From Dehalococcoidia bacterium (lineage in GTDB: Bacteria > Chloroflexota > Dehalococcoidia > Bin125): a DNA stretch of 64,000 nt. The translations under genes and the position numbers were made by a program. Each line of letters opens with the position of its first letter. Positions within the stretch are counted from its first letter, which is position 1. The notes beneath the pieces are model-generated. The model was not told where the DNA came from. It worked only from the letters and a program-made list of their open reading frames with translations, and ran no database searches. Where the stretch lies: contig OY820591.1 of assembly GCA_963555985.3 (NCBI GenBank), forward strand, positions 2,656,001 through 2,720,000. The letters are read 5' to 3'. Shown here piece after piece: positions 1 to 64,000 of this stretch.

Positions 1-1703
1 CCTGGGGTGGAGCCGGTCTCGTTGCCGTCCTCCATGGTGACTTCGCCGTTGACGAGGATGTAGCGGTAGCCGCTGGGGCGCTGGACTCGACGCCATTCGC
101 CTCCAGGGAAGTCGTAGACGATCTCGCCGGTCCACTCCGGCGTGATGTTGAGCGCGTCGAGGTCGTAGATGACTACGTCGGCGGGCGCGCCCTCGACCAG
201 GGTGCCGCGGTCGCGGAAGCCGGCGGCGCGGGCGGGCAGGTTGCTGAGGCGGTAGTGGGCTTCCTCCAGCGAGAGCCGACCCGTGTCCCGAACCAGCCAC
301 ATGAGGAAGTCGGTCGGGTAGCTGCCGGCGGTGAGGAACTTGGTGTGCGCGCCGCCGTCGGAGACGCCGGGGATGCAGTAGGGCGAGGTGATCATCTCGG
401 CCGTCCACTCGTCGTTCTGCTCGCGCATCGGGGTCAAGAACTCGGCCGCAAGGTCGGTCTCCAGGGCGAGATCGAGCATCGCGTGGACGGGGTGGCAGCC
501 GCGCAGCTCGGCGACCTGACCGACGGTCATGCCGACATACTGCTCAAGCTCGTCGAGGTGGGCGAGATCCTGGATCAACAGTTCCTCGATCGGGCCGCCC
601 AGGGCCTGGGTTTGACCGAGCTTCTTGATCGCCTCATCGATCTCGTCGATGATCCGCGCCCGCACCTCAGGATCGCCCATCTTCGCCTTGCGCTCCTCGC
701 GGGTACCGGTGGTGGCGTAGTTCCAGGCGGGAGAGGAGTCGTAGAGGTTCCAGTCCTCAAGCGTGAAGGTGAAGGCGGCGCGGATGGTGGCGGCCTGTCC
801 GAAGATGCGCTCGCCGCGCGCGTTGCACTCTTCGAGCCACTTCATGCGGTTGCGGTGCAGGTCGGCGTTCTTGGGGTTGACGGCGATCAGGTTGTGCAGG
901 ATCGGCCGCTTCGAGACCGCTGCCAGTGCCGACTGGAAGGCGAGGTCCTTGTCGAGATCGCCGGTGAACTGGGTGATCTGGATGAAGCCCTCGTCGCGCT
1001 TGGCCAGGACTTCGCCGAGCGCGAGGCACTCGTTGTCCGACATGATGTCGGTCACCATCGGCGTGCCGTCGTAGTCGGCCTGGACCGAGTTCTCGCCCAG
1101 CCGCTGGGTCGACCAGCCGCAAGCGCCGGCGTCCATCGCTTCGTCGAGCAGGCGCTGCATCTCGCGGATCTCGTCATCGCTGGCGCGGCGGCTCTTGGCC
1201 GCCTCCAAGCCCATCACCCAGGTCATCAACGGGGCCAGAGGCATGTAGCTGAGGCAGTTGACGCCCTTGGGGATGCGATCGAGCGTGTCGAGGAACTCGG
1301 GGAAAGTAACCCAGTCCCAGATCATGCCTTCCTTCATCGACTCGAAGGGGATCGCCTCGGTGCGCGACATCGTCAGCATCGCGCGGTCGCGCTCCTCGAT
1401 CCGCACGGGAGCGAAGCCGAAACCGCAGTTGCCCAGCACGACCGAGGTGACGCCGTGCCAACCGGAGATCGTGCAGTAGGGGTCCCACTGGATCTGGGCG
1501 TCGTAGTGCGTGTGCAGGTCAACGAAGCCGGGCGCGACGATGTGGCCTTCCGCATCGAGCACGCGGTCGGCGTCGGAGGGCGACATGCGCCCGCCGACCT
1601 GAGCGACCTTGCCGTCCTTGAGGCCGACATCGGCGACGAACTTGGGGAAGCCGGTGCCGTCGACGACGGTGCCTCCGCGAATGATGGTGTCGAACTGGGC
1701 CAT
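1..1703 (-). CDS. N-acyl-D-amino-acid deacylase family amidohydrolase (3' end runs off window)
   Basis: Absent from the ORF track because it has no stop in the window. Manual translation from ATG 1703 gives MAQFDTIIRGGTVVDGTG...PGFVDLHTHYDAQIQWDPY; colinear and highly similar to 2164..3894. Confidence 0.92.
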   Translation of the reverse strand, partial: MAQFDTIIRGGTVVDGTGFPKFVADVGLKDGKVAQVGGRMSPSDADRVLDAEGHIVAPGFVDLHTHYDAQIQWDPYCTISGWHGVTSVVLGNCGFGFAPVRIEERDRAMLTMSRTEAIPFESMKEGMIWDWVTFPEFLDTLDRIPKGVNCLSYMPLAPLMTWVMGLEAAKSRRASDDEIREMQRLLDEAMDAGACGWSTQRLGENSVQADYDGTPMVTDIMSDNECLALGEVLAKRDEGFIQITQFTGDLDKDLAFQSALAAVSKRPILHNLIAVNPKNADLHRNRMKWLEECNARGERIFGQAATIRAAFTFTLEDWNLYDSSPAWNYATTGTREERKAKMGDPEVRARIIDEIDEAIKKLGQTQALGGPIEELLIQDLAHLDELEQYVGMTVGQVAELRGCHPVHAMLDLALETDLAAEFLTPMREQNDEWTAEMITSPYCIPGVSDGGAHTKFLTAGSYPTDFLMWLVRDTGRLSLEEAHYRLSNLPARAAGFRDRGTLVEGAPADVVIYDLDALNITPEWTGEIVYDFPGGEWRRVQRPSGYRYILVNGEVTMEDGNETGSTP

Positions 1704-1802
1704 AGCGGTTCCTTCCGGGGCCAGAATGCTGCGTCGGTGCGCACGTTGCAGATGTGGCGCAATATACAGACTTCAGCGCGGGGTCAAGGGCTGCGCGCCT
1801 GC

Positions 1803-2025
1803 GGAGTGTTCAGCGCGAATTTTTTTTTCTGCGGGGCCCAGAGAAAAAAGGCGGAATTGCCTGTGTTTTCTGGGGTTTTCGAGATCGGGGCGTTCAGTTT
1901 CTGGTTAGTGTTGTTCAGTATTGGAGCCGGCATCGGGTCGTCCTTCAGGTTTGTTCAGCCGCGGTTGCAGGGAAGCGAGCTCGTCGCCGCAACGGTTGTT
2001 CTGTCCAGTGTAGACGGTTGGGATG
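1803..2025 (-). repeat. Dispersed CTGAAC-motif element, copy A
   Basis: Reverse complement shares ordered blocks (AACCGTCTAC..CAGAACAA, GCTGAACAAACCTGAA, AACACAGG, AAAATTC..CTGAACA) with 42465-42705 and 56228-56403. Confidence 0.65.
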
Positions 2026-2104
2026 GCGGCGTTGGTCACGGCGAGTGAGCCCAGCTTTCGCAGGGAAGGGCTCCGCGCCAAGCGCGGGTATTGCCGTATT
2101 GCAA

Positions 2105-2138
2105 GCGCGGGCCGCTGCCGGATGGCAACGGCCCGCGC
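2105..2138 (-). terminator. GC-rich hairpin downstream of amidohydrolase 2164..3894
   Basis: Inverted repeat GCGCGGGCCG...CGGCCCGCGC about 25 nt past the stop; no clear U-tract. Confidence 0.35.
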
Positions 2139-2163
2139 GGGACTGAACGGTAGACGGCGGGAC

Positions 2164-3894
2164 TTAGCCGCGGCCGTGGCGGAGCAACTTGCCCGGGGTT
2201 GCTCCGGTCTCTTGGCCGTCCTGCATCGTGACTTCGCCGTTGACCAGGATCCACTTGTAGCCGTGCGGCTTCTGGACTCGGCGCCATTCGCCGCCGGGGA
2301 AGTCGTAGACGATCTCGCCCTGGAACTCGGGGTCGAGCTTGAGTTCGTCGAGGTCGTAGACGACGACATCGGCGGGCGCGCCTTCGACCAGGGCGCCGCG
2401 GTTGGTGAAGCCACCGGCGCGGGCGGGCAGGTAGCTGAGGCGGTAGTGGGCCTCTTCGAGGCTGACGCGGCCGGTGTCGCGCACCATCCACATGAGGAAG
2501 TCGGTCGGGTAGGAGCCGGCGGTGAGGAACTTGGTGTGCGCGCCGCCGTCGGAGACGCCCGGAATCGTGTAGGGCGAGTCCATGATCTCGGCCATGTGAT
2601 CCTCGTTGGCGTTGGTGACCTCGGTCAAGAACTCGGCCTTGAGGTCGGTCGCCAGGGCCAGGTCAAGCATCGCGTCGATCGGGTGCTTGCCCATCTTCTC
2701 GCCGACTTCGGCGAGAGTCAGACCGACGTACTCCTCCAGCTCGGGCTTGGCCTCAAGGTGCTGGATCATGACCTTCTCGATCGAGCCGCCGATGGCCTGG
2801 GTCTGGCCGAGCTTCTCGATCGCGTCGTCCATCTCGGCCTTGAGGCGCTGGCGCACGTCGGGGTCGGCGAACTTCTGCATCTTCTCCTCGATTGTGCCGG
2901 TGGTGGCGTAGTTCCAGGCCGGCGAGGAGTCGTAGAGGTTCCAGTCCTCGAGCGTGTAGGCGAAGGCCGAGCGGATGGTGAAGGCCTGGCCGAAGATGCG
3001 CTCGCCGCGGTCGTTGGCCTCGTCCAGCCACTTGAGCGACTTGGTGTGCGAATCCGGCCGCTGGCTGCTGGGCGCGATCACGTTGTGCAGGATCGGGCGT
3101 CCCGAAACCTCAGCCAGCTTGGCCTCGAAGGCGAGGTCGGACTTGATGTCGCCGGTGGCCTGGGTGATCTGGATGAAGCCCTCATCGCGGTCGCGCAGGA
3201 CTTCGGCCAGCGCCAGACACTCGTTGTCCGACATGATGTCGGTCACCATCGGGGTGCCGTCGTAGTCGGCCTGGACGGAGTTCTCGCCCAAACGCTGGGT
3301 TGACCAGCCGCAAGCGCCGGCGTCCATCGCCTCATGCAGCAGGCGCTGCATTTCCGCGATCTCGTCGTCGGTGGCGCGGCGGTTCTTGGCCGCCTCGAGG
3401 CCCATCACCCAGATCATCAGCGGGGCGATCGGCATGTAGCTGAGGCAGTTGACGCCCTTGGGGATGCGGTCGAGCGTGTCCAGCCACTCCGGGAACGAGA
3501 CCCAGTCCCAGATCATGCCTTCCTTCATCGACTCGAACGGAATCGCCTCGGTGCGAGACATCGTCAACATCGAGCGGTCGCGCTCCTCCGGGCGGACCGG
3601 AGCGAAGCCGAATCCACAGTTGCCCAGCACGACCGAGGTGACGCCGTGCCAGCCGGAGATCGTGCAGTACGGGTCCCATTGGATCTGGGCGTCGTAGTGG
3701 GTGTGGAGGTCAACGAATCCCGGTGCGACGATCTGGCCCTCGGCTTCGAGCACCTGGTCGGCGTCGGCCGGGTCCATCTTGCCGCCAATCTGGGCGACGA
3801 CTCCGTCCTTGATCCCCACATCCGCCTTGAAGCGGGGCACGCGGGTACCGTCGACGACGGTGCCCCCGCGGATCAGGATGTCGAATTTGGCCAT
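2164..3894 (-). CDS. N-acyl-D-amino-acid deacylase family amidohydrolase
   Basis: 576 aa; IRGGTVVDGT N-terminus, PGFVDLHTHYD metal motif, GNCG, SDGGAH, RG.L..GAPADVVVYD; GAGGAG RBS. Confidence 0.93.
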   Translation of the reverse strand: MAKFDILIRGGTVVDGTRVPRFKADVGIKDGVVAQIGGKMDPADADQVLEAEGQIVAPGFVDLHTHYDAQIQWDPYCTISGWHGVTSVVLGNCGFGFAPVRPEERDRSMLTMSRTEAIPFESMKEGMIWDWVSFPEWLDTLDRIPKGVNCLSYMPIAPLMIWVMGLEAAKNRRATDDEIAEMQRLLHEAMDAGACGWSTQRLGENSVQADYDGTPMVTDIMSDNECLALAEVLRDRDEGFIQITQATGDIKSDLAFEAKLAEVSGRPILHNVIAPSSQRPDSHTKSLKWLDEANDRGERIFGQAFTIRSAFAYTLEDWNLYDSSPAWNYATTGTIEEKMQKFADPDVRQRLKAEMDDAIEKLGQTQAIGGSIEKVMIQHLEAKPELEEYVGLTLAEVGEKMGKHPIDAMLDLALATDLKAEFLTEVTNANEDHMAEIMDSPYTIPGVSDGGAHTKFLTAGSYPTDFLMWMVRDTGRVSLEEAHYRLSYLPARAGGFTNRGALVEGAPADVVVYDLDELKLDPEFQGEIVYDFPGGEWRRVQKPHGYKWILVNGEVTMQDGQETGATPGKLLRHGRG

Positions 3895-4061
3895 GTCAGT
3901 CTCCTCAGTCTCGTTGCCGTGCAGGTGATCCAGACCGGGTGCGGATAGGCAACCGGTCAGTTGCGTAGCAGGATACGGAAGTCGGCGCGAGCGTGTCGAG
4001 CGGATCCGGTTCGGGCGACGAGAATGAACTCAGCGGATGGCAGTAGAGACCTTCGCGTTGA

Positions 4062-5186
4062 TCAGGAGGAATCGGCAGCAAACGTGCTGTACTCGAGCTT
4101 GGTGCGCAAGTCGTTGTGCGCGCTGTAAGGAATCAGGCGATCGTGCTGGAGTCGACCGACCACTATGCCGGGATGTACGCCGACATCATCCGCAAGCCGG
4201 TTGATGTTGACGCGAGAGCAAGTTTTGTGATGCCAAAAGGGCTCCCAGTCCTTGGGCGAAATCAGGAAATCGCGAGCGAAGTCGTCGGCCTCGCGCTCGG
4301 CGTCATCCTCTCGTGGCACACGGTCCAAATTGATATAGATGTTCCTGCGATGCTCCCTGAGCGCATGCGCCGCCTCGTGGAAGAAGGTGAACCAGAAAAC
4401 ATCGGCCCAGCCACGGAACAGGCTGAGCTGGATCAGTGGGCGACCATCTTCCATCCATCGGGTGACTCCGTTAGCGCCGGACTTGGGAACATGCGGTACC
4501 AGCTCCAAGTGGACGCCGGCCGCCGCACAGAGTAACTGCATCTGCTTCCAGAACCCCGGTTCAGAGGTGAGCTCTCGAATTCTGCCGAGATTCTGGCCGA
4601 ACAGCATCGGATCGAACGTCGACGATTGTTTGGTCTGCGTGTCCCACCGTCGCTCGATCACTTGCCACTCACCTTGCTGAAGCCAAGCCGCGAGCGCCCA
4701 TGGGTCGAACTTGGTCTTCTGAGTAATCCGAAACGCAGCCTCGTGTCGCCCAGTTTCAACTTCACTCAGGGTTTCGACGTCATACAGCACACGGAGTTCG
4801 CCAACGCGTTCCACTTCGGTGCCTAGATTTCGCATCCAACCGCGCTTGACAAACTCTCGCCAAGGAATATTTCGCTCTTTGACCAGCTCGATGTCGGCCC
4901 GCATTTCTGGTTCTGCCAAAAGGCGGCTCAGGGTCTCCTCGTAACTCTCCTGCAGCCTCCGCATCACCGCTGCCGGTAACCCCAGCTCAGACTCCAGGTC
5001 GTCTGCCAGTGGCTTTGTGATCGGTGCGCGGCCTCGAAGAACACGCTCAACGGACTTCGATGAGCGCCCAATCCGGCTGGCCAGGTCTTCAGAGGACCAG
5101 CCACGATCGTCTAGCTCATCGACCACGTAACGGCCGGGATGAATGGCCTGTCTCGGAAGAATGCCAGACTCCGAAGCGCTAGTCAT
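4062..5186 (-). CDS. higA: HigA-family antitoxin (Xre HTH) fused to ImmA/IrrE metallopeptidase-like domain
   Basis: N-terminal IHPG..+HTH; C-terminal FWFTFFHEAAH (HExxH) and EREADDFA; overlaps the upstream toxin stop. Confidence 0.85.
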   Translation of the reverse strand: MTSASESGILPRQAIHPGRYVVDELDDRGWSSEDLASRIGRSSKSVERVLRGRAPITKPLADDLESELGLPAAVMRRLQESYEETLSRLLAEPEMRADIELVKERNIPWREFVKRGWMRNLGTEVERVGELRVLYDVETLSEVETGRHEAAFRITQKTKFDPWALAAWLQQGEWQVIERRWDTQTKQSSTFDPMLFGQNLGRIRELTSEPGFWKQMQLLCAAAGVHLELVPHVPKSGANGVTRWMEDGRPLIQLSLFRGWADVFWFTFFHEAAHALREHRRNIYINLDRVPREDDAEREADDFARDFLISPKDWEPFWHHKTCSRVNINRLADDVGVHPGIVVGRLQHDRLIPYSAHNDLRTKLEYSTFAADSS

Positions 5187-5475
5187 AGTGATCCGTGTTC
5201 ACTTCTTGGACCCGGAGAAGTCCAGGTTTCGGGAAGGTCATAATCAGGCGCACGCCCTTGTCCTTGTTGAGGTCAATTGCGAACTGGCCCTCACGATCTC
5301 GCCTCAGCGGATGAAATCGCCAAGAAGACGGAATCTCCCGCGTAGATTCAATCTCCATGAGAAAACTCACCCTCTCCTGGTATTTTCGGCCTACCGCCCG
5401 GCCAAACGCCTTGGTGGCCTTGTTCACATCTGCCGCGCACTCGCGCAACTCGTCGGTGCGGAAGTGTACGTCCAA
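5179..5475 (-). CDS. higB: HigB/RelE-family mRNA interferase toxin
   Basis: 98 aa; RFHPLRRDREGQFAIDL...RLI and C-terminal DHYD typical of HigB; GGAGGAG RBS; toxin-first order. Confidence 0.85.
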   Translation of the reverse strand: MDVHFRTDELRECAADVNKATKAFGRAVGRKYQERVSFLMEIESTREIPSSWRFHPLRRDREGQFAIDLNKDKGVRLIMTFPKPGLLRVQEVNTDHYD

Positions 5476-5604
5476 CTCGCCTCTCCTCCGGTCAGACGCA
5501 CCCGCTCCATTGAGACTCTTGTTTCAATCATATGCGATGCAGCCTCCTGGGCCGCTCCAGCACTGAACAACCGACACAGAGCGATTTCCCGCGCCTCCAC
5601 CCCC

Positions 5605-5733
5605 TATACTGCGGAACATGGTGATGTGTGCAGTAGAGGGAGCTGATCCGCGGGCGACTCACGCCTGCGGAGTGCTCGGGGCCTGATGGGAGGCCGCCGC
5701 CCGATTCGTGGCACCGGCGGCCGCGTCTTTTTT
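5605..5733 (+). promoter_or_regulatory. leuA leader: -10-like TATACT plus intrinsic terminator-like hairpin (possible attenuator)
   Basis: TATACT at 5605-5610; stem GGCCGCCG (5692-5699) / CGGCGGCC (5715-5722) followed by T6 (5728-5733), 37 nt before the leuA ATG. Confidence 0.45.
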
Positions 5734-5770
5734 CCTGCGAATCTCTGCTCTGACTACAGGAGTTCCCACT

Positions 5771-7324
5771 ATGGCTGACCGAGTCCGAATCTTCGATACG
5801 ACCCTGCGCGACGGCGAACAGGCCGCCGGCGTTTCCTTCTCCGCCGAGGAGAAGTTGCAGATTGCAAAGCTGCTCGAGCGGATGGGCGTCGATTGCATCG
5901 AGGCCGGCTTCGCCGCCGCCTCGCCGGCCGACTTCGACGCCGTGAACCGGATCGCGCGCGAAGTGCGCGGTACCCAGATCGCGTCGCTCTGCCGCGCTGT
6001 CCCGAATGATGTCGACCAGGGCTGGGAGGCGATCCGCGACGGTGAGAACCCGCGCATTCACGTCTTCCTCTCCTCCTCCGACATCCACATCGCCCACCAA
6101 CTGCGCAAGGACCGCGAGACCGTCCTCCAGCAGGCCCGCGAGATGGTCGCCCGGGCCAAGAAGTACGTCAGCGATGTCGAGTTCTCGCCAATGGACGCGA
6201 CCCGCTCGGACGTCGATTTCGTCCGCCGGATGCTGCGCGAGGTGATTGAGGCGGGCGCGACCACGATCAACATCCCCGACACCGTCGGTTACGCGATTCC
6301 CGATGAGTTCGCGCGCTTCATCCAGGGCATCCTCGAAGACGTGCCCGGCGCGGACAACGTGGTCGTTTCGGTGCACTGCCACAACGACCTCGGACTCTCC
6401 ACCGCCAACTCGCTGGCCGCCGTTCGCGCCGGGGCGCGGCAGGTGGAATGCACGATCAACGGTCTGGGCGAACGCGCCGGCAATACCTCGCTCGAAGAGA
6501 CCGTGATGGCGATCCGCACCCGCGCCGACCATCTCGGCGTCGAGATCGGGGTTGACCCGCAATACCTAGTTCCCGCGTCGCGGATGGTGCAGGAATTCGC
6601 GGGGATGCACGTGCAGCCGAACAAGGCGATCGTCGGCCTCAACGCCTTCCGCCACCAGTCCGGCATCCACCAGGACGGCGTGGTCAAGATGCGCGAGACC
6701 TACGAGATCATGGATCCCAAGGAGGTCGGTTGGGTCGAGGGATCGCAGTTCGTGCTCTCCAAGCTGTCGGGGCGGGCCGGCTTCCGCTCACGCCTGGAAG
6801 ACCTCGGTTTCGATCTCGAAGGCGATGAGTTCAGCTCGGCCTTCGACCGCTTCCAGCAACTCGCCGACCGCAAGACCGTCGTCGACGATCGCGACCTCGA
6901 AGCGATCGTGCTCGATCGGCTCGGACAGGTGACTGAGGGCTGGGAGCTCGTCGCCATCGACATCACAGCGGGTACGTCCAGCCAACCCTCGGCGACGATC
7001 ACGCTGCGCTCGCCGGAGGGCGAACAGGTCTCAGGCTCGCGCACGGGTTCGGGGCCGGTCGATGCGATCTATCAAACGATCCGCGAACTCACCAGCGTCG
7101 CCGACGAGCTGGAGGAGTACAGCGTCTCCAGCGTGACCGAGGGTCTGGACGCGCAGGGCGAGGTCACGATCCGCACCCTGATCGACGGCGCCACCCACAC
7201 CGGACGCGCCTCCGACCAGGACATCCTGGTCGCCAGTGCGCGGGCCTACATCAACGCGATCAACCGCCATGTCGCAGGAGCGGCGGGAGCCTCTGCCGCC
7301 GCGACGCAGGAACGCACGCCGTAA
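5771..7324 (+). CDS. leuA: 2-isopropylmalate synthase
   Basis: [39 protein letters not shown]-terminal regulatory domain (GSGPVDA); start placed at the ATG after AGGAG. Confidence 0.97.
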
Positions 7325-7349
7325 CTGCATTACTCGCGCCGCGACGGGA

Positions 7350-7634
7350 TCAGCGGATGAACCCGTCACGGCGCATCATCGCTTCGTAGTCGGCCTGGGA
7401 GAGGTCGCAGTCGATCAGGCGGTCGAACTGACGGCGGTTGAGGCGGAGTTGGCGAGCCATTGAGGCGAGGAGCTGGTCGCTGATGTCGCGGTCAGCGCCG
7501 TGGGACACGACGGTGAATGCTTCAGTCTCTTCTCCGTCGACGCTGAAGTACCTCAGCTGCAAATGACGCGCGTTGACCTCGCGAAAACCCTTGCGACGAA
7601 GGCCGCGCAAGACTTCTCGTCTTCTACGTGGCAT
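7350..7634 (-). CDS. HicA-like toxin (dsRBD-like fold)
   Basis: MPRRRREVLRGLRRKGF...H...TVVSHG..DISDQLLASMARQLRL pattern resembles HicA; overlaps the stop of 7624..7953. Confidence 0.65.
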   Translation of the reverse strand: MPRRRREVLRGLRRKGFREVNARHLQLRYFSVDGEETEAFTVVSHGADRDISDQLLASMARQLRLNRRQFDRLIDCDLSQADYEAMMRRDGFIR

Positions 7635-7953
7635 CTGTGACCAACTGGAAACGTTGGCGCAAGTCCTCACCGAGATCCTTCGCGCCCAACGTCATCTTCT
7701 CTGACGAGCTCTCGGCGAACTCCCGCCAGAGGAATCCCAGCGAGTCGTCGATGATGTCCCAGCATTCTTCACGCGTCTCTGCGCCGTGCATGATGTTGTA
7801 CTCGCCCTCGAAGAGGTAGAGGCCAACGCCGTCTTCTTCCGAGTACTCGAACGTGAAGACGAGCGGTCGCTCAGTGCGATATCGCTTCCCGTTCGAGACG
7901 AACTCGGTGAAGACCATCGGGCTGACATCGACATCGGACGCGGGAGTGGTCAT
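7624..7953 (-). CDS. HicB-like antitoxin
   Basis: Acidic 109 aa protein with G.AETREECWDIIDDSL..LW segment resembling the HicB N-terminal fold; translationally coupled to the HicA-like gene. Confidence 0.55.
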   Translation of the reverse strand: MTTPASDVDVSPMVFTEFVSNGKRYRTERPLVFTFEYSEEDGVGLYLFEGEYNIMHGAETREECWDIIDDSLGFLWREFAESSSEKMTLGAKDLGEDLRQRFQLVTDAT

Positions 7954-8058
7954 GGCGCGCTCCTGGTTCGGGCTTCATGGTAGGTCGGTGGGGCGGGCGC
8001 TGTGTCGGCTGCGCGTAAGATGATCGCTGAGACCGACATTCCAGAGCAGGAGACCACC

Positions 8059-9459
8059 ATGGCCGGACGTACCGTTGCGCAGAAGATCTGGGACGAGCAC
8101 CTGATTCGCCAGGCGGATGGGGAACCCGACCTGCTGTACATCGACCTGCACCTGGTACATGAGGTGACGTCGCCGCAGGCCTTTGAGGGTCTGCGGCTGA
8201 CAGGTCGGCAGGTACGGCGGCCGGACTTGACCCTGGCGACGCAGGATCACAACGTCCCCACCGACACTCGGATCGAGCCGTTCGCCGATCCGCTCTCGCA
8301 GCAGCAGGTCGAGGCGTTGCGGGCGAACTGCGAGGAGTTCGGCGTGCCGCTCTACGACACGCTCGACCCGCGCCAAGGCATCGTCCACATCATCGGCCCG
8401 GAGCAGGGCTTGACACAGCCCGGCCTCACCATCGTCTGCGGCGACAGTCACACCTCCACGCACGGCGCGCTAGGAGCGCTGGCCTTCGGGATCGGCACGT
8501 CGGAAGTCGAGCACGTACTCGCCACTCAGACGCTGCCGCAAGCTCCGCTCAAGCAGATGTCGGTTGAAGTGACGGGCGAGCTTCCGGCCGGCTGCGCCGC
8601 TAAGGATGTAATTCTCACGATCCTCAACACGATCGGTACCGGCGGCGGTGTGGGGCACGTGATCGAGTATCGGGGCGACGTGATCAAGAACCTCTCGATG
8701 GACGGGCGGATGACAGTCTGCAACATGACGATCGAGGGCGGCGCCCGCGCCGGATTGGTCGCGCCGGACAAGACCACGATCACCTACGTCAAGGGCCGCA
8801 CCCACGCTCCAAGCGGTGACGCCTGGGACGAGGCGGTCGCGCGTTGGAGCGAACTGGTCACCGACGACGATGCCGTATTCGACAAGGAAGTCGTGATTGA
8901 GGGCGCGGAGATCGCGCCATTCGTGACTTGGGGCACGAATCCCGCCCAGAGCGCTCCGGTGACGGGCAGCATTCCCGATCCTGCCAGTCTGGCGACGGCC
9001 TCGGCGCAAGAGTCCGCCGAACGCGCACTCGCCTACCAGGGCCTAACGGCCGGCACCAACATCACCGACATCGCCATCGATCGCGTCTTCATCGGCTCCT
9101 GCACGAACGGACGGATCGAGGATCTGCGCGCAGCCGCGGCCGCCATCGGCGACGGCAAGGTCGCCGCAGGCGTCAATGCGATGGTCGTCCCCGGCTCCGG
9201 CCTCGTCAAAATCCAGGCCGAAGCCGAAGGTCTAGCCGATCAGTTCCGCGACGCCGGCTTCGAGTGGCGCGACGCCGGCTGCTCAATGTGCCTGGGCATG
9301 AACCCCGACATCCTCAGCCCCCAGGAACGCTGCGCCTCAACCAGCAACCGCAACTTCGAGGGCCGGCAAGGCCCGGGCGGTCGGACGCATCTGGTGAGTC
9401 CGGCAATGGCGGCGGCAGCGGCGGTGGCGGGTCACTTCGTAGATGTTCGGGGGCTGTAG
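8059..9459 (+). CDS. leuC: 3-isopropylmalate dehydratase large subunit
   Basis: [52 protein letters not shown]; AGGAG RBS before ATG 8059. Confidence 0.98.
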
Positions 9460-9469
9460 GGTCGCGCAG

Positions 9470-10009
9470 GTGCGGTTAACGCTCAGTCTTCGCGATCTTG
9501 CTGCTGAACACCCCGGCTTAACCGTGCCGGTTGCTTCGGCCTATTCCGAGGCAGCGGCGGTCTGCCTTGATCGCCATCATGAATCGCCGATTCAGTTCAC
9601 GGCAAGGGGCGAAGCTCGGCGGGACGACGTGTTCCTCGCCTGGAAGCGGACGACTGCGCGACAGCGCTTGGCCTGGAGCAATCAGATGGACGTGATTGAG
9701 GCTGGAGCGATTGCTGTGGCGCTCGCTTACGTGTCGACGGCGCACAGTCTCATTGCCTTCAGTCGCGCGTGGCGGGGAAGCGGCGCCGATTACATCCTCA
9801 CTCCGAGTCGCGTGGATGTTCCCGACATCGAGCAACGACTGAGGCTGGAAGTATCCGGTGTGGATCGTGGAGGGGAACCTGAGATCGAACGCCGACTTGC
9901 TCAGAAGCTGCAACAACTTCGTCGCGGCGATCTCTACACTGCGGGTATGGCGATCGTCGTCGGATTTCGCGCTCGAACGATTCGGTTCGCAAGTCTGGAT
10001 GTCGAATGA
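9470..10009 (+). CDS. Hypothetical protein, possible PD-(D/E)xK-like nuclease (start uncertain)
   Basis: Open frame right after leuC; GSGADY...RLEVSG motif; ATGA overlap with the next gene. Confidence 0.6.
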   Translation: MRLTLSLRDLAAEHPGLTVPVASAYSEAAAVCLDRHHESPIQFTARGEARRDDVFLAWKRTTARQRLAWSNQMDVIEAGAIAVALAYVSTAHSLIAFSRAWRGSGADYILTPSRVDVPDIEQRLRLEVSGVDRGGEPEIERRLAQKLQQLRRGDLYTAGMAIVVGFRARTIRFASLDVE

Positions 10010-10356
10010 CTTGGCTCGAACACCACCGGAAGAGCGAAGAACTGTTCGGCAATGCTGAACTCGAAGATCGATTCGGCGATCCTGGGCTGGCGCGCAAGCT
10101 GTATCGAGAAGCGGCGCAGTCGGAACAACGCGCGCTCGCCGATCTGGGGGCGGACAAGCCTGAGACATTTGGGATTACCGCAGTCAGCGCCGTTTCCTGC
10201 TACTTCATGGCGCACGACTACGAGCGGGCGGAGCAGCTCGCCTATAAGTTCCTGGCAGGAGATCGCCTAGCGGCCATTGCTCGACATGACATGAAGGAAG
10301 TCCTGCGCGAAATCTGGGACATGCAGGCCGAGCTCACGTTGCAGGCGACGGACTAG
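10006..10356 (+). CDS. Hypothetical helical (TPR-like) protein
   Basis: 116 aa with alpha-helical pattern ([12 protein letters not shown]...[12 protein letters not shown]); coupled to the upstream gene by ATGA. Confidence 0.65.
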
Positions 10357-10393
10357 CGGCAACCCTTGCTCCAACAGGTTGGTGGGCCAGATT

Positions 10394-10579
10394 TGGCGCG
10401 ACCCGGGGTGCTCGATGTGCCTGGGTATGAACCCCGACATCCTGAGTCCGCAGAAACTATGCGCCTCTACGAGCAATCGGAGCTTTGAGGGTCGGCAGGA
10501 GCCTAGCGGTCGGGCGCACCGGGCATGTCCAGCGATGGCGGCGGTCGCGGGTCACTTTGTGGATGTGCGTGGCCTGTAA
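10394..10579 (+). pseudogene. leuC: Diverged duplicate of the leuC 3' end (about 60 codons)
   Basis: Encodes [35 protein letters not shown]...[11 protein letters not shown], matching leuC 9265-9459 with many substitutions and a short deletion. Confidence 0.9.
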
Positions 10580-10588
10580 CAACGGCCG

Positions 10589-12124
10589 TCAGCGCCAGAG
10601 CGCCAACTCTTCCTCCCGCTCTGCGGTGACCGTCCGCACATCCGGACCGAAGACCATCGTGTAGGGCCGGTTGGCTCGGTATTGGGGCCAGCCCGGCAGC
10701 GAACTTGTGCTCGGATTGCCGGTCCGGGCGAAGTTGATCCAGGCGTCCATCATGAAGCCGCTGAGCTGGTCGACCTGCGGGTCGTCGCCGACGAAGTCTC
10801 GCGTTAGCCCGGTCGTTCCCCAGATCAGCGGTACGTCGATCGCGTGCGGCGATCCCAGGCGGCCCTCGAACATCGGTGATTGTTGTTCGACCAGGTAGGC
10901 GTAGGTTCCGCCGGCTGCGCCCGCGTGCGCGTTGAGCAGACGGCGGGTCGAACCTCGGTACTGACGGTCGGTCATGACCGCGTTGTAAACCGCGAGCGGA
11001 TCGATCGTCTCGCCGCGCTGGACTCGCAGCGCCCGGTACCGCTCGTAGCACTCCCCGGCGCGTTCGCCGCCGCCGACCAACGGCGCCAGCAACTCCAGGG
11101 CCCGTTCCTCGTTCAGCTCTGACAGACCGGACATCGCCGAAAGCAGCGTCAGCTCATCGCGGTTCGTGCCTGCCAGTAGATCGACATCGCCGCCGCGACC
11201 GAGTGGCACGGTTTCGAGCGGGACAGCGTCGAGGAAGTCGTCCTCGATGATGGCGTTGAAGAGTCCGTGCAGCCCCCCGGCCGGGTTGACCGCCGGGTCA
11301 GCGGCCATCAGCGCGCTCTGCGCGCGCAGCAGGCTCTCAACCGGCAGCGACCGCAACTCGTCCGCCGACGGCTGCTCCAGCCCCAGCTCGCGGTAGAAGT
11401 AGGGCAGCATCTCAGCGACGGACTCGCGCGTATGGAGCCGATCGGCTGCGCCGCTCTGGATGATCGCGTGCTGAACGAGGCCCTCTGTGAGCGGTGATCC
11501 GAGCAGCATCGCAACCGCGATGCCTCCGGCCGACTCGCCGAAGATCGTCACGTTGGACGGATCGCCGCCGAAGGCGGCAATCTCGTCTCGCACCCACTTC
11601 AGCGCGGCGATCATGTCGTGGAAGCCGAAGTTGCCCTCTGCCTCGTCGCCGTCGCTGAGTACCGGGTCGGGCAGGTAACCGAGCGCGCCCAGACGGTAGT
11701 TGATCGTGACGATCACCACATCGCCGCGAGCGGCGAGTGGGCCACCGTTGTAAGCGGGCGACGAGCCCGATCCGCTGAACAGCCCGCCGCCGTGAATCCA
11801 GAGCATGACCGGTCGCCGGTTGTCGTCGGGGCCGGGCGTCCAGATGTTGAGATAGAGGCAGTCTTCCGACATGCGCTCCTGGCTGTGGCCCATGATGCCG
11901 GCGAACGGCCCGGCGGCAGGCCGCGGCGGCTGGGCTGAGATCGGGCCGAACTCCAGGGCGCCGCGGACTCCGGCCCACGGCTCCACCGGCTGCGGACGGC
12001 GCCAGCGCAGCTCACCGACGGGAGGCTGCGCGAAGGGCACGCCGCGAAAGACGTGGATACCGTCCTCGATCTGTCCCCGCAAGGTTCCCTTCTGGGTCTG
12101 AGCAGTGGTCGGATTCGAAGCCAT
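10589..12124 (-). CDS. Carboxylesterase type B (pNB esterase-like)
   Basis: GVPFAQPPVGELRW, SEDCLYLNIW, HGGG, FGESAGG nucleophile elbow. Confidence 0.95.
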   Translation of the reverse strand: MASNPTTAQTQKGTLRGQIEDGIHVFRGVPFAQPPVGELRWRRPQPVEPWAGVRGALEFGPISAQPPRPAAGPFAGIMGHSQERMSEDCLYLNIWTPGPDDNRRPVMLWIHGGGLFSGSGSSPAYNGGPLAARGDVVIVTINYRLGALGYLPDPVLSDGDEAEGNFGFHDMIAALKWVRDEIAAFGGDPSNVTIFGESAGGIAVAMLLGSPLTEGLVQHAIIQSGAADRLHTRESVAEMLPYFYRELGLEQPSADELRSLPVESLLRAQSALMAADPAVNPAGGLHGLFNAIIEDDFLDAVPLETVPLGRGGDVDLLAGTNRDELTLLSAMSGLSELNEERALELLAPLVGGGERAGECYERYRALRVQRGETIDPLAVYNAVMTDRQYRGSTRRLLNAHAGAAGGTYAYLVEQQSPMFEGRLGSPHAIDVPLIWGTTGLTRDFVGDDPQVDQLSGFMMDAWINFARTGNPSTSSLPGWPQYRANRPYTMVFGPDVRTVTAEREEELALWR

Positions 12125-12133
12125 GTCGCGTTC

Positions 12134-13672
12134 CTATTCGAGCAGATCCGTGCTCCAGATCTCGCGCTCTTCCTCGCGATCCACGCGCAGTGTCTTCACG
12201 TCCGGGCCGAGCGCCATCGTGTAGCGCTGGTCGGCCCGGTACTGCGGCCAGCCGGGGAGTGCGCCGGTGCTCGGGTTCCCAGTTCGCGCGAATGCAATCC
12301 AGGCGTCCATCACGAAGCCGGTGAGTTGGTCGGTCTGCGGGTCATCGCCGACGAAGACGCGCATCGCGTCGCAGGTACCCCAGACGAAGGGGATATCGAT
12401 GGCGTGGGGCGCGCGCAGGCGTCCGTCCAGAGCGGGCGACTGCTGGTTGAAGAGGTAGGCGTATGTCTGCCCGTCTCCATCGAGGGCGCTGTGCGCGTCG
12501 AGCAGACGGTCGGAGGGGATGCGGAATACGTAGTCGGTCATCACCGAATCGAAGACGGTGAGCGGGTCGGAGCCTGCGCCGCGCGCCGCGCGCGTGTCGC
12601 GGTAGTGCTCGTACAGCCGGTCGGCGGTCTCGGCATCACCGGATGTCACAGCCAGCGCTCCCCGAGCGCCGGTCTCATCCATCTCATTCACGCCGCCGAG
12701 CGCGGCCAGCAGCGTCCACTCGTCCTCGATCGTCCCGCAGAGCAGATCGACATCCTTGCTGCGGCCGTTGCGCACCGCCTCGATCGGCAGCGTCTCCAGG
12801 AATCCGCCCTCGACCACCGGCGAGAACGGCATCAGGTATCGCCCTGTCAATGTCGCCGACTCCGGGTCGGCCTGCAACGCGAGCTGAGCGTCGAGAATGT
12901 CCTGTGCGGGAATGCTGCGCAGCGAGTCGGCGTCGTCGGGGCTCACCTCGAGGACCGCGCAGAAGCGCCGGCAGACTTCCTCAGCCACGTCAACCGGAAG
13001 CGAGTGGTGTCCCGCGCCCGACTGTGGGATCGCACGCTGGAACAGACCCTCGGCCTCGGCCGCGCCCATCAGCACGCCCACGCTCATGCCGCCGGCGGAT
13101 TCGCCGAAGATCGTGACGTTGTTCGGGTCGCCGCCGAATGCGGAGATATGATCTCGCACCCACTCCAGCGCCGCCACTTGGTCGCGCATTCCGTAGTTGC
13201 CGCTGTGCGGATCGTCGCCGTCGGTCAGCGCCTGGTTGTAGAGATAGCCCAAGGCACCGAGCCGATAGTTGATCGTGACCACGACGACATCGCCGCGACG
13301 GGCGAGGTGCTGGCCGTCGTAGATCGGCGTCGCCCCGGACCCGGCCGCAAACCCGCCGCCGTGAATCCAGAACATCACCGGACGCTTGGCGTCGTCCAGG
13401 CCCGGCGTCCAGATGTTAAGCGTGAGGCAGTCCTCGTCGACCGGCATCTCCCAGGCTCCGAGCAGCTCGAGGCCCTGGACGAATGTCTGGATCGAGCCGG
13501 CCCCGACTTCGTTCGCCTCGCGAATGCCGTCCCACGGCTCAGGCGGCCGCGGTGCGCGGAAGCGCAGCTCCCCGACCGGCGGCGCTGCGAACGGCACGCC
13601 TCGAAAGACATGCAGATCGTCCTCGGTCTGCCCCTGGAGTTGGCCGTATTTCGTGTTGACAACTGCTGGCAC
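12134..13672 (-). CDS. Carboxylesterase type B, tandem paralog
   Basis: EDCLTLNIW, HGGGF, FGESAGG; colinear with 10589..12124. Confidence 0.95.
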   Translation of the reverse strand: MPAVVNTKYGQLQGQTEDDLHVFRGVPFAAPPVGELRFRAPRPPEPWDGIREANEVGAGSIQTFVQGLELLGAWEMPVDEDCLTLNIWTPGLDDAKRPVMFWIHGGGFAAGSGATPIYDGQHLARRGDVVVVTINYRLGALGYLYNQALTDGDDPHSGNYGMRDQVAALEWVRDHISAFGGDPNNVTIFGESAGGMSVGVLMGAAEAEGLFQRAIPQSGAGHHSLPVDVAEEVCRRFCAVLEVSPDDADSLRSIPAQDILDAQLALQADPESATLTGRYLMPFSPVVEGGFLETLPIEAVRNGRSKDVDLLCGTIEDEWTLLAALGGVNEMDETGARGALAVTSGDAETADRLYEHYRDTRAARGAGSDPLTVFDSVMTDYVFRIPSDRLLDAHSALDGDGQTYAYLFNQQSPALDGRLRAPHAIDIPFVWGTCDAMRVFVGDDPQTDQLTGFVMDAWIAFARTGNPSTGALPGWPQYRADQRYTMALGPDVKTLRVDREEEREIWSTDLLE

Positions 13673-13751
13673 GAGAGTGTCCTTTCAGGAAGCGAAATCA
13701 AGCACAGTAGCCTGCGCAGGCGGACTAGTGGTCATGATAAGGCGGGGTGTG

Positions 13752-14783
13752 ATGGCAATTGGACAGATCGGGCTGGGATTGGACTTCTCGCTGGGTCTGA
13801 GCTTCGAGGATCAGCAAACACTCGCGCGCGAGGCGGCAGAGCTTGGTTACCAGAGTCTGTGGACGCCGGAAGGCGCGGGGCTGGATTCGTTTCAGTTGTG
13901 CGCATTGCGTTATCAGGCGAGCGGGCTGGCGACCGGGATCGGCGTCTGCCCGATCGCCTATCGCTCGCCCGTCGCCTTCGCCATGAGCGCCGGTACCGTC
14001 GCCGCACAGAGCGGCGGCAAGTTCAGTCTTGGCATCGGCTCCGGTGGGATCTATCGCGCCGACGCTCGCCGCCAGCTCGGGCTACCCCGCCGCTCCACGC
14101 TTGGCGTGATGCGCGAATACGTCTCGGCAGTCAAGGGACTGCTGGCGGGCGAGTCCGTCACGATCCAGGGCGAGTCGTTCCAGTACGACGGCGTGCAACT
14201 GGGCTTCCGTCCGCCGCCGACGCCCGTGTTCGTAGGCGCGCTTGGCCCGCAGATGATCCAGCTTGGCGCCGAGGTGGGCGACGGAGCAGTGTTGAATTGG
14301 TGCGACTCGGAGCGGGTGCAATGGAGCCGCGAGCGTCTCAACGAAGGCGCAGCCAAAGCCGGCAAGGGTCCCGAAGATGTACAGCTGGTCGAATACATCC
14401 GCATCTGCGTGGACGACGATATTGAGACCGCGCGGATGTCATATGCAAAGTCGATGCTGGGCTATGCGCTGGGGCAGAGCGTGCCTAGCGAGCGGCTGCG
14501 CAAGTTCGCCTATCGGGCGCACTTCGAGCGGATGGGCTTCACGGACGAGCTGGCGTCGCTGGACGACATGCGCCATCGCGGGGCCTCGGCGGACGAGGTG
14601 GCGGCCGCTGCTTCGGAGGAACTCTTGACCCGCGTCGGCTACTACGGCAATGCAGCTGGAGCGAAAGCGGCCTTCGAGGCGCTGGCGGACGGTCTGGATA
14701 CCGCAATCGTTCGAGTGGTAGCGGCGCGTCCCGGTCTTGAGGCGACGCGGGCAGTGATGCGTGCGTGCGCGCCGAGTGCTTAG
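13752..14783 (+). CDS. LLM-class flavin-dependent oxidoreductase
   Basis: AREAAELGYQSLWTPE, SGGKFSLGIGSG, PVFVGALGPQMIQLGAEVGDG; start trimmed to ATG 13752. Confidence 0.88.
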   Translation: MAIGQIGLGLDFSLGLSFEDQQTLAREAAELGYQSLWTPEGAGLDSFQLCALRYQASGLATGIGVCPIAYRSPVAFAMSAGTVAAQSGGKFSLGIGSGGIYRADARRQLGLPRRSTLGVMREYVSAVKGLLAGESVTIQGESFQYDGVQLGFRPPPTPVFVGALGPQMIQLGAEVGDGAVLNWCDSERVQWSRERLNEGAAKAGKGPEDVQLVEYIRICVDDDIETARMSYAKSMLGYALGQSVPSERLRKFAYRAHFERMGFTDELASLDDMRHRGASADEVAAAASEELLTRVGYYGNAAGAKAAFEALADGLDTAIVRVVAARPGLEATRAVMRACAPSA

Positions 14784-16072
14784 CTCACCTGCTCAATCGC
14801 GTCTTCGAGGATGTCCACCGCTCGATCGAGCTGCGCCTCCGTCGTGCTCAATGGGGGGACGAAGCGGAGCACTGAACCACCGCGCCGCTGACTGAAGATG
14901 AGGCCGTTCTCAAGACACCGATCCGCGATTCGCCGTCCCTCGTCGGTGGCCGGTTCTTTGCTCCGCCGATCTCGCACCAGCTCAATCCCCTGTAGCAAGC
15001 CGCGACCGCGAACGTCGCCGATCAGGTCGAAGCGATCGGCGAGCTCGTTGAGTCTCGTCTTCAGGTAACCGCCCAGCCGCTTCGCCTTGCCCGGCGTGTC
15101 TTCCTCTTGGACTACATCGAGTGTCGCTGTGCCCGCGGCGCAAGCGAGCGGGTCGTTGGAGTGCGAGTGGGTGACGATGAACTCGTCGGCGACGACCGCC
15201 TGCTCGATCTCGGCGGAGGTGCTGACCGAGGAGATGCAGACGCCGCCGCCGAAGTGCTTGGCGAGCGTGATGAGGTCGGGAACCACACCTTCGTCCTCGA
15301 ACGCGAACATCGTTCCCAGCTTGCCCAGACCGGTCTGCTCCTCGTCCAGGATCAGCAGCATTTCGCGCTCGTAGCACTCGTGCTGGAGTCGGGACAGCCA
15401 GCCGTTCGGCGGTTCGATCACGCCGCCGGCGCTGAAGAGCGGTTCAGTCAGTACCGCCGCCGGGCGTGAGGTCGTCTGCGCATCGATCAGCTCAAAACTC
15501 GCATCAAGGCAGGCGATGTCGCAGGTTTCCGGCTGTAGTCCAATTGGGCAGCGGTAGCAGTAGGGCGCGAGCATCGCCATCGTCCCGGCCTGCGGCGGCC
15601 CGTAGCCCGCGTGCCAGCCTGCGTAGGTGAGCGCGCGGGTGGTATCCGACATGCCGTGAAATGAGACATGCGGCGAGGCGATCTCGAACCCGCCCGTGTA
15701 CTTCCGTGCGATGTTGATCGCCGCCTCGTTCGCGTCCGCGCCGGATTGGAGGAACATCGACTTTTGCAGCGGATTGGGCAGCAGCTGAGCGAGCCGTTCG
15801 GCCAGCTCAATCTCCTTGTCGTTGTAGTAGGAGGAATGGGCGTGGAGCAGCGTGGCGCAGGCTTCGGCGACGGCTGCGGTGATCTTGGGGTGGTTGTGTC
15901 CGAGCCAGGCGCACATCTGGCCGGAGTTGAAATCGAGGTAAGTCTGGCCGTTGGCGTCTTCGACTTCGGAGCCGGAGCCGCGCACGAAGACGGGGCCAAC
16001 GCCGGATTTGTCCATGCGTCCGCCGAAGGAGTACTTGCGGGCGGTTTCGAGGAGTTGGGTTTCTGTGGTCAT
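14780..16072 (-). CDS. Class III PLP aminotransferase, 2,2-dialkylglycine decarboxylase-like
   Basis: YLDFNSGQMCAWLGHNHP (DGD-like SGQM), SFHGM, LILDEEQTGLGKLG, LAKHFGGG. Confidence 0.85.
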   Translation of the reverse strand: MTTETQLLETARKYSFGGRMDKSGVGPVFVRGSGSEVEDANGQTYLDFNSGQMCAWLGHNHPKITAAVAEACATLLHAHSSYYNDKEIELAERLAQLLPNPLQKSMFLQSGADANEAAINIARKYTGGFEIASPHVSFHGMSDTTRALTYAGWHAGYGPPQAGTMAMLAPYCYRCPIGLQPETCDIACLDASFELIDAQTTSRPAAVLTEPLFSAGGVIEPPNGWLSRLQHECYEREMLLILDEEQTGLGKLGTMFAFEDEGVVPDLITLAKHFGGGVCISSVSTSAEIEQAVVADEFIVTHSHSNDPLACAAGTATLDVVQEEDTPGKAKRLGGYLKTRLNELADRFDLIGDVRGRGLLQGIELVRDRRSKEPATDEGRRIADRCLENGLIFSQRRGGSVLRFVPPLSTTEAQLDRAVDILEDAIEQVS

Positions 16073-16341
16073 GAGCGTCGGAGACCATGGCCTTCTTTCC
16101 GTGCATAGACTTCGAGTATCCGCACGGTGAGTTCGTCGTCGTTCACTTCAAAATCGGCGCGGTAGCGATATCGAATCCTGATTTCCCAGCGATTGCGATA
16201 ACCCTGCTTCTTCTTGACCCCATCAGGCCGAGGTTGCTCGGCGAGCGCCTCGCAGGTGCTCTGCACGGACGGCTGAACCTCGCGCGGCAGACGCCTCAGT
16301 TGACGCCGGGCCCTGTTCGTCCAGATTACCCGGTGGCTCAC
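16069..16341 (-). CDS. RelE/ParE family toxin
   Basis: HRVIWTNRARRQLRRL...LAEQPRPDGVKK..G....WEIRIRYRYR...D..V.ILEV..R pattern. Confidence 0.85.
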   Translation of the reverse strand: MSHRVIWTNRARRQLRRLPREVQPSVQSTCEALAEQPRPDGVKKKQGYRNRWEIRIRYRYRADFEVNDDELTVRILEVYARKEGHGLRRS

Positions 16342-16898
16342 TCGTTGGCCGTCTCGGCAATCTCGCGATCCAGAGCCTCTAAACGAACTAGTTCGTCCGG
16401 GTCGGCCAGCGCTAGCATCCGCCGGAATTCGTCATCGGTGATTCGACGGTCAAGTACGTCCCAATCGATTCTTGCGTCACGCGCCCAACAGGCGAGCCGC
16501 TCAATCTCGTGCTCGATTCGTTCGCCCCCGAGCCAGGCCTGCATCTGCGCCGCTTCTTCCGCCGACTGTTCGGTGAGCTCGGTAAGCTCGCATTCGCGCC
16601 GTAGCCAATTGCGCTCCTCGAGGGTGGTAATCCACCCTTCCCGATAGGCTTCGCTCACTGCATAGGCCCGCGCAAACACGGCATCTTCTTGCAGATGACG
16701 CAGCAGATCGCAGAGATCGTCCAACTCGTCTTCGGGCAACAACCGCTCCGCCTCCTCGTAGGGCAAGCGACCACACCACGACCAGCGGAAGAGGTTCGGA
16801 CGCCGGTCCCTGATCGACTCGCCGCGTAGAAATGCGGCGTAGAGGGCATCATTCTCCGCGCGCTGAGCGGCGTCAGCAGGATGCTCCATGATCGTCAT
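16338..16898 (-). CDS. Acidic hypothetical protein, putative antitoxin of the RelE gene
   Basis: AGGAGAGG RBS before ATG 16898; its stop overlaps the RelE start; no domain recognised. Confidence 0.6.
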   Translation of the reverse strand: MTIMEHPADAAQRAENDALYAAFLRGESIRDRRPNLFRWSWCGRLPYEEAERLLPEDELDDLCDLLRHLQEDAVFARAYAVSEAYREGWITTLEERNWLRRECELTELTEQSAEEAAQMQAWLGGERIEHEIERLACWARDARIDWDVLDRRITDDEFRRMLALADPDELVRLEALDREIAETANE

Positions 16899-16934
16899 GC
16901 GCAACCTCTCCTGAGTTACCAACGAACCCCGCCC

Positions 16935-17906
16935 TCAGGCGCAGACTTCGTCGTCCAGCGACCAGCGGTTGTATTCGGGATCAGGCTGATTGGCGAGCTT
17001 CGCGCGGGCGGCGAGCCACATTTGGCGCCACTGACTCGCGTCGGACAAGACCGAATCGGGATCGCGGCGGGAGCGGGCGACGAAGCCCGGGAAGGCTTCG
17101 CGGCCGGTGGGTTGGCCGGGCGGGTGGTAACGCAGGTCGAAGCTCCAGCGGATGCGGTCGCTGAGGTTGGGCAGGGCGGCGTGGACGGTGCGGCGGTGGA
17201 GGAAGAGGCAGCCGCCGGCGGGCAGGGGGACGGCCCGTCCTGCGCCGCCGGCGGGCAGGATGCTCTGGGGGATGTTGAGTCCCTGGACGCCGGAGCAGTG
17301 GGTCAGCACTTCGCCTCGGTGCGAGCCGGGGATGACCTGGAGGCAGCCGTTCTGCGCATCGGTGTCCATTAGCGGGAACCAGACGGTGAGCATGTCAGTG
17401 TCGTCGGCGGAGGCGTTGACCACGCCGGCGTCCTGGTGCCAGGGGGTGGCTCCGTAGATCACGTTGCCGTCGGCGTCGCGCGGGGCGATCGACTCCGGCA
17501 CCTTCACCCGTACGTGCTGCACGGGATTCGAGTAGATCTCGGGACCGATGAAGCACTCCACAGTGTCCAGCAGTGAGGGATTGGTGAGCGCGCGGAAGAC
17601 CGCCGGGCCCGCCCAGAACGGGGTATCCGCCTTGATTCCCCGCTGGGGCAGGGAGAAGTCGAAGTACTGGGCGTACACCTTCTGCGATTCGACGTAGACC
17701 TGCGACACCCGCTCTCCGAAGGGCAGGTTGTCGTAGGCGTCGGAGAGCGCGTCCTGCCGGTGCAACTCGTGCGCGAGCGTATCGAGCACGCCCGCGTACT
17801 CAGCCATGACCGGAGCGATGACCTCAGCAGGGTCGAACACGTCCTCAACCGCGAGAAAGCCGAAGGTCTCGAAGTGATCGAGCTGTTCTGCGGTCAGGGA
17901 CAGCAT
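16935..17906 (-). CDS. Phytanoyl-CoA dioxygenase (PhyH) family 2OG-Fe(II) oxygenase
   Basis: LTAEQLDHFETFGFL, TPWHQD, NGCLQVIPGSH, HAALPNLSDRIRWSFD. Confidence 0.92.
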   Translation of the reverse strand: MLSLTAEQLDHFETFGFLAVEDVFDPAEVIAPVMAEYAGVLDTLAHELHRQDALSDAYDNLPFGERVSQVYVESQKVYAQYFDFSLPQRGIKADTPFWAGPAVFRALTNPSLLDTVECFIGPEIYSNPVQHVRVKVPESIAPRDADGNVIYGATPWHQDAGVVNASADDTDMLTVWFPLMDTDAQNGCLQVIPGSHRGEVLTHCSGVQGLNIPQSILPAGGAGRAVPLPAGGCLFLHRRTVHAALPNLSDRIRWSFDLRYHPPGQPTGREAFPGFVARSRRDPDSVLSDASQWRQMWLAARAKLANQPDPEYNRWSLDDEVCA

Positions 17907-17951
17907 ATTCGCTCCGTGGGTGGACGGTTTTGGACGAATCCGGACGATTCT

Positions 17952-18006
17952 GGACGGATACGAGCGGAATTTGGGCGGGGAACCCGCATTCCGCTCGCAT
18001 CCGTTC
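17952..18006 (-). terminator. Long hairpin just after SBP gene 1
   Basis: GGACGGATACGAGCGGAAT...ATTCCGCTCGCATCCGTTC inverted repeat; homologous hairpin at 20202-20257. Confidence 0.55.
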
Positions 18007-18012
18007 GGGCGG

Positions 18013-19956
18013 CTAGGCCGTCTTCAGCTTCTGGATCGCGGTCAGGCTGCCCTCGCCGCGAAGCTCGGCTGGGCCGACCGGCCAATTGATGTTGGCCGCC
18101 GTGGCCGACGCTGAGGAGACCTCGGTCAGGAAGATCCACGAGAAGTTGTCGTAGAAGGTGACGTAGAAGTCTTCGAGCAATGCGGCACGTTCGCCCGGAT
18201 CCATTGCCTGGTTCTGCGCGATGTACAGCTCCTGGATCTCGGTCTCGGGGTAAACGGAGACGGCGTAGAAGCCTTCCTCGTTGATCTCGGAGCCGATCAC
18301 CGTCTCCGGCTCGGCGATGCTGTTGGTGAAGAACCAGAACAGGCCGGGCTTGGAGAAGGTACGCACTTCGGCGAAGTACTCGCTGGAGAGGTACTCGACG
18401 ATCTTGGTGCGGATACCGACCGCCTCGAGGTCCTCCTGAATGACCAGTGCCATGGTCGGCACGATGACCTGAAAGTCGGTCACGATGTGCAGGTCGACGT
18501 CGATGCCGTCCGGGTAGCCAGCTTCAGCCAACAGAGCCTTGGCGCGCTCCGGGTCGTACCCGTGATAGCGCGATTCAAGCGCGTCCTTGGGGAAGCCGAT
18601 GGTGCCCTTGTAGGGACCGTAGGACGGCTGCTCGGAGCCGGTCAGCAGACCCTCAATGATCGCCTCGCGGTTGATCGCCAGGTTGGCCGCCTCGCGTACG
18701 CGGATGTCGAGGAACGGGTTGGGCACGCCGTCGACCTCGTCCACGTTGTCATGCGTGTTGAACATGATGTGGTGGGTCGGGTTGCCGGCGGGGCCGTAGA
18801 GGATCTTGAAGGCGTCGTTGCCCTCGTAGGGCGCGACGATGTCGGTCGGCAGATTGTAGGCGACGTCGACTTCGCCAGCCTCGATCCCCGCGAGCTGAGC
18901 CAGCGGCTCGGGGCGGATCTTGACGTCAAGGTCCTTGAACCAGGGCAGACGCGGCAGGACGAGGCCGTCGCGGCCGCGCCGGTACTGGTCGTTGCGAGTC
19001 CAGTTGAAGCCGACGTCGGGCGTGTGCGACTGGAACACAAACGGACCGGTCCCCACCGCGTTGACGGTGTCTACGTGCTCGTCGCCGTGCTCCTCCACGT
19101 ACGCCTTGGACATGTGGCGGACGGCGCCGGACATGATCGAACCGGCCAGCGAGGCGTTGGGGGCCGGGGTCTCGACGCGGAAGGTGAGGTCGTCGACGAC
19201 GCTGTAGCTGGCGAAGTTTCCTGTGCCGAACGTACCTCGAGCCGTGCCCCAGCCGTTGGGGTGGTCGCTCGCTTCGCCACCCTGGTGATACTCAGCGTCC
19301 GACGCCACACGCTGGAAGTTGAACTCCAGGTCGCGCGCCGTGTACTGCGAACCGTCGTGGAACAGCGCGTCATCGGTGACGTGCATGATCAGGTTGGTCG
19401 GGTCCACGATCTCGATGCCGGCGACCAGATTGGGTTCCAGCGCGGCGGTCTCTGGGTGGTTCGACATGCCCGACTCGAACGTGCAGGCGCCATTGATGTA
19501 GTTGGTCTGCGACCCGGAACGCTGTGGGTCGAGGCCCGCCGTGTAGCGCGAAGTGGCGACGTAGAGTGTGGCCTCGGTGTCGATCTCGGGCTCTTCCGCC
19601 TCAACGTCTTCCTGAGCCTCATCGCGCTCAATCGCTTCGACCGTGCCCTCTTGGGCCTCCTGCTGCTCGACCTGCTGCGCCTGTTGCTCGGCCTGCTGCT
19701 CCGCTTGTTCCTGCTGCATGGCCTGCTGCTGTTGCTGCTGCTGGACCTGCTGCTCGGCGGCCGGCTGAGGCTGTTCTTGCTGCTGCTCCTGAGGCTCGGC
19801 CTGAACTACGGCCTGCTGGTCGTCATCGTCATCATCGCCGCAGCCGACCAGGGCGAGTCCTGCGGCGCCGACGCCCGCGCGCGAGCTCGCACGCAGCAAG
19901 GCTCGGCGCGAGAGTCGGCGGTGACTCATGCGGGTCCAATAGTTTCGCTTCTGCAT
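18013..19956 (-). CDS. ABC transporter substrate-binding protein, family 5 (Tat lipoprotein)
   Basis: SRRALL Tat motif, LVGC lipobox, poly-D/Q linker, VGTGPF, NPFLDIRVREAANLAINRE, YDPERAKALLAEAGYPDG. Confidence 0.95.
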   Translation of the reverse strand: MQKRNYWTRMSHRRLSRRALLRASSRAGVGAAGLALVGCGDDDDDDQQAVVQAEPQEQQQEQPQPAAEQQVQQQQQQQAMQQEQAEQQAEQQAQQVEQQEAQEGTVEAIERDEAQEDVEAEEPEIDTEATLYVATSRYTAGLDPQRSGSQTNYINGACTFESGMSNHPETAALEPNLVAGIEIVDPTNLIMHVTDDALFHDGSQYTARDLEFNFQRVASDAEYHQGGEASDHPNGWGTARGTFGTGNFASYSVVDDLTFRVETPAPNASLAGSIMSGAVRHMSKAYVEEHGDEHVDTVNAVGTGPFVFQSHTPDVGFNWTRNDQYRRGRDGLVLPRLPWFKDLDVKIRPEPLAQLAGIEAGEVDVAYNLPTDIVAPYEGNDAFKILYGPAGNPTHHIMFNTHDNVDEVDGVPNPFLDIRVREAANLAINREAIIEGLLTGSEQPSYGPYKGTIGFPKDALESRYHGYDPERAKALLAEAGYPDGIDVDLHIVTDFQVIVPTMALVIQEDLEAVGIRTKIVEYLSSEYFAEVRTFSKPGLFWFFTNSIAEPETVIGSEINEEGFYAVSVYPETEIQELYIAQNQAMDPGERAALLEDFYVTFYDNFSWIFLTEVSSASATAANINWPVGPAELRGEGSLTAIQKLKTA

Positions 19957-20201
19957 TCAGGTACCTCCTGGTGAAAGCACGCATCGGAAGCGTGCTCACA
20001 TGTGTTTGCAAGAGTTTAGACGATCATGGATCGCATCCCCACACGCCAGCTGATTCCAGTCTCCCCCGCACCACCAGCGAGGGGGGGAAGTTGGATTGCA
20101 TCTCGACAGCTTCGGCCAGGATCAAGCAGGCGTAGCAGGGGCCGATCAACACTGAGGGAAGCCGGATTCGCTCCCGGAGATGTTCGGATCTGTTCGAATT
20201 C

Positions 20202-20257
20202 GGACGGATTTGAGCGGAACGAGGGAGTGAGAGCCGTCGTTCCGCTCGCGTCCGTTC
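20202..20257 (-). terminator. Long hairpin just after SBP gene 2
   Basis: GGACGGATTTGAGCGGAACGA...TCGTTCCGCTCGCGTCCGTTC; paralog of 17952-18006. Confidence 0.55.
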
Positions 20258-20273
20258 GGGCTGATTCAGGCCG

Positions 20274-22226
20274 CTAGGCCGTCTTCAGTTTCTGGATCTT
20301 GGTCAGCGTGCCTTCGCCGCGCAGCTCGGCCGGACCGACCGGCCAGTTGATGTGCGCTGCGGTAATCGACGCCGCCGAAACCTCGGTGAGGAAGAGCCAA
20401 GAGTAGTTGTCGTAGAACAACGTGTAGAGCTGCTCGATCAACTCTGCGCGCTCCGTCGGCACCATCGCTTGCTTCTGGGCGAGATAGAGCTCGTGAATCT
20501 CGGTCTCCGGGTAAACCGACACGGAGTAGAAGCCGGTCTCGCTAATCTCGGCCCCAATCACCGACTCCGGCTCAGCCGAGGCATTGCTGAAGAAGTAGAA
20601 CATGCCCGGCTTGGAGAAGGTCCGTACCTCGGCGAAGTACTCCGAGCTGAGGTATTCGACGATGGTGGTGCGGATGCCTACGGCCTCCAGATCCTGCTGC
20701 ACGATCAGCGCCATCGTCGGCACGATCACCTGGAAGTCGGTCACGATGTGCAGATCGACGTCGATCCCGTCGGGGTAGCCGGCCTCAGCGAGCAGCTGCT
20801 TGGCTCTTTCGGGGTCGTAGGGGTGTCGGCGCGCCTCCAACGCTTCCTTGGGGAAGCCGATCGTGCCTTTGTAGACGCCGTAGGACGGCTCTTCGACACC
20901 AGTGAGCAACCCTTCGATGATGGCCTCGCGGTTGATCGCGATATTGGCCGCCTCGCGCACGCGGATGTCGAGGAATGGGTTGGGGACGCCGTCGACCTCG
21001 TCCACTGCGTCGTGGGTGTTGAACATGATGTTGTGGGTGGGGTTACCCGACGGCCCATAGAGCACCTTGAACCTGTCATCGCCGTCGTAGGGCGCGACCA
21101 CATCGGTGGGCAGGTTGTAGGCAGCGTCGATCTCGCCGGCTTCGATGCCTGCAATCTGGGCCAGAGGTTCGGGGCGGAGCCGTACGTGCAGGTCCTTGTA
21201 CCAGGCCAAGCGCGGCCCGGCCAGGGCGTCGCGGTCCTTGTGATAGCCCTCGTAGCGGGTGTAGTTGAAGCCGACGTCGGGGAGGTGCTCCTGGAACACG
21301 AACGGCCCGGTCCCCACAGCCTGGACCGTGTCAACGTATTCGTCGCCGTTGGTTTCAACGAATTCCTTCGAATGCTGCACCACGGCACCGCCGGTGATCG
21401 ATGCGACCAGTGAGGCATTCGGGGCCGGGGTCTCGACGGCAATGGAGTAGTCGTCGATCAGACCGTAGCTAGCGAAGTTCTCGGTGCCGAACGTCTGCCG
21501 CGCCGAGCCCCATCCGTTCGGGTGATCGCTGGTCTCGCCGCCCTGGTGATACTCAGCCGCCGATGAGACGCGCTCCCAATTGAACTGGAGGTCGTGCGCC
21601 GTGTACGGCGTGCCGGAATGGAAGTTGATTCCTTGCGCCACGTGGAAGATCAGATTCGTCGGATCGATCAGTTCGACACTCTCGACCAGGTTGGCCTCCA
21701 GCGCAGCCGTTTCGGGATGATTGTTCATCGCGGAGTCGAAGACCGTGGATGAATTGACGTAGTTCGTCTGCGATCCTGAGCGCTGTCCGTCGAGTCCGGC
21801 AGTGTAGCGACCAGTGGCCAGGTTAAGTGTGGCCTCGAGGTCGATTTCGGGTTCGGCCGCCTCAACGTCCTCTTCAGCCTCCTCGCGCTCAATTGCTTCG
21901 ACTGTGCCCTCTTGGGCCTCCTGCTGCTCAACCTGCTGAGCCTGCTGTTCGGCTTGCTGCTCCGCTTGTTCCTGCTGCATCGCCTGCTGCTGCACTTGTT
22001 GTTGCTGCTGCTGCACGGCCTGCTGCTCTTCAGCGGGCTCGGGCTGGGGCTGTTCCTGCTGCTGTTGGACCTGCACGACGGCCTGCTGGTCGTCGTCATC
22101 GTCATCGCCGCAGCCGACCAGCGCGAGTCCGGCCGCGCCGACGCCGGCGCGCGAGCTCGCGCGCAGCAGGGCTCGGCGCGAGAGTCGGCGGTGACTCATG
22201 CGGGTCCAGTAGTTTCGCTTTCTCAC
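20274..22226 (-). CDS. ABC transporter substrate-binding protein, family 5, tandem paralog
   Basis: Same architecture as 18013..19956; GTG 22226 with GAAGGA RBS aligns with the paralog start. Confidence 0.95.
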   Translation of the reverse strand: MRKRNYWTRMSHRRLSRRALLRASSRAGVGAAGLALVGCGDDDDDDQQAVVQVQQQQEQPQPEPAEEQQAVQQQQQQVQQQAMQQEQAEQQAEQQAQQVEQQEAQEGTVEAIEREEAEEDVEAAEPEIDLEATLNLATGRYTAGLDGQRSGSQTNYVNSSTVFDSAMNNHPETAALEANLVESVELIDPTNLIFHVAQGINFHSGTPYTAHDLQFNWERVSSAAEYHQGGETSDHPNGWGSARQTFGTENFASYGLIDDYSIAVETPAPNASLVASITGGAVVQHSKEFVETNGDEYVDTVQAVGTGPFVFQEHLPDVGFNYTRYEGYHKDRDALAGPRLAWYKDLHVRLRPEPLAQIAGIEAGEIDAAYNLPTDVVAPYDGDDRFKVLYGPSGNPTHNIMFNTHDAVDEVDGVPNPFLDIRVREAANIAINREAIIEGLLTGVEEPSYGVYKGTIGFPKEALEARRHPYDPERAKQLLAEAGYPDGIDVDLHIVTDFQVIVPTMALIVQQDLEAVGIRTTIVEYLSSEYFAEVRTFSKPGMFYFFSNASAEPESVIGAEISETGFYSVSVYPETEIHELYLAQKQAMVPTERAELIEQLYTLFYDNYSWLFLTEVSAASITAAHINWPVGPAELRGEGTLTKIQKLKTA

Positions 22227-22353
22227 GATCGATCCTTCTCCAGCGAGCGGCATACTCAGCCTGCTCGCCTCTGTTATCGACGAGTCTAGGCAAAACAGAA
22301 TGCGTTTACTGGCGTCATTCGCTCAGCCGGGATTGCGCAATCTTGGCTGCGCC

Positions 22354-23100
22354 CTACTCCAGCGCCAAACCGCGACGGGCTATCTCGGCGGTGACCCGTT
22401 CATGGATCATTCGCGCGTCGGCGAGGGCCTGTTCTGTAAATTCCCGACTCGGCTCTTTGATCGTCGTGTAGCGCGGGTACGACGCCCACGTGCTCAGCTC
22501 TTTGGGATCGGCGATGATCCCGTCGATGTCCCAGGCGGCGGGCACGAGCGGCAGCAATTGCTCCAGGTCGTGCGGGAACGGATAGGTGATCCTGTCCACC
22601 ATCAAGGCCGACTTGATCGCCTTCTCGACCGCCTGCTGCACGTGGTAGCAAACCGCCGACAGTGGCGGCGGACTGAGGGCCAAGCCGGCTTCGGCCATTC
22701 TGAGGTCTTCGTCCGCGCGATGCATGAGTTGAGCGAACTGCTCCATCACCGGGTCTCCTCTGCCGCGGACGTAGAGCGTGCGGCCATCGATCAGGGCGGC
22801 GCGCTCGACCGTGCCGATCACGGTCGCCTGGCGCACGATGTCGGCGGCGGTGCTGATGATGATGTCCCTGGCGAACCCAGTGCACGAGAGTTCGGCGCTG
22901 ATCCGCCGGCTCAACTCCGCGCGTTCCACAGCCTCATCCAGGACGATCAGCAGGTCCACGTCGCTGCGTTCGTCGTAGTCGCCTCGGGCTCGGGAGCCGA
23001 AGAGGATGATCTGCTGCGGATTCCAGCCTTCGACGATGAGCTCGACCATCTCCTGGATGGCCGTGTTCACGTCTTGGCTCGGCGCCAGTTGCGTGGTCAT
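22354..23100 (-). CDS. Fused minimal nucleotidyltransferase (MNT)-HEPN protein, copy 1
   Basis: ILFGSRARGDYDERSDVDLL (GS-x10-DxD) plus HEPN CYHVQQAVEKAIKS...HDL...PRY. Confidence 0.9.
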   Translation of the reverse strand: MTTQLAPSQDVNTAIQEMVELIVEGWNPQQIILFGSRARGDYDERSDVDLLIVLDEAVERAELSRRISAELSCTGFARDIIISTAADIVRQATVIGTVERAALIDGRTLYVRGRGDPVMEQFAQLMHRADEDLRMAEAGLALSPPPLSAVCYHVQQAVEKAIKSALMVDRITYPFPHDLEQLLPLVPAAWDIDGIIADPKELSTWASYPRYTTIKEPSREFTEQALADARMIHERVTAEIARRGLALE

Positions 23101-23154
23101 GACACCGATGGTAGTCAGCGCGGCGGGGATCGACCGAGGTCGCGCAAACTCTCT

Positions 23155-23901
23155 TTACTCCATCGCCAAACCGCGACGGGCTATCTCGGCGGTGACCCGT
23201 TCATGGATCATTCGCGCGTCGGCGAGGGCCCGTTCCGCGAACTCCTGAGTCGGCTCCTTAAGCGTCGTGTAGCGCGGGTACGACGCCCACGTACTTAGCT
23301 CTTTGGGGTCGTCGATGATCCCGTCGATGTCCCAGACGATCGGCACGAGCGACAGCAATCGTTCGAGGTCGTGAACGAACGGGTAGTCAATCCGATCCAC
23401 CATCAAGGCCGACTTGATCGCCTTCTCGACCGCCTGCTGCACGTGGTAGCAGGCCGCCTGCAGGATTGGCGGACTGAGAGTCAGCAGGGCCTCAGCCGCT
23501 CTGAGATCTTCCTCTGCGCGATACATGAGTTGAGCGAATTGCTCCATCACCGGGTCTCCTCTGCCGCGGACATAGAGCGTGCGGCCATCGATCAGGGCGG
23601 CGCGCTCGACCGTGCCGATCACGGTCGCCTGGCGCACGATGTCGGCGGCGGTGCTGATGATGATGTCCCTGGCGAACCCAGTGCACGAGAGTTCGGCGCT
23701 GATCCGCCGGCTCAACTCCGCGCGTTCCGTGGCTTCGTCCAGGACGATCAGCAGGTCGACGTCGCTGCGTTCGTCGTAGTCGCCTCGGGCTCGGGAGCCG
23801 AAGAGGATGATCTGCTGCGGATTCCAGCCTTCGACGATGAGCTCGACCATCTCCTGGATGGCCGTGTTCACGTCTTGGCTCGGCGCCAGTTGCGTGGTCA
23901 T
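23155..23901 (-). CDS. Fused MNT-HEPN protein, copy 2
   Basis: Tandem copy with 801-bp period; start set to ATG 23901 by alignment with copy 1. Confidence 0.9.
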   Translation of the reverse strand: MTTQLAPSQDVNTAIQEMVELIVEGWNPQQIILFGSRARGDYDERSDVDLLIVLDEATERAELSRRISAELSCTGFARDIIISTAADIVRQATVIGTVERAALIDGRTLYVRGRGDPVMEQFAQLMYRAEEDLRAAEALLTLSPPILQAACYHVQQAVEKAIKSALMVDRIDYPFVHDLERLLSLVPIVWDIDGIIDDPKELSTWASYPRYTTLKEPTQEFAERALADARMIHERVTAEIARRGLAME

Positions 23902-23921
23902 GACACCGATGGTAGCCAGCC

Positions 23922-24827
23922 TCAGCCCAGGTTGCGGAGGCGCGGATCGAGCAGGTCGCGCAGCCAGTCGCCGACGAGGTTGCCGCTCAGTGCAACGAGC
24001 ATGAGCGCGAGACCAGGCATCCACATCACCCACCAGGCGTGGGTGAGGTAGTTGCGCGCTTCGGTGATCATCCGTCCCCAGGTGGCCTGTTCGACCGGCG
24101 CGCCCACGCCGAGGAAGCTGAGCGAGGCTTCGGCCACGATCACGATCGGGATTTGCAGGGTCATGATCACGACGATGGTGTTGAAGACGTTGGGCAGCAA
24201 CTGTTTGCGCATAATCCAGAGGCCGCTGCCGCCGGCGGCCATCGAGGCGATCACGAACTCACGCTCCTTGAGCGAGAGCACTTCGGCGCGGACCAAGCGC
24301 GCATAGCCTGCCCAGGTCCAGAACAACAAAATCAGGATCACATTCCAGATTGAAGCGCCGAGGGCGGCGCCAAGCAGGACAGCGAAGACCACAGCCGGCA
24401 GCGCAAGCTGGACATCGACATAGCGCATGAGGAGCTGACCGAGTTTGCCGCTGCGCCAGCCGGCAATCACCCCGACCGTGCTGCCGAAGAGCGCCGCGCC
24501 CGGAACCACGATCGCGACCACAATCAGGGAAACGCGGGCGCCATGCACGATCCGGGTCCAGATGTCGCGCCCGATGTGATCGGTGCCGAGCAGATTCTCG
24601 CTCGTGCCGCCGTCGAACACGGGTCGCTCCAACTTATTGAGCACGTCAGTATCGCCCGGATCGCCGGGGGCGATGATGTCGGCGAAGATCCCGAAGACGA
24701 AAAAGACGAGCATGATCGTCAGGGGAGGTACGAGCAGCAGCGAACGCCGCAGCCTGCGGGGGCGGCGCAGGCGCAAGCGGCGGCGCGGCGCAGGCGCAAT
24801 CGCAGTGTCGGCAATTCGTTCGCTCAC
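23922..24827 (-). CDS. Peptide/nickel-type ABC permease (OppC/DppC-like)
   Basis: LLGTDHIGRDIW..IVHGARVSL, ARLVRAEVLSLKEREFV, EASLSFLG, GDWLRDLLDPR. Confidence 0.95.
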   Translation of the reverse strand: MSERIADTAIAPAPRRRLRLRRPRRLRRSLLLVPPLTIMLVFFVFGIFADIIAPGDPGDTDVLNKLERPVFDGGTSENLLGTDHIGRDIWTRIVHGARVSLIVVAIVVPGAALFGSTVGVIAGWRSGKLGQLLMRYVDVQLALPAVVFAVLLGAALGASIWNVILILLFWTWAGYARLVRAEVLSLKEREFVIASMAAGGSGLWIMRKQLLPNVFNTIVVIMTLQIPIVIVAEASLSFLGVGAPVEQATWGRMITEARNYLTHAWWVMWMPGLALMLVALSGNLVGDWLRDLLDPRLRNLG

Positions 24828-24829
24828 GA

Positions 24830-25762
24830 TCAGAGCTCCGCTGCCTGGATTCGCGGGTCGATGAATCGGTACGAGATGTCAACCAGCAGGTTGCCCATCG
24901 CAATCGAGAGCGCGATCACGGCGACGCCCGCCTGCACCGTGGGGAAGTCATCCTTCAGAATCGACTCAATCATCAGCCTGCCCAGTCCGGGCCAGGAGAA
25001 CACGACCTCGATGATCACCGACCCGGCGATCAACGTGCCCAGTTCCAGCCCGAGAATGGTCGCGACCGGAATCATCGCGTGGCGCAGGGCGTGGCGAACG
25101 ATCACGGTTCGCTCGTTGAGTCCTTTGGCCCGCGCCGTGCGGATGAAATCGGTATTCATCACGTCGATCATGCCCGAGCGAGTGAGGCGCATGAAGCCGG
25201 CGGCCGACAGCAAGCCCAGCGAAATCGCAGGCAGAACCAGGGCGCGGAAGCCCTCCGATCCGGCAGTGGGGAACCAGTCGACACGCACGGCCAGGAAGAA
25301 GATCAGCATCAAGCCCAACCAAAAGCTGGGCGTCGCCTGACCAAAGACTGCGATCAGGCGAGCGAGCCAGTCATACGGCGAACCGCGCGCGAGCGCGGCC
25401 AAGATTCCCAGCGGAATGCCTAACCCAATCGCGACCACCAACCCTGCCGCCGTGAGCTTGACGGTCGGCAGGATTTTATCGGCGACGATATCGATCGCAG
25501 CGCCGGCCCGAATGAAGGAATAGCCCAGATCGCCTTGCACGGCGTCCTTCAGGAAGATGCCGTACTGGGTGTAGAGCGGCTTGTCGATGCCCAGACGCTC
25601 GCGGACCTTTTCGTAATCCGCCTCCGTCGTGTCGAAGGGAGGCAGCAGCGCAGCCTCGGGATTGCCGAAGATTCTGGCGACGACAAACACGATGCTGACC
25701 ACGACCCAGATGACGAAGATCGTCTGAATCAGCCGGATTATCAGCAGGCTGGCGAACTGCAT
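24830..25762 (-). CDS. Peptide/nickel-type ABC permease (OppB/DppB-like)
   Basis: LGIDKPLYTQY, GDLGYSF, DFIRTARAKGL, EVVFSWPGLGRL, DPRI. Confidence 0.95.
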   Translation of the reverse strand: MQFASLLIIRLIQTIFVIWVVVSIVFVVARIFGNPEAALLPPFDTTEADYEKVRERLGIDKPLYTQYGIFLKDAVQGDLGYSFIRAGAAIDIVADKILPTVKLTAAGLVVAIGLGIPLGILAALARGSPYDWLARLIAVFGQATPSFWLGLMLIFFLAVRVDWFPTAGSEGFRALVLPAISLGLLSAAGFMRLTRSGMIDVMNTDFIRTARAKGLNERTVIVRHALRHAMIPVATILGLELGTLIAGSVIIEVVFSWPGLGRLMIESILKDDFPTVQAGVAVIALSIAMGNLLVDISYRFIDPRIQAAEL

Positions 25763-25843
25763 CGCGGGTCCCCTGGTGCCTCCGTCACGGTCGGCGGCGT
25801 CAATGGCGGCATTCTAGCCAGACGCAGCGAGTGGATGCAGTCC

Positions 25844-28800
25844 CTACCAGCTATCGATGTACGGCCGCCGGCCCTCACGAATCGGCTCCGAGTTCGGTAC
25901 CGCATCGAGCATCCGCACGATCCACTGGCGAGTCTCCGCCGGATCGATCACGTCGTCCGACTCCAGCACGGTCGCCGCATTGATCGCGTTGCCGCGCTCG
26001 TAGGCGTCGGCCACCATCTCCTCGTAGACGCGCGTTCGCTCTTCGAGGTCCTCGATCTGCTCAAGCTGCGCCCGCGCGCCGAGCTTGACCCCCGCTTCGA
26101 GGTTCATGCCGCCGTATTCGGCCGTTGGCCAGGCGATGTTGAACAGACCCGCCTCAGTACTGCCCGCGACCATCGCCAGCCCGCCCAGTCCGTAGCACTT
26201 GCGCAGTGTGATCGTCATCTTTGGAGCGGTCAGGTTCGCCAGCGAGACAAACACGCGATGGCAATGCCGCACCAGCGCCGTCTTCTCGATCTCGGGGCCG
26301 ACCATCATCCCCGGCGTATCCACCAACGTGATCACGGGGATATTCCAGCAGTCGCAGATCTGCGCGAAGCGCGCCAGCTTATCCGAGCCCGGACTGTCCA
26401 CCGCGCCGCCGAGATGCATGTTGTTGTTCGCGATCAGCCCCACCGGCCGGCCCTCGATCCGGGCCAGCGCGGTGACGACGCCGATCCCGAACTCGGGCCG
26501 CAGTTCCAGCACCGAGTCGTCGTCGGCTAGCAGGTCGATCACCTTACGCACGTCGTACGTCCGCAGTCGGTTTTCCGGGATCGCATGACGCAGCAGCCGC
26601 TGGTCGGGACAGCTCCACTCCTTCACCCTGCCCTGGAAGTAGGAGAGGTACTTCTTGGTCGCAGCCATCGCCTCCTCTTCGTCCTTGACGAAGATGTCGA
26701 CGACCCCGTTCGGCACCTGCTGCGACATCGGCCCCAGCTCTTCCGGCAGGAAGAGGCCAAGTCCGCCGCCCTCGATCACGGCAGGGCCGCCCATGGCAAT
26801 GTTCGAGCCTTCAGTAGCCACGATGATGTCGCACATCCCCAGCATCGAGGCATTGCCGGCGAAGCAGCGTCCGGCCGTGATCGAGATCATCGGCACCCGG
26901 CCCGAGAGCTCGGCCAGGCGCTCGAAGGTCCGGACGTTGCGGGCGGCGACGCGGGTATAGGCCCAATCGCTATCGCCCGAGCGTCCGCCGGCGCCTTCGG
27001 CAATGAAGATCAGCGGCGTCAGCAGCCGGTGGGCCGTCTCAACCATGCGGTCGGTCTTCTCATGTCCACGCCCGCCCTGAGTCCCCGCCCAGACGGTCTC
27101 GTCGTAGGAGATGATCGCCGTCGATGCTTGATGGTTGTCGAACAAGTCGGCATTGACCGTACCGATCCCGCAGATCAAGCCATCCGCCGGCGAGACTCTG
27201 CGCAACTCTTCCCAGGAGCGCTTGCGCCGTTGCGCGGCCACACCGAGCGGCATGTACTCCGTCCAGCTGCCGCCCTCGACCAGCTGGGCGATGTTCTCGC
27301 GCGCCGTGCGCTTGCCCTTGGCATGGCGCCTTGCGACCGGACCGGGACGATTGCGATCTTCCAGCGCCTCGTGCAGGTCGATGTTGTGTTGGAGGTCGGG
27401 ACGGATGTGGTCGAGGTCGATCTCGCCGCCGCCGTCGTCGAGCGCGGGGCCTACATCCGCCGGCTCGATGAAGACGAGCGCGTGACTCTCCCAGATGATG
27501 TCGCCCACGCCGATCGTGATCTCTCGCACGATCCCGCCGACATCAGCGGTCAGCACGTGCTCCATCTTCATCGCGTTCATGATGATTACGTCCTGGCCGG
27601 CGACGACTTCATCGCCCTCGGCGACCAGGATCTCGATGATCGTGCCCTGGATCGGAGCGCGCAGCGCTTCGGTACCGGGCGGGCCGACGATGTCGGGCGC
27701 GTGTCCGATCTTCTGATCGGCTTCCAGTCCGCGATTCACGTCCAGCGAGGCTGCGCCGGCGCCCTGGCGGAAGAAGTCGAGCGCCGCGAGCGGGTCAGCG
27801 AGCTGGTTCTCGACTTTTGCGCCCGCCCAGGCCGCGTCGGTACCGGCTGCGGCGCCATTCTCCGAGCTGGCCGCCAGTTCGCCAATTCGGTCGTCGATCC
27901 AGCGGGTGTGTACATCGCCGCTGAGGAATTCAGGGTGAGAAAGGATGTTGCGCAAGAAGGGAAGATTGGAGTCCGGTCCCTCGAGCTCAAACTCGTCCAA
28001 GGCGCGGCGGGCGCGGCGCACCGCGTCGGAAAACCCGCCGGAAGGCGTGCGCGCGATCACCTTAGCGATCAGCGAGTCGAAGTTGGGGTTCGCGGCATAG
28101 CCCGCATAGCCGTAGGAATCGACGCGAATCCCCGGGCCGGCTGGAGGGCGGAAGCTGCGCAATGCTCCGGCGGCCGGACGCACATCGCCGTCCTCGCGCA
28201 TTCGCTCCAGATTGACCCGCGCCTGAAGCGCGTAACCGCGTCTCGGCGGCGGCGGTACCAGACCGAGGTCGGAGAGCGCCGCGCCCTCCGCGATTCGGAG
28301 TTGGCATTCGACCAGATCGAGTCCGGTGACTTCCTCGGTCACGGTGTGCTCGACTTGCAGCCGCGCATTGGCCTCAATAAACGCGAATTCGGCGTTGGTC
28401 TCGGCATCAACCAGAAACTCGAAGGTGCCAAGGTTCGTATAGCCGCCTGCCCCAGCCAGTTGTACGGCTGCGCTCGTGATTCGCTCTCTGAGATCGTCGC
28501 TCAGCGTGGGACTGGGCGCGATCTCAATCAGCTTCTGGTAGCGGCGCTGGATCGTGCACTCACGCTCGCCGACGTGAGCCACGCCGCCGTGTTGGTCGGC
28601 CACGATCTGGACTTCGATATGGCGCGCTCTGGGAATGAACCGCTCCACAAACAGCGCGCCGTTGCCGAATGCGGCCTGCGCCTCGCGGGTGCAGCCCTCA
28701 AAGGCGTCTCCGATCTCGTCTGCGCTCGTGATCGCACGCATCCCGCGACCGCCGCCGCCTGCGACCGCCTTGATCACCATCGGGCGGCCGTCCAACTGCT

Positions 28801-29242
28801 CGAAAAACGCGCGAGCGCCGTCCAGATCAACCGCGTGGTCGCTGCCGCTCAGAATCGGCACGCCGCGTGCGGCTGCGAGGGTACGCGCGCGAGCCTTGTC
28901 CCCGAACAGCGCGAGCGCCGCCGGGGATGGCCCGACGAACGTGATCCCGGCCTCTTCGCAAGCGCGGGCGAAGTCGGCATTCTCGGCCAGGAAGCCGTAG
29001 CCCGGGTGGATGGCGTCGCACTCGTACTCTTGCGCGCGTTCGATGATCTGCGCGATATCGAGATAGGCGGCGGGGCCAATGCCGTCGAGCACGATCGTAG
29101 TATCGGCGTGCTGAATATGCTGCGAACCGGCATCATCGGAGGAGTGAATGGCGGCGGTTGAGAGCTCAAGTTCGGCAGCAGTGCGGAGGATGCGGATGGC
29201 GATTTCGCCGCGGTTGGCGACGAGGAGGCGTGAGATAGGCAT
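25844..29242 (-). CDS. Single-chain biotin-dependent acyl-CoA carboxylase (BC-BCCP-CT)
   Basis: LVANRGEIA, HPGYGFLAEN, GGGGRGM, RLQVEH (BC); AMKM biotinylation site; C-terminal carboxyltransferase (GTQG, DTPG). Confidence 0.93.
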   Translation of the reverse strand: MPISRLLVANRGEIAIRILRTAAELELSTAAIHSSDDAGSQHIQHADTTIVLDGIGPAAYLDIAQIIERAQEYECDAIHPGYGFLAENADFARACEEAGITFVGPSPAALALFGDKARARTLAAARGVPILSGSDHAVDLDGARAFFEQLDGRPMVIKAVAGGGGRGMRAITSADEIGDAFEGCTREAQAAFGNGALFVERFIPRARHIEVQIVADQHGGVAHVGERECTIQRRYQKLIEIAPSPTLSDDLRERITSAAVQLAGAGGYTNLGTFEFLVDAETNAEFAFIEANARLQVEHTVTEEVTGLDLVECQLRIAEGAALSDLGLVPPPPRRGYALQARVNLERMREDGDVRPAAGALRSFRPPAGPGIRVDSYGYAGYAANPNFDSLIAKVIARTPSGGFSDAVRRARRALDEFELEGPDSNLPFLRNILSHPEFLSGDVHTRWIDDRIGELAASSENGAAAGTDAAWAGAKVENQLADPLAALDFFRQGAGAASLDVNRGLEADQKIGHAPDIVGPPGTEALRAPIQGTIIEILVAEGDEVVAGQDVIIMNAMKMEHVLTADVGGIVREITIGVGDIIWESHALVFIEPADVGPALDDGGGEIDLDHIRPDLQHNIDLHEALEDRNRPGPVARRHAKGKRTARENIAQLVEGGSWTEYMPLGVAAQRRKRSWEELRRVSPADGLICGIGTVNADLFDNHQASTAIISYDETVWAGTQGGRGHEKTDRMVETAHRLLTPLIFIAEGAGGRSGDSDWAYTRVAARNVRTFERLAELSGRVPMISITAGRCFAGNASMLGMCDIIVATEGSNIAMGGPAVIEGGGLGLFLPEELGPMSQQVPNGVVDIFVKDEEEAMAATKKYLSYFQGRVKEWSCPDQRLLRHAIPENRLRTYDVRKVIDLLADDDSVLELRPEFGIGVVTALARIEGRPVGLIANNNMHLGGAVDSPGSDKLARFAQICDCWNIPVITLVDTPGMMVGPEIEKTALVRHCHRVFVSLANLTAPKMTITLRKCYGLGGLAMVAGSTEAGLFNIAWPTAEYGGMNLEAGVKLGARAQLEQIEDLEERTRVYEEMVADAYERGNAINAATVLESDDVIDPAETRQWIVRMLDAVPNSEPIREGRRPYIDSW

Positions 29243-29270
29243 AGTGGGAGTGTAAGAGAGGGACAGAGCA

Positions 29271-29753
29271 CTACACCGGCGCCCGTGCGGTCACGCAATT
29301 CAGGCGTCCCGCAATGACGATCAAATCGCTGTCGGTGGTCAGAAGTTCATCCACGTCGGAATCCATAGCGCTTGCCAGGTGGATAGCGTCGGAGGGCTCC
29401 AGCCGTCGCCGTCGCTGTTCCGGCTCCAGCCTCTCTCGGATCCGCCGCCAGCGGCGTACTAGGCGCTGTGCCGCGAAGCCGGTCTCGTCTGTGAACGGTA
29501 CGAGCAGAACTCGCTGTTCGTCGGTCAGGAGTTGGCGGATGACTGCTTCCGAATCAGGCGCGATGATCGCCTGCGAACGATCTCGCGAGTAATAGGCGAC
29601 TTCGGCGATGGTGATGTTCGAGGTGACAATCTCCATCTCGCCCGAAGTGGAACGACGCAGTAGTTCATCTAACGTCGGCCAATAGCGCCGCCTCTGATTC
29701 AGCCAGGCGATACAGAGATTCGCGTCCCAGTAGACCCGCGGAACCTCAGCCAC
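29271..29753 (-). CDS. PIN-domain (VapC-like) ribonuclease
   Basis: VYWDAN, TIAEV, SDAIHLASA, LLTTD acidic PIN motifs; GTG 29753 overlaps the upstream stop. Confidence 0.85.
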   Translation of the reverse strand: MAEVPRVYWDANLCIAWLNQRRRYWPTLDELLRRSTSGEMEIVTSNITIAEVAYYSRDRSQAIIAPDSEAVIRQLLTDEQRVLLVPFTDETGFAAQRLVRRWRRIRERLEPEQRRRRLEPSDAIHLASAMDSDVDELLTTDSDLIVIAGRLNCVTARAPV

Positions 29754-30432
29754 CGCCAGCCGCCGCGCCACTGCTGCGATGCCGCTCACGAAGCGCCCGC
29801 GGCGGGAACAGATTCAGCGTCTCAACACCCCTGATGGCAATCCCCCCGGGGGCTTGATCATCGCGGGCGAGACGACCGTCTATATAGACGGACCAGGCGA
29901 TTCCGGCTGTGGCCTGGTCGCTCTGAGCCGGAGTCAGGTAGCAGCGAAACGGATGCGGCAACTGTGCGCCGCCAACGGTCGCGTAGGCGTCCGCGCCAGT
30001 CTGAACCGCTTCTATCTCTCCAAAGACGGAAAGGCTTGCCCGGCCTGCTCTGACGGGCGTCACTCCGAGCCAGGCGTCGCCTGAGCTAAATCTCACCGCT
30101 CCGTCGGCCGGGCAGGCGGCCAACATCGATTGCAAGGCTTCTTGCGCCGGCGCCTGCGCAGGCATACCGGCCGCCAGCCCAACCGCGAGCTCCCAGTACG
30201 CCGCGCCAACCCGTTCCGCCACCTCCGTATCGCCCTCTGACAGCAGGTCGAGCTGGATATGCAGGTCGTCATCCTCAGCATCCAGTTTCACGATCTCGCG
30301 CCGCAGCTTTACAGCAGTCGCGTACTCGTGCTCCAGCGCGGACAACAGGCGATCGAGAGCTGTGAGCGAGTCGCCCAGCGAACCGACAGTGTGCTCGCCG
30401 GCTACACCAAAACAGATCGTGGCCAAGCCCAT
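29746..30432 (-). CDS. Hypothetical protein upstream of the PIN gene (putative partner)
   Basis: Purine-rich RBS (GAAGGAGG) before ATG 30432; overlaps the PIN start; no domain recognised. Confidence 0.6.
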   Translation of the reverse strand: MGLATICFGVAGEHTVGSLGDSLTALDRLLSALEHEYATAVKLRREIVKLDAEDDDLHIQLDLLSEGDTEVAERVGAAYWELAVGLAAGMPAQAPAQEALQSMLAACPADGAVRFSSGDAWLGVTPVRAGRASLSVFGEIEAVQTGADAYATVGGAQLPHPFRCYLTPAQSDQATAGIAWSVYIDGRLARDDQAPGGIAIRGVETLNLFPPRALRERHRSSGAAAGGG

Positions 30433-30473
30433 CACGACCTTCCCTTCCTCCTTCCACACCCTACCCAACCCTC

Positions 30474-31556
30474 TCAGCTCCCGCCGACCGCCTCCGCGAT
30501 CATCCCGCCCAACGCCGCCGTAGCCAACGGCTCATCCCCCTCCGAGGCCAAGTCCGCCGGGCGGTGACCGGCGGCCAGCGTAGCCATCACCGCCTGCTCA
30601 ATCGCCGATGCCTCCTCCTCCAGACCAAAGGAGTAGCGCAGCATCAGCGCCGCGCTCAGAATCATCGCCATCGGATTGGCGATCCCCTGACCGGCGATAT
30701 CCGGCGCAGTACCGTGAATCGGCTCGTAGAGACCGCTCGAACCTGCGCCCAACGACGCCGACGGCAGCATCCCCATCGATCCCGCCAGCATCGACGCCTC
30801 ATCCGTGAGAATGTCGCCGAACATGTTCTCCGTCACGATCACGTCGAAGTAGGACGGGTGCCGGATCAAGTCCATCGCGCAAGCGTCGACCAGGCGGTGC
30901 TCCAGCGTGACGTCCGGGTACTCAGGAGCGATCTCGTCGGCGATCTCGCGCCACATCCGCGAGGTATCGAGGATGTTCGCCTTATCCACCGAGGTCAGCA
31001 AGCCGCGCCGCGCTCGCGCCGTCTCGAAGCCCAGCCGCACGATCCGCTCCACCTCCGGTTCGGAGTACGCGAGCGTATCCACCGCCTTCCGTTCGCCATC
31101 CTCTTCCCAGCGCCGCTGCGGTTCGCCGAAGTAAATGCCCCCGGTCAACTCGCGCAGCACGACCATATCGACCGCCTCCACCGTCTCGCGCTTGAGCGGC
31201 GTGCTGTCCGCCAGAATCGGCAGCATCTTCACGGGGCGAATATTGGCGAACAGCCCCAAACCCTTACGCAGACCCAAAATCGCCTGCTCCGGACGCACGC
31301 TCGCCTTCGGGTCGTCCCATTTCGGGCCGCCCACCGCGCCGAACAGCACCGCGTCCTGCGCCTTGCACATCTCCAGCGTTTCGTCGCGCAGCGCGACGCC
31401 GTGCGCATCGATCGAGGCTCCGCCGACCAGATCTTCGGTGTAGGCGAAGGAGTGATCGAAGCGTCCCCCAACCGCATCGAGCACGCGCACAGCTTGAGCG
31501 ATCACTTCGCCGCCGATCCCGTCGCCGGGTAGCAGCGCGATGTCGTAATGGGCCAT
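30474..31556 (-). CDS. leuB: 3-isopropylmalate dehydrogenase
   Basis: LPGDGIG.EV, GAVGGPKWD, RELTGGIYFG, NMFGDILTD, LYEPIHGTAPDIAG. Confidence 0.98.
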   Translation of the reverse strand: MAHYDIALLPGDGIGGEVIAQAVRVLDAVGGRFDHSFAYTEDLVGGASIDAHGVALRDETLEMCKAQDAVLFGAVGGPKWDDPKASVRPEQAILGLRKGLGLFANIRPVKMLPILADSTPLKRETVEAVDMVVLRELTGGIYFGEPQRRWEEDGERKAVDTLAYSEPEVERIVRLGFETARARRGLLTSVDKANILDTSRMWREIADEIAPEYPDVTLEHRLVDACAMDLIRHPSYFDVIVTENMFGDILTDEASMLAGSMGMLPSASLGAGSSGLYEPIHGTAPDIAGQGIANPMAMILSAALMLRYSFGLEEEASAIEQAVMATLAAGHRPADLASEGDEPLATAALGGMIAEAVGGS

Positions 31557-31568
31557 ATCTCGGTATTC

Positions 31569-31772
31569 CTAATCGTCGCTTGAGCGCTCAGCCTGAGCGC
31601 GCTCCGCTGTCACTCAACAGCCGGGATCGCCGTAGTTGCCGCAGCAGTTGTCGAGTCTGCGCAGCTTAATCCAGTTGTTCGCCAAGAGCCCGCGAACGGC
31701 GTCGCGCAGACTCTCGGCGCGGCGCAGATTGACAAGCGAGTCCCTGAACGAAGGAGTCGGATGCCGCCCCAT
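31569..31772 (-). CDS. Small CCGxYGxPGC protein 1; candidate selenoprotein (TGA 31614-31616 read as Sec, extended to TAG 31569)
   Basis: MGRHPTPSFRDSLVNLRR...NCCGNYGDPGC-[TGA]-VTAERAQAERSSDD*; hairpin GCGCTCA-GGC-TGAGCGC with loop about 20 nt after the TGA. Without readthrough the CDS is 31614..31772. Confidence 0.65.
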
Positions 31773-31884
31773 GTTCAAGCTCCGTTCGCGCCTGCTTGCA
31801 CAGCCATGGTATCGCCGCCCGCCCCAGCAGGCCGACAAAACAACCGCGCGATCTCGCAACAGACCAAGCCCCCAGTCCCCAGCC

Positions 31885-32091
31885 CTACTCCTCCGGCGGA
31901 CGCTCAGCCTGAGCGCGTTCCGCCGTCACTCAACAGCCCGGCGCGCCATAGTCGCCGCAGCAGCTTCGGCGCCTCCACAGCCGATCCCAAGCGATAATCA
32001 GCAGACCCACGGCGACTCCAAGGCCGCTGTGACCGGCGCGGCGCAGATTGGCGATCGTATCGCCGAAGGAGGGAGCAAGCCGCCGCCTCAA
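31885..32091 (-). CDS. Small CCGxYGxPGC protein 2 (not in ORF track); candidate selenoprotein (TGA 31930-31932)
   Basis: TTG 32091 with GGAGG RBS; (M)RRRLAPSFGDTIANLRR...SCCGDYGAPGC-[TGA]-VTAERAQAERPPEE*; same hairpin. Without readthrough 31930..32091. Confidence 0.6.
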
Positions 32092-32107
32092 GCTCAGCCT
32101 CCGATCC

Positions 32108-33163
32108 TCAATCAGTCCCGCCCTGGCAGCCGTCCGGATCAGGATAGAACTGCGCGCAATAGGCCCGAAAGGCCATGATCTCGCCGTCCGAACGGCACAG
32201 ACGCGGACGCGACAGGTAGCGTTTGCGCCCCCAGATCACCTGATCCTGCCGCACTCCGTGCAGTTGCTCCGCGATCAGGAACTTGTTCACGAGCGGCGCG
32301 CGCAACGGCCGCGGCAGAAAACCCAGCCCCGCGAACCGGCGTTTGGGCCGCCGGATCTCGCGCACTTGCGTGACCAGCGTCAGCTCGATCAGCGTCCCGT
32401 CGACCGGCGTGGCCAGCGTCCACAGCCGCGTCTCCATATCGACCGAGCGCTCGTGAACCTCCACAAAGGAATAGCCCAGCCCCACCGCCGTCACCTTGAC
32501 GAACATGTCGTAGCCGCGAACCGGCACGCCGGCGTAGTGCACATCAGGCTTGAAGCTGAAGGCCGTGCGCAGCACCGGACCATCGACCGACACATCACCC
32601 ACCTGCTCCACATTGTCGAAGCCGTGTACGTAGGTCAGGTGCGCCAGGTCGACGGCGTTCTCAGTCGTCTCCTGGGGATGGCCCCGAAAGCGCGTCTTCC
32701 GAATCTCCACACCGCTCCAGTCGTCTTGATCCGGCTCCTCCGCTGGCAGCCGCCATTGCGGCTCGCGACCGCCCAACCCCCACCAGGCGAAAATCTGCCC
32801 CGCGATCTCCTGCGTCTCATAGACGCCCAACCGCGCCGAGCGCGGCGGCGCCGCGAACGGCGTCGCCACGCACTGCCCCCCGCTCTCGAACTCGAAGCCG
32901 TGGAACGGGCACACCAGCCGGCCCCCGCGCACGCGCCCGCCCGCCTCCGGACTCAGATTGGAGCCGAGATGCGGGCAATGCGCAGCGGCGACGCAAATCT
33001 TCCCCTGCTCGTCGCACCAGACGACGATCTCCTCGCCCATCCAGGTCTTGCCCAACAGCTTCGCCCGCTCCACTTCCCGACGGCTCGCGACGAAATACCA
33101 GCCCTCGGGAAACGGATACGGCGATTGGCGGTCTGCGGGCGCTCCCGGTCGAGTCTGCTGCAT
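32108..33163 (-). CDS. Rieske non-heme iron oxygenase (KshA / Neverland-like)
   Basis: YPFPEGWY, Rieske ligands CPHLG...CPFHG, mononuclear iron motif ENAVDLAHLTYVH. Confidence 0.88.
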   Translation of the reverse strand: MQQTRPGAPADRQSPYPFPEGWYFVASRREVERAKLLGKTWMGEEIVVWCDEQGKICVAAAHCPHLGSNLSPEAGGRVRGGRLVCPFHGFEFESGGQCVATPFAAPPRSARLGVYETQEIAGQIFAWWGLGGREPQWRLPAEEPDQDDWSGVEIRKTRFRGHPQETTENAVDLAHLTYVHGFDNVEQVGDVSVDGPVLRTAFSFKPDVHYAGVPVRGYDMFVKVTAVGLGYSFVEVHERSVDMETRLWTLATPVDGTLIELTLVTQVREIRRPKRRFAGLGFLPRPLRAPLVNKFLIAEQLHGVRQDQVIWGRKRYLSRPRLCRSDGEIMAFRAYCAQFYPDPDGCQGGTD

Positions 33164-33399
33164 GCGGCGCTCCGTATCCAGCATAGTCAGAGGCGGCAAT
33201 TCAGGTTGCTGGTCTGCCGACCTGTAATTATGTGACCAACCGGTTCCGCGCAATCCCCGCACGTTCGTGAAGTCACTCGAACTTTACTCTGCAATCTCTC
33301 GAATCATCTGATGTTCGTACAAACCCTCGTGCATTTCTCGGGAGATGCTAGACTTGCCTCAATGGGGCGAACTGGAGCAGCCTGCGAGGGACAACGCTG

Positions 33400-35448
33400 A
33401 TGGTGCTTGCGACAGACGCTTCGACAGGCCGCGCGGCCGGCGCGGCAACGCCGTCGTTCACCCTGCCTGACGAACTGGTCCTGATGCTGCTCAACGAAGA
33501 GAGCGGCTACTTCTACCAGGTACCGGGCTGGAGCATGAACTGCGCCCTGGTCGGCGCAGCGATCGCCGAACTCTCCTTCATCGGCCGCATCGACAGCGAT
33601 ATCGAGTCGCTGATCTTGCTGGACGCCACCGAGACCGGCGATCCCAACCTGGACCCGATCCTGCGTGAGATCGCGGCGGAATCGCAGCAACACAATATCC
33701 GCTACTGGATCGAACGACTCGCGCCGCAGGCCGAAACGATCGTCCAGCAGACGCTGGATCGCCTCATTGAGCACGGCGTCCTCGAACACCATCCCGGCGA
33801 GTTCTGGACGATCTCCCAGTTCGCCTTGCAGTCCCTCGTCGAGCACGACGGCGAGCGCGTCGAGTTCGTCAAAACCCGCGTCCGCCGAATCATCTTCGCC
33901 GATCAACTGCCCGACCCGCGCGACGTGATCATCATCGCCCTCGCCAATGCCTGTGGTGTACTCCGATACATCTACGAACTCAACGAGCCCTTTCCCGAGC
34001 GCATCCAGTGGATCAGCCGCATGGACCTGATCGGCCAGGCGATTGGCGAGGCGGTCGCCGATAGCATCGCCGCGCCGGTGCTGCGTCACGCCCCCTTGAC
34101 CAAGCCGATCCCCAACGTCCCGCTGCGCGAACTGGCCTTCAATCGTCATCTCCGCGCCGGCCGGCTGCCGGCGTTTTTCGCCTCGCTCGCCGAGAAGCAT
34201 GGCCCGGTCTTCCAGATCCGCCCTCCCTTCCGCGACCCCATGATCGTGCTCGCCGGTCTGGAAACGAACCAGTGGGCTCATCGCCAGGGGCGGCTGCACC
34301 TGCGCTCGCAGGATTACTTCCAGGAGGTCAACCGAGTCTACGGCTCGGCCCGCTCGATCCATTCGATGGACGGCGCCGACCACTTCCGCTATCGCAAGAC
34401 GATGCAGCCGGCCTATTCGCGGGAGATGCTGGTCGAGCGGCTCAACGAGACCTATGACAATGCGCGCGCGCATCTGGCCACCTGGCAGGTCGGCGACGCG
34501 CTCCCGGCCCAGCAGATGCTGCGGCCGCTGATGAACGCCCAAGTCTCGCCGCTCTTGACCAGCACCCACACCCAAGACTTGATCGACAATGTCCTGAAAC
34601 ACAAGATGCGGGTGCTCAACGTCGGCCTGGTCAAGCTCCTGCCCAAGTTCATGCTGCGTACCCCGATGGCGCGGCGGCGGGCAAAGGTCACCGACCAGCT
34701 GACCGAGCGCATCATGGAAGCGCACACCCCCGGCCAACGCGCGGGACAACCCCGAGACGTGGTCGACGACTACCTGAGCCTGCACGCCTCCGATCCCCAA
34801 TTCCTGCCCGAGACCGACCTCGGCGTGCCGATGGGCACGATGTTGATGGCCAGTATGTACATGGGCGATCAACTCGGCTTTGCCCTCTATGCCCTGGTCA
34901 GGGATCCCGAGCTCTACGCGCGCGTCGAAGCCGAAGCCGACGCCCTCTTCGCCAACGGCGACCCGACCGAGACCGACCTCACCCTCGAGAACATCGACGT
35001 GACCCACCGAGTGTTGATGGAGAGCCTGCGGCTCACCCCGATCGTGCCGATGGCGATGCGCACCGTGATGAACACCTGCGTGGTCGAGGGCTGCGAACTG
35101 CCGGTCGGCGCCTCGGTCTACATCGCCAATACGGCCGCGCACTACATGGGGAGCGTCTTCCCGAACCCCTGGAAGTTCGATATCGACCGCTATCTGCCGC
35201 CGCGCAACGAGCATGCCGGCGAAGGCTATTCACCCTACGGACTGGGCACGCACGCCTGCCTCGGCTTCCGCTGGTCCGAACTGCACCTGGCGCTCAACCT
35301 GCTGATGCTGACGCACTACTTCAAGCTGGAGTTCGCCCGTCCCTACAAGCAGCTGCCGATGGACCCCTTCCCCTCCCAGTCGCCCAGCAACAAACTCAAA
35401 TTCCGCATCGCCCAGCAACGCCACCCCCTGCCCGCAGCCCCCGCTTGA
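33400..35448 (+). CDS. GPP34/GOLPH3-like domain fused to cytochrome P450
   Basis: N-terminal ~220 aa TLPDELVLMLL..ESG...ALVGAAIAEL...GRI (GPP34-like); C-terminal ESLR (ExxR), FDIDRY, YGLGTHACLG heme motif. Confidence 0.85.
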   Translation: MVLATDASTGRAAGAATPSFTLPDELVLMLLNEESGYFYQVPGWSMNCALVGAAIAELSFIGRIDSDIESLILLDATETGDPNLDPILREIAAESQQHNIRYWIERLAPQAETIVQQTLDRLIEHGVLEHHPGEFWTISQFALQSLVEHDGERVEFVKTRVRRIIFADQLPDPRDVIIIALANACGVLRYIYELNEPFPERIQWISRMDLIGQAIGEAVADSIAAPVLRHAPLTKPIPNVPLRELAFNRHLRAGRLPAFFASLAEKHGPVFQIRPPFRDPMIVLAGLETNQWAHRQGRLHLRSQDYFQEVNRVYGSARSIHSMDGADHFRYRKTMQPAYSREMLVERLNETYDNARAHLATWQVGDALPAQQMLRPLMNAQVSPLLTSTHTQDLIDNVLKHKMRVLNVGLVKLLPKFMLRTPMARRRAKVTDQLTERIMEAHTPGQRAGQPRDVVDDYLSLHASDPQFLPETDLGVPMGTMLMASMYMGDQLGFALYALVRDPELYARVEAEADALFANGDPTETDLTLENIDVTHRVLMESLRLTPIVPMAMRTVMNTCVVEGCELPVGASVYIANTAAHYMGSVFPNPWKFDIDRYLPPRNEHAGEGYSPYGLGTHACLGFRWSELHLALNLLMLTHYFKLEFARPYKQLPMDPFPSQSPSNKLKFRIAQQRHPLPAAPA

Positions 35449-35632
35449 TCCCCCCCTTGAGAGCCTGTCCCCGCGCAGGCGGGGAGGGAGATGCCCCAAC
35501 GGGGCAGAGGGGGTGAAAACCCCACACCCAGCACAGACGCTGCAACCCAGATCCCCGCTCCTCCAACCTACAATCGATCTCCCCCTTGAGGGGGAGATGC
35601 CCCAGAGGGGCAGAGGGGGTGAGAACCCCACA
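35449..35632 (+). repeat. Two REP-like double-hairpin repeats (family A), the first with a nested palindrome
   Basis: CTCCCCCTTGAGGGGGAG-ATGCCCC..GGGGCA-GAGGGGGTGA; nested GAGCCTGTCCCCGCGCAGGCGGGGA at 35461; lies between convergent genes. Confidence 0.85.
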
Positions 35633-35673
35633 CCCGGCATAGACGCTCCAATTCAACTCCTCAACACCCAGCC

Positions 35674-38118
35674 CTACGGCGCGTCCCCCGCCGCCTCGTC
35701 GGACTCGCCCCACAGCCGCTCCAACCTCGAACGCAGGCGCATGTTCTGATACGCACCCCAGATCGTCATCGCCGGCGGAACCAGCACGGTCGAGACGATC
35801 AGCGCATAAGCGATCGTGATCGCCGCCGTGATCCCGAACTCCTGAATTGAAATCAGCGGAGAGAAAATCAGCACGCCCAGCCCAAGCGCCGTCGTCAGAG
35901 CCGAACCCAGCAACGCCGAACCGGTCGTCCCCAGCGTGCGGATCGCCGCCTGCTCCGGGTTGCGCAGGCGCGTGTACTCCTCCCGATAACGATGAATCAC
36001 GTGGATCGTGTAGTCCACGCCGATCCCGATCGAGAGCGCGGTGATCATGGACGTGACCAGCGTGTAGGGAATGCCGAACAGCGCCATCGTGCCCAGCACC
36101 CAGAGCAACGCCAGCACAATCGGCGCGACCGCGATCACCGCCAGCGCCGGTTGCCGCAAGGTGACCCAGAAGAACACGATCAGAATGACTAGCGCGACCA
36201 CAATCGTCGTCGCGATCGCCTCCGTCTGCCGGCTTGTGATCTCGTCCGTCACCGCGACCGAGACGATACTCTCGGACGCCGCCGTGATCGCGTCGTCGTC
36301 GCCACCCCAGAGCGCTTCCAGTTCGCCCTGGATCTGCTTGGTGCGATCGGGATCGAGCACATAGGCCGGAAATTGCACCAGGATCGTATCGATCCCGGCC
36401 GGATCGTTGACCAGATGATCCGCGAGCGAAGGATCAACTCGCTCCAGCCCGTCGAGCAAGTCCTGCGTCCGCTCAGGATCAACCCCCAATTGGGCCGCGT
36501 CGTTGTCGAACAGCGCCGCCAGACCCGCGTCGTAACGGTCGCCGGGTTCGCCGCTGTCATCGATCCAGTCGTAAGCCAACTGCTCGTAGGAGCCCTCGAG
36601 CGGCCCGACGGCCGCAGCCGGGCGGCGCTGCTCGTCCTCGAACGCGAGCCGCAGCTCTCGCAGATTCAGCAACGTGCGCGTCTCCGTCGCTTCGGCCTCG
36701 ATCAGGACGTTGATCAACTGCGTAGAGCCGCCCACCGCCGCCTCCACCGTGTCCAGATCCTCCAACACCTCGCCCCCGCGCGGCAAAATATCGCGGATGC
36801 TGAACCGCGCTTCGATCCCCGTCGCCGCAATCCCGAGCCCGATCGACACGGCCGCAACGGCGATGATGTAGGGCGCAGGCCGGCGCGTCACCGAGCGGCC
36901 CAGCGCTTCCGCCGCCCGCTCCACCCCCGGCAGCGCGTTTGCAACCAGCCGCGGCTGCGTCAGACCGTCTCGAGCCTCGCGCCGGCGATCCAGAATCACC
37001 CGCGCCGCCGGAATCAGCGTCAGCATCACGATCAAACTCAGACCCACCCCCAGACCGGCCACGATCCCGAAGTCGTTGACCGCCGGAATCGGCGAGATCA
37101 AAGCCACCAGGAAACTCACGATCGTCGTCACCGCCGCCAGCGTCAGCGGGACCAGCACGTGGCGCAGACCGGCCCGCACCGCCTCCAGCGCCGGACGATC
37201 GGCAATACGTTGCTCGCGATAGTGCGAGACCGCCTGAATCGCGTAGTCCACCGTCAGACTGATCACGATGATCGGAATCATCACCGTGAGACCATTGGGC
37301 GGCCCGATCAGGTTCAGCGCATCCGGACCCAACCAACCCTCGATCCCAATCACCCAGATCAGCGACATCAGCAGCCCGCCCAGCGTCAGCAACAAATCCG
37401 AAATCGAGCGCAGGAAAATCAGCACCAAGACCGCGATCACGATCAGCGACGCCGCGATCAGCGTCCCGACTCCGTCCCGGCCGGCGCGATACTCGTCCTC
37501 GATCAGCGTCGGCGACACGCTGCTCACGCTCAGCGCCCCCGCGTCCTCGGAGGCCAACTCGTGGATGCGGCGCTCAGCCCGCTGGAGCCGCTCGTCGCCC
37601 GGATCACGCAGCCGAATCGTCGCAATCGCAATCGGCGTGCCGTCCGTGTCGGTACCCGTCATCGCCGCCAGCCCCGGCGCAATCTGCGGCGCAGCCGAAA
37701 CCTCGTCAATCTGCCCCTGCGAGACCGACTCGAAACCCTCCACTTGCAGCGCCGCCCCCAGCAGCCACGCCGGCGAGACCACCGGATCCGCCTCCACCAG
37801 CAGCCCGCGCACCTCCTCGTCGCCAACGATCCGATCGCTCAACGCCTGCATCTGCGCGAGCCCGGCCGGCGTCAGCGACTCCCCCCGAAACACCAGCGTC
37901 GTCGTGCTCACCTGACCAGACGCCGCGAACTGTTCCTCGATCCGCTCCATCGCCGCCACGATCGGGCTGTCGGGCGGGAAAAAACCGTCCGTCTCGTCCA
38001 ACGCCGCCCGCTGCGGCACCCCCGCCGCCAGCACCACCGTGACGACGACCAACACGCCAATCGTCAAATACGGACGAGCCGTAATCACGCGGCTCAGGTT
38101 GTCGAGTATCGGAGGCAT
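35674..38118 (-). CDS. MMPL/RND-family transporter
   Basis: Two hydrophobic repeats with SLTVDYAIQ / GIGVDYTIH motifs and large extracytoplasmic loops. Confidence 0.9.
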   Translation of the reverse strand: MPPILDNLSRVITARPYLTIGVLVVVTVVLAAGVPQRAALDETDGFFPPDSPIVAAMERIEEQFAASGQVSTTTLVFRGESLTPAGLAQMQALSDRIVGDEEVRGLLVEADPVVSPAWLLGAALQVEGFESVSQGQIDEVSAAPQIAPGLAAMTGTDTDGTPIAIATIRLRDPGDERLQRAERRIHELASEDAGALSVSSVSPTLIEDEYRAGRDGVGTLIAASLIVIAVLVLIFLRSISDLLLTLGGLLMSLIWVIGIEGWLGPDALNLIGPPNGLTVMIPIIVISLTVDYAIQAVSHYREQRIADRPALEAVRAGLRHVLVPLTLAAVTTIVSFLVALISPIPAVNDFGIVAGLGVGLSLIVMLTLIPAARVILDRRREARDGLTQPRLVANALPGVERAAEALGRSVTRRPAPYIIAVAAVSIGLGIAATGIEARFSIRDILPRGGEVLEDLDTVEAAVGGSTQLINVLIEAEATETRTLLNLRELRLAFEDEQRRPAAAVGPLEGSYEQLAYDWIDDSGEPGDRYDAGLAALFDNDAAQLGVDPERTQDLLDGLERVDPSLADHLVNDPAGIDTILVQFPAYVLDPDRTKQIQGELEALWGGDDDAITAASESIVSVAVTDEITSRQTEAIATTIVVALVILIVFFWVTLRQPALAVIAVAPIVLALLWVLGTMALFGIPYTLVTSMITALSIGIGVDYTIHVIHRYREEYTRLRNPEQAAIRTLGTTGSALLGSALTTALGLGVLIFSPLISIQEFGITAAITIAYALIVSTVLVPPAMTIWGAYQNMRLRSRLERLWGESDEAAGDAP

Positions 38119-38192
38119 GGTTCAGCAGGATAATCGAGCTCCGCAAACACCCGCCGTTGACCCCATCTCCGCGCCGTGTCTAGAGTGTCGCC

Positions 38193-39860
38193 ATGCCGAC
38201 ACTCGAATTCAAGGGCAAACAGCACATTTACGCGCATCACCTGACCGTGCCCTACAGCCCGCTCGTGGTCGACCCGCAGAAGAGCCACCCTCCCGCCGCG
38301 AGCGCCGACGACGCCGAGCTCGTGCCCGACGACAACCTGATCATCCACGGCGACAACCTCCGCGCGCTCAAAGCCCTACTCCCCCGCTACGCCGGCAAGG
38401 TCAACTGCATCTACATCGACCCGCCCTACAACACCGGCAACGAAGGCTGGATCTACAACGACAACGTCAACAGCCCGATGATGAAGCAGTGGTTGGAGGA
38501 TAACAGCCCGGTCGACAACGAAGACCTGGAACGTCACGACAAATGGCTTTCCATGATGTGGCCTCGAATGCAGCTGTTCCACGAGCTACTGACACAGGAT
38601 GGTGTGATCTTCGTTTCGATCGATGACAACGAGCAAGCACACCTTAGGGCGTTGATGGACGAGATATTCGGCGAAGAGAACTTCCTCGCCACGCTGATCT
38701 GGCAGCATCGGACGGGGCGAAGCAACAACGCGCGACGATTCTCAAATCAAAGGGAGATGATCCACGTATACAGGCGTTCCCCAGAGGTGGACTACATTCG
38801 AGTCGCTCGATCAGCAGCGCTAGATGACACGTACTCGAATCCGGACGACGATCCGAACGGTCCTTGGACCTCGGCATCGTACGTGAATCCGGCGACTAAA
38901 GAGAAGCGACCTAACCTCGTCTACGATATCGCCAACCCACATACCGGCAGCCGAGTGTCGCACCCGACCCATGCTTGGAAATACAGTTACGAAACGCACT
39001 TAGAACACGTGCGTGACGAAAGGCTGTACTGGGGAGCCGATGGGAACATGAGATATCCGCGGTTGAAAAACTACTTACGGAATGCAACCGGCATTGTGCC
39101 TATCGATCTGACCCTTTCTGCGGAATCGGGCACGACTGATGCTGGAACACGACTACTTAATTCGATTTTCGATAGCACTGATGTGTTTCCTAATCCCAAG
39201 CCGGTCGACTTGATCGCCCACTGCATTAGGGTCTCAGACGGCGTAGAACGAAGTCTGCAAGAGGGAAGTACGATCATCCTCGACTCGTTCGCCGGCAGCG
39301 GCACCACCGCCCACGCCACGCTCGCCCTGAACAACGAGGACGGCGGCAACCGACGCTTCATCCTCGTCGAATGCGAGGACTACGCCGACTCGATCACCGC
39401 CGAGCGCGTCCGCCGCGTGATCGGCGGCGTGCCCGAGGCCAAGGACAAGGCTCTGAAGGCTGGGCTCGGCGGCTCGTTCACCTACTGCACCCTGGGTGAT
39501 CCGTTCGACGCGGAAAGCCTGCTCAACGGCGAGGGCCTGCCCGACTATGAGACCCTGGCCGTCTTCCTGCTGCACACGGCGGCCGGCCTCTCGCTCGAAC
39601 CCGACGCACTGCGCACCGCCCGCAACGACCAGCGCTTCTACCGGACCGAGACGACCGACTATTACCTCTACTACGAACCCGACATCGAGTGGCTCAAGGG
39701 CGACGAGGCGATGCTGACGCCCGAACGGGCGAAGCAGATCCAGGCGGTTGGCAAACCGGCGACCGTGTTCGGCGCGGGCAAGTACCTGAGCCAGCGTGAG
39801 TTGACCGAGATGGGCATCACCTTCTGCCAGCTCCCCTACGAACTGTTCAAGGGCGGCTAG
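38193..39860 (+). CDS. mod: Type III restriction-modification methyltransferase (Mod)
   Basis: MPTLEFKGK, IIHGDNL, IYIDPPYNTG, IFVSIDDNE, PKPVDLI, ILDSFAGSGTT (beta-class order). Confidence 0.92.
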   Translation: MPTLEFKGKQHIYAHHLTVPYSPLVVDPQKSHPPAASADDAELVPDDNLIIHGDNLRALKALLPRYAGKVNCIYIDPPYNTGNEGWIYNDNVNSPMMKQWLEDNSPVDNEDLERHDKWLSMMWPRMQLFHELLTQDGVIFVSIDDNEQAHLRALMDEIFGEENFLATLIWQHRTGRSNNARRFSNQREMIHVYRRSPEVDYIRVARSAALDDTYSNPDDDPNGPWTSASYVNPATKEKRPNLVYDIANPHTGSRVSHPTHAWKYSYETHLEHVRDERLYWGADGNMRYPRLKNYLRNATGIVPIDLTLSAESGTTDAGTRLLNSIFDSTDVFPNPKPVDLIAHCIRVSDGVERSLQEGSTIILDSFAGSGTTAHATLALNNEDGGNRRFILVECEDYADSITAERVRRVIGGVPEAKDKALKAGLGGSFTYCTLGDPFDAESLLNGEGLPDYETLAVFLLHTAAGLSLEPDALRTARNDQRFYRTETTDYYLYYEPDIEWLKGDEAMLTPERAKQIQAVGKPATVFGAGKYLSQRELTEMGITFCQLPYELFKGG

Positions 39861-39863
39861 ACC

Positions 39864-42431
39864 ATGCAGCTCAAGGAATACCAGTCCGAGGCGCTTGACA
39901 CGTTCAGCCTCTGGCTGCGCGCGCTCGAACAGGCCCAAACCAAATCGCAGGCCGCAGCCGCAGCCCTGCGCGACGTCGGCCTCGATCCGCCGGAGGACGT
40001 CACCAACTATCCCAAGCAGGCCTGGCAGTCTCTGCGCGACGAGGGAGAACTGCCCGCCGGAGCCGGCGCCTACGTCTCACGCACCGACGACGCCGATCGC
40101 CCGATCCCCCACGTCTGCTTCAAAGTCCCCACCGGCGGCGGCAAAACCCTGCTCGCCGCCGCCGCACTGGAACGGCTCGGGCGCTCCACTGGCTTCACCC
40201 TCTGGATCGTCCCCACCCGCGCCATCTACGACCAGACCAAACGCGCCCTCTGGGATCGCGAACACCCCTACCGCCAGATGCTCGAACGCGCCAGCGGCGG
40301 GCGCGTCAAGCTGCTCGAAAAAGACGACCCATTCACTGCACAGGATGTCGAGCACTACCTCTGCATCATGCTGCTGATGCTGCCCGCCGCCAACCGCCAG
40401 CGCGGACGCGACTTCCTCAGAATGTTCCGCGACAGCGGCCGCTATGAGTCCTTTTTCCCTGAACGCGACATGGCGTTGGCCGACCAACAGTTGCTCAATC
40501 AATACCCCGACCTGGAGCGCGCCACGACCGAGGGGCCGGTCAAGGAAAGCCTGTTCAACGTCTTCAAGATGCTCCGCCCGATCGTCGTGCTGGACGAAGC
40601 GCACAAAGCCTACGGCAAGCGTCAAGACGCCAACCAAGAGTTCGTGCGTTCCGTCAACCGCCTCGATCCGCAACTCGTGATCGAACTCTCCGCCACGCCC
40701 AATCGAGGGATCAGCAATCTACTAGTCGATATCGACGGCCCCGCGCTGCACAACGAGGAGATGATCAAGCTGCCGGTACAGGTAGCGACCACGCAGAACG
40801 ACGACTGGCCCTCCACGTTGCAACGGGCGCACGACGAGTTGGAGCGTCTGCAACAGGCCGCCCGCGAACTCGAAGAGAACGAGGGCCGCTACATCCGCCC
40901 GATCGCGGTCGTGCGGGTCGAGCGCACCGGCAAGGATCAACGCGACGGAGAGCGCATCCACGCCGAAGACGCGCGCGAGGCGCTGCAACAACTCGGCGTG
41001 CCCGCCGACCAGATCGCCATCCAGGCCAGCGGTCAGCACGACCTCAAGGACGTCGATCTGCTCTCGCCCCTGATCCCGATCCGCTGGATCATCACCAAAG
41101 CGGCCTTGATGGAAGGCTGGGACTGCTCCTTCGCCTCGCTGCTGGTGCTGCTCGACAACACCCGCGCCCAGACCGCGATCACGCAGCTGATCGGCCGCGT
41201 CATGCGCCAGCCCCACGCCAAGAGGACCGGCCGCACGGAACTGGATCAGTGCTACGTCCACTGCTTCAACACCGATGTCGGCGACGCTGTGGCCAGCGTC
41301 AAGCTGGGCCTGGAAAACGAGGGCTTGACCGGCTTGTCCGACCTCGTCCTGACCGCCGGCGGCCAACTCCAGTCCACCACCATCTCCCGTCGCGAGCAGT
41401 TTCGCAACGAGACCATCTTTCTCCCGCTCGTCACTCACCGCGACGGCGCCGGTTGGCGCGAACTCAGCTACGCCCGCGACCTGCTGCGCGAAGTCGATTG
41501 GGAGCAAATCGGCCCGCCCGACATCCAGGCGGCGACCGGCGGCGGCGCATCCATCTCCCGAGCCACCGTCATGCTCGGCGAGCACGGCCTCACCCCGCAA
41601 TACGATCAGCCCCGCCGGATCGAGGTCGACACGAGCGTCAAACTCTCCTGGTACACGCGCCGTCTGGCGGACGTAGTTCCCAATCCCTGGCAAGCGGGTC
41701 GGATCGTCGAAGACATGATCGAGCGGCTGCGCGAGGCCGACCAGTCGGACGACGACATCTACGGTCAGCGCTCCCACATCGCCGCCGTCCTGCGCGAACA
41801 CGTCACAGAAGCGATCCACCAACAGACGGAACAGATCTTTAAGCGCAAGCTGCGCCACGGTGAAGCCAGGTTCGATCTCACCACCGACATCAAGCACCGA
41901 CTCCGCGAGGAGTCCTACGAAGTCCTCTACAACGAAGCAACCGACGCTCCGCTCGATCGTCGGCCCGACAAGCCGCTGCAACTGAGCCTGTTCACGCCGC
42001 AGATGCGCAGCCAGTACGACTCCGATCTCGAGCGCCGCTTCGCGCGCTATCTCGATGAGCAACGAGCCATCCAGTGGTGGCACCGCATCGCCCTCCGGCA
42101 GCGCGGCGAGTACGCCCTCCGCGGCTGGAAGCAGTACCGCATCTGGCCCGACTTCATCGCCATCGCCACTCCGGCCGATCAAGGCAAACGCCTGCTCGTC
42201 TTCGAGACCAAAGGCGACCACCTCCGCGAAACGGACGACACCAAGTACAAGCAGAAGGTCTTCGAGACGCTCCAGTTGGCGTTCAATCGGCGCACACGAG
42301 AAGTCAACGAACAACCCCAAAACAGCTACGGCGCCGTCACAGTCCGCGACGGCCCGATCCGCGGCGCGTTCGAGTTGATCTTCGACGAACAACCCTTCAC
42401 TGCCGTAGAACGCGCGCTGGCGATCCCCTGA
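39864..42431 (+). CDS. res: Type III restriction endonuclease (Res), SF2 helicase plus nuclease
   Basis: VPTGGGKT, DEAH, LSATP, EGWDC, QLIGRVMR, C-terminal WPDF...FETKG; starts 3 nt after mod. Confidence 0.92.
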   Translation: MQLKEYQSEALDTFSLWLRALEQAQTKSQAAAAALRDVGLDPPEDVTNYPKQAWQSLRDEGELPAGAGAYVSRTDDADRPIPHVCFKVPTGGGKTLLAAAALERLGRSTGFTLWIVPTRAIYDQTKRALWDREHPYRQMLERASGGRVKLLEKDDPFTAQDVEHYLCIMLLMLPAANRQRGRDFLRMFRDSGRYESFFPERDMALADQQLLNQYPDLERATTEGPVKESLFNVFKMLRPIVVLDEAHKAYGKRQDANQEFVRSVNRLDPQLVIELSATPNRGISNLLVDIDGPALHNEEMIKLPVQVATTQNDDWPSTLQRAHDELERLQQAARELEENEGRYIRPIAVVRVERTGKDQRDGERIHAEDAREALQQLGVPADQIAIQASGQHDLKDVDLLSPLIPIRWIITKAALMEGWDCSFASLLVLLDNTRAQTAITQLIGRVMRQPHAKRTGRTELDQCYVHCFNTDVGDAVASVKLGLENEGLTGLSDLVLTAGGQLQSTTISRREQFRNETIFLPLVTHRDGAGWRELSYARDLLREVDWEQIGPPDIQAATGGGASISRATVMLGEHGLTPQYDQPRRIEVDTSVKLSWYTRRLADVVPNPWQAGRIVEDMIERLREADQSDDDIYGQRSHIAAVLREHVTEAIHQQTEQIFKRKLRHGEARFDLTTDIKHRLREESYEVLYNEATDAPLDRRPDKPLQLSLFTPQMRSQYDSDLERRFARYLDEQRAIQWWHRIALRQRGEYALRGWKQYRIWPDFIAIATPADQGKRLLVFETKGDHLRETDDTKYKQKVFETLQLAFNRRTREVNEQPQNSYGAVTVRDGPIRGAFELIFDEQPFTAVERALAIP

Positions 42432-42464
42432 AAATCGCTTCAGTCGCATGCGCCACCCCACCCC

Positions 42465-42705
42465 AAACCTGCTACCCTCAGAACAACCGTACCGCCCAAA
42501 CGCCCGGAAAGCGCCGGCTCATGATCCACCGTTCCCCGTTTTTCCCCGCTGCCGCCCCTCACTCACATCCAGCCGCGCCTGAACAAACCCGAACGAACCT
42601 GAATCCCCCGAACACGCAATTCCCCCGTAAAACACAGGAGATCAGCCCGTTCTTCCCCCACCCCCCGGCAAAGAAAAAAATTCTCCCTGAACACCCTGAA
42701 CGCCC
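42465..42705 (+). repeat. Dispersed CTGAAC-motif element, copy B
   Basis: CAGAACAACCGT...CCTGAACAAACCCGAACGAACCTGAA...AACACAGGAGATC...AAAAAAATTCTCCCTGAACACCCTGAAC. Confidence 0.65.
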
Positions 42706-42792
42706 GCCCAGCCGCCGCGCCGATCGCAGAGAGACGCCATGACCATCAAGCGCCTACCCTGGAACGCGAAGCCACCCGACAGGAGACCGCCC

Positions 42793-43200
42793 ATGGGCGC
42801 CGTCCAAGTCACCGTCACGATCCGCAACCCCGCCGACCGCAGCCGCGAGTGGAGCGGCCTCTTCCTCGTCGACACCGGCGCCACCGACAGCCTCGTGCCC
42901 AGAAAACACCTCGAGCAAATCGGCCTCGAGCCGATTGGAGGACGACAGTACGAGCTCGCCGACGGCAGCCCCCTCCGATTGCAAATTGGCGTCGCTGAAA
43001 TCGAGTTCATGGGTGAGGCCGTCGGCGGAACCGTCATGTTCGGCGACGACGACGCCGAGCCGCTCCTCGGCCTAACCGCGTTGGAGTCGGTCGGAATCGA
43101 GGTCGATCCCGTCAATCAGCGCCTCAAGCGTCTCCCCGCCGTCAGGCTCAAGCGCCTGCGCCCCTCCATCAATCCGCCTGAACAAACCCGAACGCCCTGA
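42793..43200 (+). CDS. Clan AA (retropepsin-like) aspartic protease
   Basis: LVDTGAT, YELADG, EPLLGLTALES.G.EVDP; AGGAG RBS before ATG 42793. Confidence 0.88.
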   Translation: MGAVQVTVTIRNPADRSREWSGLFLVDTGATDSLVPRKHLEQIGLEPIGGRQYELADGSPLRLQIGVAEIEFMGEAVGGTVMFGDDDAEPLLGLTALESVGIEVDPVNQRLKRLPAVRLKRLRPSINPPEQTRTP

Positions 43201-43207
43201 ACGCCGC

Positions 43208-43849
43208 TCAGCGCCAAACCTTCCCCAAATCCACCCGCAAACCCTCCGCCACATCCTCCCCGCTCAGCGACCCAGGACGCTCCAAACATTCCGCCTCCGA
43301 CCCGCCCGCCCGATACACCCAGACCTCGCCCTCACCCGTAAACGGATCAATCAACCAGCCAAGCCGAGCCCCAGCCGCCATCCACTCCTCCATCTTCTCC
43401 CGCTGCCTACTCAACCGCTGCCCCCGCGAGCGCACTTCAACCACCAGGTCCGGGCACAAGAACCACAACCCTTCATCGTCGGTGTCGACCGCCTCAAGGC
43501 GCTCATTGCTGACCCACGCGGCGTCCGGGTCCCGGGCGGAACCGATCGAGAGCGAGAACCCGCTGCCCGGGCCAAACGACTCCCCATTCTCAAGTCGATC
43601 AGACCATTGCAGTATCTGAGCAGCGATTCGGGCGCTTCGCCTGCCGCTGTTCGTCCCTGGTGGAGGTGAAATTTCCAACGCCCCTTCCAGATTGCGCTCG
43701 AAATGCCACGGTTCGTTGAGCTCGCTGAGCTCAATCAGCAGTTCGTCGCTAATCGCTCCGGCTGGAAACCGCAAGACGATCGGAGCGCCCCCTGCGACGA
43801 TCGCTGGAGGCGAGTCTGCCTGCTCCGCTTTGGGAGGCGCCTGGACCAT
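43208..43849 (-). CDS. Uma2-family endonuclease
   Basis: RDPDAAWV...CPDLVVEVRS...KMEEW..AGARLGWLIDP. Confidence 0.9.
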   Translation of the reverse strand: MVQAPPKAEQADSPPAIVAGGAPIVLRFPAGAISDELLIELSELNEPWHFERNLEGALEISPPPGTNSGRRSARIAAQILQWSDRLENGESFGPGSGFSLSIGSARDPDAAWVSNERLEAVDTDDEGLWFLCPDLVVEVRSRGQRLSRQREKMEEWMAAGARLGWLIDPFTGEGEVWVYRAGGSEAECLERPGSLSGEDVAEGLRVDLGKVWR

Positions 43850-43858
43850 GCTCCGATC

Positions 43859-44449
43859 CTAGACAGTCACCGGCTTCGTCGCCGGACGCTTGGACTCGAA
43901 CTCGGCGATCAGCTCGTCGTGCGCCAGCGTCAGCGAGATATCGTCGAGACCGTTGAGCAAACAATGCTTCACGAACGGCGCGATCTCGAACGAGCGCCTC
44001 CAACCACCCGGAGCCGTCACCGTCTGCTCGGCTAGATTGACCGTAATCGGCGTGTTCGACTCCGACTCGACCATCCGCATCAACTCTTCCACGTCCGGCT
44101 GCGACAACTGGATCGTGAGCAGTCCCATCTTGGCCGAGTTGTTGCGGAAGATGTCGGCGAAGCCGGGCGCAATCACCGCCCGCACGCCCATCCCCTGAAT
44201 CGCCCAAACCGCGTGCTCGCGTGACGAACCGCAGCCAAAGTTCGGCCCCGCCAACAGGATCTGAGCGCCCTGATACTGCGGCTGATTAGTCACAAAATCC
44301 GGATCCTTCGCCCACGCCTCAAACGCGAACGGCCCATAGCCCGTCCGCTCGATCCGCTTCAGATACTTGGCCGGGATGATCTGGTCGGTGTCGACATCGG
44401 CGCGGTCAAGCGGCAAACCGGTACCGCTGAAGGTCGTGACGGGGTCCAT
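43859..44449 (-). CDS. leuD: 3-isopropylmalate dehydratase small subunit
   Basis: DVDTDQIIPAKYLK, NFGCGSSREHAVWA, FADIFRNN, LLNGLDDI; GGGAGG RBS before ATG 44449. Confidence 0.97.
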   Translation of the reverse strand: MDPVTTFSGTGLPLDRADVDTDQIIPAKYLKRIERTGYGPFAFEAWAKDPDFVTNQPQYQGAQILLAGPNFGCGSSREHAVWAIQGMGVRAVIAPGFADIFRNNSAKMGLLTIQLSQPDVEELMRMVESESNTPITVNLAEQTVTAPGGWRRSFEIAPFVKHCLLNGLDDISLTLAHDELIAEFESKRPATKPVTV

Positions 44450-44469
44450 AAGCGATTCCTCCCAAGAAT

Positions 44470-44522
44470 TCTCTCCCCTCGCAGTGCGGGGGGAGATGTC
44501 GCGCAGCGACAGAAGGGGGTCC
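44470..44522 (+). repeat. REP-like repeat (family A)
   Basis: CTCCCCTCGCAGTGCGGGGGGAG-ATGTCGCGCAGCGACA-GAAGGGGG. Confidence 0.8.
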
Positions 44523-44571
44523 GGCACGCACCAAACCCGACACGAGCCTACGCCCTCGACTCCCACCGAAG

Positions 44572-45516
44572 CTAGCTGGCGAAGAACTCCCGCATCACCG
44601 ACTCTGTCTGATCCGGCAGCTCTTCCGGCAGGAAGTGCCCGCAGGGCAGGCCCACGCCGGTCACGTTGGTGGCCCAGCGATGCCAGGTCGCCATGAAACG
44701 GCCGCGGCGGTTCGGTTGTCGGGCGGCGCCCCAGATCACGAACAGCGGGCAGCTGATCTTCTTGCCCTCAGCGCGATCGGCCCGATCCAGTCGCAGGTCG
44801 AAGCGCGCGCCGGAGCGGTAGTCCTCGCACCAACTGCGCACGGTCTCCGGATCGTTGGCGGCGGCCAGATATTCCGCCATCGCCGCCTCGGTGAAGACGG
44901 TCTGGCCGTCCTCGCCGGCCCAACTGCCCAGCATCCGTTTGAGAAAGAACTCCGGCGCGCCATTAATCAGCGTCTCCGGCAGCGGCGCCGGCTGCGCGAG
45001 GAAATACCAGTGAAATCCGCCCAGACCGCCCGCAATCCCCATCTGCTCGAACTGTTCGGCGGTCGGAACGATGTCGAGCAACGCCAGACGCTCCACCCGC
45101 TCAGGATGATCCAGCGCAAGCCGGTACGACACCCGCCCGCCGCGATCATGCCCGGCGAGCCGGAACGTGTCGAAGCCCAGATCAGCCATCAACTCGACCA
45201 TGCAGCGCGCCATCGCCCGCTTTGAGTACGCCTCTTGGCCGCCGTCGCCCGGCGGCGAATCGCTCGCCCCATAACCGAGCAGGTCGGCCGCCACAACGGT
45301 GTGCTGCTCAGCCAAGCCGGGCGCGATCTTGTGCCACATCGCTCCCGTCTGCGGGTAGCCGTGCAACAGCAGCAGCGGCGGTCCCGAGCCGCCCACGCGG
45401 GCGAAGATCGGCCCCGTCTTGTGCTCGCGAAAACCAGGGAACAACGTTTCGGTATCGGGCATGGGCGTGGCCGGTTCGCTGTGAGGACCTGAGTGATCGA
45501 TATGGTAGCCGCTCAA
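44572..45516 (-). CDS. Alpha/beta hydrolase, haloacetate dehalogenase-like (start uncertain)
   Basis: LLLHGYPQT, AYSKRAMA, GHDRGGRV (Asp nucleophile followed by Arg), FHWYFL, CEDYR, GHFLPEE. Confidence 0.88.
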   Translation of the reverse strand: MSGYHIDHSGPHSEPATPMPDTETLFPGFREHKTGPIFARVGGSGPPLLLLHGYPQTGAMWHKIAPGLAEQHTVVAADLLGYGASDSPPGDGGQEAYSKRAMARCMVELMADLGFDTFRLAGHDRGGRVSYRLALDHPERVERLALLDIVPTAEQFEQMGIAGGLGGFHWYFLAQPAPLPETLINGAPEFFLKRMLGSWAGEDGQTVFTEAAMAEYLAAANDPETVRSWCEDYRSGARFDLRLDRADRAEGKKISCPLFVIWGAARQPNRRGRFMATWHRWATNVTGVGLPCGHFLPEELPDQTESVMREFFAS

Positions 45517-45540
45517 TCCGGCACCGCCGCCTGCGAGCGG

Positions 45541-46059
45541 TTAGCCAAACGCCGCCCAGACCGAAATCGCAGCCAAAATCAGCGCGGTGCCGGCCGCCAC
45601 TGCGCGATAGACCTTGGTCTCGAATTCGGCGAACCGCACATCGACCTGCGCAAACCGCACATCCATCTGCGCTTGAAACTGATCGAAGCGAGCATCCATC
45701 TGCGCTTGGAACCGGTCGAAGCGGGCGTCTATCTGCGCCTGGAACTGGTCGAAGCGAGCGTCTATCTGCGTCTGAAACTGCTCGAATCGGGCATCTGTCT
45801 GCGCCTGAAACTGCTCGAACCGGGCGTCTGTCTGCGTTTGGAACTGGTCGAACCGGGCGTCCATCCGTTGCGTCAACGCCTCGAACCGAGCGTCCGATCG
45901 CTCCCGTTCGATGTTCAGCTGCTGCGCCAACTCATCCTCGCTGGCGGCTCGAGCAAAATGCTCAGAGATCGCCGTCGCCAGCGCCTCCGCAGACGCCCGC
46001 GGCACTTCGCCTGCTACGAGGATGTTGACGATTTCCAGCCGGTCCGTCGTCACCGCCAT
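45541..46059 (-). CDS. Coiled-coil protein with 11-aa repeats and C-terminal membrane anchor (DUF1640/CCDC90-like)
   Basis: DARF(D/E)QFQ(A/T)Q(M/I/T) repeats and hydrophobic C-terminal tail; GGAGG RBS. Confidence 0.75.
   Translation of the reverse strand: MAVTTDRLEIVNILVAGEVPRASAEALATAISEHFARAASEDELAQQLNIERERSDARFEALTQRMDARFDQFQTQTDARFEQFQAQTDARFEQFQTQIDARFDQFQAQIDARFDRFQAQMDARFDQFQAQMDVRFAQVDVRFAEFETKVYRAVAAGTALILAAISVWAAFG
45622..45894 (-). repeat. Coding tandem repeat, about 7 x 33 bp plus 2 x 21 bp
   Basis: Visible in both DNA and protein of 45541..46059. Confidence 0.85.
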
Positions 46060-46103
46060 GGCGGGGGCCTCCGCTGACTTCAGGCTATCAGCCGAGACGC
46101 CGG

Positions 46104-46853
46104 CTAGAGCGCCACCGTACCGCTGATCGCAGGCTGCAACGGATCGCAGATATAGCGAATCCGGGGCAACGTCACGTTCGCAGTCGTGTACGACGCCACG
46201 ATCGGATACACCGGGCGCAACCGCGGCGCGTTCCAGTAGCCGCTGTCAAAAGCGTCGATCTGCGCCCGCCCCCGATCGGCGCGGCTGACCCGGAAGTCAG
46301 GATCCACCTGCACCAGCCAGGGTTTGGTCTCACCCTCCCGCTCGACCGTCGCCAGGTGCATCCCAGCCGTATAGAGCAGATCGCCGTTGCCGATCGGCAC
46401 CGGGTCGATCAACTGCGCCGCGAGCACCGTAACGTTGCCCTCGGTCACCTCAATCGACTGCCGGTCATAGCGCTCGCGCAGGATCGGTTCGCCGATCGTG
46501 ATCGGAAAGCCCCAGCGCGACTTCAGCGCCTCCGCCGCCTCACCTTCGGTGCAGACGACCCGTGTCGGCAGCCCGCGCGGGCGCACCGCCGCGCGGCAGC
46601 CCACCCGCACCATTGCGAGCGTGAACGCGCCCAGCGGTCCGTCCTCGGCCCGAATGCCGATCACATGGACGGTCGGCGGGATCGTAGGGTGCAATGCCGG
46701 CGGCAAGAGATCGGCCATCGAGGCATCGTCGATCTCATAGATCACCTGGAGCACCTTCACATCGGGCAGCTCCAGCGGTTCGGTCTCCAGGTTCGCCATC
46801 GCAGGGGCGAATTGGAGCAGGTCGGCAGGATCAGCAGCACCGTTGATCGGCAT
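46104..46853 (-). CDS. Acetoacetate decarboxylase-like family protein
   Basis: LLPPALHPT.P, GPLGAFTLA...C, WGFP pattern; downstream of the LLM gene. Confidence 0.6.
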   Translation of the reverse strand: MPINGAADPADLLQFAPAMANLETEPLELPDVKVLQVIYEIDDASMADLLPPALHPTIPPTVHVIGIRAEDGPLGAFTLAMVRVGCRAAVRPRGLPTRVVCTEGEAAEALKSRWGFPITIGEPILRERYDRQSIEVTEGNVTVLAAQLIDPVPIGNGDLLYTAGMHLATVEREGETKPWLVQVDPDFRVSRADRGRAQIDAFDSGYWNAPRLRPVYPIVASYTTANVTLPRIRYICDPLQPAISGTVAL

Positions 46854-46892
46854 GTACAGCCTTTCTCAGATCTCTCCACTCCCCCCGCAAGA

Positions 46893-46947
46893 TTCTCTCT
46901 CCCCCCGCTTGCGGGGGGAGATGTCGCGTAGCGACAGAGGGGGGTCT
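46893..46947 (+). repeat. REP-like repeat (family A)
   Basis: CTCCCCCCGCTTGCGGGGGGAG-ATGTCGCGTAGCGACA-GAGGGGGG. Confidence 0.8.
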
Positions 46948-46971
46948 GCAACAGCCCGTCTGCATCGGCAA

Positions 46972-48114
46972 TCAGTCCCCACCGGCGGCAGCAGCGACCG
47001 CCGCCACCCGCGGCTCCGACGTCGTCGCCGGCTGATCGTCTCTGAAGTGCGGCATCACCTCTTCGCCAAACAGACGCAGGCTGTCCAGCACTTCCTCCTG
47101 CGGAATCGTCTCCAGCGCGTTGAGCAGGAAGTTGATCTGATCAACCCCGCACGACTCCCACTTCTTGATCTCTTCAACTAAACGGTCGGGGTTGCCGATG
47201 CACACCCCTTCGGGAGCCGACGCGCCCTGACCGGGATCCTGAGCCGCCTGCTGGCGGCTGGCGGCGAGCAGACCGGGGTTCGGGTAGCTGCGAGTGGGGT
47301 GAACTTCGCGCACCGGCAGCAACTGCGCCGCCAGATAGCCGAACGATCCGGTCAGGCGGCTGCCGGTCTTGATCCCCGTCTCGTTGTCCGGGTGGCAGTA
47401 GAGGAAGTTCACCGTCGCCACCCGCTCGTTCACGAACAGCCCCGCCGGCTCGCAGTCGCGGATCCGGCTGCGGTAGCGGTTGACCTTCTCCTCCTGCTCG
47501 GCGAACCCGCCAAACGTCAGCCCCAGCGAACCCATGCCGCGCTCAGCAGCGTCGATCTCGGTGCCGGGCGAAGAAACTGCAACCCACATCGGCGGATGCG
47601 GCTTCTGGTAGGGCTTGGGCAGCACCGCGCGGGTCGGCATTCGGAAGGCGCGGCCCTCGTAGCCGTAGCGCTCGTTCGTCCACATCTGCGGAATCGTGCG
47701 TGTGTACTCGTCCCAGGTCTCCTTGGTCTCGTCGGGATTGGCGTCCATCCCGCCCAACTCGGTCCAAGTGGCGGAGCGGCCGGTACCAAACTCCAGCCGG
47801 CCATCGGAGAGGATGTCGAGCACCGCCGCCCGTTCAGCCGCCCGGATCGGGTGGTTGAACTGCGGCACGCAGACGACGATCCCGTGACCAACCCGAATCT
47901 GCTTCGTCTGCATTGCGCAGGCGGTCAAGAACAGCTCCGGCGCGGAGCAGTGCGAGTACTCCTCCAAAAAGTGATGCTCCACCGCCCAGACCGAGTGAAA
48001 GCCCACCTCATCCGCCACCCGAACCTGTTCGAGGCAGCGGTGATAGACGGTGTGCTCAATGTCGTTCTCCCAGGGGCGGGGCACGGAGATTTCGTAGAAA
48101 ATGCCGAACTTCAC
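46972..48114 (-). CDS. LLM-class flavin-dependent oxidoreductase
   Basis: KFGIFYE, WAVEHHFLEEYSHCSAPE, DILSDGRLEFGTGRS, PKPYQKPHPPMW; GTG 48114 after GAGGGAG. Confidence 0.93.
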   Translation of the reverse strand: MKFGIFYEISVPRPWENDIEHTVYHRCLEQVRVADEVGFHSVWAVEHHFLEEYSHCSAPELFLTACAMQTKQIRVGHGIVVCVPQFNHPIRAAERAAVLDILSDGRLEFGTGRSATWTELGGMDANPDETKETWDEYTRTIPQMWTNERYGYEGRAFRMPTRAVLPKPYQKPHPPMWVAVSSPGTEIDAAERGMGSLGLTFGGFAEQEEKVNRYRSRIRDCEPAGLFVNERVATVNFLYCHPDNETGIKTGSRLTGSFGYLAAQLLPVREVHPTRSYPNPGLLAASRQQAAQDPGQGASAPEGVCIGNPDRLVEEIKKWESCGVDQINFLLNALETIPQEEVLDSLRLFGEEVMPHFRDDQPATTSEPRVAAVAAAAGGD

Positions 48115-48179
48115 TGGTGGCTCCCTCTCAGGCGGAATGGGCGACGGCTCGTGCGTATGGTAATCGATAGTCGGCGCGC

Positions 48180-48815
48180 TTACTCGCCCGGCCAGACCCG
48201 GCCCAGGTCGATGCTCAGACCAGCGCACACATCTTCCCCCGACAGTTCGGGCGGATCTTCAAGCAGTTCGACGCCGCCGTCCGCCCGATAAATCCAGACG
48301 CGCCGCGTGTCAGGATCGATCAGCCACCCAAGCTGGACGCCATTCGCGATCCAGTCCCGCATCTTGCCCTGCTGAGCCGGGATGCTCTGAGACAGCGAAC
48401 GAACCTCAATCACAAAGCGCGGGGCAAAATACGGGTGTCCACCGTCAGCCTTGTAACCCGCGAACTGTTGCTCATCCATCCAGGAGATGTTGGGGGCCAT
48501 CGCCGAGGTGTCGGGCAGGAAATAGCCGCTATCGCCGCCGAAAGTCTGACCGCCGCGATCATGCGCCCACTCCAAAAGGAACATCATCAGTCGGGCTGCC
48601 ACGGTCGAGCTCAGGAATTCGGGCCAAGTTATCGGGCGCAGTCTCCCGTCGGCAGTGCGCTCGAACAGAAAGTCAGCGTTGAGCTGGAGAATCTCAAGAA
48701 ACCGCTCGTCGGTCAGCTCCCAGTCCGGCGGAAGCCGGATCGGCTGCGGATCGCCGCGGCGCTGCTCCTCGGCGCTGGGAGCCGCAATAGCTTGTCGCTC
48801 GGCAACCATGGACAA
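48180..48815 (-). CDS. Uma2-family endonuclease (PD motif replaced by PN)
   Basis: GYFLPD..MAPNISW...APRFVIEVRS...KMRDWIANGVQLGWLIDP. Confidence 0.88.
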   Translation of the reverse strand: MSMVAERQAIAAPSAEEQRRGDPQPIRLPPDWELTDERFLEILQLNADFLFERTADGRLRPITWPEFLSSTVAARLMMFLLEWAHDRGGQTFGGDSGYFLPDTSAMAPNISWMDEQQFAGYKADGGHPYFAPRFVIEVRSLSQSIPAQQGKMRDWIANGVQLGWLIDPDTRRVWIYRADGGVELLEDPPELSGEDVCAGLSIDLGRVWPGE

Positions 48816-48976
48816 TTCCTCACAGGCGGTAGCGGGCGATGCAAACTCACGGTACCGCAGCCCAGCCGCGAATCAGAGTCGCTACCACCCCCGCCACTTC
48901 CCTCACCCCCGCGCCCTCCGTCCCCTGTCCCAGCACCCCCTCCGTCATTCTCACGCTCCTTTCCGTCATTCCCGCG

Positions 48977-49113
48977 TAGGGAGGCCTCTGCAAAACTCCC
49001 ATCTCCGTCATTCCCGCGAACGCGGGAAGCCATGCAGCGTACCGAGTGGGATGTGGATTCTCGCGTTCGCAAGAATGACGAAACGCTCAGATCGGGGATT
49101 TCGCAAGGCTCTC
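48977..49113 (+). mobile_element. Non-autonomous MITE-like element inserted in the centre of a CGTC-type REP palindrome
   Basis: Imperfect inverted repeats GAGGCCTCTGCAAAACTCCCATCT / AGATCGGGGATTTCGCAAGGCTCTC; flanked by CG on both sides; removing it restores CGTCATTCCCGCGCAGGCGAGAATCC. Confidence 0.6.
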
Positions 49114-49222
49114 CGCAGGCGAGAATCCCGATCCACCCAAGCATGAAACCACTCCCAATCTGGTCGTACCGCCAACCCACATCACGCGCCCCCTTCCCAC
49201 CACCAGCGACTATCCTCCACCC

Positions 49223-50200
49223 ATGCTCCTAGACGAACTGCAAACCCTGATCGAAACCCTCCAAGACCGCATCACCAAACACGCCCCCGCCCTCCGCCAA
49301 AGCGAGGCCCTCACCCGCTACGCCCTGATCGATCCCCTCCTGCGCGAACTAGGCTGGGACACATCAGACCCGTCGCAGGTGTTGGTGGAGTACAAGGTGG
49401 GAAAAGAGAGGGCGGATTACGCGCTCATCGGAGACGACGGCAAACCTCATGTCATCGTCGAAGCCAAGAAGTTGGGCGAGCCGCTGAGCGACCACATCAC
49501 GCAGCTCGTCAACTACTGCATTCAGGACGGCATCGCACACTGCGTCCTGACTGACGGTCGGCACTGGGAGTTGTACGAGACCTTTCGCCCCGTCCCGCTC
49601 AATGACAAACGGGTGGTGACGCTCGATCTTGAGGACGCATCGGCTAAGACTTGCCTCAACGCTCTGGCGCTCTGGCGGCCAAGTGTGGCCGAGGGACATG
49701 TGCGAGTCGGAGTGACGCCGGTCGTTCCTACCGAGCCAATTGAATCCTCAACCCCGGTCAAGCCATCTCCGCCATCGGCTCCCGATGACTCACCCACTCC
49801 CAAGGTCTTATCGACCGAGACCGACACGAACAGCGGCTGGGTGCCACTGTCAGCCTTGAAAGCAAAGCGAGGCGACAAGCCACGAGAATTACGGCTCCCA
49901 TCTGGAAAGACACATCAAGTCTCGCTGTGGGCAAACCTCGCAATGGAAGCGGTGCGGTGGCTGGTTGACAACGGCAAATTGACCGAAAAGGACATCCCCA
50001 TTTCGGCAGGACCCCAGCGATATCGCGTTGCCGTAAAGCCAGTGCATAAGAACGGGAGAAAATTCTCCCTGGTCCGACAGGTAAATGGGTTCTATCTCGA
50101 AACGGCTTTCAATGCACCAAGCCACGTAGTCAACTTGCGCACCATCATCACCCACGTCGGCCAAAACCCAGCCGACTTCGCCGTCCGACTCGCAAACTGA
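49223..50200 (+). CDS. Stand-alone type I restriction HsdR N-terminal-like nuclease with unknown C-terminal domain
   Basis: SEALTRYALIDPLLRELGWD..DP..V.VEY, RADYAL, IVEAKK, LTDGRHW; Pro/Ser-rich linker. Confidence 0.8.
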   Translation: MLLDELQTLIETLQDRITKHAPALRQSEALTRYALIDPLLRELGWDTSDPSQVLVEYKVGKERADYALIGDDGKPHVIVEAKKLGEPLSDHITQLVNYCIQDGIAHCVLTDGRHWELYETFRPVPLNDKRVVTLDLEDASAKTCLNALALWRPSVAEGHVRVGVTPVVPTEPIESSTPVKPSPPSAPDDSPTPKVLSTETDTNSGWVPLSALKAKRGDKPRELRLPSGKTHQVSLWANLAMEAVRWLVDNGKLTEKDIPISAGPQRYRVAVKPVHKNGRKFSLVRQVNGFYLETAFNAPSHVVNLRTIITHVGQNPADFAVRLAN

Positions 50201-50201
50201 A

Positions 50202-50429
50202 TCACCCCTCCGGCGGAGCCTCCAAATACACGATGTCGCTCACCAACAGCGGACGCGGAATCGCGCGGAAGAACCCCAGGTGCGGATTCCACTGACGAAT
50301 CGACTCCAACGCCTCCTCCGGATCCACGTCCGGCAACTCCCGCGCCGCCAGCGACTCCAACGTGTCGTCCGACCGTGGACGAGTCTGTTTGCGCAGCGGA
50401 ACCAGCGGCTTTGGATCGCGAGTCGGCAT
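50202..50429 (-). CDS. Small LysM-like protein (75 aa)
   Basis: C-terminal part of the track ORF from ATG 50429: RPRSDDTLESLAARELP...IRQWNPHL...LLVSDIVYL; fills the gap and is divergent from 50496. Confidence 0.55.
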   Translation of the reverse strand: MPTRDPKPLVPLRKQTRPRSDDTLESLAARELPDVDPEEALESIRQWNPHLGFFRAIPRPLLVSDIVYLEAPPEG

Positions 50430-50495
50430 ATTCGCTAAGATACGCAAAATTCCCTTGCGCGGGAACCTCTCCCGCGCCTGACGCTGGAGCCTCCG

Positions 50496-52205
50496 ATGCC
50501 CGACACCTACGACCTCGTGATCCGCAACGCCTACCTCTACGACGGAACCGGAATGCCCGGCTACCGAGGTGAGATCGGCATCCGCAACGGCCGCATCGCC
50601 AAAGTGGGGCGCATCGCCGAACAAGGCGCGCAGGAGCTCGACGCCGGCGGACTCGCCGCCGCCCCCGGCTTCATTGACCCCCACACTCACTACGACGCCC
50701 AACTCTGCTGGGACGGACAGGCCCGCCCCTCGCTCGAACACGGCGTCACCACCGTCGTCACCGGCAACTGCTCGCTCTCCCTCGCCCCGCTTAAGGAGTG
50801 GCAGCGCGGACGCCTCTGCCGCATGTTCCGCCAGATCGAAGACCTGCCCATGGCCGCTTTCGACGACGGCATCAACTGGGTCTGGGAGTCCTTCGAGGAC
50901 TACCTCGAAGCGCTCAAGCCTGGACTCGCCGTCAACGTCGCCCCGCTGGTCGGACATTCCGCCATTCGCATGTGGGTCATGGGCGACGACGCCCACGAGC
51001 GCGAGGCCACCGCCGACGAGGTCGCGCAAATGCAAGAAATGCTGCGCGAGTGCCTCGAAGCCGGCGCCAGCGGCCTCAGCACCTCCTACGTCGACATCGA
51101 CGAGCAGTGGAAGCCCGTCCCCAGCCGGCTCGCCAATCACGACGAGATCCGCGCGCTGGCCGAGACCCTCGGCGAAGTCGGGCACGGCGTGCTCCAGATC
51201 GTGCCCGAGTTCTACGACACCTCACTCATGCTCAGCCGCGTCGACATGCTCGCCGAACTCTCCCTCGAATACGGCATCCCCACCACCCTCTCGCCCCTGT
51301 TCCAGTCGCCCCAGACGCCGGAGCTGCCCGGCGCGGTGCTCTCCCGCGTCCGCGAGTGGTCCGAGCTCGGCGCCCGCGTCTGGCCCCAGGTCCAAACCCG
51401 CCCAATCGACATCAACTTCACCCTCCGCGAGCGCAACTTCATGCTGCTCGCCATGCCCACCTGGTTCGAGGTCCTCAACCTGCCCACCAAAGAAGAAAAG
51501 ATCGCCCGCTACCGCGACCCCGAAACCCGCGCCCAACTGGTCTCCGAAGTCGCCCCCGAAGGCGCGACCTTCCTCGGCAACCGCGTCGCCGACGCCTACG
51601 TGCGCGGCGTCGCCCTCGAGAAAAACCGCCCGCTGCTGGGCCGCACCCTCGGCGACATCGCCAAAGAGCGCGGTACCACCCCGGCCGGCGTCATGATCGA
51701 CATCGCCCTCGAAGAAGACCTCGACACCGAGTTCAAGAACGCCGCCCTCAGCCACACCGACTCCGAGATCGTCGGTGAGATGCTGGCCGACGATTATGTG
51801 ATGGTCGGCGCCTCCGACGCCGGCGCCCACGTCCAGGCCTTCGCCACCAACGGCGACACTGGCTACCTCTTCTCCGAGTTCGTCCGCAAGACCGGCGCGC
51901 TCAACATGGCCCAGGCAGTCAAAAAGATCACCCACGACACCGCCCAGGCCTGGGGCCTCCGCGACCGCGGCCTGCTCCACCCGGGCTACGGCGCAGACAT
52001 CGTGATCTTCGACCCTGAACAAATCGCCAGAGGCGACGAATTCGGCGTCCACGACCTCCCCGGCGACGGCTACCGCTACGTCCGCAACGCCGTCGGCGTA
52101 GACACCGTCATCGTCAACGGAGAAGTCGCCTACAGCGCCAAAACCGGCTACACCACCGCCGCCGCCGGAGACGTAGTCACCCTCCAAACCCCCGCCGCCG
52201 TCTAG
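50496..52205 (+). CDS. N-acyl-D-amino-acid deacylase family amidohydrolase (distant third paralog)
   Basis: YDLVIRNA.LYDGTG, PGFIDPHTHYDAQ, GNCS, SDAGAH, DRGLL.PG..ADIVIFDP. Confidence 0.93.
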   Translation: MPDTYDLVIRNAYLYDGTGMPGYRGEIGIRNGRIAKVGRIAEQGAQELDAGGLAAAPGFIDPHTHYDAQLCWDGQARPSLEHGVTTVVTGNCSLSLAPLKEWQRGRLCRMFRQIEDLPMAAFDDGINWVWESFEDYLEALKPGLAVNVAPLVGHSAIRMWVMGDDAHEREATADEVAQMQEMLRECLEAGASGLSTSYVDIDEQWKPVPSRLANHDEIRALAETLGEVGHGVLQIVPEFYDTSLMLSRVDMLAELSLEYGIPTTLSPLFQSPQTPELPGAVLSRVREWSELGARVWPQVQTRPIDINFTLRERNFMLLAMPTWFEVLNLPTKEEKIARYRDPETRAQLVSEVAPEGATFLGNRVADAYVRGVALEKNRPLLGRTLGDIAKERGTTPAGVMIDIALEEDLDTEFKNAALSHTDSEIVGEMLADDYVMVGASDAGAHVQAFATNGDTGYLFSEFVRKTGALNMAQAVKKITHDTAQAWGLRDRGLLHPGYGADIVIFDPEQIARGDEFGVHDLPGDGYRYVRNAVGVDTVIVNGEVAYSAKTGYTTAAAGDVVTLQTPAAV

Positions 52206-52261
52206 GGTTGGTCTACATCGACCCAAACCAATTCCATCATACCCGCGCGCGGCCCTTAACC

Positions 52262-52310
52262 GATCTCCCCCTTGAGGGGGAGATGCCGCGCAGCGGCAGA
52301 GGGGGTGGGA
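52262..52310 (+). repeat. REP-like repeat (family A) between convergent genes
   Basis: CTCCCCCTTGAGGGGGAG-ATGCCGCGCAGCGGCA-GAGGGGGTG. Confidence 0.8.
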
Positions 52311-52346
52311 CGCCCCATAGATCACCCAACGAGCGCCGCCACCCAG

Positions 52347-54824
52347 TCAGTCCCGCTGACCAAACTCCCGGCTCGTATCCACCACCGCAATCGCCGCAAT
52401 CCCCTCCTCCGCCGTCATCACCTTGACCCCCTTGGTCGAGCGCCCGCACTGACGCACCTCGCCCACCCGCGTGCGCAGAATCTTGCCGCCCCCGGAAATC
52501 AACACCAACTCCTCATCCCCGCGCACCACCGCCATCCCAACGACGTTGCCCGTCTCCTCTGCCGACACCCTGTGCCCGATCATCCCCTTGCCCCCACGAC
52601 CCTTGCTGCCGTACTCCGACTCTGCCGTGCGCTTGCCAAACCCGCGCGAGGTCACCGTGAGAATGTCCGCCTCCGGACGGATCGTCTGGAGCCCGACCAG
52701 CGCATCGCCCTCAGGCACCACAATCCCCCGCACGCCCCCGCTAATCCGCGAAGCGTCGCGCAGCTTATCCACCGAGAAGCGCAGCGCCTGGCCCGCGCTG
52801 GTCGTCACGATCACATCATCGCCCGCGTGCGCGAAGGCCGCTTCCACGAGTTCATCGTCTTCGTCGAGGTTGAAGGCTTGCAGCCCGCTCCGCCGCACAT
52901 TGGCGAAGTTGTCCAGCCGCGTCTTCTTCACCTCGCCCTGGCGCGTGCCCAGAATGATGAAATCGTCCTCGAAGCTGGTCACCGGAATAATCGTCGTCAC
53001 CCGCTCGTCCAACTGCAACTCAACCACATTCCGCACCGGCAGACCGCGCCACTCCCGCGAGCGCGCCTCGACCTCATGCGCCTGGAGCCCGTAGACCCGC
53101 CCCCGGCTCGTAAACATCAGCAGATGATCGTGCGTGTCGCACGCGATCAACCGCGCCGGAGCCTCCACTTCGCTCGCCCCGTTACGCCGGTTCTCGATCC
53201 CCTTCACCCCCTTGCCCCCCCGCCGCTGCGAGCGGAAGGCGTCCACCGGCTGCCGCTTGATGTACCCGTGCCGCGTCAGCGTCACCACCGACGCCTGGTG
53301 CGGCACCAGATCCGCTTCGCTGAACTCCCCCACCGAGCGCGGAACGATCCGCGTCCGCCGATCCTCCCCGTAGACCTCCACTAACTCGTCGAAATCGTCC
53401 CCGATCACGCCGTCGATCTTCTTCGGATCGTCCAGCAGCCCCTGGAGATACGCGATCGTCTCCGTCAGCTCCCGGTACTCCTCCTCGAGCTTGGATCGCT
53501 CAAGCTGAGCCAGCCGCCGCAACTGCATCTCCAGCACCGCCTGCGCCTGACGCTGAGACAGCTCAAACGGATCCTCCTGCAAGCGCTCGCGCGCCGCATC
53601 AGCCGATTCGGCCGCCCGGATCGCCGCGATGATCGCGTCGATCATCCCGATCGCCCGCAGCAAACCCTCCACGATGTGGTGCCGCGCCCGCGCCTTCTCC
53701 AGATCAAACTCCGTCCGCCGTGTGATGATCACCCGCCGGTGATTGATGAACTCCCGCAGCAGCTGATACAGCGTCAGCGTGCGCGGGCGGCCGTTCACCA
53801 GCGCGACAAAGTTGCCGTGGTACTTGATCTGCAAGTCGGTCGATTTATAGAGCTGCGCCAGAATCGTCTGCACATGCCCGTCGCGGGTCAGCTCCACCAC
53901 CAGCCGCATCCCGTGCCGATCCGACTCGTCACGCAGATCGCGGATCCCCTCGATCTTCTTGTCCCGCACCTGATTGGCGATCTGCTCGATAATCCGCACC
54001 TTGTTCGTCTGGTACGGAATCTCGGTGAAGACGATCTGCACCCGGTTGCCCTGCGCCGTCTCCTCCAGATGCTGCTGCGCGCGCACCGTGAAACCGCCCC
54101 GCCCGGTGCCGTAGACCCGGCGCAAATCTTCACTGCCCTCGCCCGCGAAAATGATCCCGGCCGTGGGAAAGTCCGGACCCTTGATCTGCTCCATCACATC
54201 CGCGAGCGTCGCGTCCTCTTTGTCCAGCAGCGTCTTGATCGCGCCCGCGACTTCGCTCAGGTTGTGCGGGGGAATATCGCAGGCCATCGCCACCGCGATC
54301 CCCGTCGCACCGTTCAGCAGTAAATTCGGCACGCGCGCCGGCAGCACGCTCGGCTCGTTCAACGATTCATCAAAGTTGGGCGTGAAATCGACGGTATCTT
54401 TGTCGAGATCACCCAGCATTTCCTCGGCGATCCTGCTCAGACGCGCCTCCGTATAACGCATCGCCGCAGGCGGATCATTATCAATCGAACCAAAGTTGCC
54501 CTGACCGTCGATCAATGGATTACGCAGGCTAAAGTTCTGCGCCATCCGTACCATCGCGTCGTAGACCGGCTGATCCGAGTGCGGGTGATACTTTCCCAGC
54601 ACTTCGCCCACGATCCGGGCCGACTTCCGGTGCGGCTGATTCGCCCTCATGCCGAGGTCGTCCATCGCGTAGAGAATCCGCCGCTGCACCGGTTTCAGAC
54701 CGTCCCGCACATCTGGTAGCGCGCGCGACACGATCACGCTCATCGCGTAATCCAGGTAGGACGAACTCATCTCCTCGACGAGCGTCCGAATCGGTGGAGC
54801 CGGATCCTGCGATTCAGTAACCAA
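52347..54824 (-). CDS. gyrA: DNA gyrase subunit A
   Basis: [35 protein letters not shown] active Tyr, GyrA-box QRRGGKG, C-terminal beta-pinwheel repeats. Confidence 0.97.
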
Positions 54825-54906
54825 GCCGTCACCCCATCGTTCTCATTGACTATTCACGTCCGGTTGCGAACGCGAACGATATCAATGACCTGTTATATAC
54901 ATGATA

Positions 54907-55629
54907 TCACAGTTGAGCGATGCGTGTAGCCCAATTCGCCCCGCCGCGATCAACGATCTCCCAGCCCGCCGGCGGCGCTTGCGCAGCCGATCCGAACCCA
55001 TCGAACCCCTCCCCGACCTCATGCTGAGCGTGATCATCCAGCCAAACCGCGCCCGCGCCCGAACGAAGCACCGAGTCGAACCACCACGCATAGACCCGCT
55101 CCGGGCGCGGCAGCGGCGAGGCGAGCCTCACCAGCGCGCTAAGCGCACGCCCGCCCGCGAGCGCGTAGCGCGGCCCCTCAGTCGCGCTAATCAGCTCCAG
55201 CTGCGCAGGCGTCAGCCACTGCAACCAGGTATCCGTCGCCGCCCCCGGCCGCAGAGCCAGCGTGACCGGCACATACCCCTTGCGGGAGCGAATCGGGCAA
55301 TAAGCGACATCCACCCCCGCAACTCGGGCCCGGACAGTAATCAGCCCTTCTGCGTCGGCTGGCGAGCCGCGCATTTTGTCATACAGCTGACGCGGGTAAG
55401 CATTACTGCCCACAGCCAGCAGAGCAACGCGACCCTCGAGACCAACCCCGCCGCTCTCCCGAAACCAGGCCTCAAGCCCAGCCACATCCGGCGGCGAGCG
55501 AAAAGGAAAAACCCGCCCCGAGCGATACGCGAAGTCAGTCCGCTGCTCAAGCCCACGCCCATCCGGATACAGCCACGGCTGCACAGTCAGAGAGGGAAAC
55601 CCCAGAACATCAAAAGCGCGCTCAAACAT
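54907..55629 (-). CDS. Hypothetical protein with GGCT-like AVGSN motif
   Basis: Plausible coding part from ATG 55629 (LLAVGSNAYPRQL...LT..QLELISATEG..Y); the upstream part of the track ORF is REP-derived. Confidence 0.6.
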   Translation of the reverse strand: MFERAFDVLGFPSLTVQPWLYPDGRGLEQRTDFAYRSGRVFPFRSPPDVAGLEAWFRESGGVGLEGRVALLAVGSNAYPRQLYDKMRGSPADAEGLITVRARVAGVDVAYCPIRSRKGYVPVTLALRPGAATDTWLQWLTPAQLELISATEGPRYALAGGRALSALVRLASPLPRPERVYAWWFDSVLRSGAGAVWLDDHAQHEVGEGFDGFGSAAQAPPAGWEIVDRGGANWATRIAQL

Positions 55630-55654
55630 CCCCCACAGCCTAAGCAACCCACAT

Positions 55655-56150
55655 CCCCTCCCCCTTGCAGGGGGAGGTGCCGAAGGCGGAGGGGGTAGAA
55701 CACCCCAATCCTCTCCAATCCCCACCAATAGCACCTCGTCATACCCGCGCTCCGCCGCGGAGCCTGTCCCCGCGAAGGCGGGGATCACTCGCCGTGACCA
55801 GCACCAACCCCCAACACCACCTCCCCCAAATCTCCCCCTTGAGGGGGAGATGCCCCGAAGGGGCAGAGGGGGTGAAAACGCCGCAATCCTCTCCGCTGCC
55901 CCACGTCTCACTCCCTCAGTCGCTTCGTGACAGCTCCCCCGTTGAAAGCCTGTCCCCGCGTAGGGAGGCCTTTGCAAAACTCCCATTTCCGTCATTCCCG
56001 CGCACGCGGGAATCCATCCGGCGCCTCGAGCGGGATGCGGATTCCCGCCTGCGGAGACCGTCGCCAAAGCCGCGTTCCCCTCTCCCCCCTTGCGGGGGGA
56101 GATGTCGCGTAGCGCCTGCCCCCGCGCAGGCGGGGGACAGAGGGGGGATC
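55655..56150 (+). repeat. Composite REP cluster (3 family-A units, CGTC-type palindromes, MITE-like left end at 55961)
   Basis: Family A at 55655, 55830 and 56076; CCTGTCCCCGCGAAGGCGGGGA at ~55763; CGTCATTCCCGCGCACGCGGGAATCC at 55990. Confidence 0.85.
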
Positions 56151-56227
56151 CCCGCACCCCTCCGCCTTCGGCATCACCCCCCAAGCCACTGTCGCCCACG
56201 CCACATCCAACCGCCCGCTACAGTCTC

Positions 56228-56403
56228 AAACCGTCTACCATGAACAGAACAAGAGTTGCGCCAACAGCGCTGTTCGCCTCCTCCAACCGAACCCGGCCGG
56301 GCTGAACAAACCTGAACACGCTGAACGACATTCTCCCAGCCAACACAGGAGATCCGCAATTCAGCACGCCGCGAGAAATTTCTCCCTGAACAACCTGAAC
56401 ACC
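56228..56403 (+). repeat. Dispersed CTGAAC-motif element, copy C
   Basis: AAACCGTCTACC..ACAGAACAA...GCTGAACAAACCTGAACACGCTGAAC...AACACAGGAGATCCGC...AAATTTCTCCCTGAACAACCTGAAC. Confidence 0.65.
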
Positions 56404-56422
56404 GAAACCGGAGACAACCGCC

Positions 56423-56884
56423 ATGCCCGACAAACCCAGCACGCTCAGCGCGATCGACGAGGCCAAAGCCACGCTCGATCAACGCCTTGACCGAATCGAC
56501 GAAGCCCACGGCTCCTGGGAAGGCGCTGTCGGCGACTGGTCGGTCGCCCAGCTGCTCCAGCACATGCACGGCTGGCTCACCGAAATGACCGCCGCCGTCG
56601 AGCGCATGGCCCAGGGTCAGCGTCCCACACCCGAGGGCGTGGACTATTCCGATCCCGAACAGTGGAACCCCAAGTTCGTCGCCGAACGCGGGGAACAGAC
56701 CTACGAGCAGGCCCGCAGCGCGCTGGTCGAAGCGCACGCCGGTTTTCGCGCCGCCGTCGCCCAGATCGACGCGGGACGCTTCGGCGAGGGCAAAACCATC
56801 AACCGCATGGTCGAAGGCGTCGTCACCCACCACTACGCCGAACACGCCGAAGACCTGGACGCCTATCTCGGCGGCGCGCACTAG
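56423..56884 (+). CDS. DinB / ClbS-DfsB-like four-helix bundle protein
   Basis: GDWSVAQLLQHM.GW...WN...HHYAEH. Confidence 0.8.
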   Translation: MPDKPSTLSAIDEAKATLDQRLDRIDEAHGSWEGAVGDWSVAQLLQHMHGWLTEMTAAVERMAQGQRPTPEGVDYSDPEQWNPKFVAERGEQTYEQARSALVEAHAGFRAAVAQIDAGRFGEGKTINRMVEGVVTHHYAEHAEDLDAYLGGAH

Positions 56885-56955
56885 CCCCACACTGGCCGGC
56901 GGGCGATAATCGAGCCAAACACGAGCCACCCGTATCTCAGCGAAAGCGGCCGCGC

Positions 56956-57426
56956 ATGTCCGATGACGAAAGCCTGATCACTCCGGCAATGGAAGCCGCC
57001 ATCGGCTCCGAAGGCGAGCCGGTCGAGGACACGATCGACCGCGAGCGCGTCCGCCGCCTCATGCTCGCCCTCGACGAGGACGACGCCGAGTTGATGGACG
57101 CGATCGAACGCAACGACACCTCCTACCCAATCCCGACCTACGCGCTGCTCACCACCAGCACCCGCCAGCAGCAACTCTCCGTGCCCGACACGCCCGAGCG
57201 CGCCCTCATGGCCGCCGACGCCTGGCAGGTCTCCGCCCCGATCTACCTCGGCGACACCATGACCATCGTCCCCCGCGTCGCCGACATCCAGGAGCGCATC
57301 GGCGGCCGCGTCGGACACTCGCTCTTCGTCCACCACGAGTGGGTCTACACCAACCAGCGCGGCGAGGAAGTCGCCCGCGTCCGCCGCACCGTCACCCACT
57401 TCCAGCAGCGCCACACGGGAGAGTAA
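56956..57426 (+). CDS. MaoC/FAS1-like hot-dog fold dehydratase subunit
   Basis: AAIG.E......IDRERVRR....L; W....PIYLGDT; V......NQRGEEVA. Confidence 0.75.
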   Translation: MSDDESLITPAMEAAIGSEGEPVEDTIDRERVRRLMLALDEDDAELMDAIERNDTSYPIPTYALLTTSTRQQQLSVPDTPERALMAADAWQVSAPIYLGDTMTIVPRVADIQERIGGRVGHSLFVHHEWVYTNQRGEEVARVRRTVTHFQQRHTGE

Positions 57427-57432
57427 CCCGCA

Positions 57433-57481
57433 CCGTCATTCCCGCGCCCGTTTCCGTCATTCCCGCGCAAGCGGGAATCTC
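57433..57481 (+). repeat. CGTC-type (dRS3-like) REP palindrome
   Basis: CGTCATTCCCGCG half-site followed by CGTCATTCCCGCGCAAGCGGGAATC (ATTCCC-N8-GGGAAT). Confidence 0.8.
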
Positions 57482-57494
57482 GATTGGATCCAAC

Positions 57495-57911
57495 ATGACG
57501 CTCAACTACGAAGACCTCAACGAAGGCGACGCGCTCCCCAACGAGCAACGCACCCCCAGCACCGAGCAGGTCGTCAGCTTCTGCAACGCCACCGGCAACG
57601 CCGGCCCCCAGTTCCTCGACGCCAACTTCGCCAAAGAGCGCATGGGCCTGCCCGGCCCGATCATCCCCGGCAACATGAAGCAGGGCTTCCTCGATCAATA
57701 CCTGCGCCGTCAGTTCGGCTCGCACCTGATCGCCCGCCTCCAACTCAATCACCGCCGCCCCGACCTGCACAACGTCGAAATGACCATCGGCGGCGAGGTC
57801 ACCAAGCTGCGCGAAGAGGACGGCCAACACTTCGCCGACCTCGAAATCCACATCGACAACCCCCAGGGCGAGCGCTCCGTACGCGGCGCAGCCACGATCG
57901 CCTTCGACTAG
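57495..57911 (+). CDS. MaoC-like dehydratase
   Basis: YEDLNEGDALP, FAKERMGLPGPIIPGN, GEVTKL, NPQGE....GAATI. Confidence 0.8.
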   Translation: MTLNYEDLNEGDALPNEQRTPSTEQVVSFCNATGNAGPQFLDANFAKERMGLPGPIIPGNMKQGFLDQYLRRQFGSHLIARLQLNHRRPDLHNVEMTIGGEVTKLREEDGQHFADLEIHIDNPQGERSVRGAATIAFD

Positions 57912-57923
57912 CCGCAGGCCTGC

Positions 57924-58352
57924 ATGACCGTCCCGCCCCTCCGCGACCTCCCCAATCTCTCCGCAGGCGACCCCCTGCCCGAACGCCGGATCGCCCCCGG
58001 CATCATGGACGTCGCCCGCTTCATCGGCGGCTCCGGCTACGCCATCGGCATCTTCATCGACCCCGTCGCCGCCCGAGACCACGGACTCGAAGGCCCGCTC
58101 ATCCCAGCCGAATTCAAGTCGGCCTTCCTGCTCAAGTACCTGCGAGACCTCGCCGGCCCAGGCGGAACCGTGCTCAAGCTCCAAAGCGCCTTCCGCCGCC
58201 CCGACTACCACGGCAACCCAATCACCATCGCCGGCGAAATCATCCAAATCACCCCCACCGACGCCGGCGCCGAATACCAACTCGCCCTCCGCATCATCCA
58301 AGCCAACGGAGACCAAAGCGTCCGCAGCAGCGCAACGATCCTCGTTGCGTAA
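57924..58352 (+). CDS. MaoC-like dehydratase
   Basis: GDPLPE, IFIDPVAARDHGLEGPLIP, FRRPDY.G..IT..G; paralog of the preceding gene. Confidence 0.78.
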   Translation: MTVPPLRDLPNLSAGDPLPERRIAPGIMDVARFIGGSGYAIGIFIDPVAARDHGLEGPLIPAEFKSAFLLKYLRDLAGPGGTVLKLQSAFRRPDYHGNPITIAGEIIQITPTDAGAEYQLALRIIQANGDQSVRSSATILVA

Positions 58353-58384
58353 GGCTGCTCTGAGCCTCTCCTTCTCCACCGCGG

Positions 58385-58600
58385 AGCCTGTCCCCTCGTA
58401 GGGAGACCTGTGCAAAATCCCCAATTCCGTCATTCCTGCGCAGGCAGGAATCTCGAAGCAACCAAGAGTGAAACCACTCCCAATCTGGTCGTACCACCGA
58501 CCTCACATCATGCGATCCGCTCCTCCGAGGCATCAGTCGCACGAGGCGGACTTTGCCCCGCAGGAATGACGGAAACAGCCCAACCAGTGAGAGTGGTCTC
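58385..58600 (+). mobile_element. MITE-like/REP composite related to 48977-49113
   Basis: CCTGTCCCCTCG|TAGGGAGACCTGTGCAAAATCCCC, internal CGTCATTCCTGCGCAGGCAGGAATC and CAGGAATGACGG, ends in GGTCTC. Confidence 0.55.
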
Positions 58601-58629
58601 AGCAGGACCCCGGGATGCAATCCCAGACC

Positions 58630-59988
58630 CTACGCCCCGCTCACAGTCATCCGCGACATCCGCAGCGTCGGCGCGGACGTCGCCCCGAACCACTGCGCGT
58701 CGTTCCCAACCGCGTCAATACTCCCGAACATCTCCAACAGATTGCCCGAGATGTTGATCTCCATCACCGGCTCCGCCAGTTCGCCCTTGCGAATCCAGAT
58801 GCCCGCCGCCCCCCGCGAGAAGTCGCCGGTCGTGAAGTTGATCCCAAAGCCCATCAGCGTCGTCAGGTACAGCCCGTCTTCGACCTCGCCGATGATCTCC
58901 TCCGGCGCAGTCTCGCCCGCCTCGATCGAGAGGTTGCCGCTGCCGATCTGCGGCAGCCCGCCCACTCCGCGCCAGGCCGAGCCGGTGCTCGCCGCATCAA
59001 GCCGACGCGCGTTGTAAGAATCGAACAGGAACCCCGCAAAGACGCCATCCTCGATCAGCGGATTGCGCCGCGTCGCAATCCCCTCACCGTCGAACGGGCG
59101 CGAACCGAGCCGTCCGCCCAGCGTGCCGTCGTCAACGATCGTGAGCAGCGGCGACGCAATCGCCTCGCCCTCGCGCCCGGCGAGGAAGGTAGCCCGCCGA
59201 TACAACGCCTCGCCGCTGGCTGCGCCCGAGACGATCCCGGCCAGTCCCGCCGCCATCCGCGGCTCCCAGACCACCGGAACCTCACAGGTGCTGGCCTTCG
59301 ACGCTCCCAGTTGGCGCAGCGCGCGGGCCGCCGCCTCACGGCCAACGTCTTCGGGCGCTTCCAGACGATGCAGTTGCCGAGCGGAAGTCTGCCAACCTGC
59401 GTTACGCAGCTGACCGTCCTCCTCCTGCGCCATCACCTCAACCCACATCGAAGCAGACGTGCTCGTATACGCGCCGGCGAAGCCGTTCGAGTCGACCAGC
59501 GCGAACGTGCTCACCCGCGTGCCAAAGGCCGCGCCGCCGCTGTTGCCGATCCGCTCGTCGGCGTCAAGCGCGGCCTGCTCGCAAGCCAATGCGCGCTCGC
59601 GCCGCTCGTCGCCGTCCACGACCGGAACCGCTTCGTCGAAGAGTCCGAGCTGTGGGGCGGTACGAGCCTGCTGCTTAGGATCTGCGAGACCGGCGTAGGG
59701 ATCGGGTTCCGAAACCCGCGCGAGTTCCAGCGCTGTCTGCACCGTCTCGGAGAGCGCTGCGTCGGTCACGTCGCTAGTGGAGACGACGGCCTGGCGGCCG
59801 CCGACGATCACGCGCAATCCCACCGCGCGCGAAGTGGACTCCGAGACCTTCTCAACCTCTTGCAGACGCACGGTGGTCGAGGAATCGGTGGATGAGACCG
59901 AGACCGCGTCGGCCTGTTCGGCTCCGGCCTCCTTGGCCAGTTCGATCAAACGGCCCGCTAGCTCGAGTGGTTCGACTGCGAGGGTCAT
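58630..59988 (-). CDS. pmbA: TldE/PmbA family protein
   Basis: GSRPFDGEGI, STGSA, TTGDFSRG..G.WI..GE, ISGNL.EM; no HExxH; directly after tldD. Confidence 0.92.
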   Translation of the reverse strand: MTLAVEPLELAGRLIELAKEAGAEQADAVSVSSTDSSTTVRLQEVEKVSESTSRAVGLRVIVGGRQAVVSTSDVTDAALSETVQTALELARVSEPDPYAGLADPKQQARTAPQLGLFDEAVPVVDGDERRERALACEQAALDADERIGNSGGAAFGTRVSTFALVDSNGFAGAYTSTSASMWVEVMAQEEDGQLRNAGWQTSARQLHRLEAPEDVGREAAARALRQLGASKASTCEVPVVWEPRMAAGLAGIVSGAASGEALYRRATFLAGREGEAIASPLLTIVDDGTLGGRLGSRPFDGEGIATRRNPLIEDGVFAGFLFDSYNARRLDAASTGSAWRGVGGLPQIGSGNLSIEAGETAPEEIIGEVEDGLYLTTLMGFGINFTTGDFSRGAAGIWIRKGELAEPVMEINISGNLLEMFGSIDAVGNDAQWFGATSAPTLRMSRMTVSGA

Positions 59989-61454
59989 CAAGCGCTCATT
60001 CCACCGCCGGGACGCATCTGCGTGCCGCCAACCGTGATCCCCGAGACCAGTACTGTCGGAATGCCCACACCCACAGGCACCGCCTGGCCCGACTTGCCGC
60101 AGGTCCAGCGTCCGTCGCTCATCTCCAGATCGTGTCCGACGCCGGTGACCTTGCTCAGCACATCGGGGCCGTTGCCGATCAGGTTCACATCCCGAATCGG
60201 CGCGGTGATCGCCCCATCCTCAATCAGATAGCCCTCCGTCACCGAGAACACGAAATCGCCGTTGGAGATGTTGACCTGCCCGCCCGAGAAGGCCTTGCAG
60301 TAGATCCCGAACGGGACCGAGCGAATCAGGTCTTCGGGATCATCCTGGCCCGCAGTCATGTAGGTGTTAGTCATGCGCGGCATCGGCACATGGCGGAAGG
60401 ACTGCCGGCGTCCGTTGCCGGACGGAGTCACACCGAAATGCTCGGAGGAGATGCGATCCTGCATGTAGGCAGCCAGAGTTCCGCCCTCGATCAAGAGATT
60501 GCTACCCGCCGGATTGCCTTCATCATCCACATTGACCGACCCGCGCGAGCGATCCAGCGTGGCATCGTCCATCACCGTGACCAACTCCGATGCAACCGCT
60601 TGTCCGATCCGGTTGGAGTAGTTGCTGGTCTCTTTGCGATTGAAGTCAGCCTCCAGGCCGTGACCCACCGCCTCGTGCAACAGGATTCCCGAATCACCCG
60701 CAGCCAGCACGACCGGGAATGTCCCCGCCGGCGCCTCCCGCGCCGACTGTTGCAGCACGGCCTGCTGCGCGGCTTCCTCAGCCAGCGATTCGGGGCTGTG
60801 CGAGTCGAAGTAGACCATGCCCATCCGTCCGCCGCCGCCCCAGCGGGCGGTGCGGCGCTCGCCGTCGAGTTCGGAGAGGCAGGTGACGTTGAAGCGCAGC
60901 AGCGGCTGGTAGTCCGCGACCATCCGCCCGTCGCTGCGCACGATCAGGACGCGCTTCTCCTCGTCCACCATGGAGGCGTCCACGCGGGCGATGCTCGGAT
61001 GCCAGGCGCGGGCGGCAGCGTCGGCGCGGCGCAGGAGCGCCACTTTCTCGGAGAGCGGCGTGGATGTACTCGGTGTGGCGATCGCGTAGCGGTCTGCCGG
61101 ATACGACTCGGCGGTCACGTCGACCGGCTCGGTCTCGCTCGTGCCGTGCGCGATTTGCGCGGCGGTGGCGGCGGCGCGGCGCATCGCATCGAGCGACAGG
61201 TCCTCGGTGTAGGCATAGCCGACCGCGTCCCCCTCGACTACGCGAACGCCGACGCCCTGCGAGAGCGACGCTTCGGTCGAAGCGACGCGCTCGTCCTCGA
61301 AGCTGAGCGAACCGGAGCGTTTGTGCTCGAAGTAGAGTTCGGCGAACGTGCCGCCGCGAGAGAGCGCCGAACTGAGCACGGTCTCTGCGGCGGCTTCATC
61401 CACGCCCAGTTGCGCAGCGTAGAAGGCCATCACTTCGGCTGGTGTATCACTCAT
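59988..61454 (-). CDS. tldD: TldD metalloprotease
   Basis: GILLHEAVGHGLEADFNRK, DDEG, GNGRRQSF...PMPRMTNTYM, CGKSGQ.VPV. Confidence 0.95.
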   Translation of the reverse strand: MSDTPAEVMAFYAAQLGVDEAAAETVLSSALSRGGTFAELYFEHKRSGSLSFEDERVASTEASLSQGVGVRVVEGDAVGYAYTEDLSLDAMRRAAATAAQIAHGTSETEPVDVTAESYPADRYAIATPSTSTPLSEKVALLRRADAAARAWHPSIARVDASMVDEEKRVLIVRSDGRMVADYQPLLRFNVTCLSELDGERRTARWGGGGRMGMVYFDSHSPESLAEEAAQQAVLQQSAREAPAGTFPVVLAAGDSGILLHEAVGHGLEADFNRKETSNYSNRIGQAVASELVTVMDDATLDRSRGSVNVDDEGNPAGSNLLIEGGTLAAYMQDRISSEHFGVTPSGNGRRQSFRHVPMPRMTNTYMTAGQDDPEDLIRSVPFGIYCKAFSGGQVNISNGDFVFSVTEGYLIEDGAITAPIRDVNLIGNGPDVLSKVTGVGHDLEMSDGRWTCGKSGQAVPVGVGIPTVLVSGITVGGTQMRPGGGMSA

Positions 61455-61466
61455 CGCGCCCGCCTC

Positions 61467-62675
61467 TCAGGAATTCCCCGTACCGTTCAACGCTTCGGGC
61501 GTCGCGCCGGCGGCGCGCAGCGCCGCGATCTGTTCATCGCTATAGCCGCATTCCGAGAGGATCGCATCGGCGTCAGCGTTGAGTTCGGGCGCGCGCCCCT
61601 GGACGGCGCCCGGTGTCTTCGAGAAACGCCAGGGCAGGCCAGTGACCTGGCGTGTGCCATAGCGCTCGTCCGGAATCTCGACCAGGTAGCCGTTCTGCCA
61701 GACCTGCTCCGAGGACTGCACATCGCCGTAGTCGTTGACCGGCGCGGAGGGAATGTCGGCCTCACGCAGACGGCGCAGCCACTCGGCACGATCGGCGGTA
61801 GCGAAACCGTCTTCGAGCAATGCTTCCAGCTCGTCGCTGTGATGCAAACGCGCAGGCGCGGTGGAGAAACGCTCGTCGGTCTCCCACTCCGGGTGATCCA
61901 TCAGCTTGCAGAGCGCATGCCAGTTCTTCGCGTCCACGACGCCGATCACGAGCCAGTGCCCGTCGGAGGTCTGGTAGAAGGTGAAGGTCGGCATTCGCCG
62001 CCGGCGCATGTGCGGCATCTGGCCGCTCTTGAGAAAACCGGTCAGATACGCGGCTTGCAATGCCAACTGCGAACCCAGCAGCGACACGTCAACGTGCTGG
62101 CCCTCGCCCGAGTCGTTGCGCGCCACCAGCCCGGCCAGCATCGCCACACAGGCCTGCATCGCGCCAACCTGATCGGCGAAACCGCCCGGCAGCGTGCGCG
62201 GCTCCTCGGATTCACCGAGCGCCTGGAGCGACATTACGCCGCCGGTAGCTTGTCCGATCACGTCGTAGCCCGGCTCACCGGCCTGCGGCCCGATCGAGCC
62301 GAAGGCGGAGGCCGAGACCATCACCAGCCGGGGGTTCCGCTCCCGCAGCGTCTCGTAACCGATGCCCAGGCGCTCCATCACGCCGGGGCGGTAGTTCTCG
62401 ATCACGCCGTCTACCTGCTCGGCCATGCGCAGTACCGCCTCTTGAGCCTCTGCCTTGCGCAGGTTGAGGACAATCGAGCGTTTGCCGCGATCATGCGCTT
62501 CGAAGTAGCTCGAAAACCCGTCGCCGCCGAGGTCGGACTGACGGCCGGGATCGCCGCCCGGCGGTTCGACCTTCCAGATCTCCGCGCCGAGATCGGACAG
62601 CATCACCGTCGCCGCCGGCCCTTGCTGATAGCGGGTGAAGTCGAGAATTCGATAGCCTGCCAGCGGTCCCTGCAT
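61467..62675 (-). CDS. CoA-transferase family III (CaiB/BaiF)
   Basis: [46 protein letters not shown]...QA. Confidence 0.95.
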
Positions 62676-62716
62676 CTCCGCTCCCTGCCAACGCGCGTTT
62701 GTCAGAGGATACCCCC

Positions 62717-62977
62717 GTGCCTCCGCGTCTACGCCTGAGCCGTGAAGAGTCCGCGCAACTTGGCGCGTTGCTCGCGTTCGTGGACGAACGCCGGGCGCAG
62801 TTCCCTTCCGAGGCTGACGGTCCCGAGCAGGCGGGCTGGGTCGCTCGCGTCTATGCCGACGACGCCGATTCGCTCAGCGTCAATCTGATCACGCTGCTGC
62901 TGTTTGAGCATGGGCTGCATCGGTCGGTAGCGCAGGTGTCGGAGGATCTCAGAGTCTATGCAGAGCGCAACGGATAG
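62717..62977 (+). CDS. Small hypothetical protein
   Basis: GTG after GAGGA; fills the gap divergent from the CoA transferase; helical composition. Confidence 0.5.
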   Translation: MPPRLRLSREESAQLGALLAFVDERRAQFPSEADGPEQAGWVARVYADDADSLSVNLITLLLFEHGLHRSVAQVSEDLRVYAERNG

Positions 62978-63042
62978 CCGGTGACTGCGCAGCCGTTATG
63001 CTGCGCTGAGCAGACCACTTCTTCCTGAAAGGAATCTCCGAC

Positions 63043-63435
63043 ATGGCCCTGGACGCAGCCGACACCGTGGAAATCCTGCAACTTGCCGCCCGCTACAACC
63101 ACGCGATTGACTACGGCGACCCGGAAGCCTGGGCGGGCACCTTTGCCGAGGACGGCGTCTTCAACGGCGGGCCGAGCCCGGTCAGCGGACACGAAGCGCT
63201 GGCTCAGTTCGCGGCTGGATTCGGCACCAACATGGCCGGCGCGCGGCACTGGACCAACAACCACATCGTCGACGGCGACGGCGACGAGGCCACGCACAGC
63301 TGCTACCTGAACCTGATCCAGACCAAGGACAGCGCCAACAGCGTGATCACCGGTCTCTACACCGACACGTTGAAGAAGATCGACGGTCAGTGGCGCTTCA
63401 CCAGCCGCACGGTCACACCGGACGCCGCGGGCTAA
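63043..63435 (+). CDS. SnoaL-like / NTF2-family protein
   Basis: D..EI.QL.ARY..AID.GD..AWA..F.EDG, RH...N, G.Y.D.L....GQWRF..R. Confidence 0.9.
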   Translation: MALDAADTVEILQLAARYNHAIDYGDPEAWAGTFAEDGVFNGGPSPVSGHEALAQFAAGFGTNMAGARHWTNNHIVDGDGDEATHSCYLNLIQTKDSANSVITGLYTDTLKKIDGQWRFTSRTVTPDAAG

Positions 63436-63464
63436 CACCGCCCTCGAAGCGGCGAGACACGACA

Positions 63465-63500
63465 GCGCCCCCGCGCCGGTCAATCGGCGGCGGGGGCGCG
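63465..63500. terminator. Hairpin between convergent genes
   Basis: GCGCCCCCGC...GCGGGGGCGC inverted repeat. Confidence 0.5.
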
Positions 63501-63536
63501 TTGCGTCAACGATGGGCGCGCAAGCGCGCCTTGGCG

Positions 63537-64000
63537 TTACTCCTCCATCATGTCCTCGCCGCCGCCAGCGGCGCCCTCGGTCTCCATCAGGTCGTCTTCG
63601 CCAGCTCCGGCTTCGGTTTCCATCAGGCCATCTTCTGTGCCTGTGGTCGTCTCGGTAGTTTCCGTCACCGTGACGCTGGTCTCGGCCGTGGAAACGCTCG
63701 TGTCCGGCACATCAACAGCAGCGTTGTAACCGACCGGGACCAGGATCTCCTGGCCTTCGTAGATCAGGTTGGGGTCGGCGATGCCGTTGAGCACCTGGAT
63801 CGCTTCGACGCTCGTGCCGTTGGCGTTGGCGATGCCGTCGAGACTGTCGCCGGCGACGATGACCATCTGCACGGTGTTGGCCCAGTTCGCCAGCTCGGCC
63901 GGCGCGCCGTCAGCGGGAGTCAGCGTCACCGCCGTCGTGAACGAGGTCGTGCTGCTGCCGCTGTCGCCGGACTCGGTTCCGGTCACAGCCGCTTCAACCG
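63537..64000 (-). CDS. LysM domain protein (5' end outside window)
   Basis: IVAGDSLDGIANANGTSVEAIQVLNGIADPNLIYEGQEILVP LysM; Thr/Glu-rich tail. Confidence 0.85.
   Translation of the reverse strand, partial: VEAAVTGTESGDSGSSTTSFTTAVTLTPADGAPAELANWANTVQMVIVAGDSLDGIANANGTSVEAIQVLNGIADPNLIYEGQEILVPVGYNAAVDVPDTSVSTAETSVTVTETTETTTGTEDGLMETEAGAGEDDLMETEGAAGGGEDMMEE

What the first reader, a model, noticed from the sequence alone, without database searches (positions are those of the whole stretch)
31569..32091. Tandem pair of small candidate selenoproteins ending CCGxYGxPGC-U with a SECIS-like hairpin
Seen in sequence: two paralogous ~52-53 codon genes (ATG 31772; TTG 32091 with GGAGG RBS, the second missing from the ORF track) end in CCG(N/D)YG(D/A)PGC-TGA. 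Their bodies have diverged substantially. After the TGA, both continue in frame for exactly 14 codons to a TAG: VTAERAQAERSSDD* and VTAERAQAERPPEE*. The first 10 codons are identical in protein, and all three nucleotide differences there are third-position synonymous (ACA/ACG, GAG/GAA, CGC/CGT). This segment holds a hairpin CGCTCA-GGC-TGAGCG whose G-containing loop is about 20 nt after the UGA. The extended ORF 1 stops 12 nt before the leuB ATG. Established: bacterial SECIS elements lie immediately 3' of the Sec UGA with a G-containing apical loop (E. coli fdhF loop region CAGGUCUG), and Cys-Sec dyads are redox/metal motifs. Inference: UGA is Sec, giving ~67-68 aa proteins with CC...CU that annotation would truncate. 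They may be redox or metal partners of the upstream Rieske oxygenase. I do not recognise a described selenoprotein family with this motif.
Basis: partly seen in the sequence, partly recalled or inferred. Interest (0 to 1): 0.9.

Follow-up and report, generated by a model that had tools for sequence, protein, structure and literature searches.

The report
Small CC…CU selenoprotein gene pair
Two tiny neighbouring genes that annotation would cut short at a TGA codon very probably encode members of a widespread, apparently undescribed family of small selenocysteine-containing proteins whose function is still unknown.

Summary
Both minus-strand genes end ...CCGxYGxPGC-TGA, continue in frame for 14 codons to TAG, and carry a 7-bp hairpin with a GGC loop 20 nt after the TGA.

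The selenocysteine reading is strongly supported.
- The genome has tRNA-Sec, selA, selB and a selD with its own in-frame TGA.
- Of 229 distinct homologous genes from genomes and metagenomes, found with patterns blind to the next codon, 222 have TGA there, 7 have Cys and none has TAA or TAG. Ordinary stops in the same loci are 44% TGA.
- 172 of 218 family windows meet the published bacterial SECIS constraints, against 31 of 290 ordinary TGA stops. The stems differ between clades.
- The downstream frame looks coding, with third-position variation and in-frame His-rich tails.

The suggested link to the Rieske oxygenase fails: it is adjacent in 1 of 109 loci, while leuB follows in 84 of 109.

No Pfam, NCBIfam, PDB or Rfam match was found, and the motif is not in a 2026 catalogue of 119 selenoprotein families. 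Function is inferred only; the best guess is a Cys3-Sec metal or redox site.

The parts
31569..31772 (-). Copy 1: small selenoprotein gene, 52 codons + UGA(Sec) + 14 codons + TAG (67 aa)
   Evidence: homologues with the same layout
31614..31616 (-). Copy 1 candidate Sec codon TGA after ...PGC
   Evidence: 222 TGA and 7 Cys among 229 distinct homologues
31584..31600 (-). Copy 1 SECIS-like hairpin: 7 bp, loop GGC, 20 nt after the TGA
   Evidence: -9.9 kcal/mol; model R1 scores 53.7 bits at 31572-31622
31885..32091 (-). Copy 2: paralogous small selenoprotein gene, TTG start, 53 codons + UGA(Sec) + 14 codons + TAG (68 aa)
   Evidence: orthologues of this paralogue type start with ATG at the equivalent place
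31930..31932 (-). Copy 2 candidate Sec codon TGA
31895..31924 (-). Copy 2 SECIS-like hairpin: core 31900-31916 (7 bp incl. one G-U, loop GGC) plus a 5-bp lower stem
   Evidence: -21.7 kcal/mol for the 52 nt after TGA; -8.5 kcal/mol core; R1 52.2 bits
30474..31556 (-). leuB (3-isopropylmalate dehydrogenase), starting 12 nt after the copy 1 TAG; the conserved downstream neighbour
   Evidence: 84 of 109 related loci

Best explanation
Both genes encode members of one family of very small selenoproteins, about 65-85 aa.

Supported by comparative evidence: the UGA after the invariant ...CC-x7-C is decoded as selenocysteine by the genome's SelA/SelB/SelC/SelD system. A bacterial SECIS hairpin about 18-20 nt downstream directs this. 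Translation then runs through the hairpin into a short acidic tail, which is His-rich in many relatives.

Predicted architecture: a basic two-helix N-terminal half, then a loop carrying the four invariant chalcogen residues (Cys-Cys ... Cys-Sec), then the tail.

Inferred only: the CC-x7-CU loop forms a Cys3-Sec site. It either binds a metal ion (my preferred reading, about 0.45) or cycles as a selenenylsulfide/disulfide redox centre (about 0.3). The His-rich tails would serve as auxiliary metal binding.

In this lineage the genes sit in the leucine operon directly upstream of leuB and are probably co-transcribed with it. The family also occurs in unrelated contexts, so a leucine-specific role is not implied.
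For: 1. Machinery: tRNA-Sec at 74.3 bits with anticodon TCA; selA; selB at 348.8 bits; selD with an in-frame TGA in a ...CGG-U-GSK context.

2. Codon at the site, found with patterns blind to it: 38 of 38, 115 of 115 and 77 of 80 are TGA. Deduplicated, that is 222 TGA, 7 Cys and 0 other among 229 distinct genes. Ordinary stops of long ORFs in the same loci are TGA in 294 of 661.

3. True Cys forms read from DNA: L132, L142, L144, L150 and L237, L238, L244. Most stop 1 codon later. Two of the four Cys-form genomes tested (G047, G197) lack SelA.

4. Hairpin: the published bSECIS constraints (review PMC13188914, section 5) are met by 172 of 218 family windows, 31 of 290 ordinary TGA stops and 89 of 1090 shuffles. 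Spacing is concentrated at 18-20 nt. There are 53 distinct 5' stem arms. G lies in the first two loop positions in 183 of 185. All 10 genes whose frame stops within 6 codons keep the hairpin at the same distance.

5. Coding downstream: mean entropy by codon position is 0.27/0.31/0.75 in 31 distinct 14-codon extensions. Three or more His occur in 38 of 151 extensions in frame 0, against 6 and 4 in the other frames.

6. All 36 same-family genomes carry a homologue with the TGA. In a 401-genome sample of the phylum, 32 of 33 TGA-form genomes have SelA.

7. Structure model: pLDDT 78, helices 9-18, 22-39 and 56-65, with the Cys/Sec loop at 40-55.
Against: - No experimental evidence of any kind. No RNA run holds the locus, and there are no proteomic or 75Se data.
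- 46 of 218 family windows fail my strict contiguous-stem version of the SECIS model.
- The single-consensus covariance alignment pairs only 66.8% of cells. A partner slide of -2 gives 65.0%, because clades differ in hairpin geometry.
- One TGA-form genome (G303, 95% complete, 220 contigs) shows only a 22-bit SelA fragment.
- SelA is common in the phylum anyway (308 of 401), so co-occurrence is weak evidence.
- Relatives are not independent, and the two genome sets overlap.
- For function there is nothing beyond motif logic: no family, fold or conserved partner. His at the fourth motif position is not conserved, and the gene context varies between lineages.
Confidence: 0.88

Rival explanations
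1. The TGA is an ordinary stop. The proteins are 52-53 aa, and the hairpin is a 3' RNA element (stability, processing or termination) duplicated along with the genes.
For: Gene callers end most database members exactly at ...PGC. Hairpins after stop codons are common: 31 of 290 ordinary TGA stops pass the same filter.
Against: - No TAA or TAG among 229 distinct genes, where about 56% would be expected.
- Cys codons occur at exactly this site in 7 genes.
- The downstream frame shows third-position variation and in-frame His-rich tails.
- The hairpins are not followed by T runs and are not picked up by the terminator scan.
- The hairpin stays at a fixed distance from the TGA wherever the frame ends.
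Confidence: 0.04
2. The UGA is read through or recoded, but not as Sec: near-cognate Trp/Cys/Arg read-through, or a lineage-specific reassignment.
For: Some metagenome gene calls read W at the site (P0017, P0102). These are most likely calls made with another translation table.
Against: - TGA is a regular stop in the window (17 of 41 long ORFs), so it has not been reassigned.
- The full Sec machinery is present.
- The hairpin fits the SelB-type SECIS model.
- The only sense codon alternating with TGA is Cys, the classic Sec/Cys pair.
Confidence: 0.04
3. The small ORFs are regulatory leader ORFs of leuB. Translation, stalling at UGA or selenium status would tune leuB expression, and the peptides themselves would have no function.
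For: leuB follows directly in 84 of 109 loci. In the window it starts 12 nt after the copy 1 TAG. leuD and leuC lie upstream on the same strand in relatives.
Against: - Four residues are invariant and the fold is conserved across 375 database clusters.
- The family occurs without leuB in many lineages, next to MFS transporters, a flavoprotein disulfide reductase, a Na+/H+ antiporter and others.
- The ORFs are not enriched in Leu codons.
- There are 1-3 diverged paralogues per locus.
Confidence: 0.04

Closest known systems
Classical bacterial selenoprotein genes with an in-frame SECIS (for example E. coli formate dehydrogenases), as summarised in review PMC13188914 section 5
   Same: UGA followed within 16-37 nt by a small-loop hairpin with G in the first two loop positions. 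It is decoded by SelB with tRNA-Sec, and Cys homologues exist.
   Different: The protein is unrelated: a tiny non-enzyme-like protein with Sec near the C-terminus.
C-terminal-Sec families named by NCBI: 'UXX-star' (NF041114, NF041211) and 'KCU-star' (NF033934), listed in PMC13188914 Table 1
   Same: Sec lies a few residues from the end. In some members here the frame ends 0-6 codons after Sec and the hairpin lies beyond the stop.
   Different: None of 94 members scanned matches any NCBIfam model consistently. Most members continue for 13-20 or more codons.
SaoC 'Cys-Cys-COOH' selenoprotein (NF040734) and other CU-dyad families (SaoL, HgcA, MbdU) in PMC13188914 Table 1
   Same: A Cys-Sec dyad that alternates with Cys-Cys at or near the C-terminus. 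Those families are proposed to handle metals or organometallics.
   Different: No HMM match. I did not see Sao-type ABC or organometallic neighbours in the loci annotated.
C-terminal Gly-Cys-Sec-Gly redox tail of mammalian thioredoxin reductase (recalled; PMC10840350 seen only in a search listing)
   Same: Adjacent Cys-Sec preceded by Gly, on a flexible C-terminal segment.
   Different: That tail belongs to a large flavoenzyme. Here the dyad is part of a CC-x7-CU loop in a free-standing mini-protein.
Cytoplasmic C-terminal tail of E. coli FeoB, CC-x7-CH after an Arg-rich stretch (abstract of PMC10647171)
   Same: Same spacing, CC-x7-C-[H/U], preceded by a basic segment. The FeoB peptide binds Fe(II), Zn(II) and Mn(II) in vitro.
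   Different: This is a motif-level resemblance only. FeoB is a membrane transporter without Sec, and homology was not tested.
RsgA/YjeQ zinc knuckle (NF008931)
   Same: One of 92 members scanned hit this model at E = 2e-7. From recall, the RsgA knuckle reads C-x-H-x2-E-P-G-C, like the CCGHxGEPGC of many family members.
   Different: Only 1 of 92 members hit. The His is replaced by Asn in the window's copies, and there is no GTPase domain. RsgA itself was not found in this genome.

Membership tests
Bacterial selenoprotein gene (SelB/SECIS-dependent UGA recoding) | In-frame UGA conserved among homologues, never replaced by another stop codon | tested here: met
   222 TGA, 7 Cys, 0 TAA/TAG among 229 distinct genes
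Bacterial selenoprotein gene (SelB/SECIS-dependent UGA recoding) | Cys-containing homologues aligned with the UGA | tested here: met
   L132, L142, L144, L150, L237, L238, L244 read from DNA
Bacterial selenoprotein gene (SelB/SECIS-dependent UGA recoding) | bSECIS: loop of 3-9 nt, stem of 4 bp or more, G in the first two loop positions, 16-37 nt from the UGA, MFE <= -7.5 kcal/mol (PMC13188914, Fig. 2 legend) | tested here: met
   Both window copies pass. 172 of 218 family windows pass, against 31 of 290 control stops. I used my own script; bSECISearch itself was not run.
Bacterial selenoprotein gene (SelB/SECIS-dependent UGA recoding) | Sequence downstream of the UGA evolves as coding sequence | tested here: met
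   Codon-position entropy 0.27/0.31/0.75; His-rich tails only in frame 0
Bacterial selenoprotein gene (SelB/SECIS-dependent UGA recoding) | selA, selB, selC and selD in the genome | tested here: met
Bacterial selenoprotein gene (SelB/SECIS-dependent UGA recoding) | Selenium incorporation shown (75Se labelling or a mass-spectrometry peptide) | not testable with these tools
   No proteomic data; no RNA run holds the locus
Curated NCBIfam selenoprotein families with CU or C-terminal Sec (SaoC NF040734, KCU-star NF033934, MbdU NF045648, CC/Se NF041239, UXX-star NF041114/NF041211) | Match to the family HMM | tested here: not met
   No NCBIfam hit at E <= 10 for the two window proteins. No shared hit among 92 members at E <= 1.
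Pfam CCG cysteine-rich domain and other Pfam families | Match to a Pfam model | tested here: not met
RsgA-type zinc knuckle | Cys/His ligand pattern and HMM match | tested here: inconclusive
   1 of 92 members hits NF008931. No structural match, best Z 3.3.

The most novel reading that the evidence does not exclude
The family is a dedicated selenolate-based metal handler. A minimal basic helical hairpin presents a Cys3-Sec (CC-x7-CU) site plus a His-rich tail. It acts as a high-affinity chaperone or donor for a thiophilic metal such as Fe(II), Zn, Ni or Cu. In the Dehalococcoidia, where it sits between leuD and leuB, it may serve the oxidation-sensitive Fe-S isopropylmalate isomerase LeuCD. 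Sec would then be an obligatory metal ligand in a non-enzyme protein, which would explain why Sec outnumbers Cys by about 30 to 1 in the family.
Probability: 0.25. Interest if true: 0.8.

Novelty: new member of a known kind. Interest (0 to 1): 0.62.

Why it matters
- Annotation: the family is systematically truncated in databases. Most of the 375 clusters found at 50% identity end at ...PGC. Naming it would correct annotation in many Chloroflexota and Actinomycetota genomes, and in soil, sediment and marine metagenomes.
- Biology: Sec is almost never replaced by Cys (222 to 7). This suggests selenium is chemically required rather than just advantageous. The invariant CC-x7-CU loop with His-rich tails points to metal or redox chemistry not yet described for selenoproteins.
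- Resource: it adds natural SECIS hairpins with many different stems at a fixed spacing, which is useful for SECIS models and predictors.

Tried and rejected
Partner of the Rieske oxygenase: rejected. It is adjacent in 1 of 109 loci. In the window about 11.8 kb, including the Rieske and P450 genes, separates leuD (43865-44461) from the small genes.

Searches for a known family or fold, none of which gave a match:
- Pfam and NCBIfam.
- PDB by sequence.
- Foldseek against PDB: best E 5.7.
- VIA-align wide: best Z 3.3, rmsd 4.9, 46 residues aligned.
- Rfam.

Single-consensus covariance model (R1/A4). Covariation score was 0.257 against 0.149 in shuffles (0 of 500 shuffles reached it). All 7 pairs show double changes. 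However, only 66.8% of cells are paired and a -2 slide gives 65.0%, because clades use shifted hairpin geometries. I therefore rely on the TGA-anchored scans.

Word-indexed protein search: only 4 hits.

Expression: no RNA holder is listed for the locus.

Literature:
- Motif strings (PGCU, GEPGCU, CCGNYG, CCGHPGEPGC, GDPGCU, GQPGCU) gave no relevant paper.
- I read PMC13188914 sections 5 and 7 parts 1-2, PMC12013277 section 7, and passages of PMC2398784 and PMC13326102.
- Only the abstract of PMC10647171 was seen.
- Haft & Tolstoy 2025 (PMC12013261) is not held. Its families were seen only through the review's table and NCBIfam.
- Supplementary tables of deep-Sep, BSepDB and the GOS paper could list this family and could not be opened. 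The sequence of 'hypothetical protein GOS_A' was not seen.

Unpublished genomes:
- G327 contributes one locus (L143) to the counts.
- G283, G097, G201, G229 and G327 are in the SelA tally.

Full report
**What is in the window.** Two small genes lie in tandem on the minus strand, between a Rieske/KshA_C-type oxygenase gene (32108-33262) and leuB (30474-31556).
- Copy 2 runs from TTG 32091 to TGA 31932-31930.
- Copy 1 runs from ATG 31772 to TGA 31616-31614.
- Both end ...CCG(D/N)YG(A/D)PGC-TGA and stay open for exactly 14 more codons to a TAG.
- The copy 1 TAG lies 12 nt before the leuB ATG.
- Twenty nt after each TGA there is a 7-bp hairpin with a GGC loop, at -9.9 and -8.5 kcal/mol. Copy 2 has an extra lower stem.
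- The first 10 post-TGA codons of the two copies differ at three positions, all synonymous third positions.

**Can this genome make selenoproteins?** Yes.
- tRNA-Sec is present at 74.3 bits, and ARAGORN reads the anticodon TCA.
- selA and selB at 348.8 bits are present.
- selD carries its own in-frame TGA in a ...CGG-U-GSK context.
- TGA is otherwise a normal stop here: 17 of 41 long ORFs in the window end in TGA.

**The codon in relatives.**
- All 36 genomes of the same GTDB family have a homologue whose match runs through one TGA. In the 30 loci fetched, 38 of 38 motif occurrences are followed by TGA.
- A scan of one genome per species, using a peptide pattern that stops before the codon, gave 79 loci. 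Their record titles are Dehalococcoidia or Chloroflexota MAGs, Tepidiformaceae, Ardenticatenaceae, Acidimicrobiaceae and Actinomycetota. There, 115 of 115 occurrences are Cys-TGA.
- A metagenome scan with a broader pattern gave 77 TGA and 3 Cys among 80.
- A 401-genome sample of the phylum found the family in 37 genomes: 33 with the TGA form, 3 with Cys, 1 undetermined.
- Deduplicated over everything: 229 distinct genes, of which 222 have TGA, 7 have Cys (TGC or TGT) and none has TAA, TAG or another sense codon. Ordinary stops of long ORFs in the same loci are TGA in 294 of 661.

The two genome sets overlap, and relatives are not independent. Even so, the absence of any other stop codon across clades with quite different flanking sequence is hard to reconcile with a plain stop.

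The Cys forms mostly end one codon later (...PGCCE...PGCCD). G047 and G197, which have Cys forms, show no SelA. G085 and G299, also Cys forms, do have it.

**The hairpin.** I applied the four constraints of the published bacterial SECIS model (loop 3-9 nt, stem of 4 bp or more, G in the first two loop positions, 16-37 nt spacing, MFE <= -7.5 kcal/mol; review PMC13188914, section 5). I required contiguous stems.
- 172 of 218 distinct family windows pass.
- 31 of 290 ordinary TGA stops and 89 of 1090 shuffles pass.
- Family spacings pile up at 18-20 nt, while control spacings are spread out.
- The stems are not one conserved sequence: there are 53 different 5' arms.
- G occupies the first two loop positions in 183 of 185.
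- In the 10 genes whose frame ends 0-6 codons after the TGA, the hairpin is still at the same distance, now beyond the stop. So the hairpin is tied to the UGA, not to the coding sequence.
- The hairpins lack T tails and match no Rfam family.

A single covariance model fitted to all clades gave significant but untidy covariation (0.257 against 0.149; 66.8% of cells paired; the -2 slide gave 65.0%). The cause is shifted geometries between clades.

**Is the extension translated?**
- In 31 distinct 14-codon extensions, entropy by codon position is 0.27/0.31/0.75.
- His-rich runs occur in frame 0 in 38 of 151 extensions, against 6 and 4 in the other frames.
- Many lineages have no start codon after the TGA, so a separate downstream ORF is not a general explanation.

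**The protein.** The family is large: 375 clusters at 50% identity with E <= 0.001, and most are truncated at ...PGC.
- Invariant residues are the two adjacent Cys, the Cys before the UGA, the Sec/Cys site itself and a Gly. Nearly invariant are G, G, P and an Asn in helix 1.
- AlphaFold2 with 117 sequences gives pLDDT 78: helices 9-18 and 22-39, a loop at 40-55 carrying CC-x7-CU, and a helix at 56-65.
- Nothing similar was found in Pfam, NCBIfam, PDB sequences or folds.

**Context.**
- The Rieske gene is adjacent only here (1 of 109 loci).
- leuB follows in 84 of 109 loci.
- In relatives, leuD (Aconitase_C) and leuC (Aconitase) lie upstream on the same strand. In some relatives a Uma2 gene lies in between.
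- In this genome leuD is at 43865-44461, so about 11.8 kb has been inserted.
- Other lineages place the gene next to unrelated genes: a flavoprotein disulfide reductase, MFS_3 transporters, a Na+/H+ antiporter.

**Mechanism.**
- Supported by comparative evidence: SECIS-directed Sec insertion that yields 67-68 aa proteins.
- Inferred: the four chalcogen residues form a metal or redox site. Two motif-level leads favour metal binding. The E. coli FeoB tail has the same CC-x7-C-H spacing and binds Fe, Zn and Mn in vitro (abstract of PMC10647171). One member hit the RsgA zinc-knuckle model. The His-rich tails point the same way. None of this is a test.

**Novelty.** The motif is absent from the 119 families in the 2026 review's Table 1 and from NCBIfam release 20 and Pfam. 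Motif text searches found nothing. Supplements and one key 2025 paper could not be read, so prior listing in a large screen cannot be excluded.

Noticed in passing
G000:C1:1998583-1999506 (locus L019): The genome's selD has an in-frame TGA in a ...CGG-U-GSK context, so SelD is itself a selenoprotein here.
   Followed up: partly
G000:C1:1680772-1681857 and G000:C7:5535-6620: selA appears twice with identical scores (415.6 bits) on two contigs. This could be a real duplication, or an assembly or contamination duplicate; the genome is rated 7.5% contaminated.
   Followed up: no
window 32108-44461: About 11.8 kb lies between leuD (43865-44461, minus strand) and the small genes. It includes the Rieske/KshA_C oxygenase (32108-33262) and a P450-like ORF (33400-35448, plus strand). 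In relatives leuD is 0.1-2 kb upstream, so this looks like an insertion into the leu operon.
   Followed up: partly
window 31569-31616 and 31885-31932: The two paralogues are 54% identical as proteins, yet the first 33 nt after the TGA differ at only 3 positions. In other genomes the paralogues carry different hairpins. This suggests gene conversion of the 3' ends in this genome.
   Followed up: no
L087:2963-3628 and about 18 related loci: A Uma2-family (putative restriction endonuclease) gene is inserted between leuD and the small selenoprotein genes in some relatives.
   Followed up: no
L144 and L237 (Cys forms): These Cys-form genes (...PGCCE-stop) still have a SECIS-like hairpin with a CGTGA-type loop at the usual distance. 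This is possibly a relic of a recent Sec-to-Cys change.
   Followed up: no
L079:4561-4611: One paralogue has a run of C right after the TGA that shifts the downstream frame. It is either an assembly error or a decaying copy.
   Followed up: no
whole genome G000: No match to RsgA (TIGR00157) in a genome rated 96% complete.
   Followed up: no
window 25844-29242 (minus strand): An 1132-aa fused biotin carboxylase / biotin carrier / carboxyltransferase ORF lies downstream of leuB. Its homologue is conserved in that position in 36 related loci.
   Followed up: partly
window 31843-31860 (minus strand): A terminator-like hairpin with a T-rich tail lies between copy 2 and copy 1. The scan found 2 such sites in the region against 1.8 expected by chance.
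   Followed up: no
L146:11-1480 and L147: In two closely related small genomes, a class-I pyridine nucleotide-disulfide oxidoreductase gene starts right after the small selenoprotein gene. It is a possible redox partner, but only in that lineage.
   Followed up: partly
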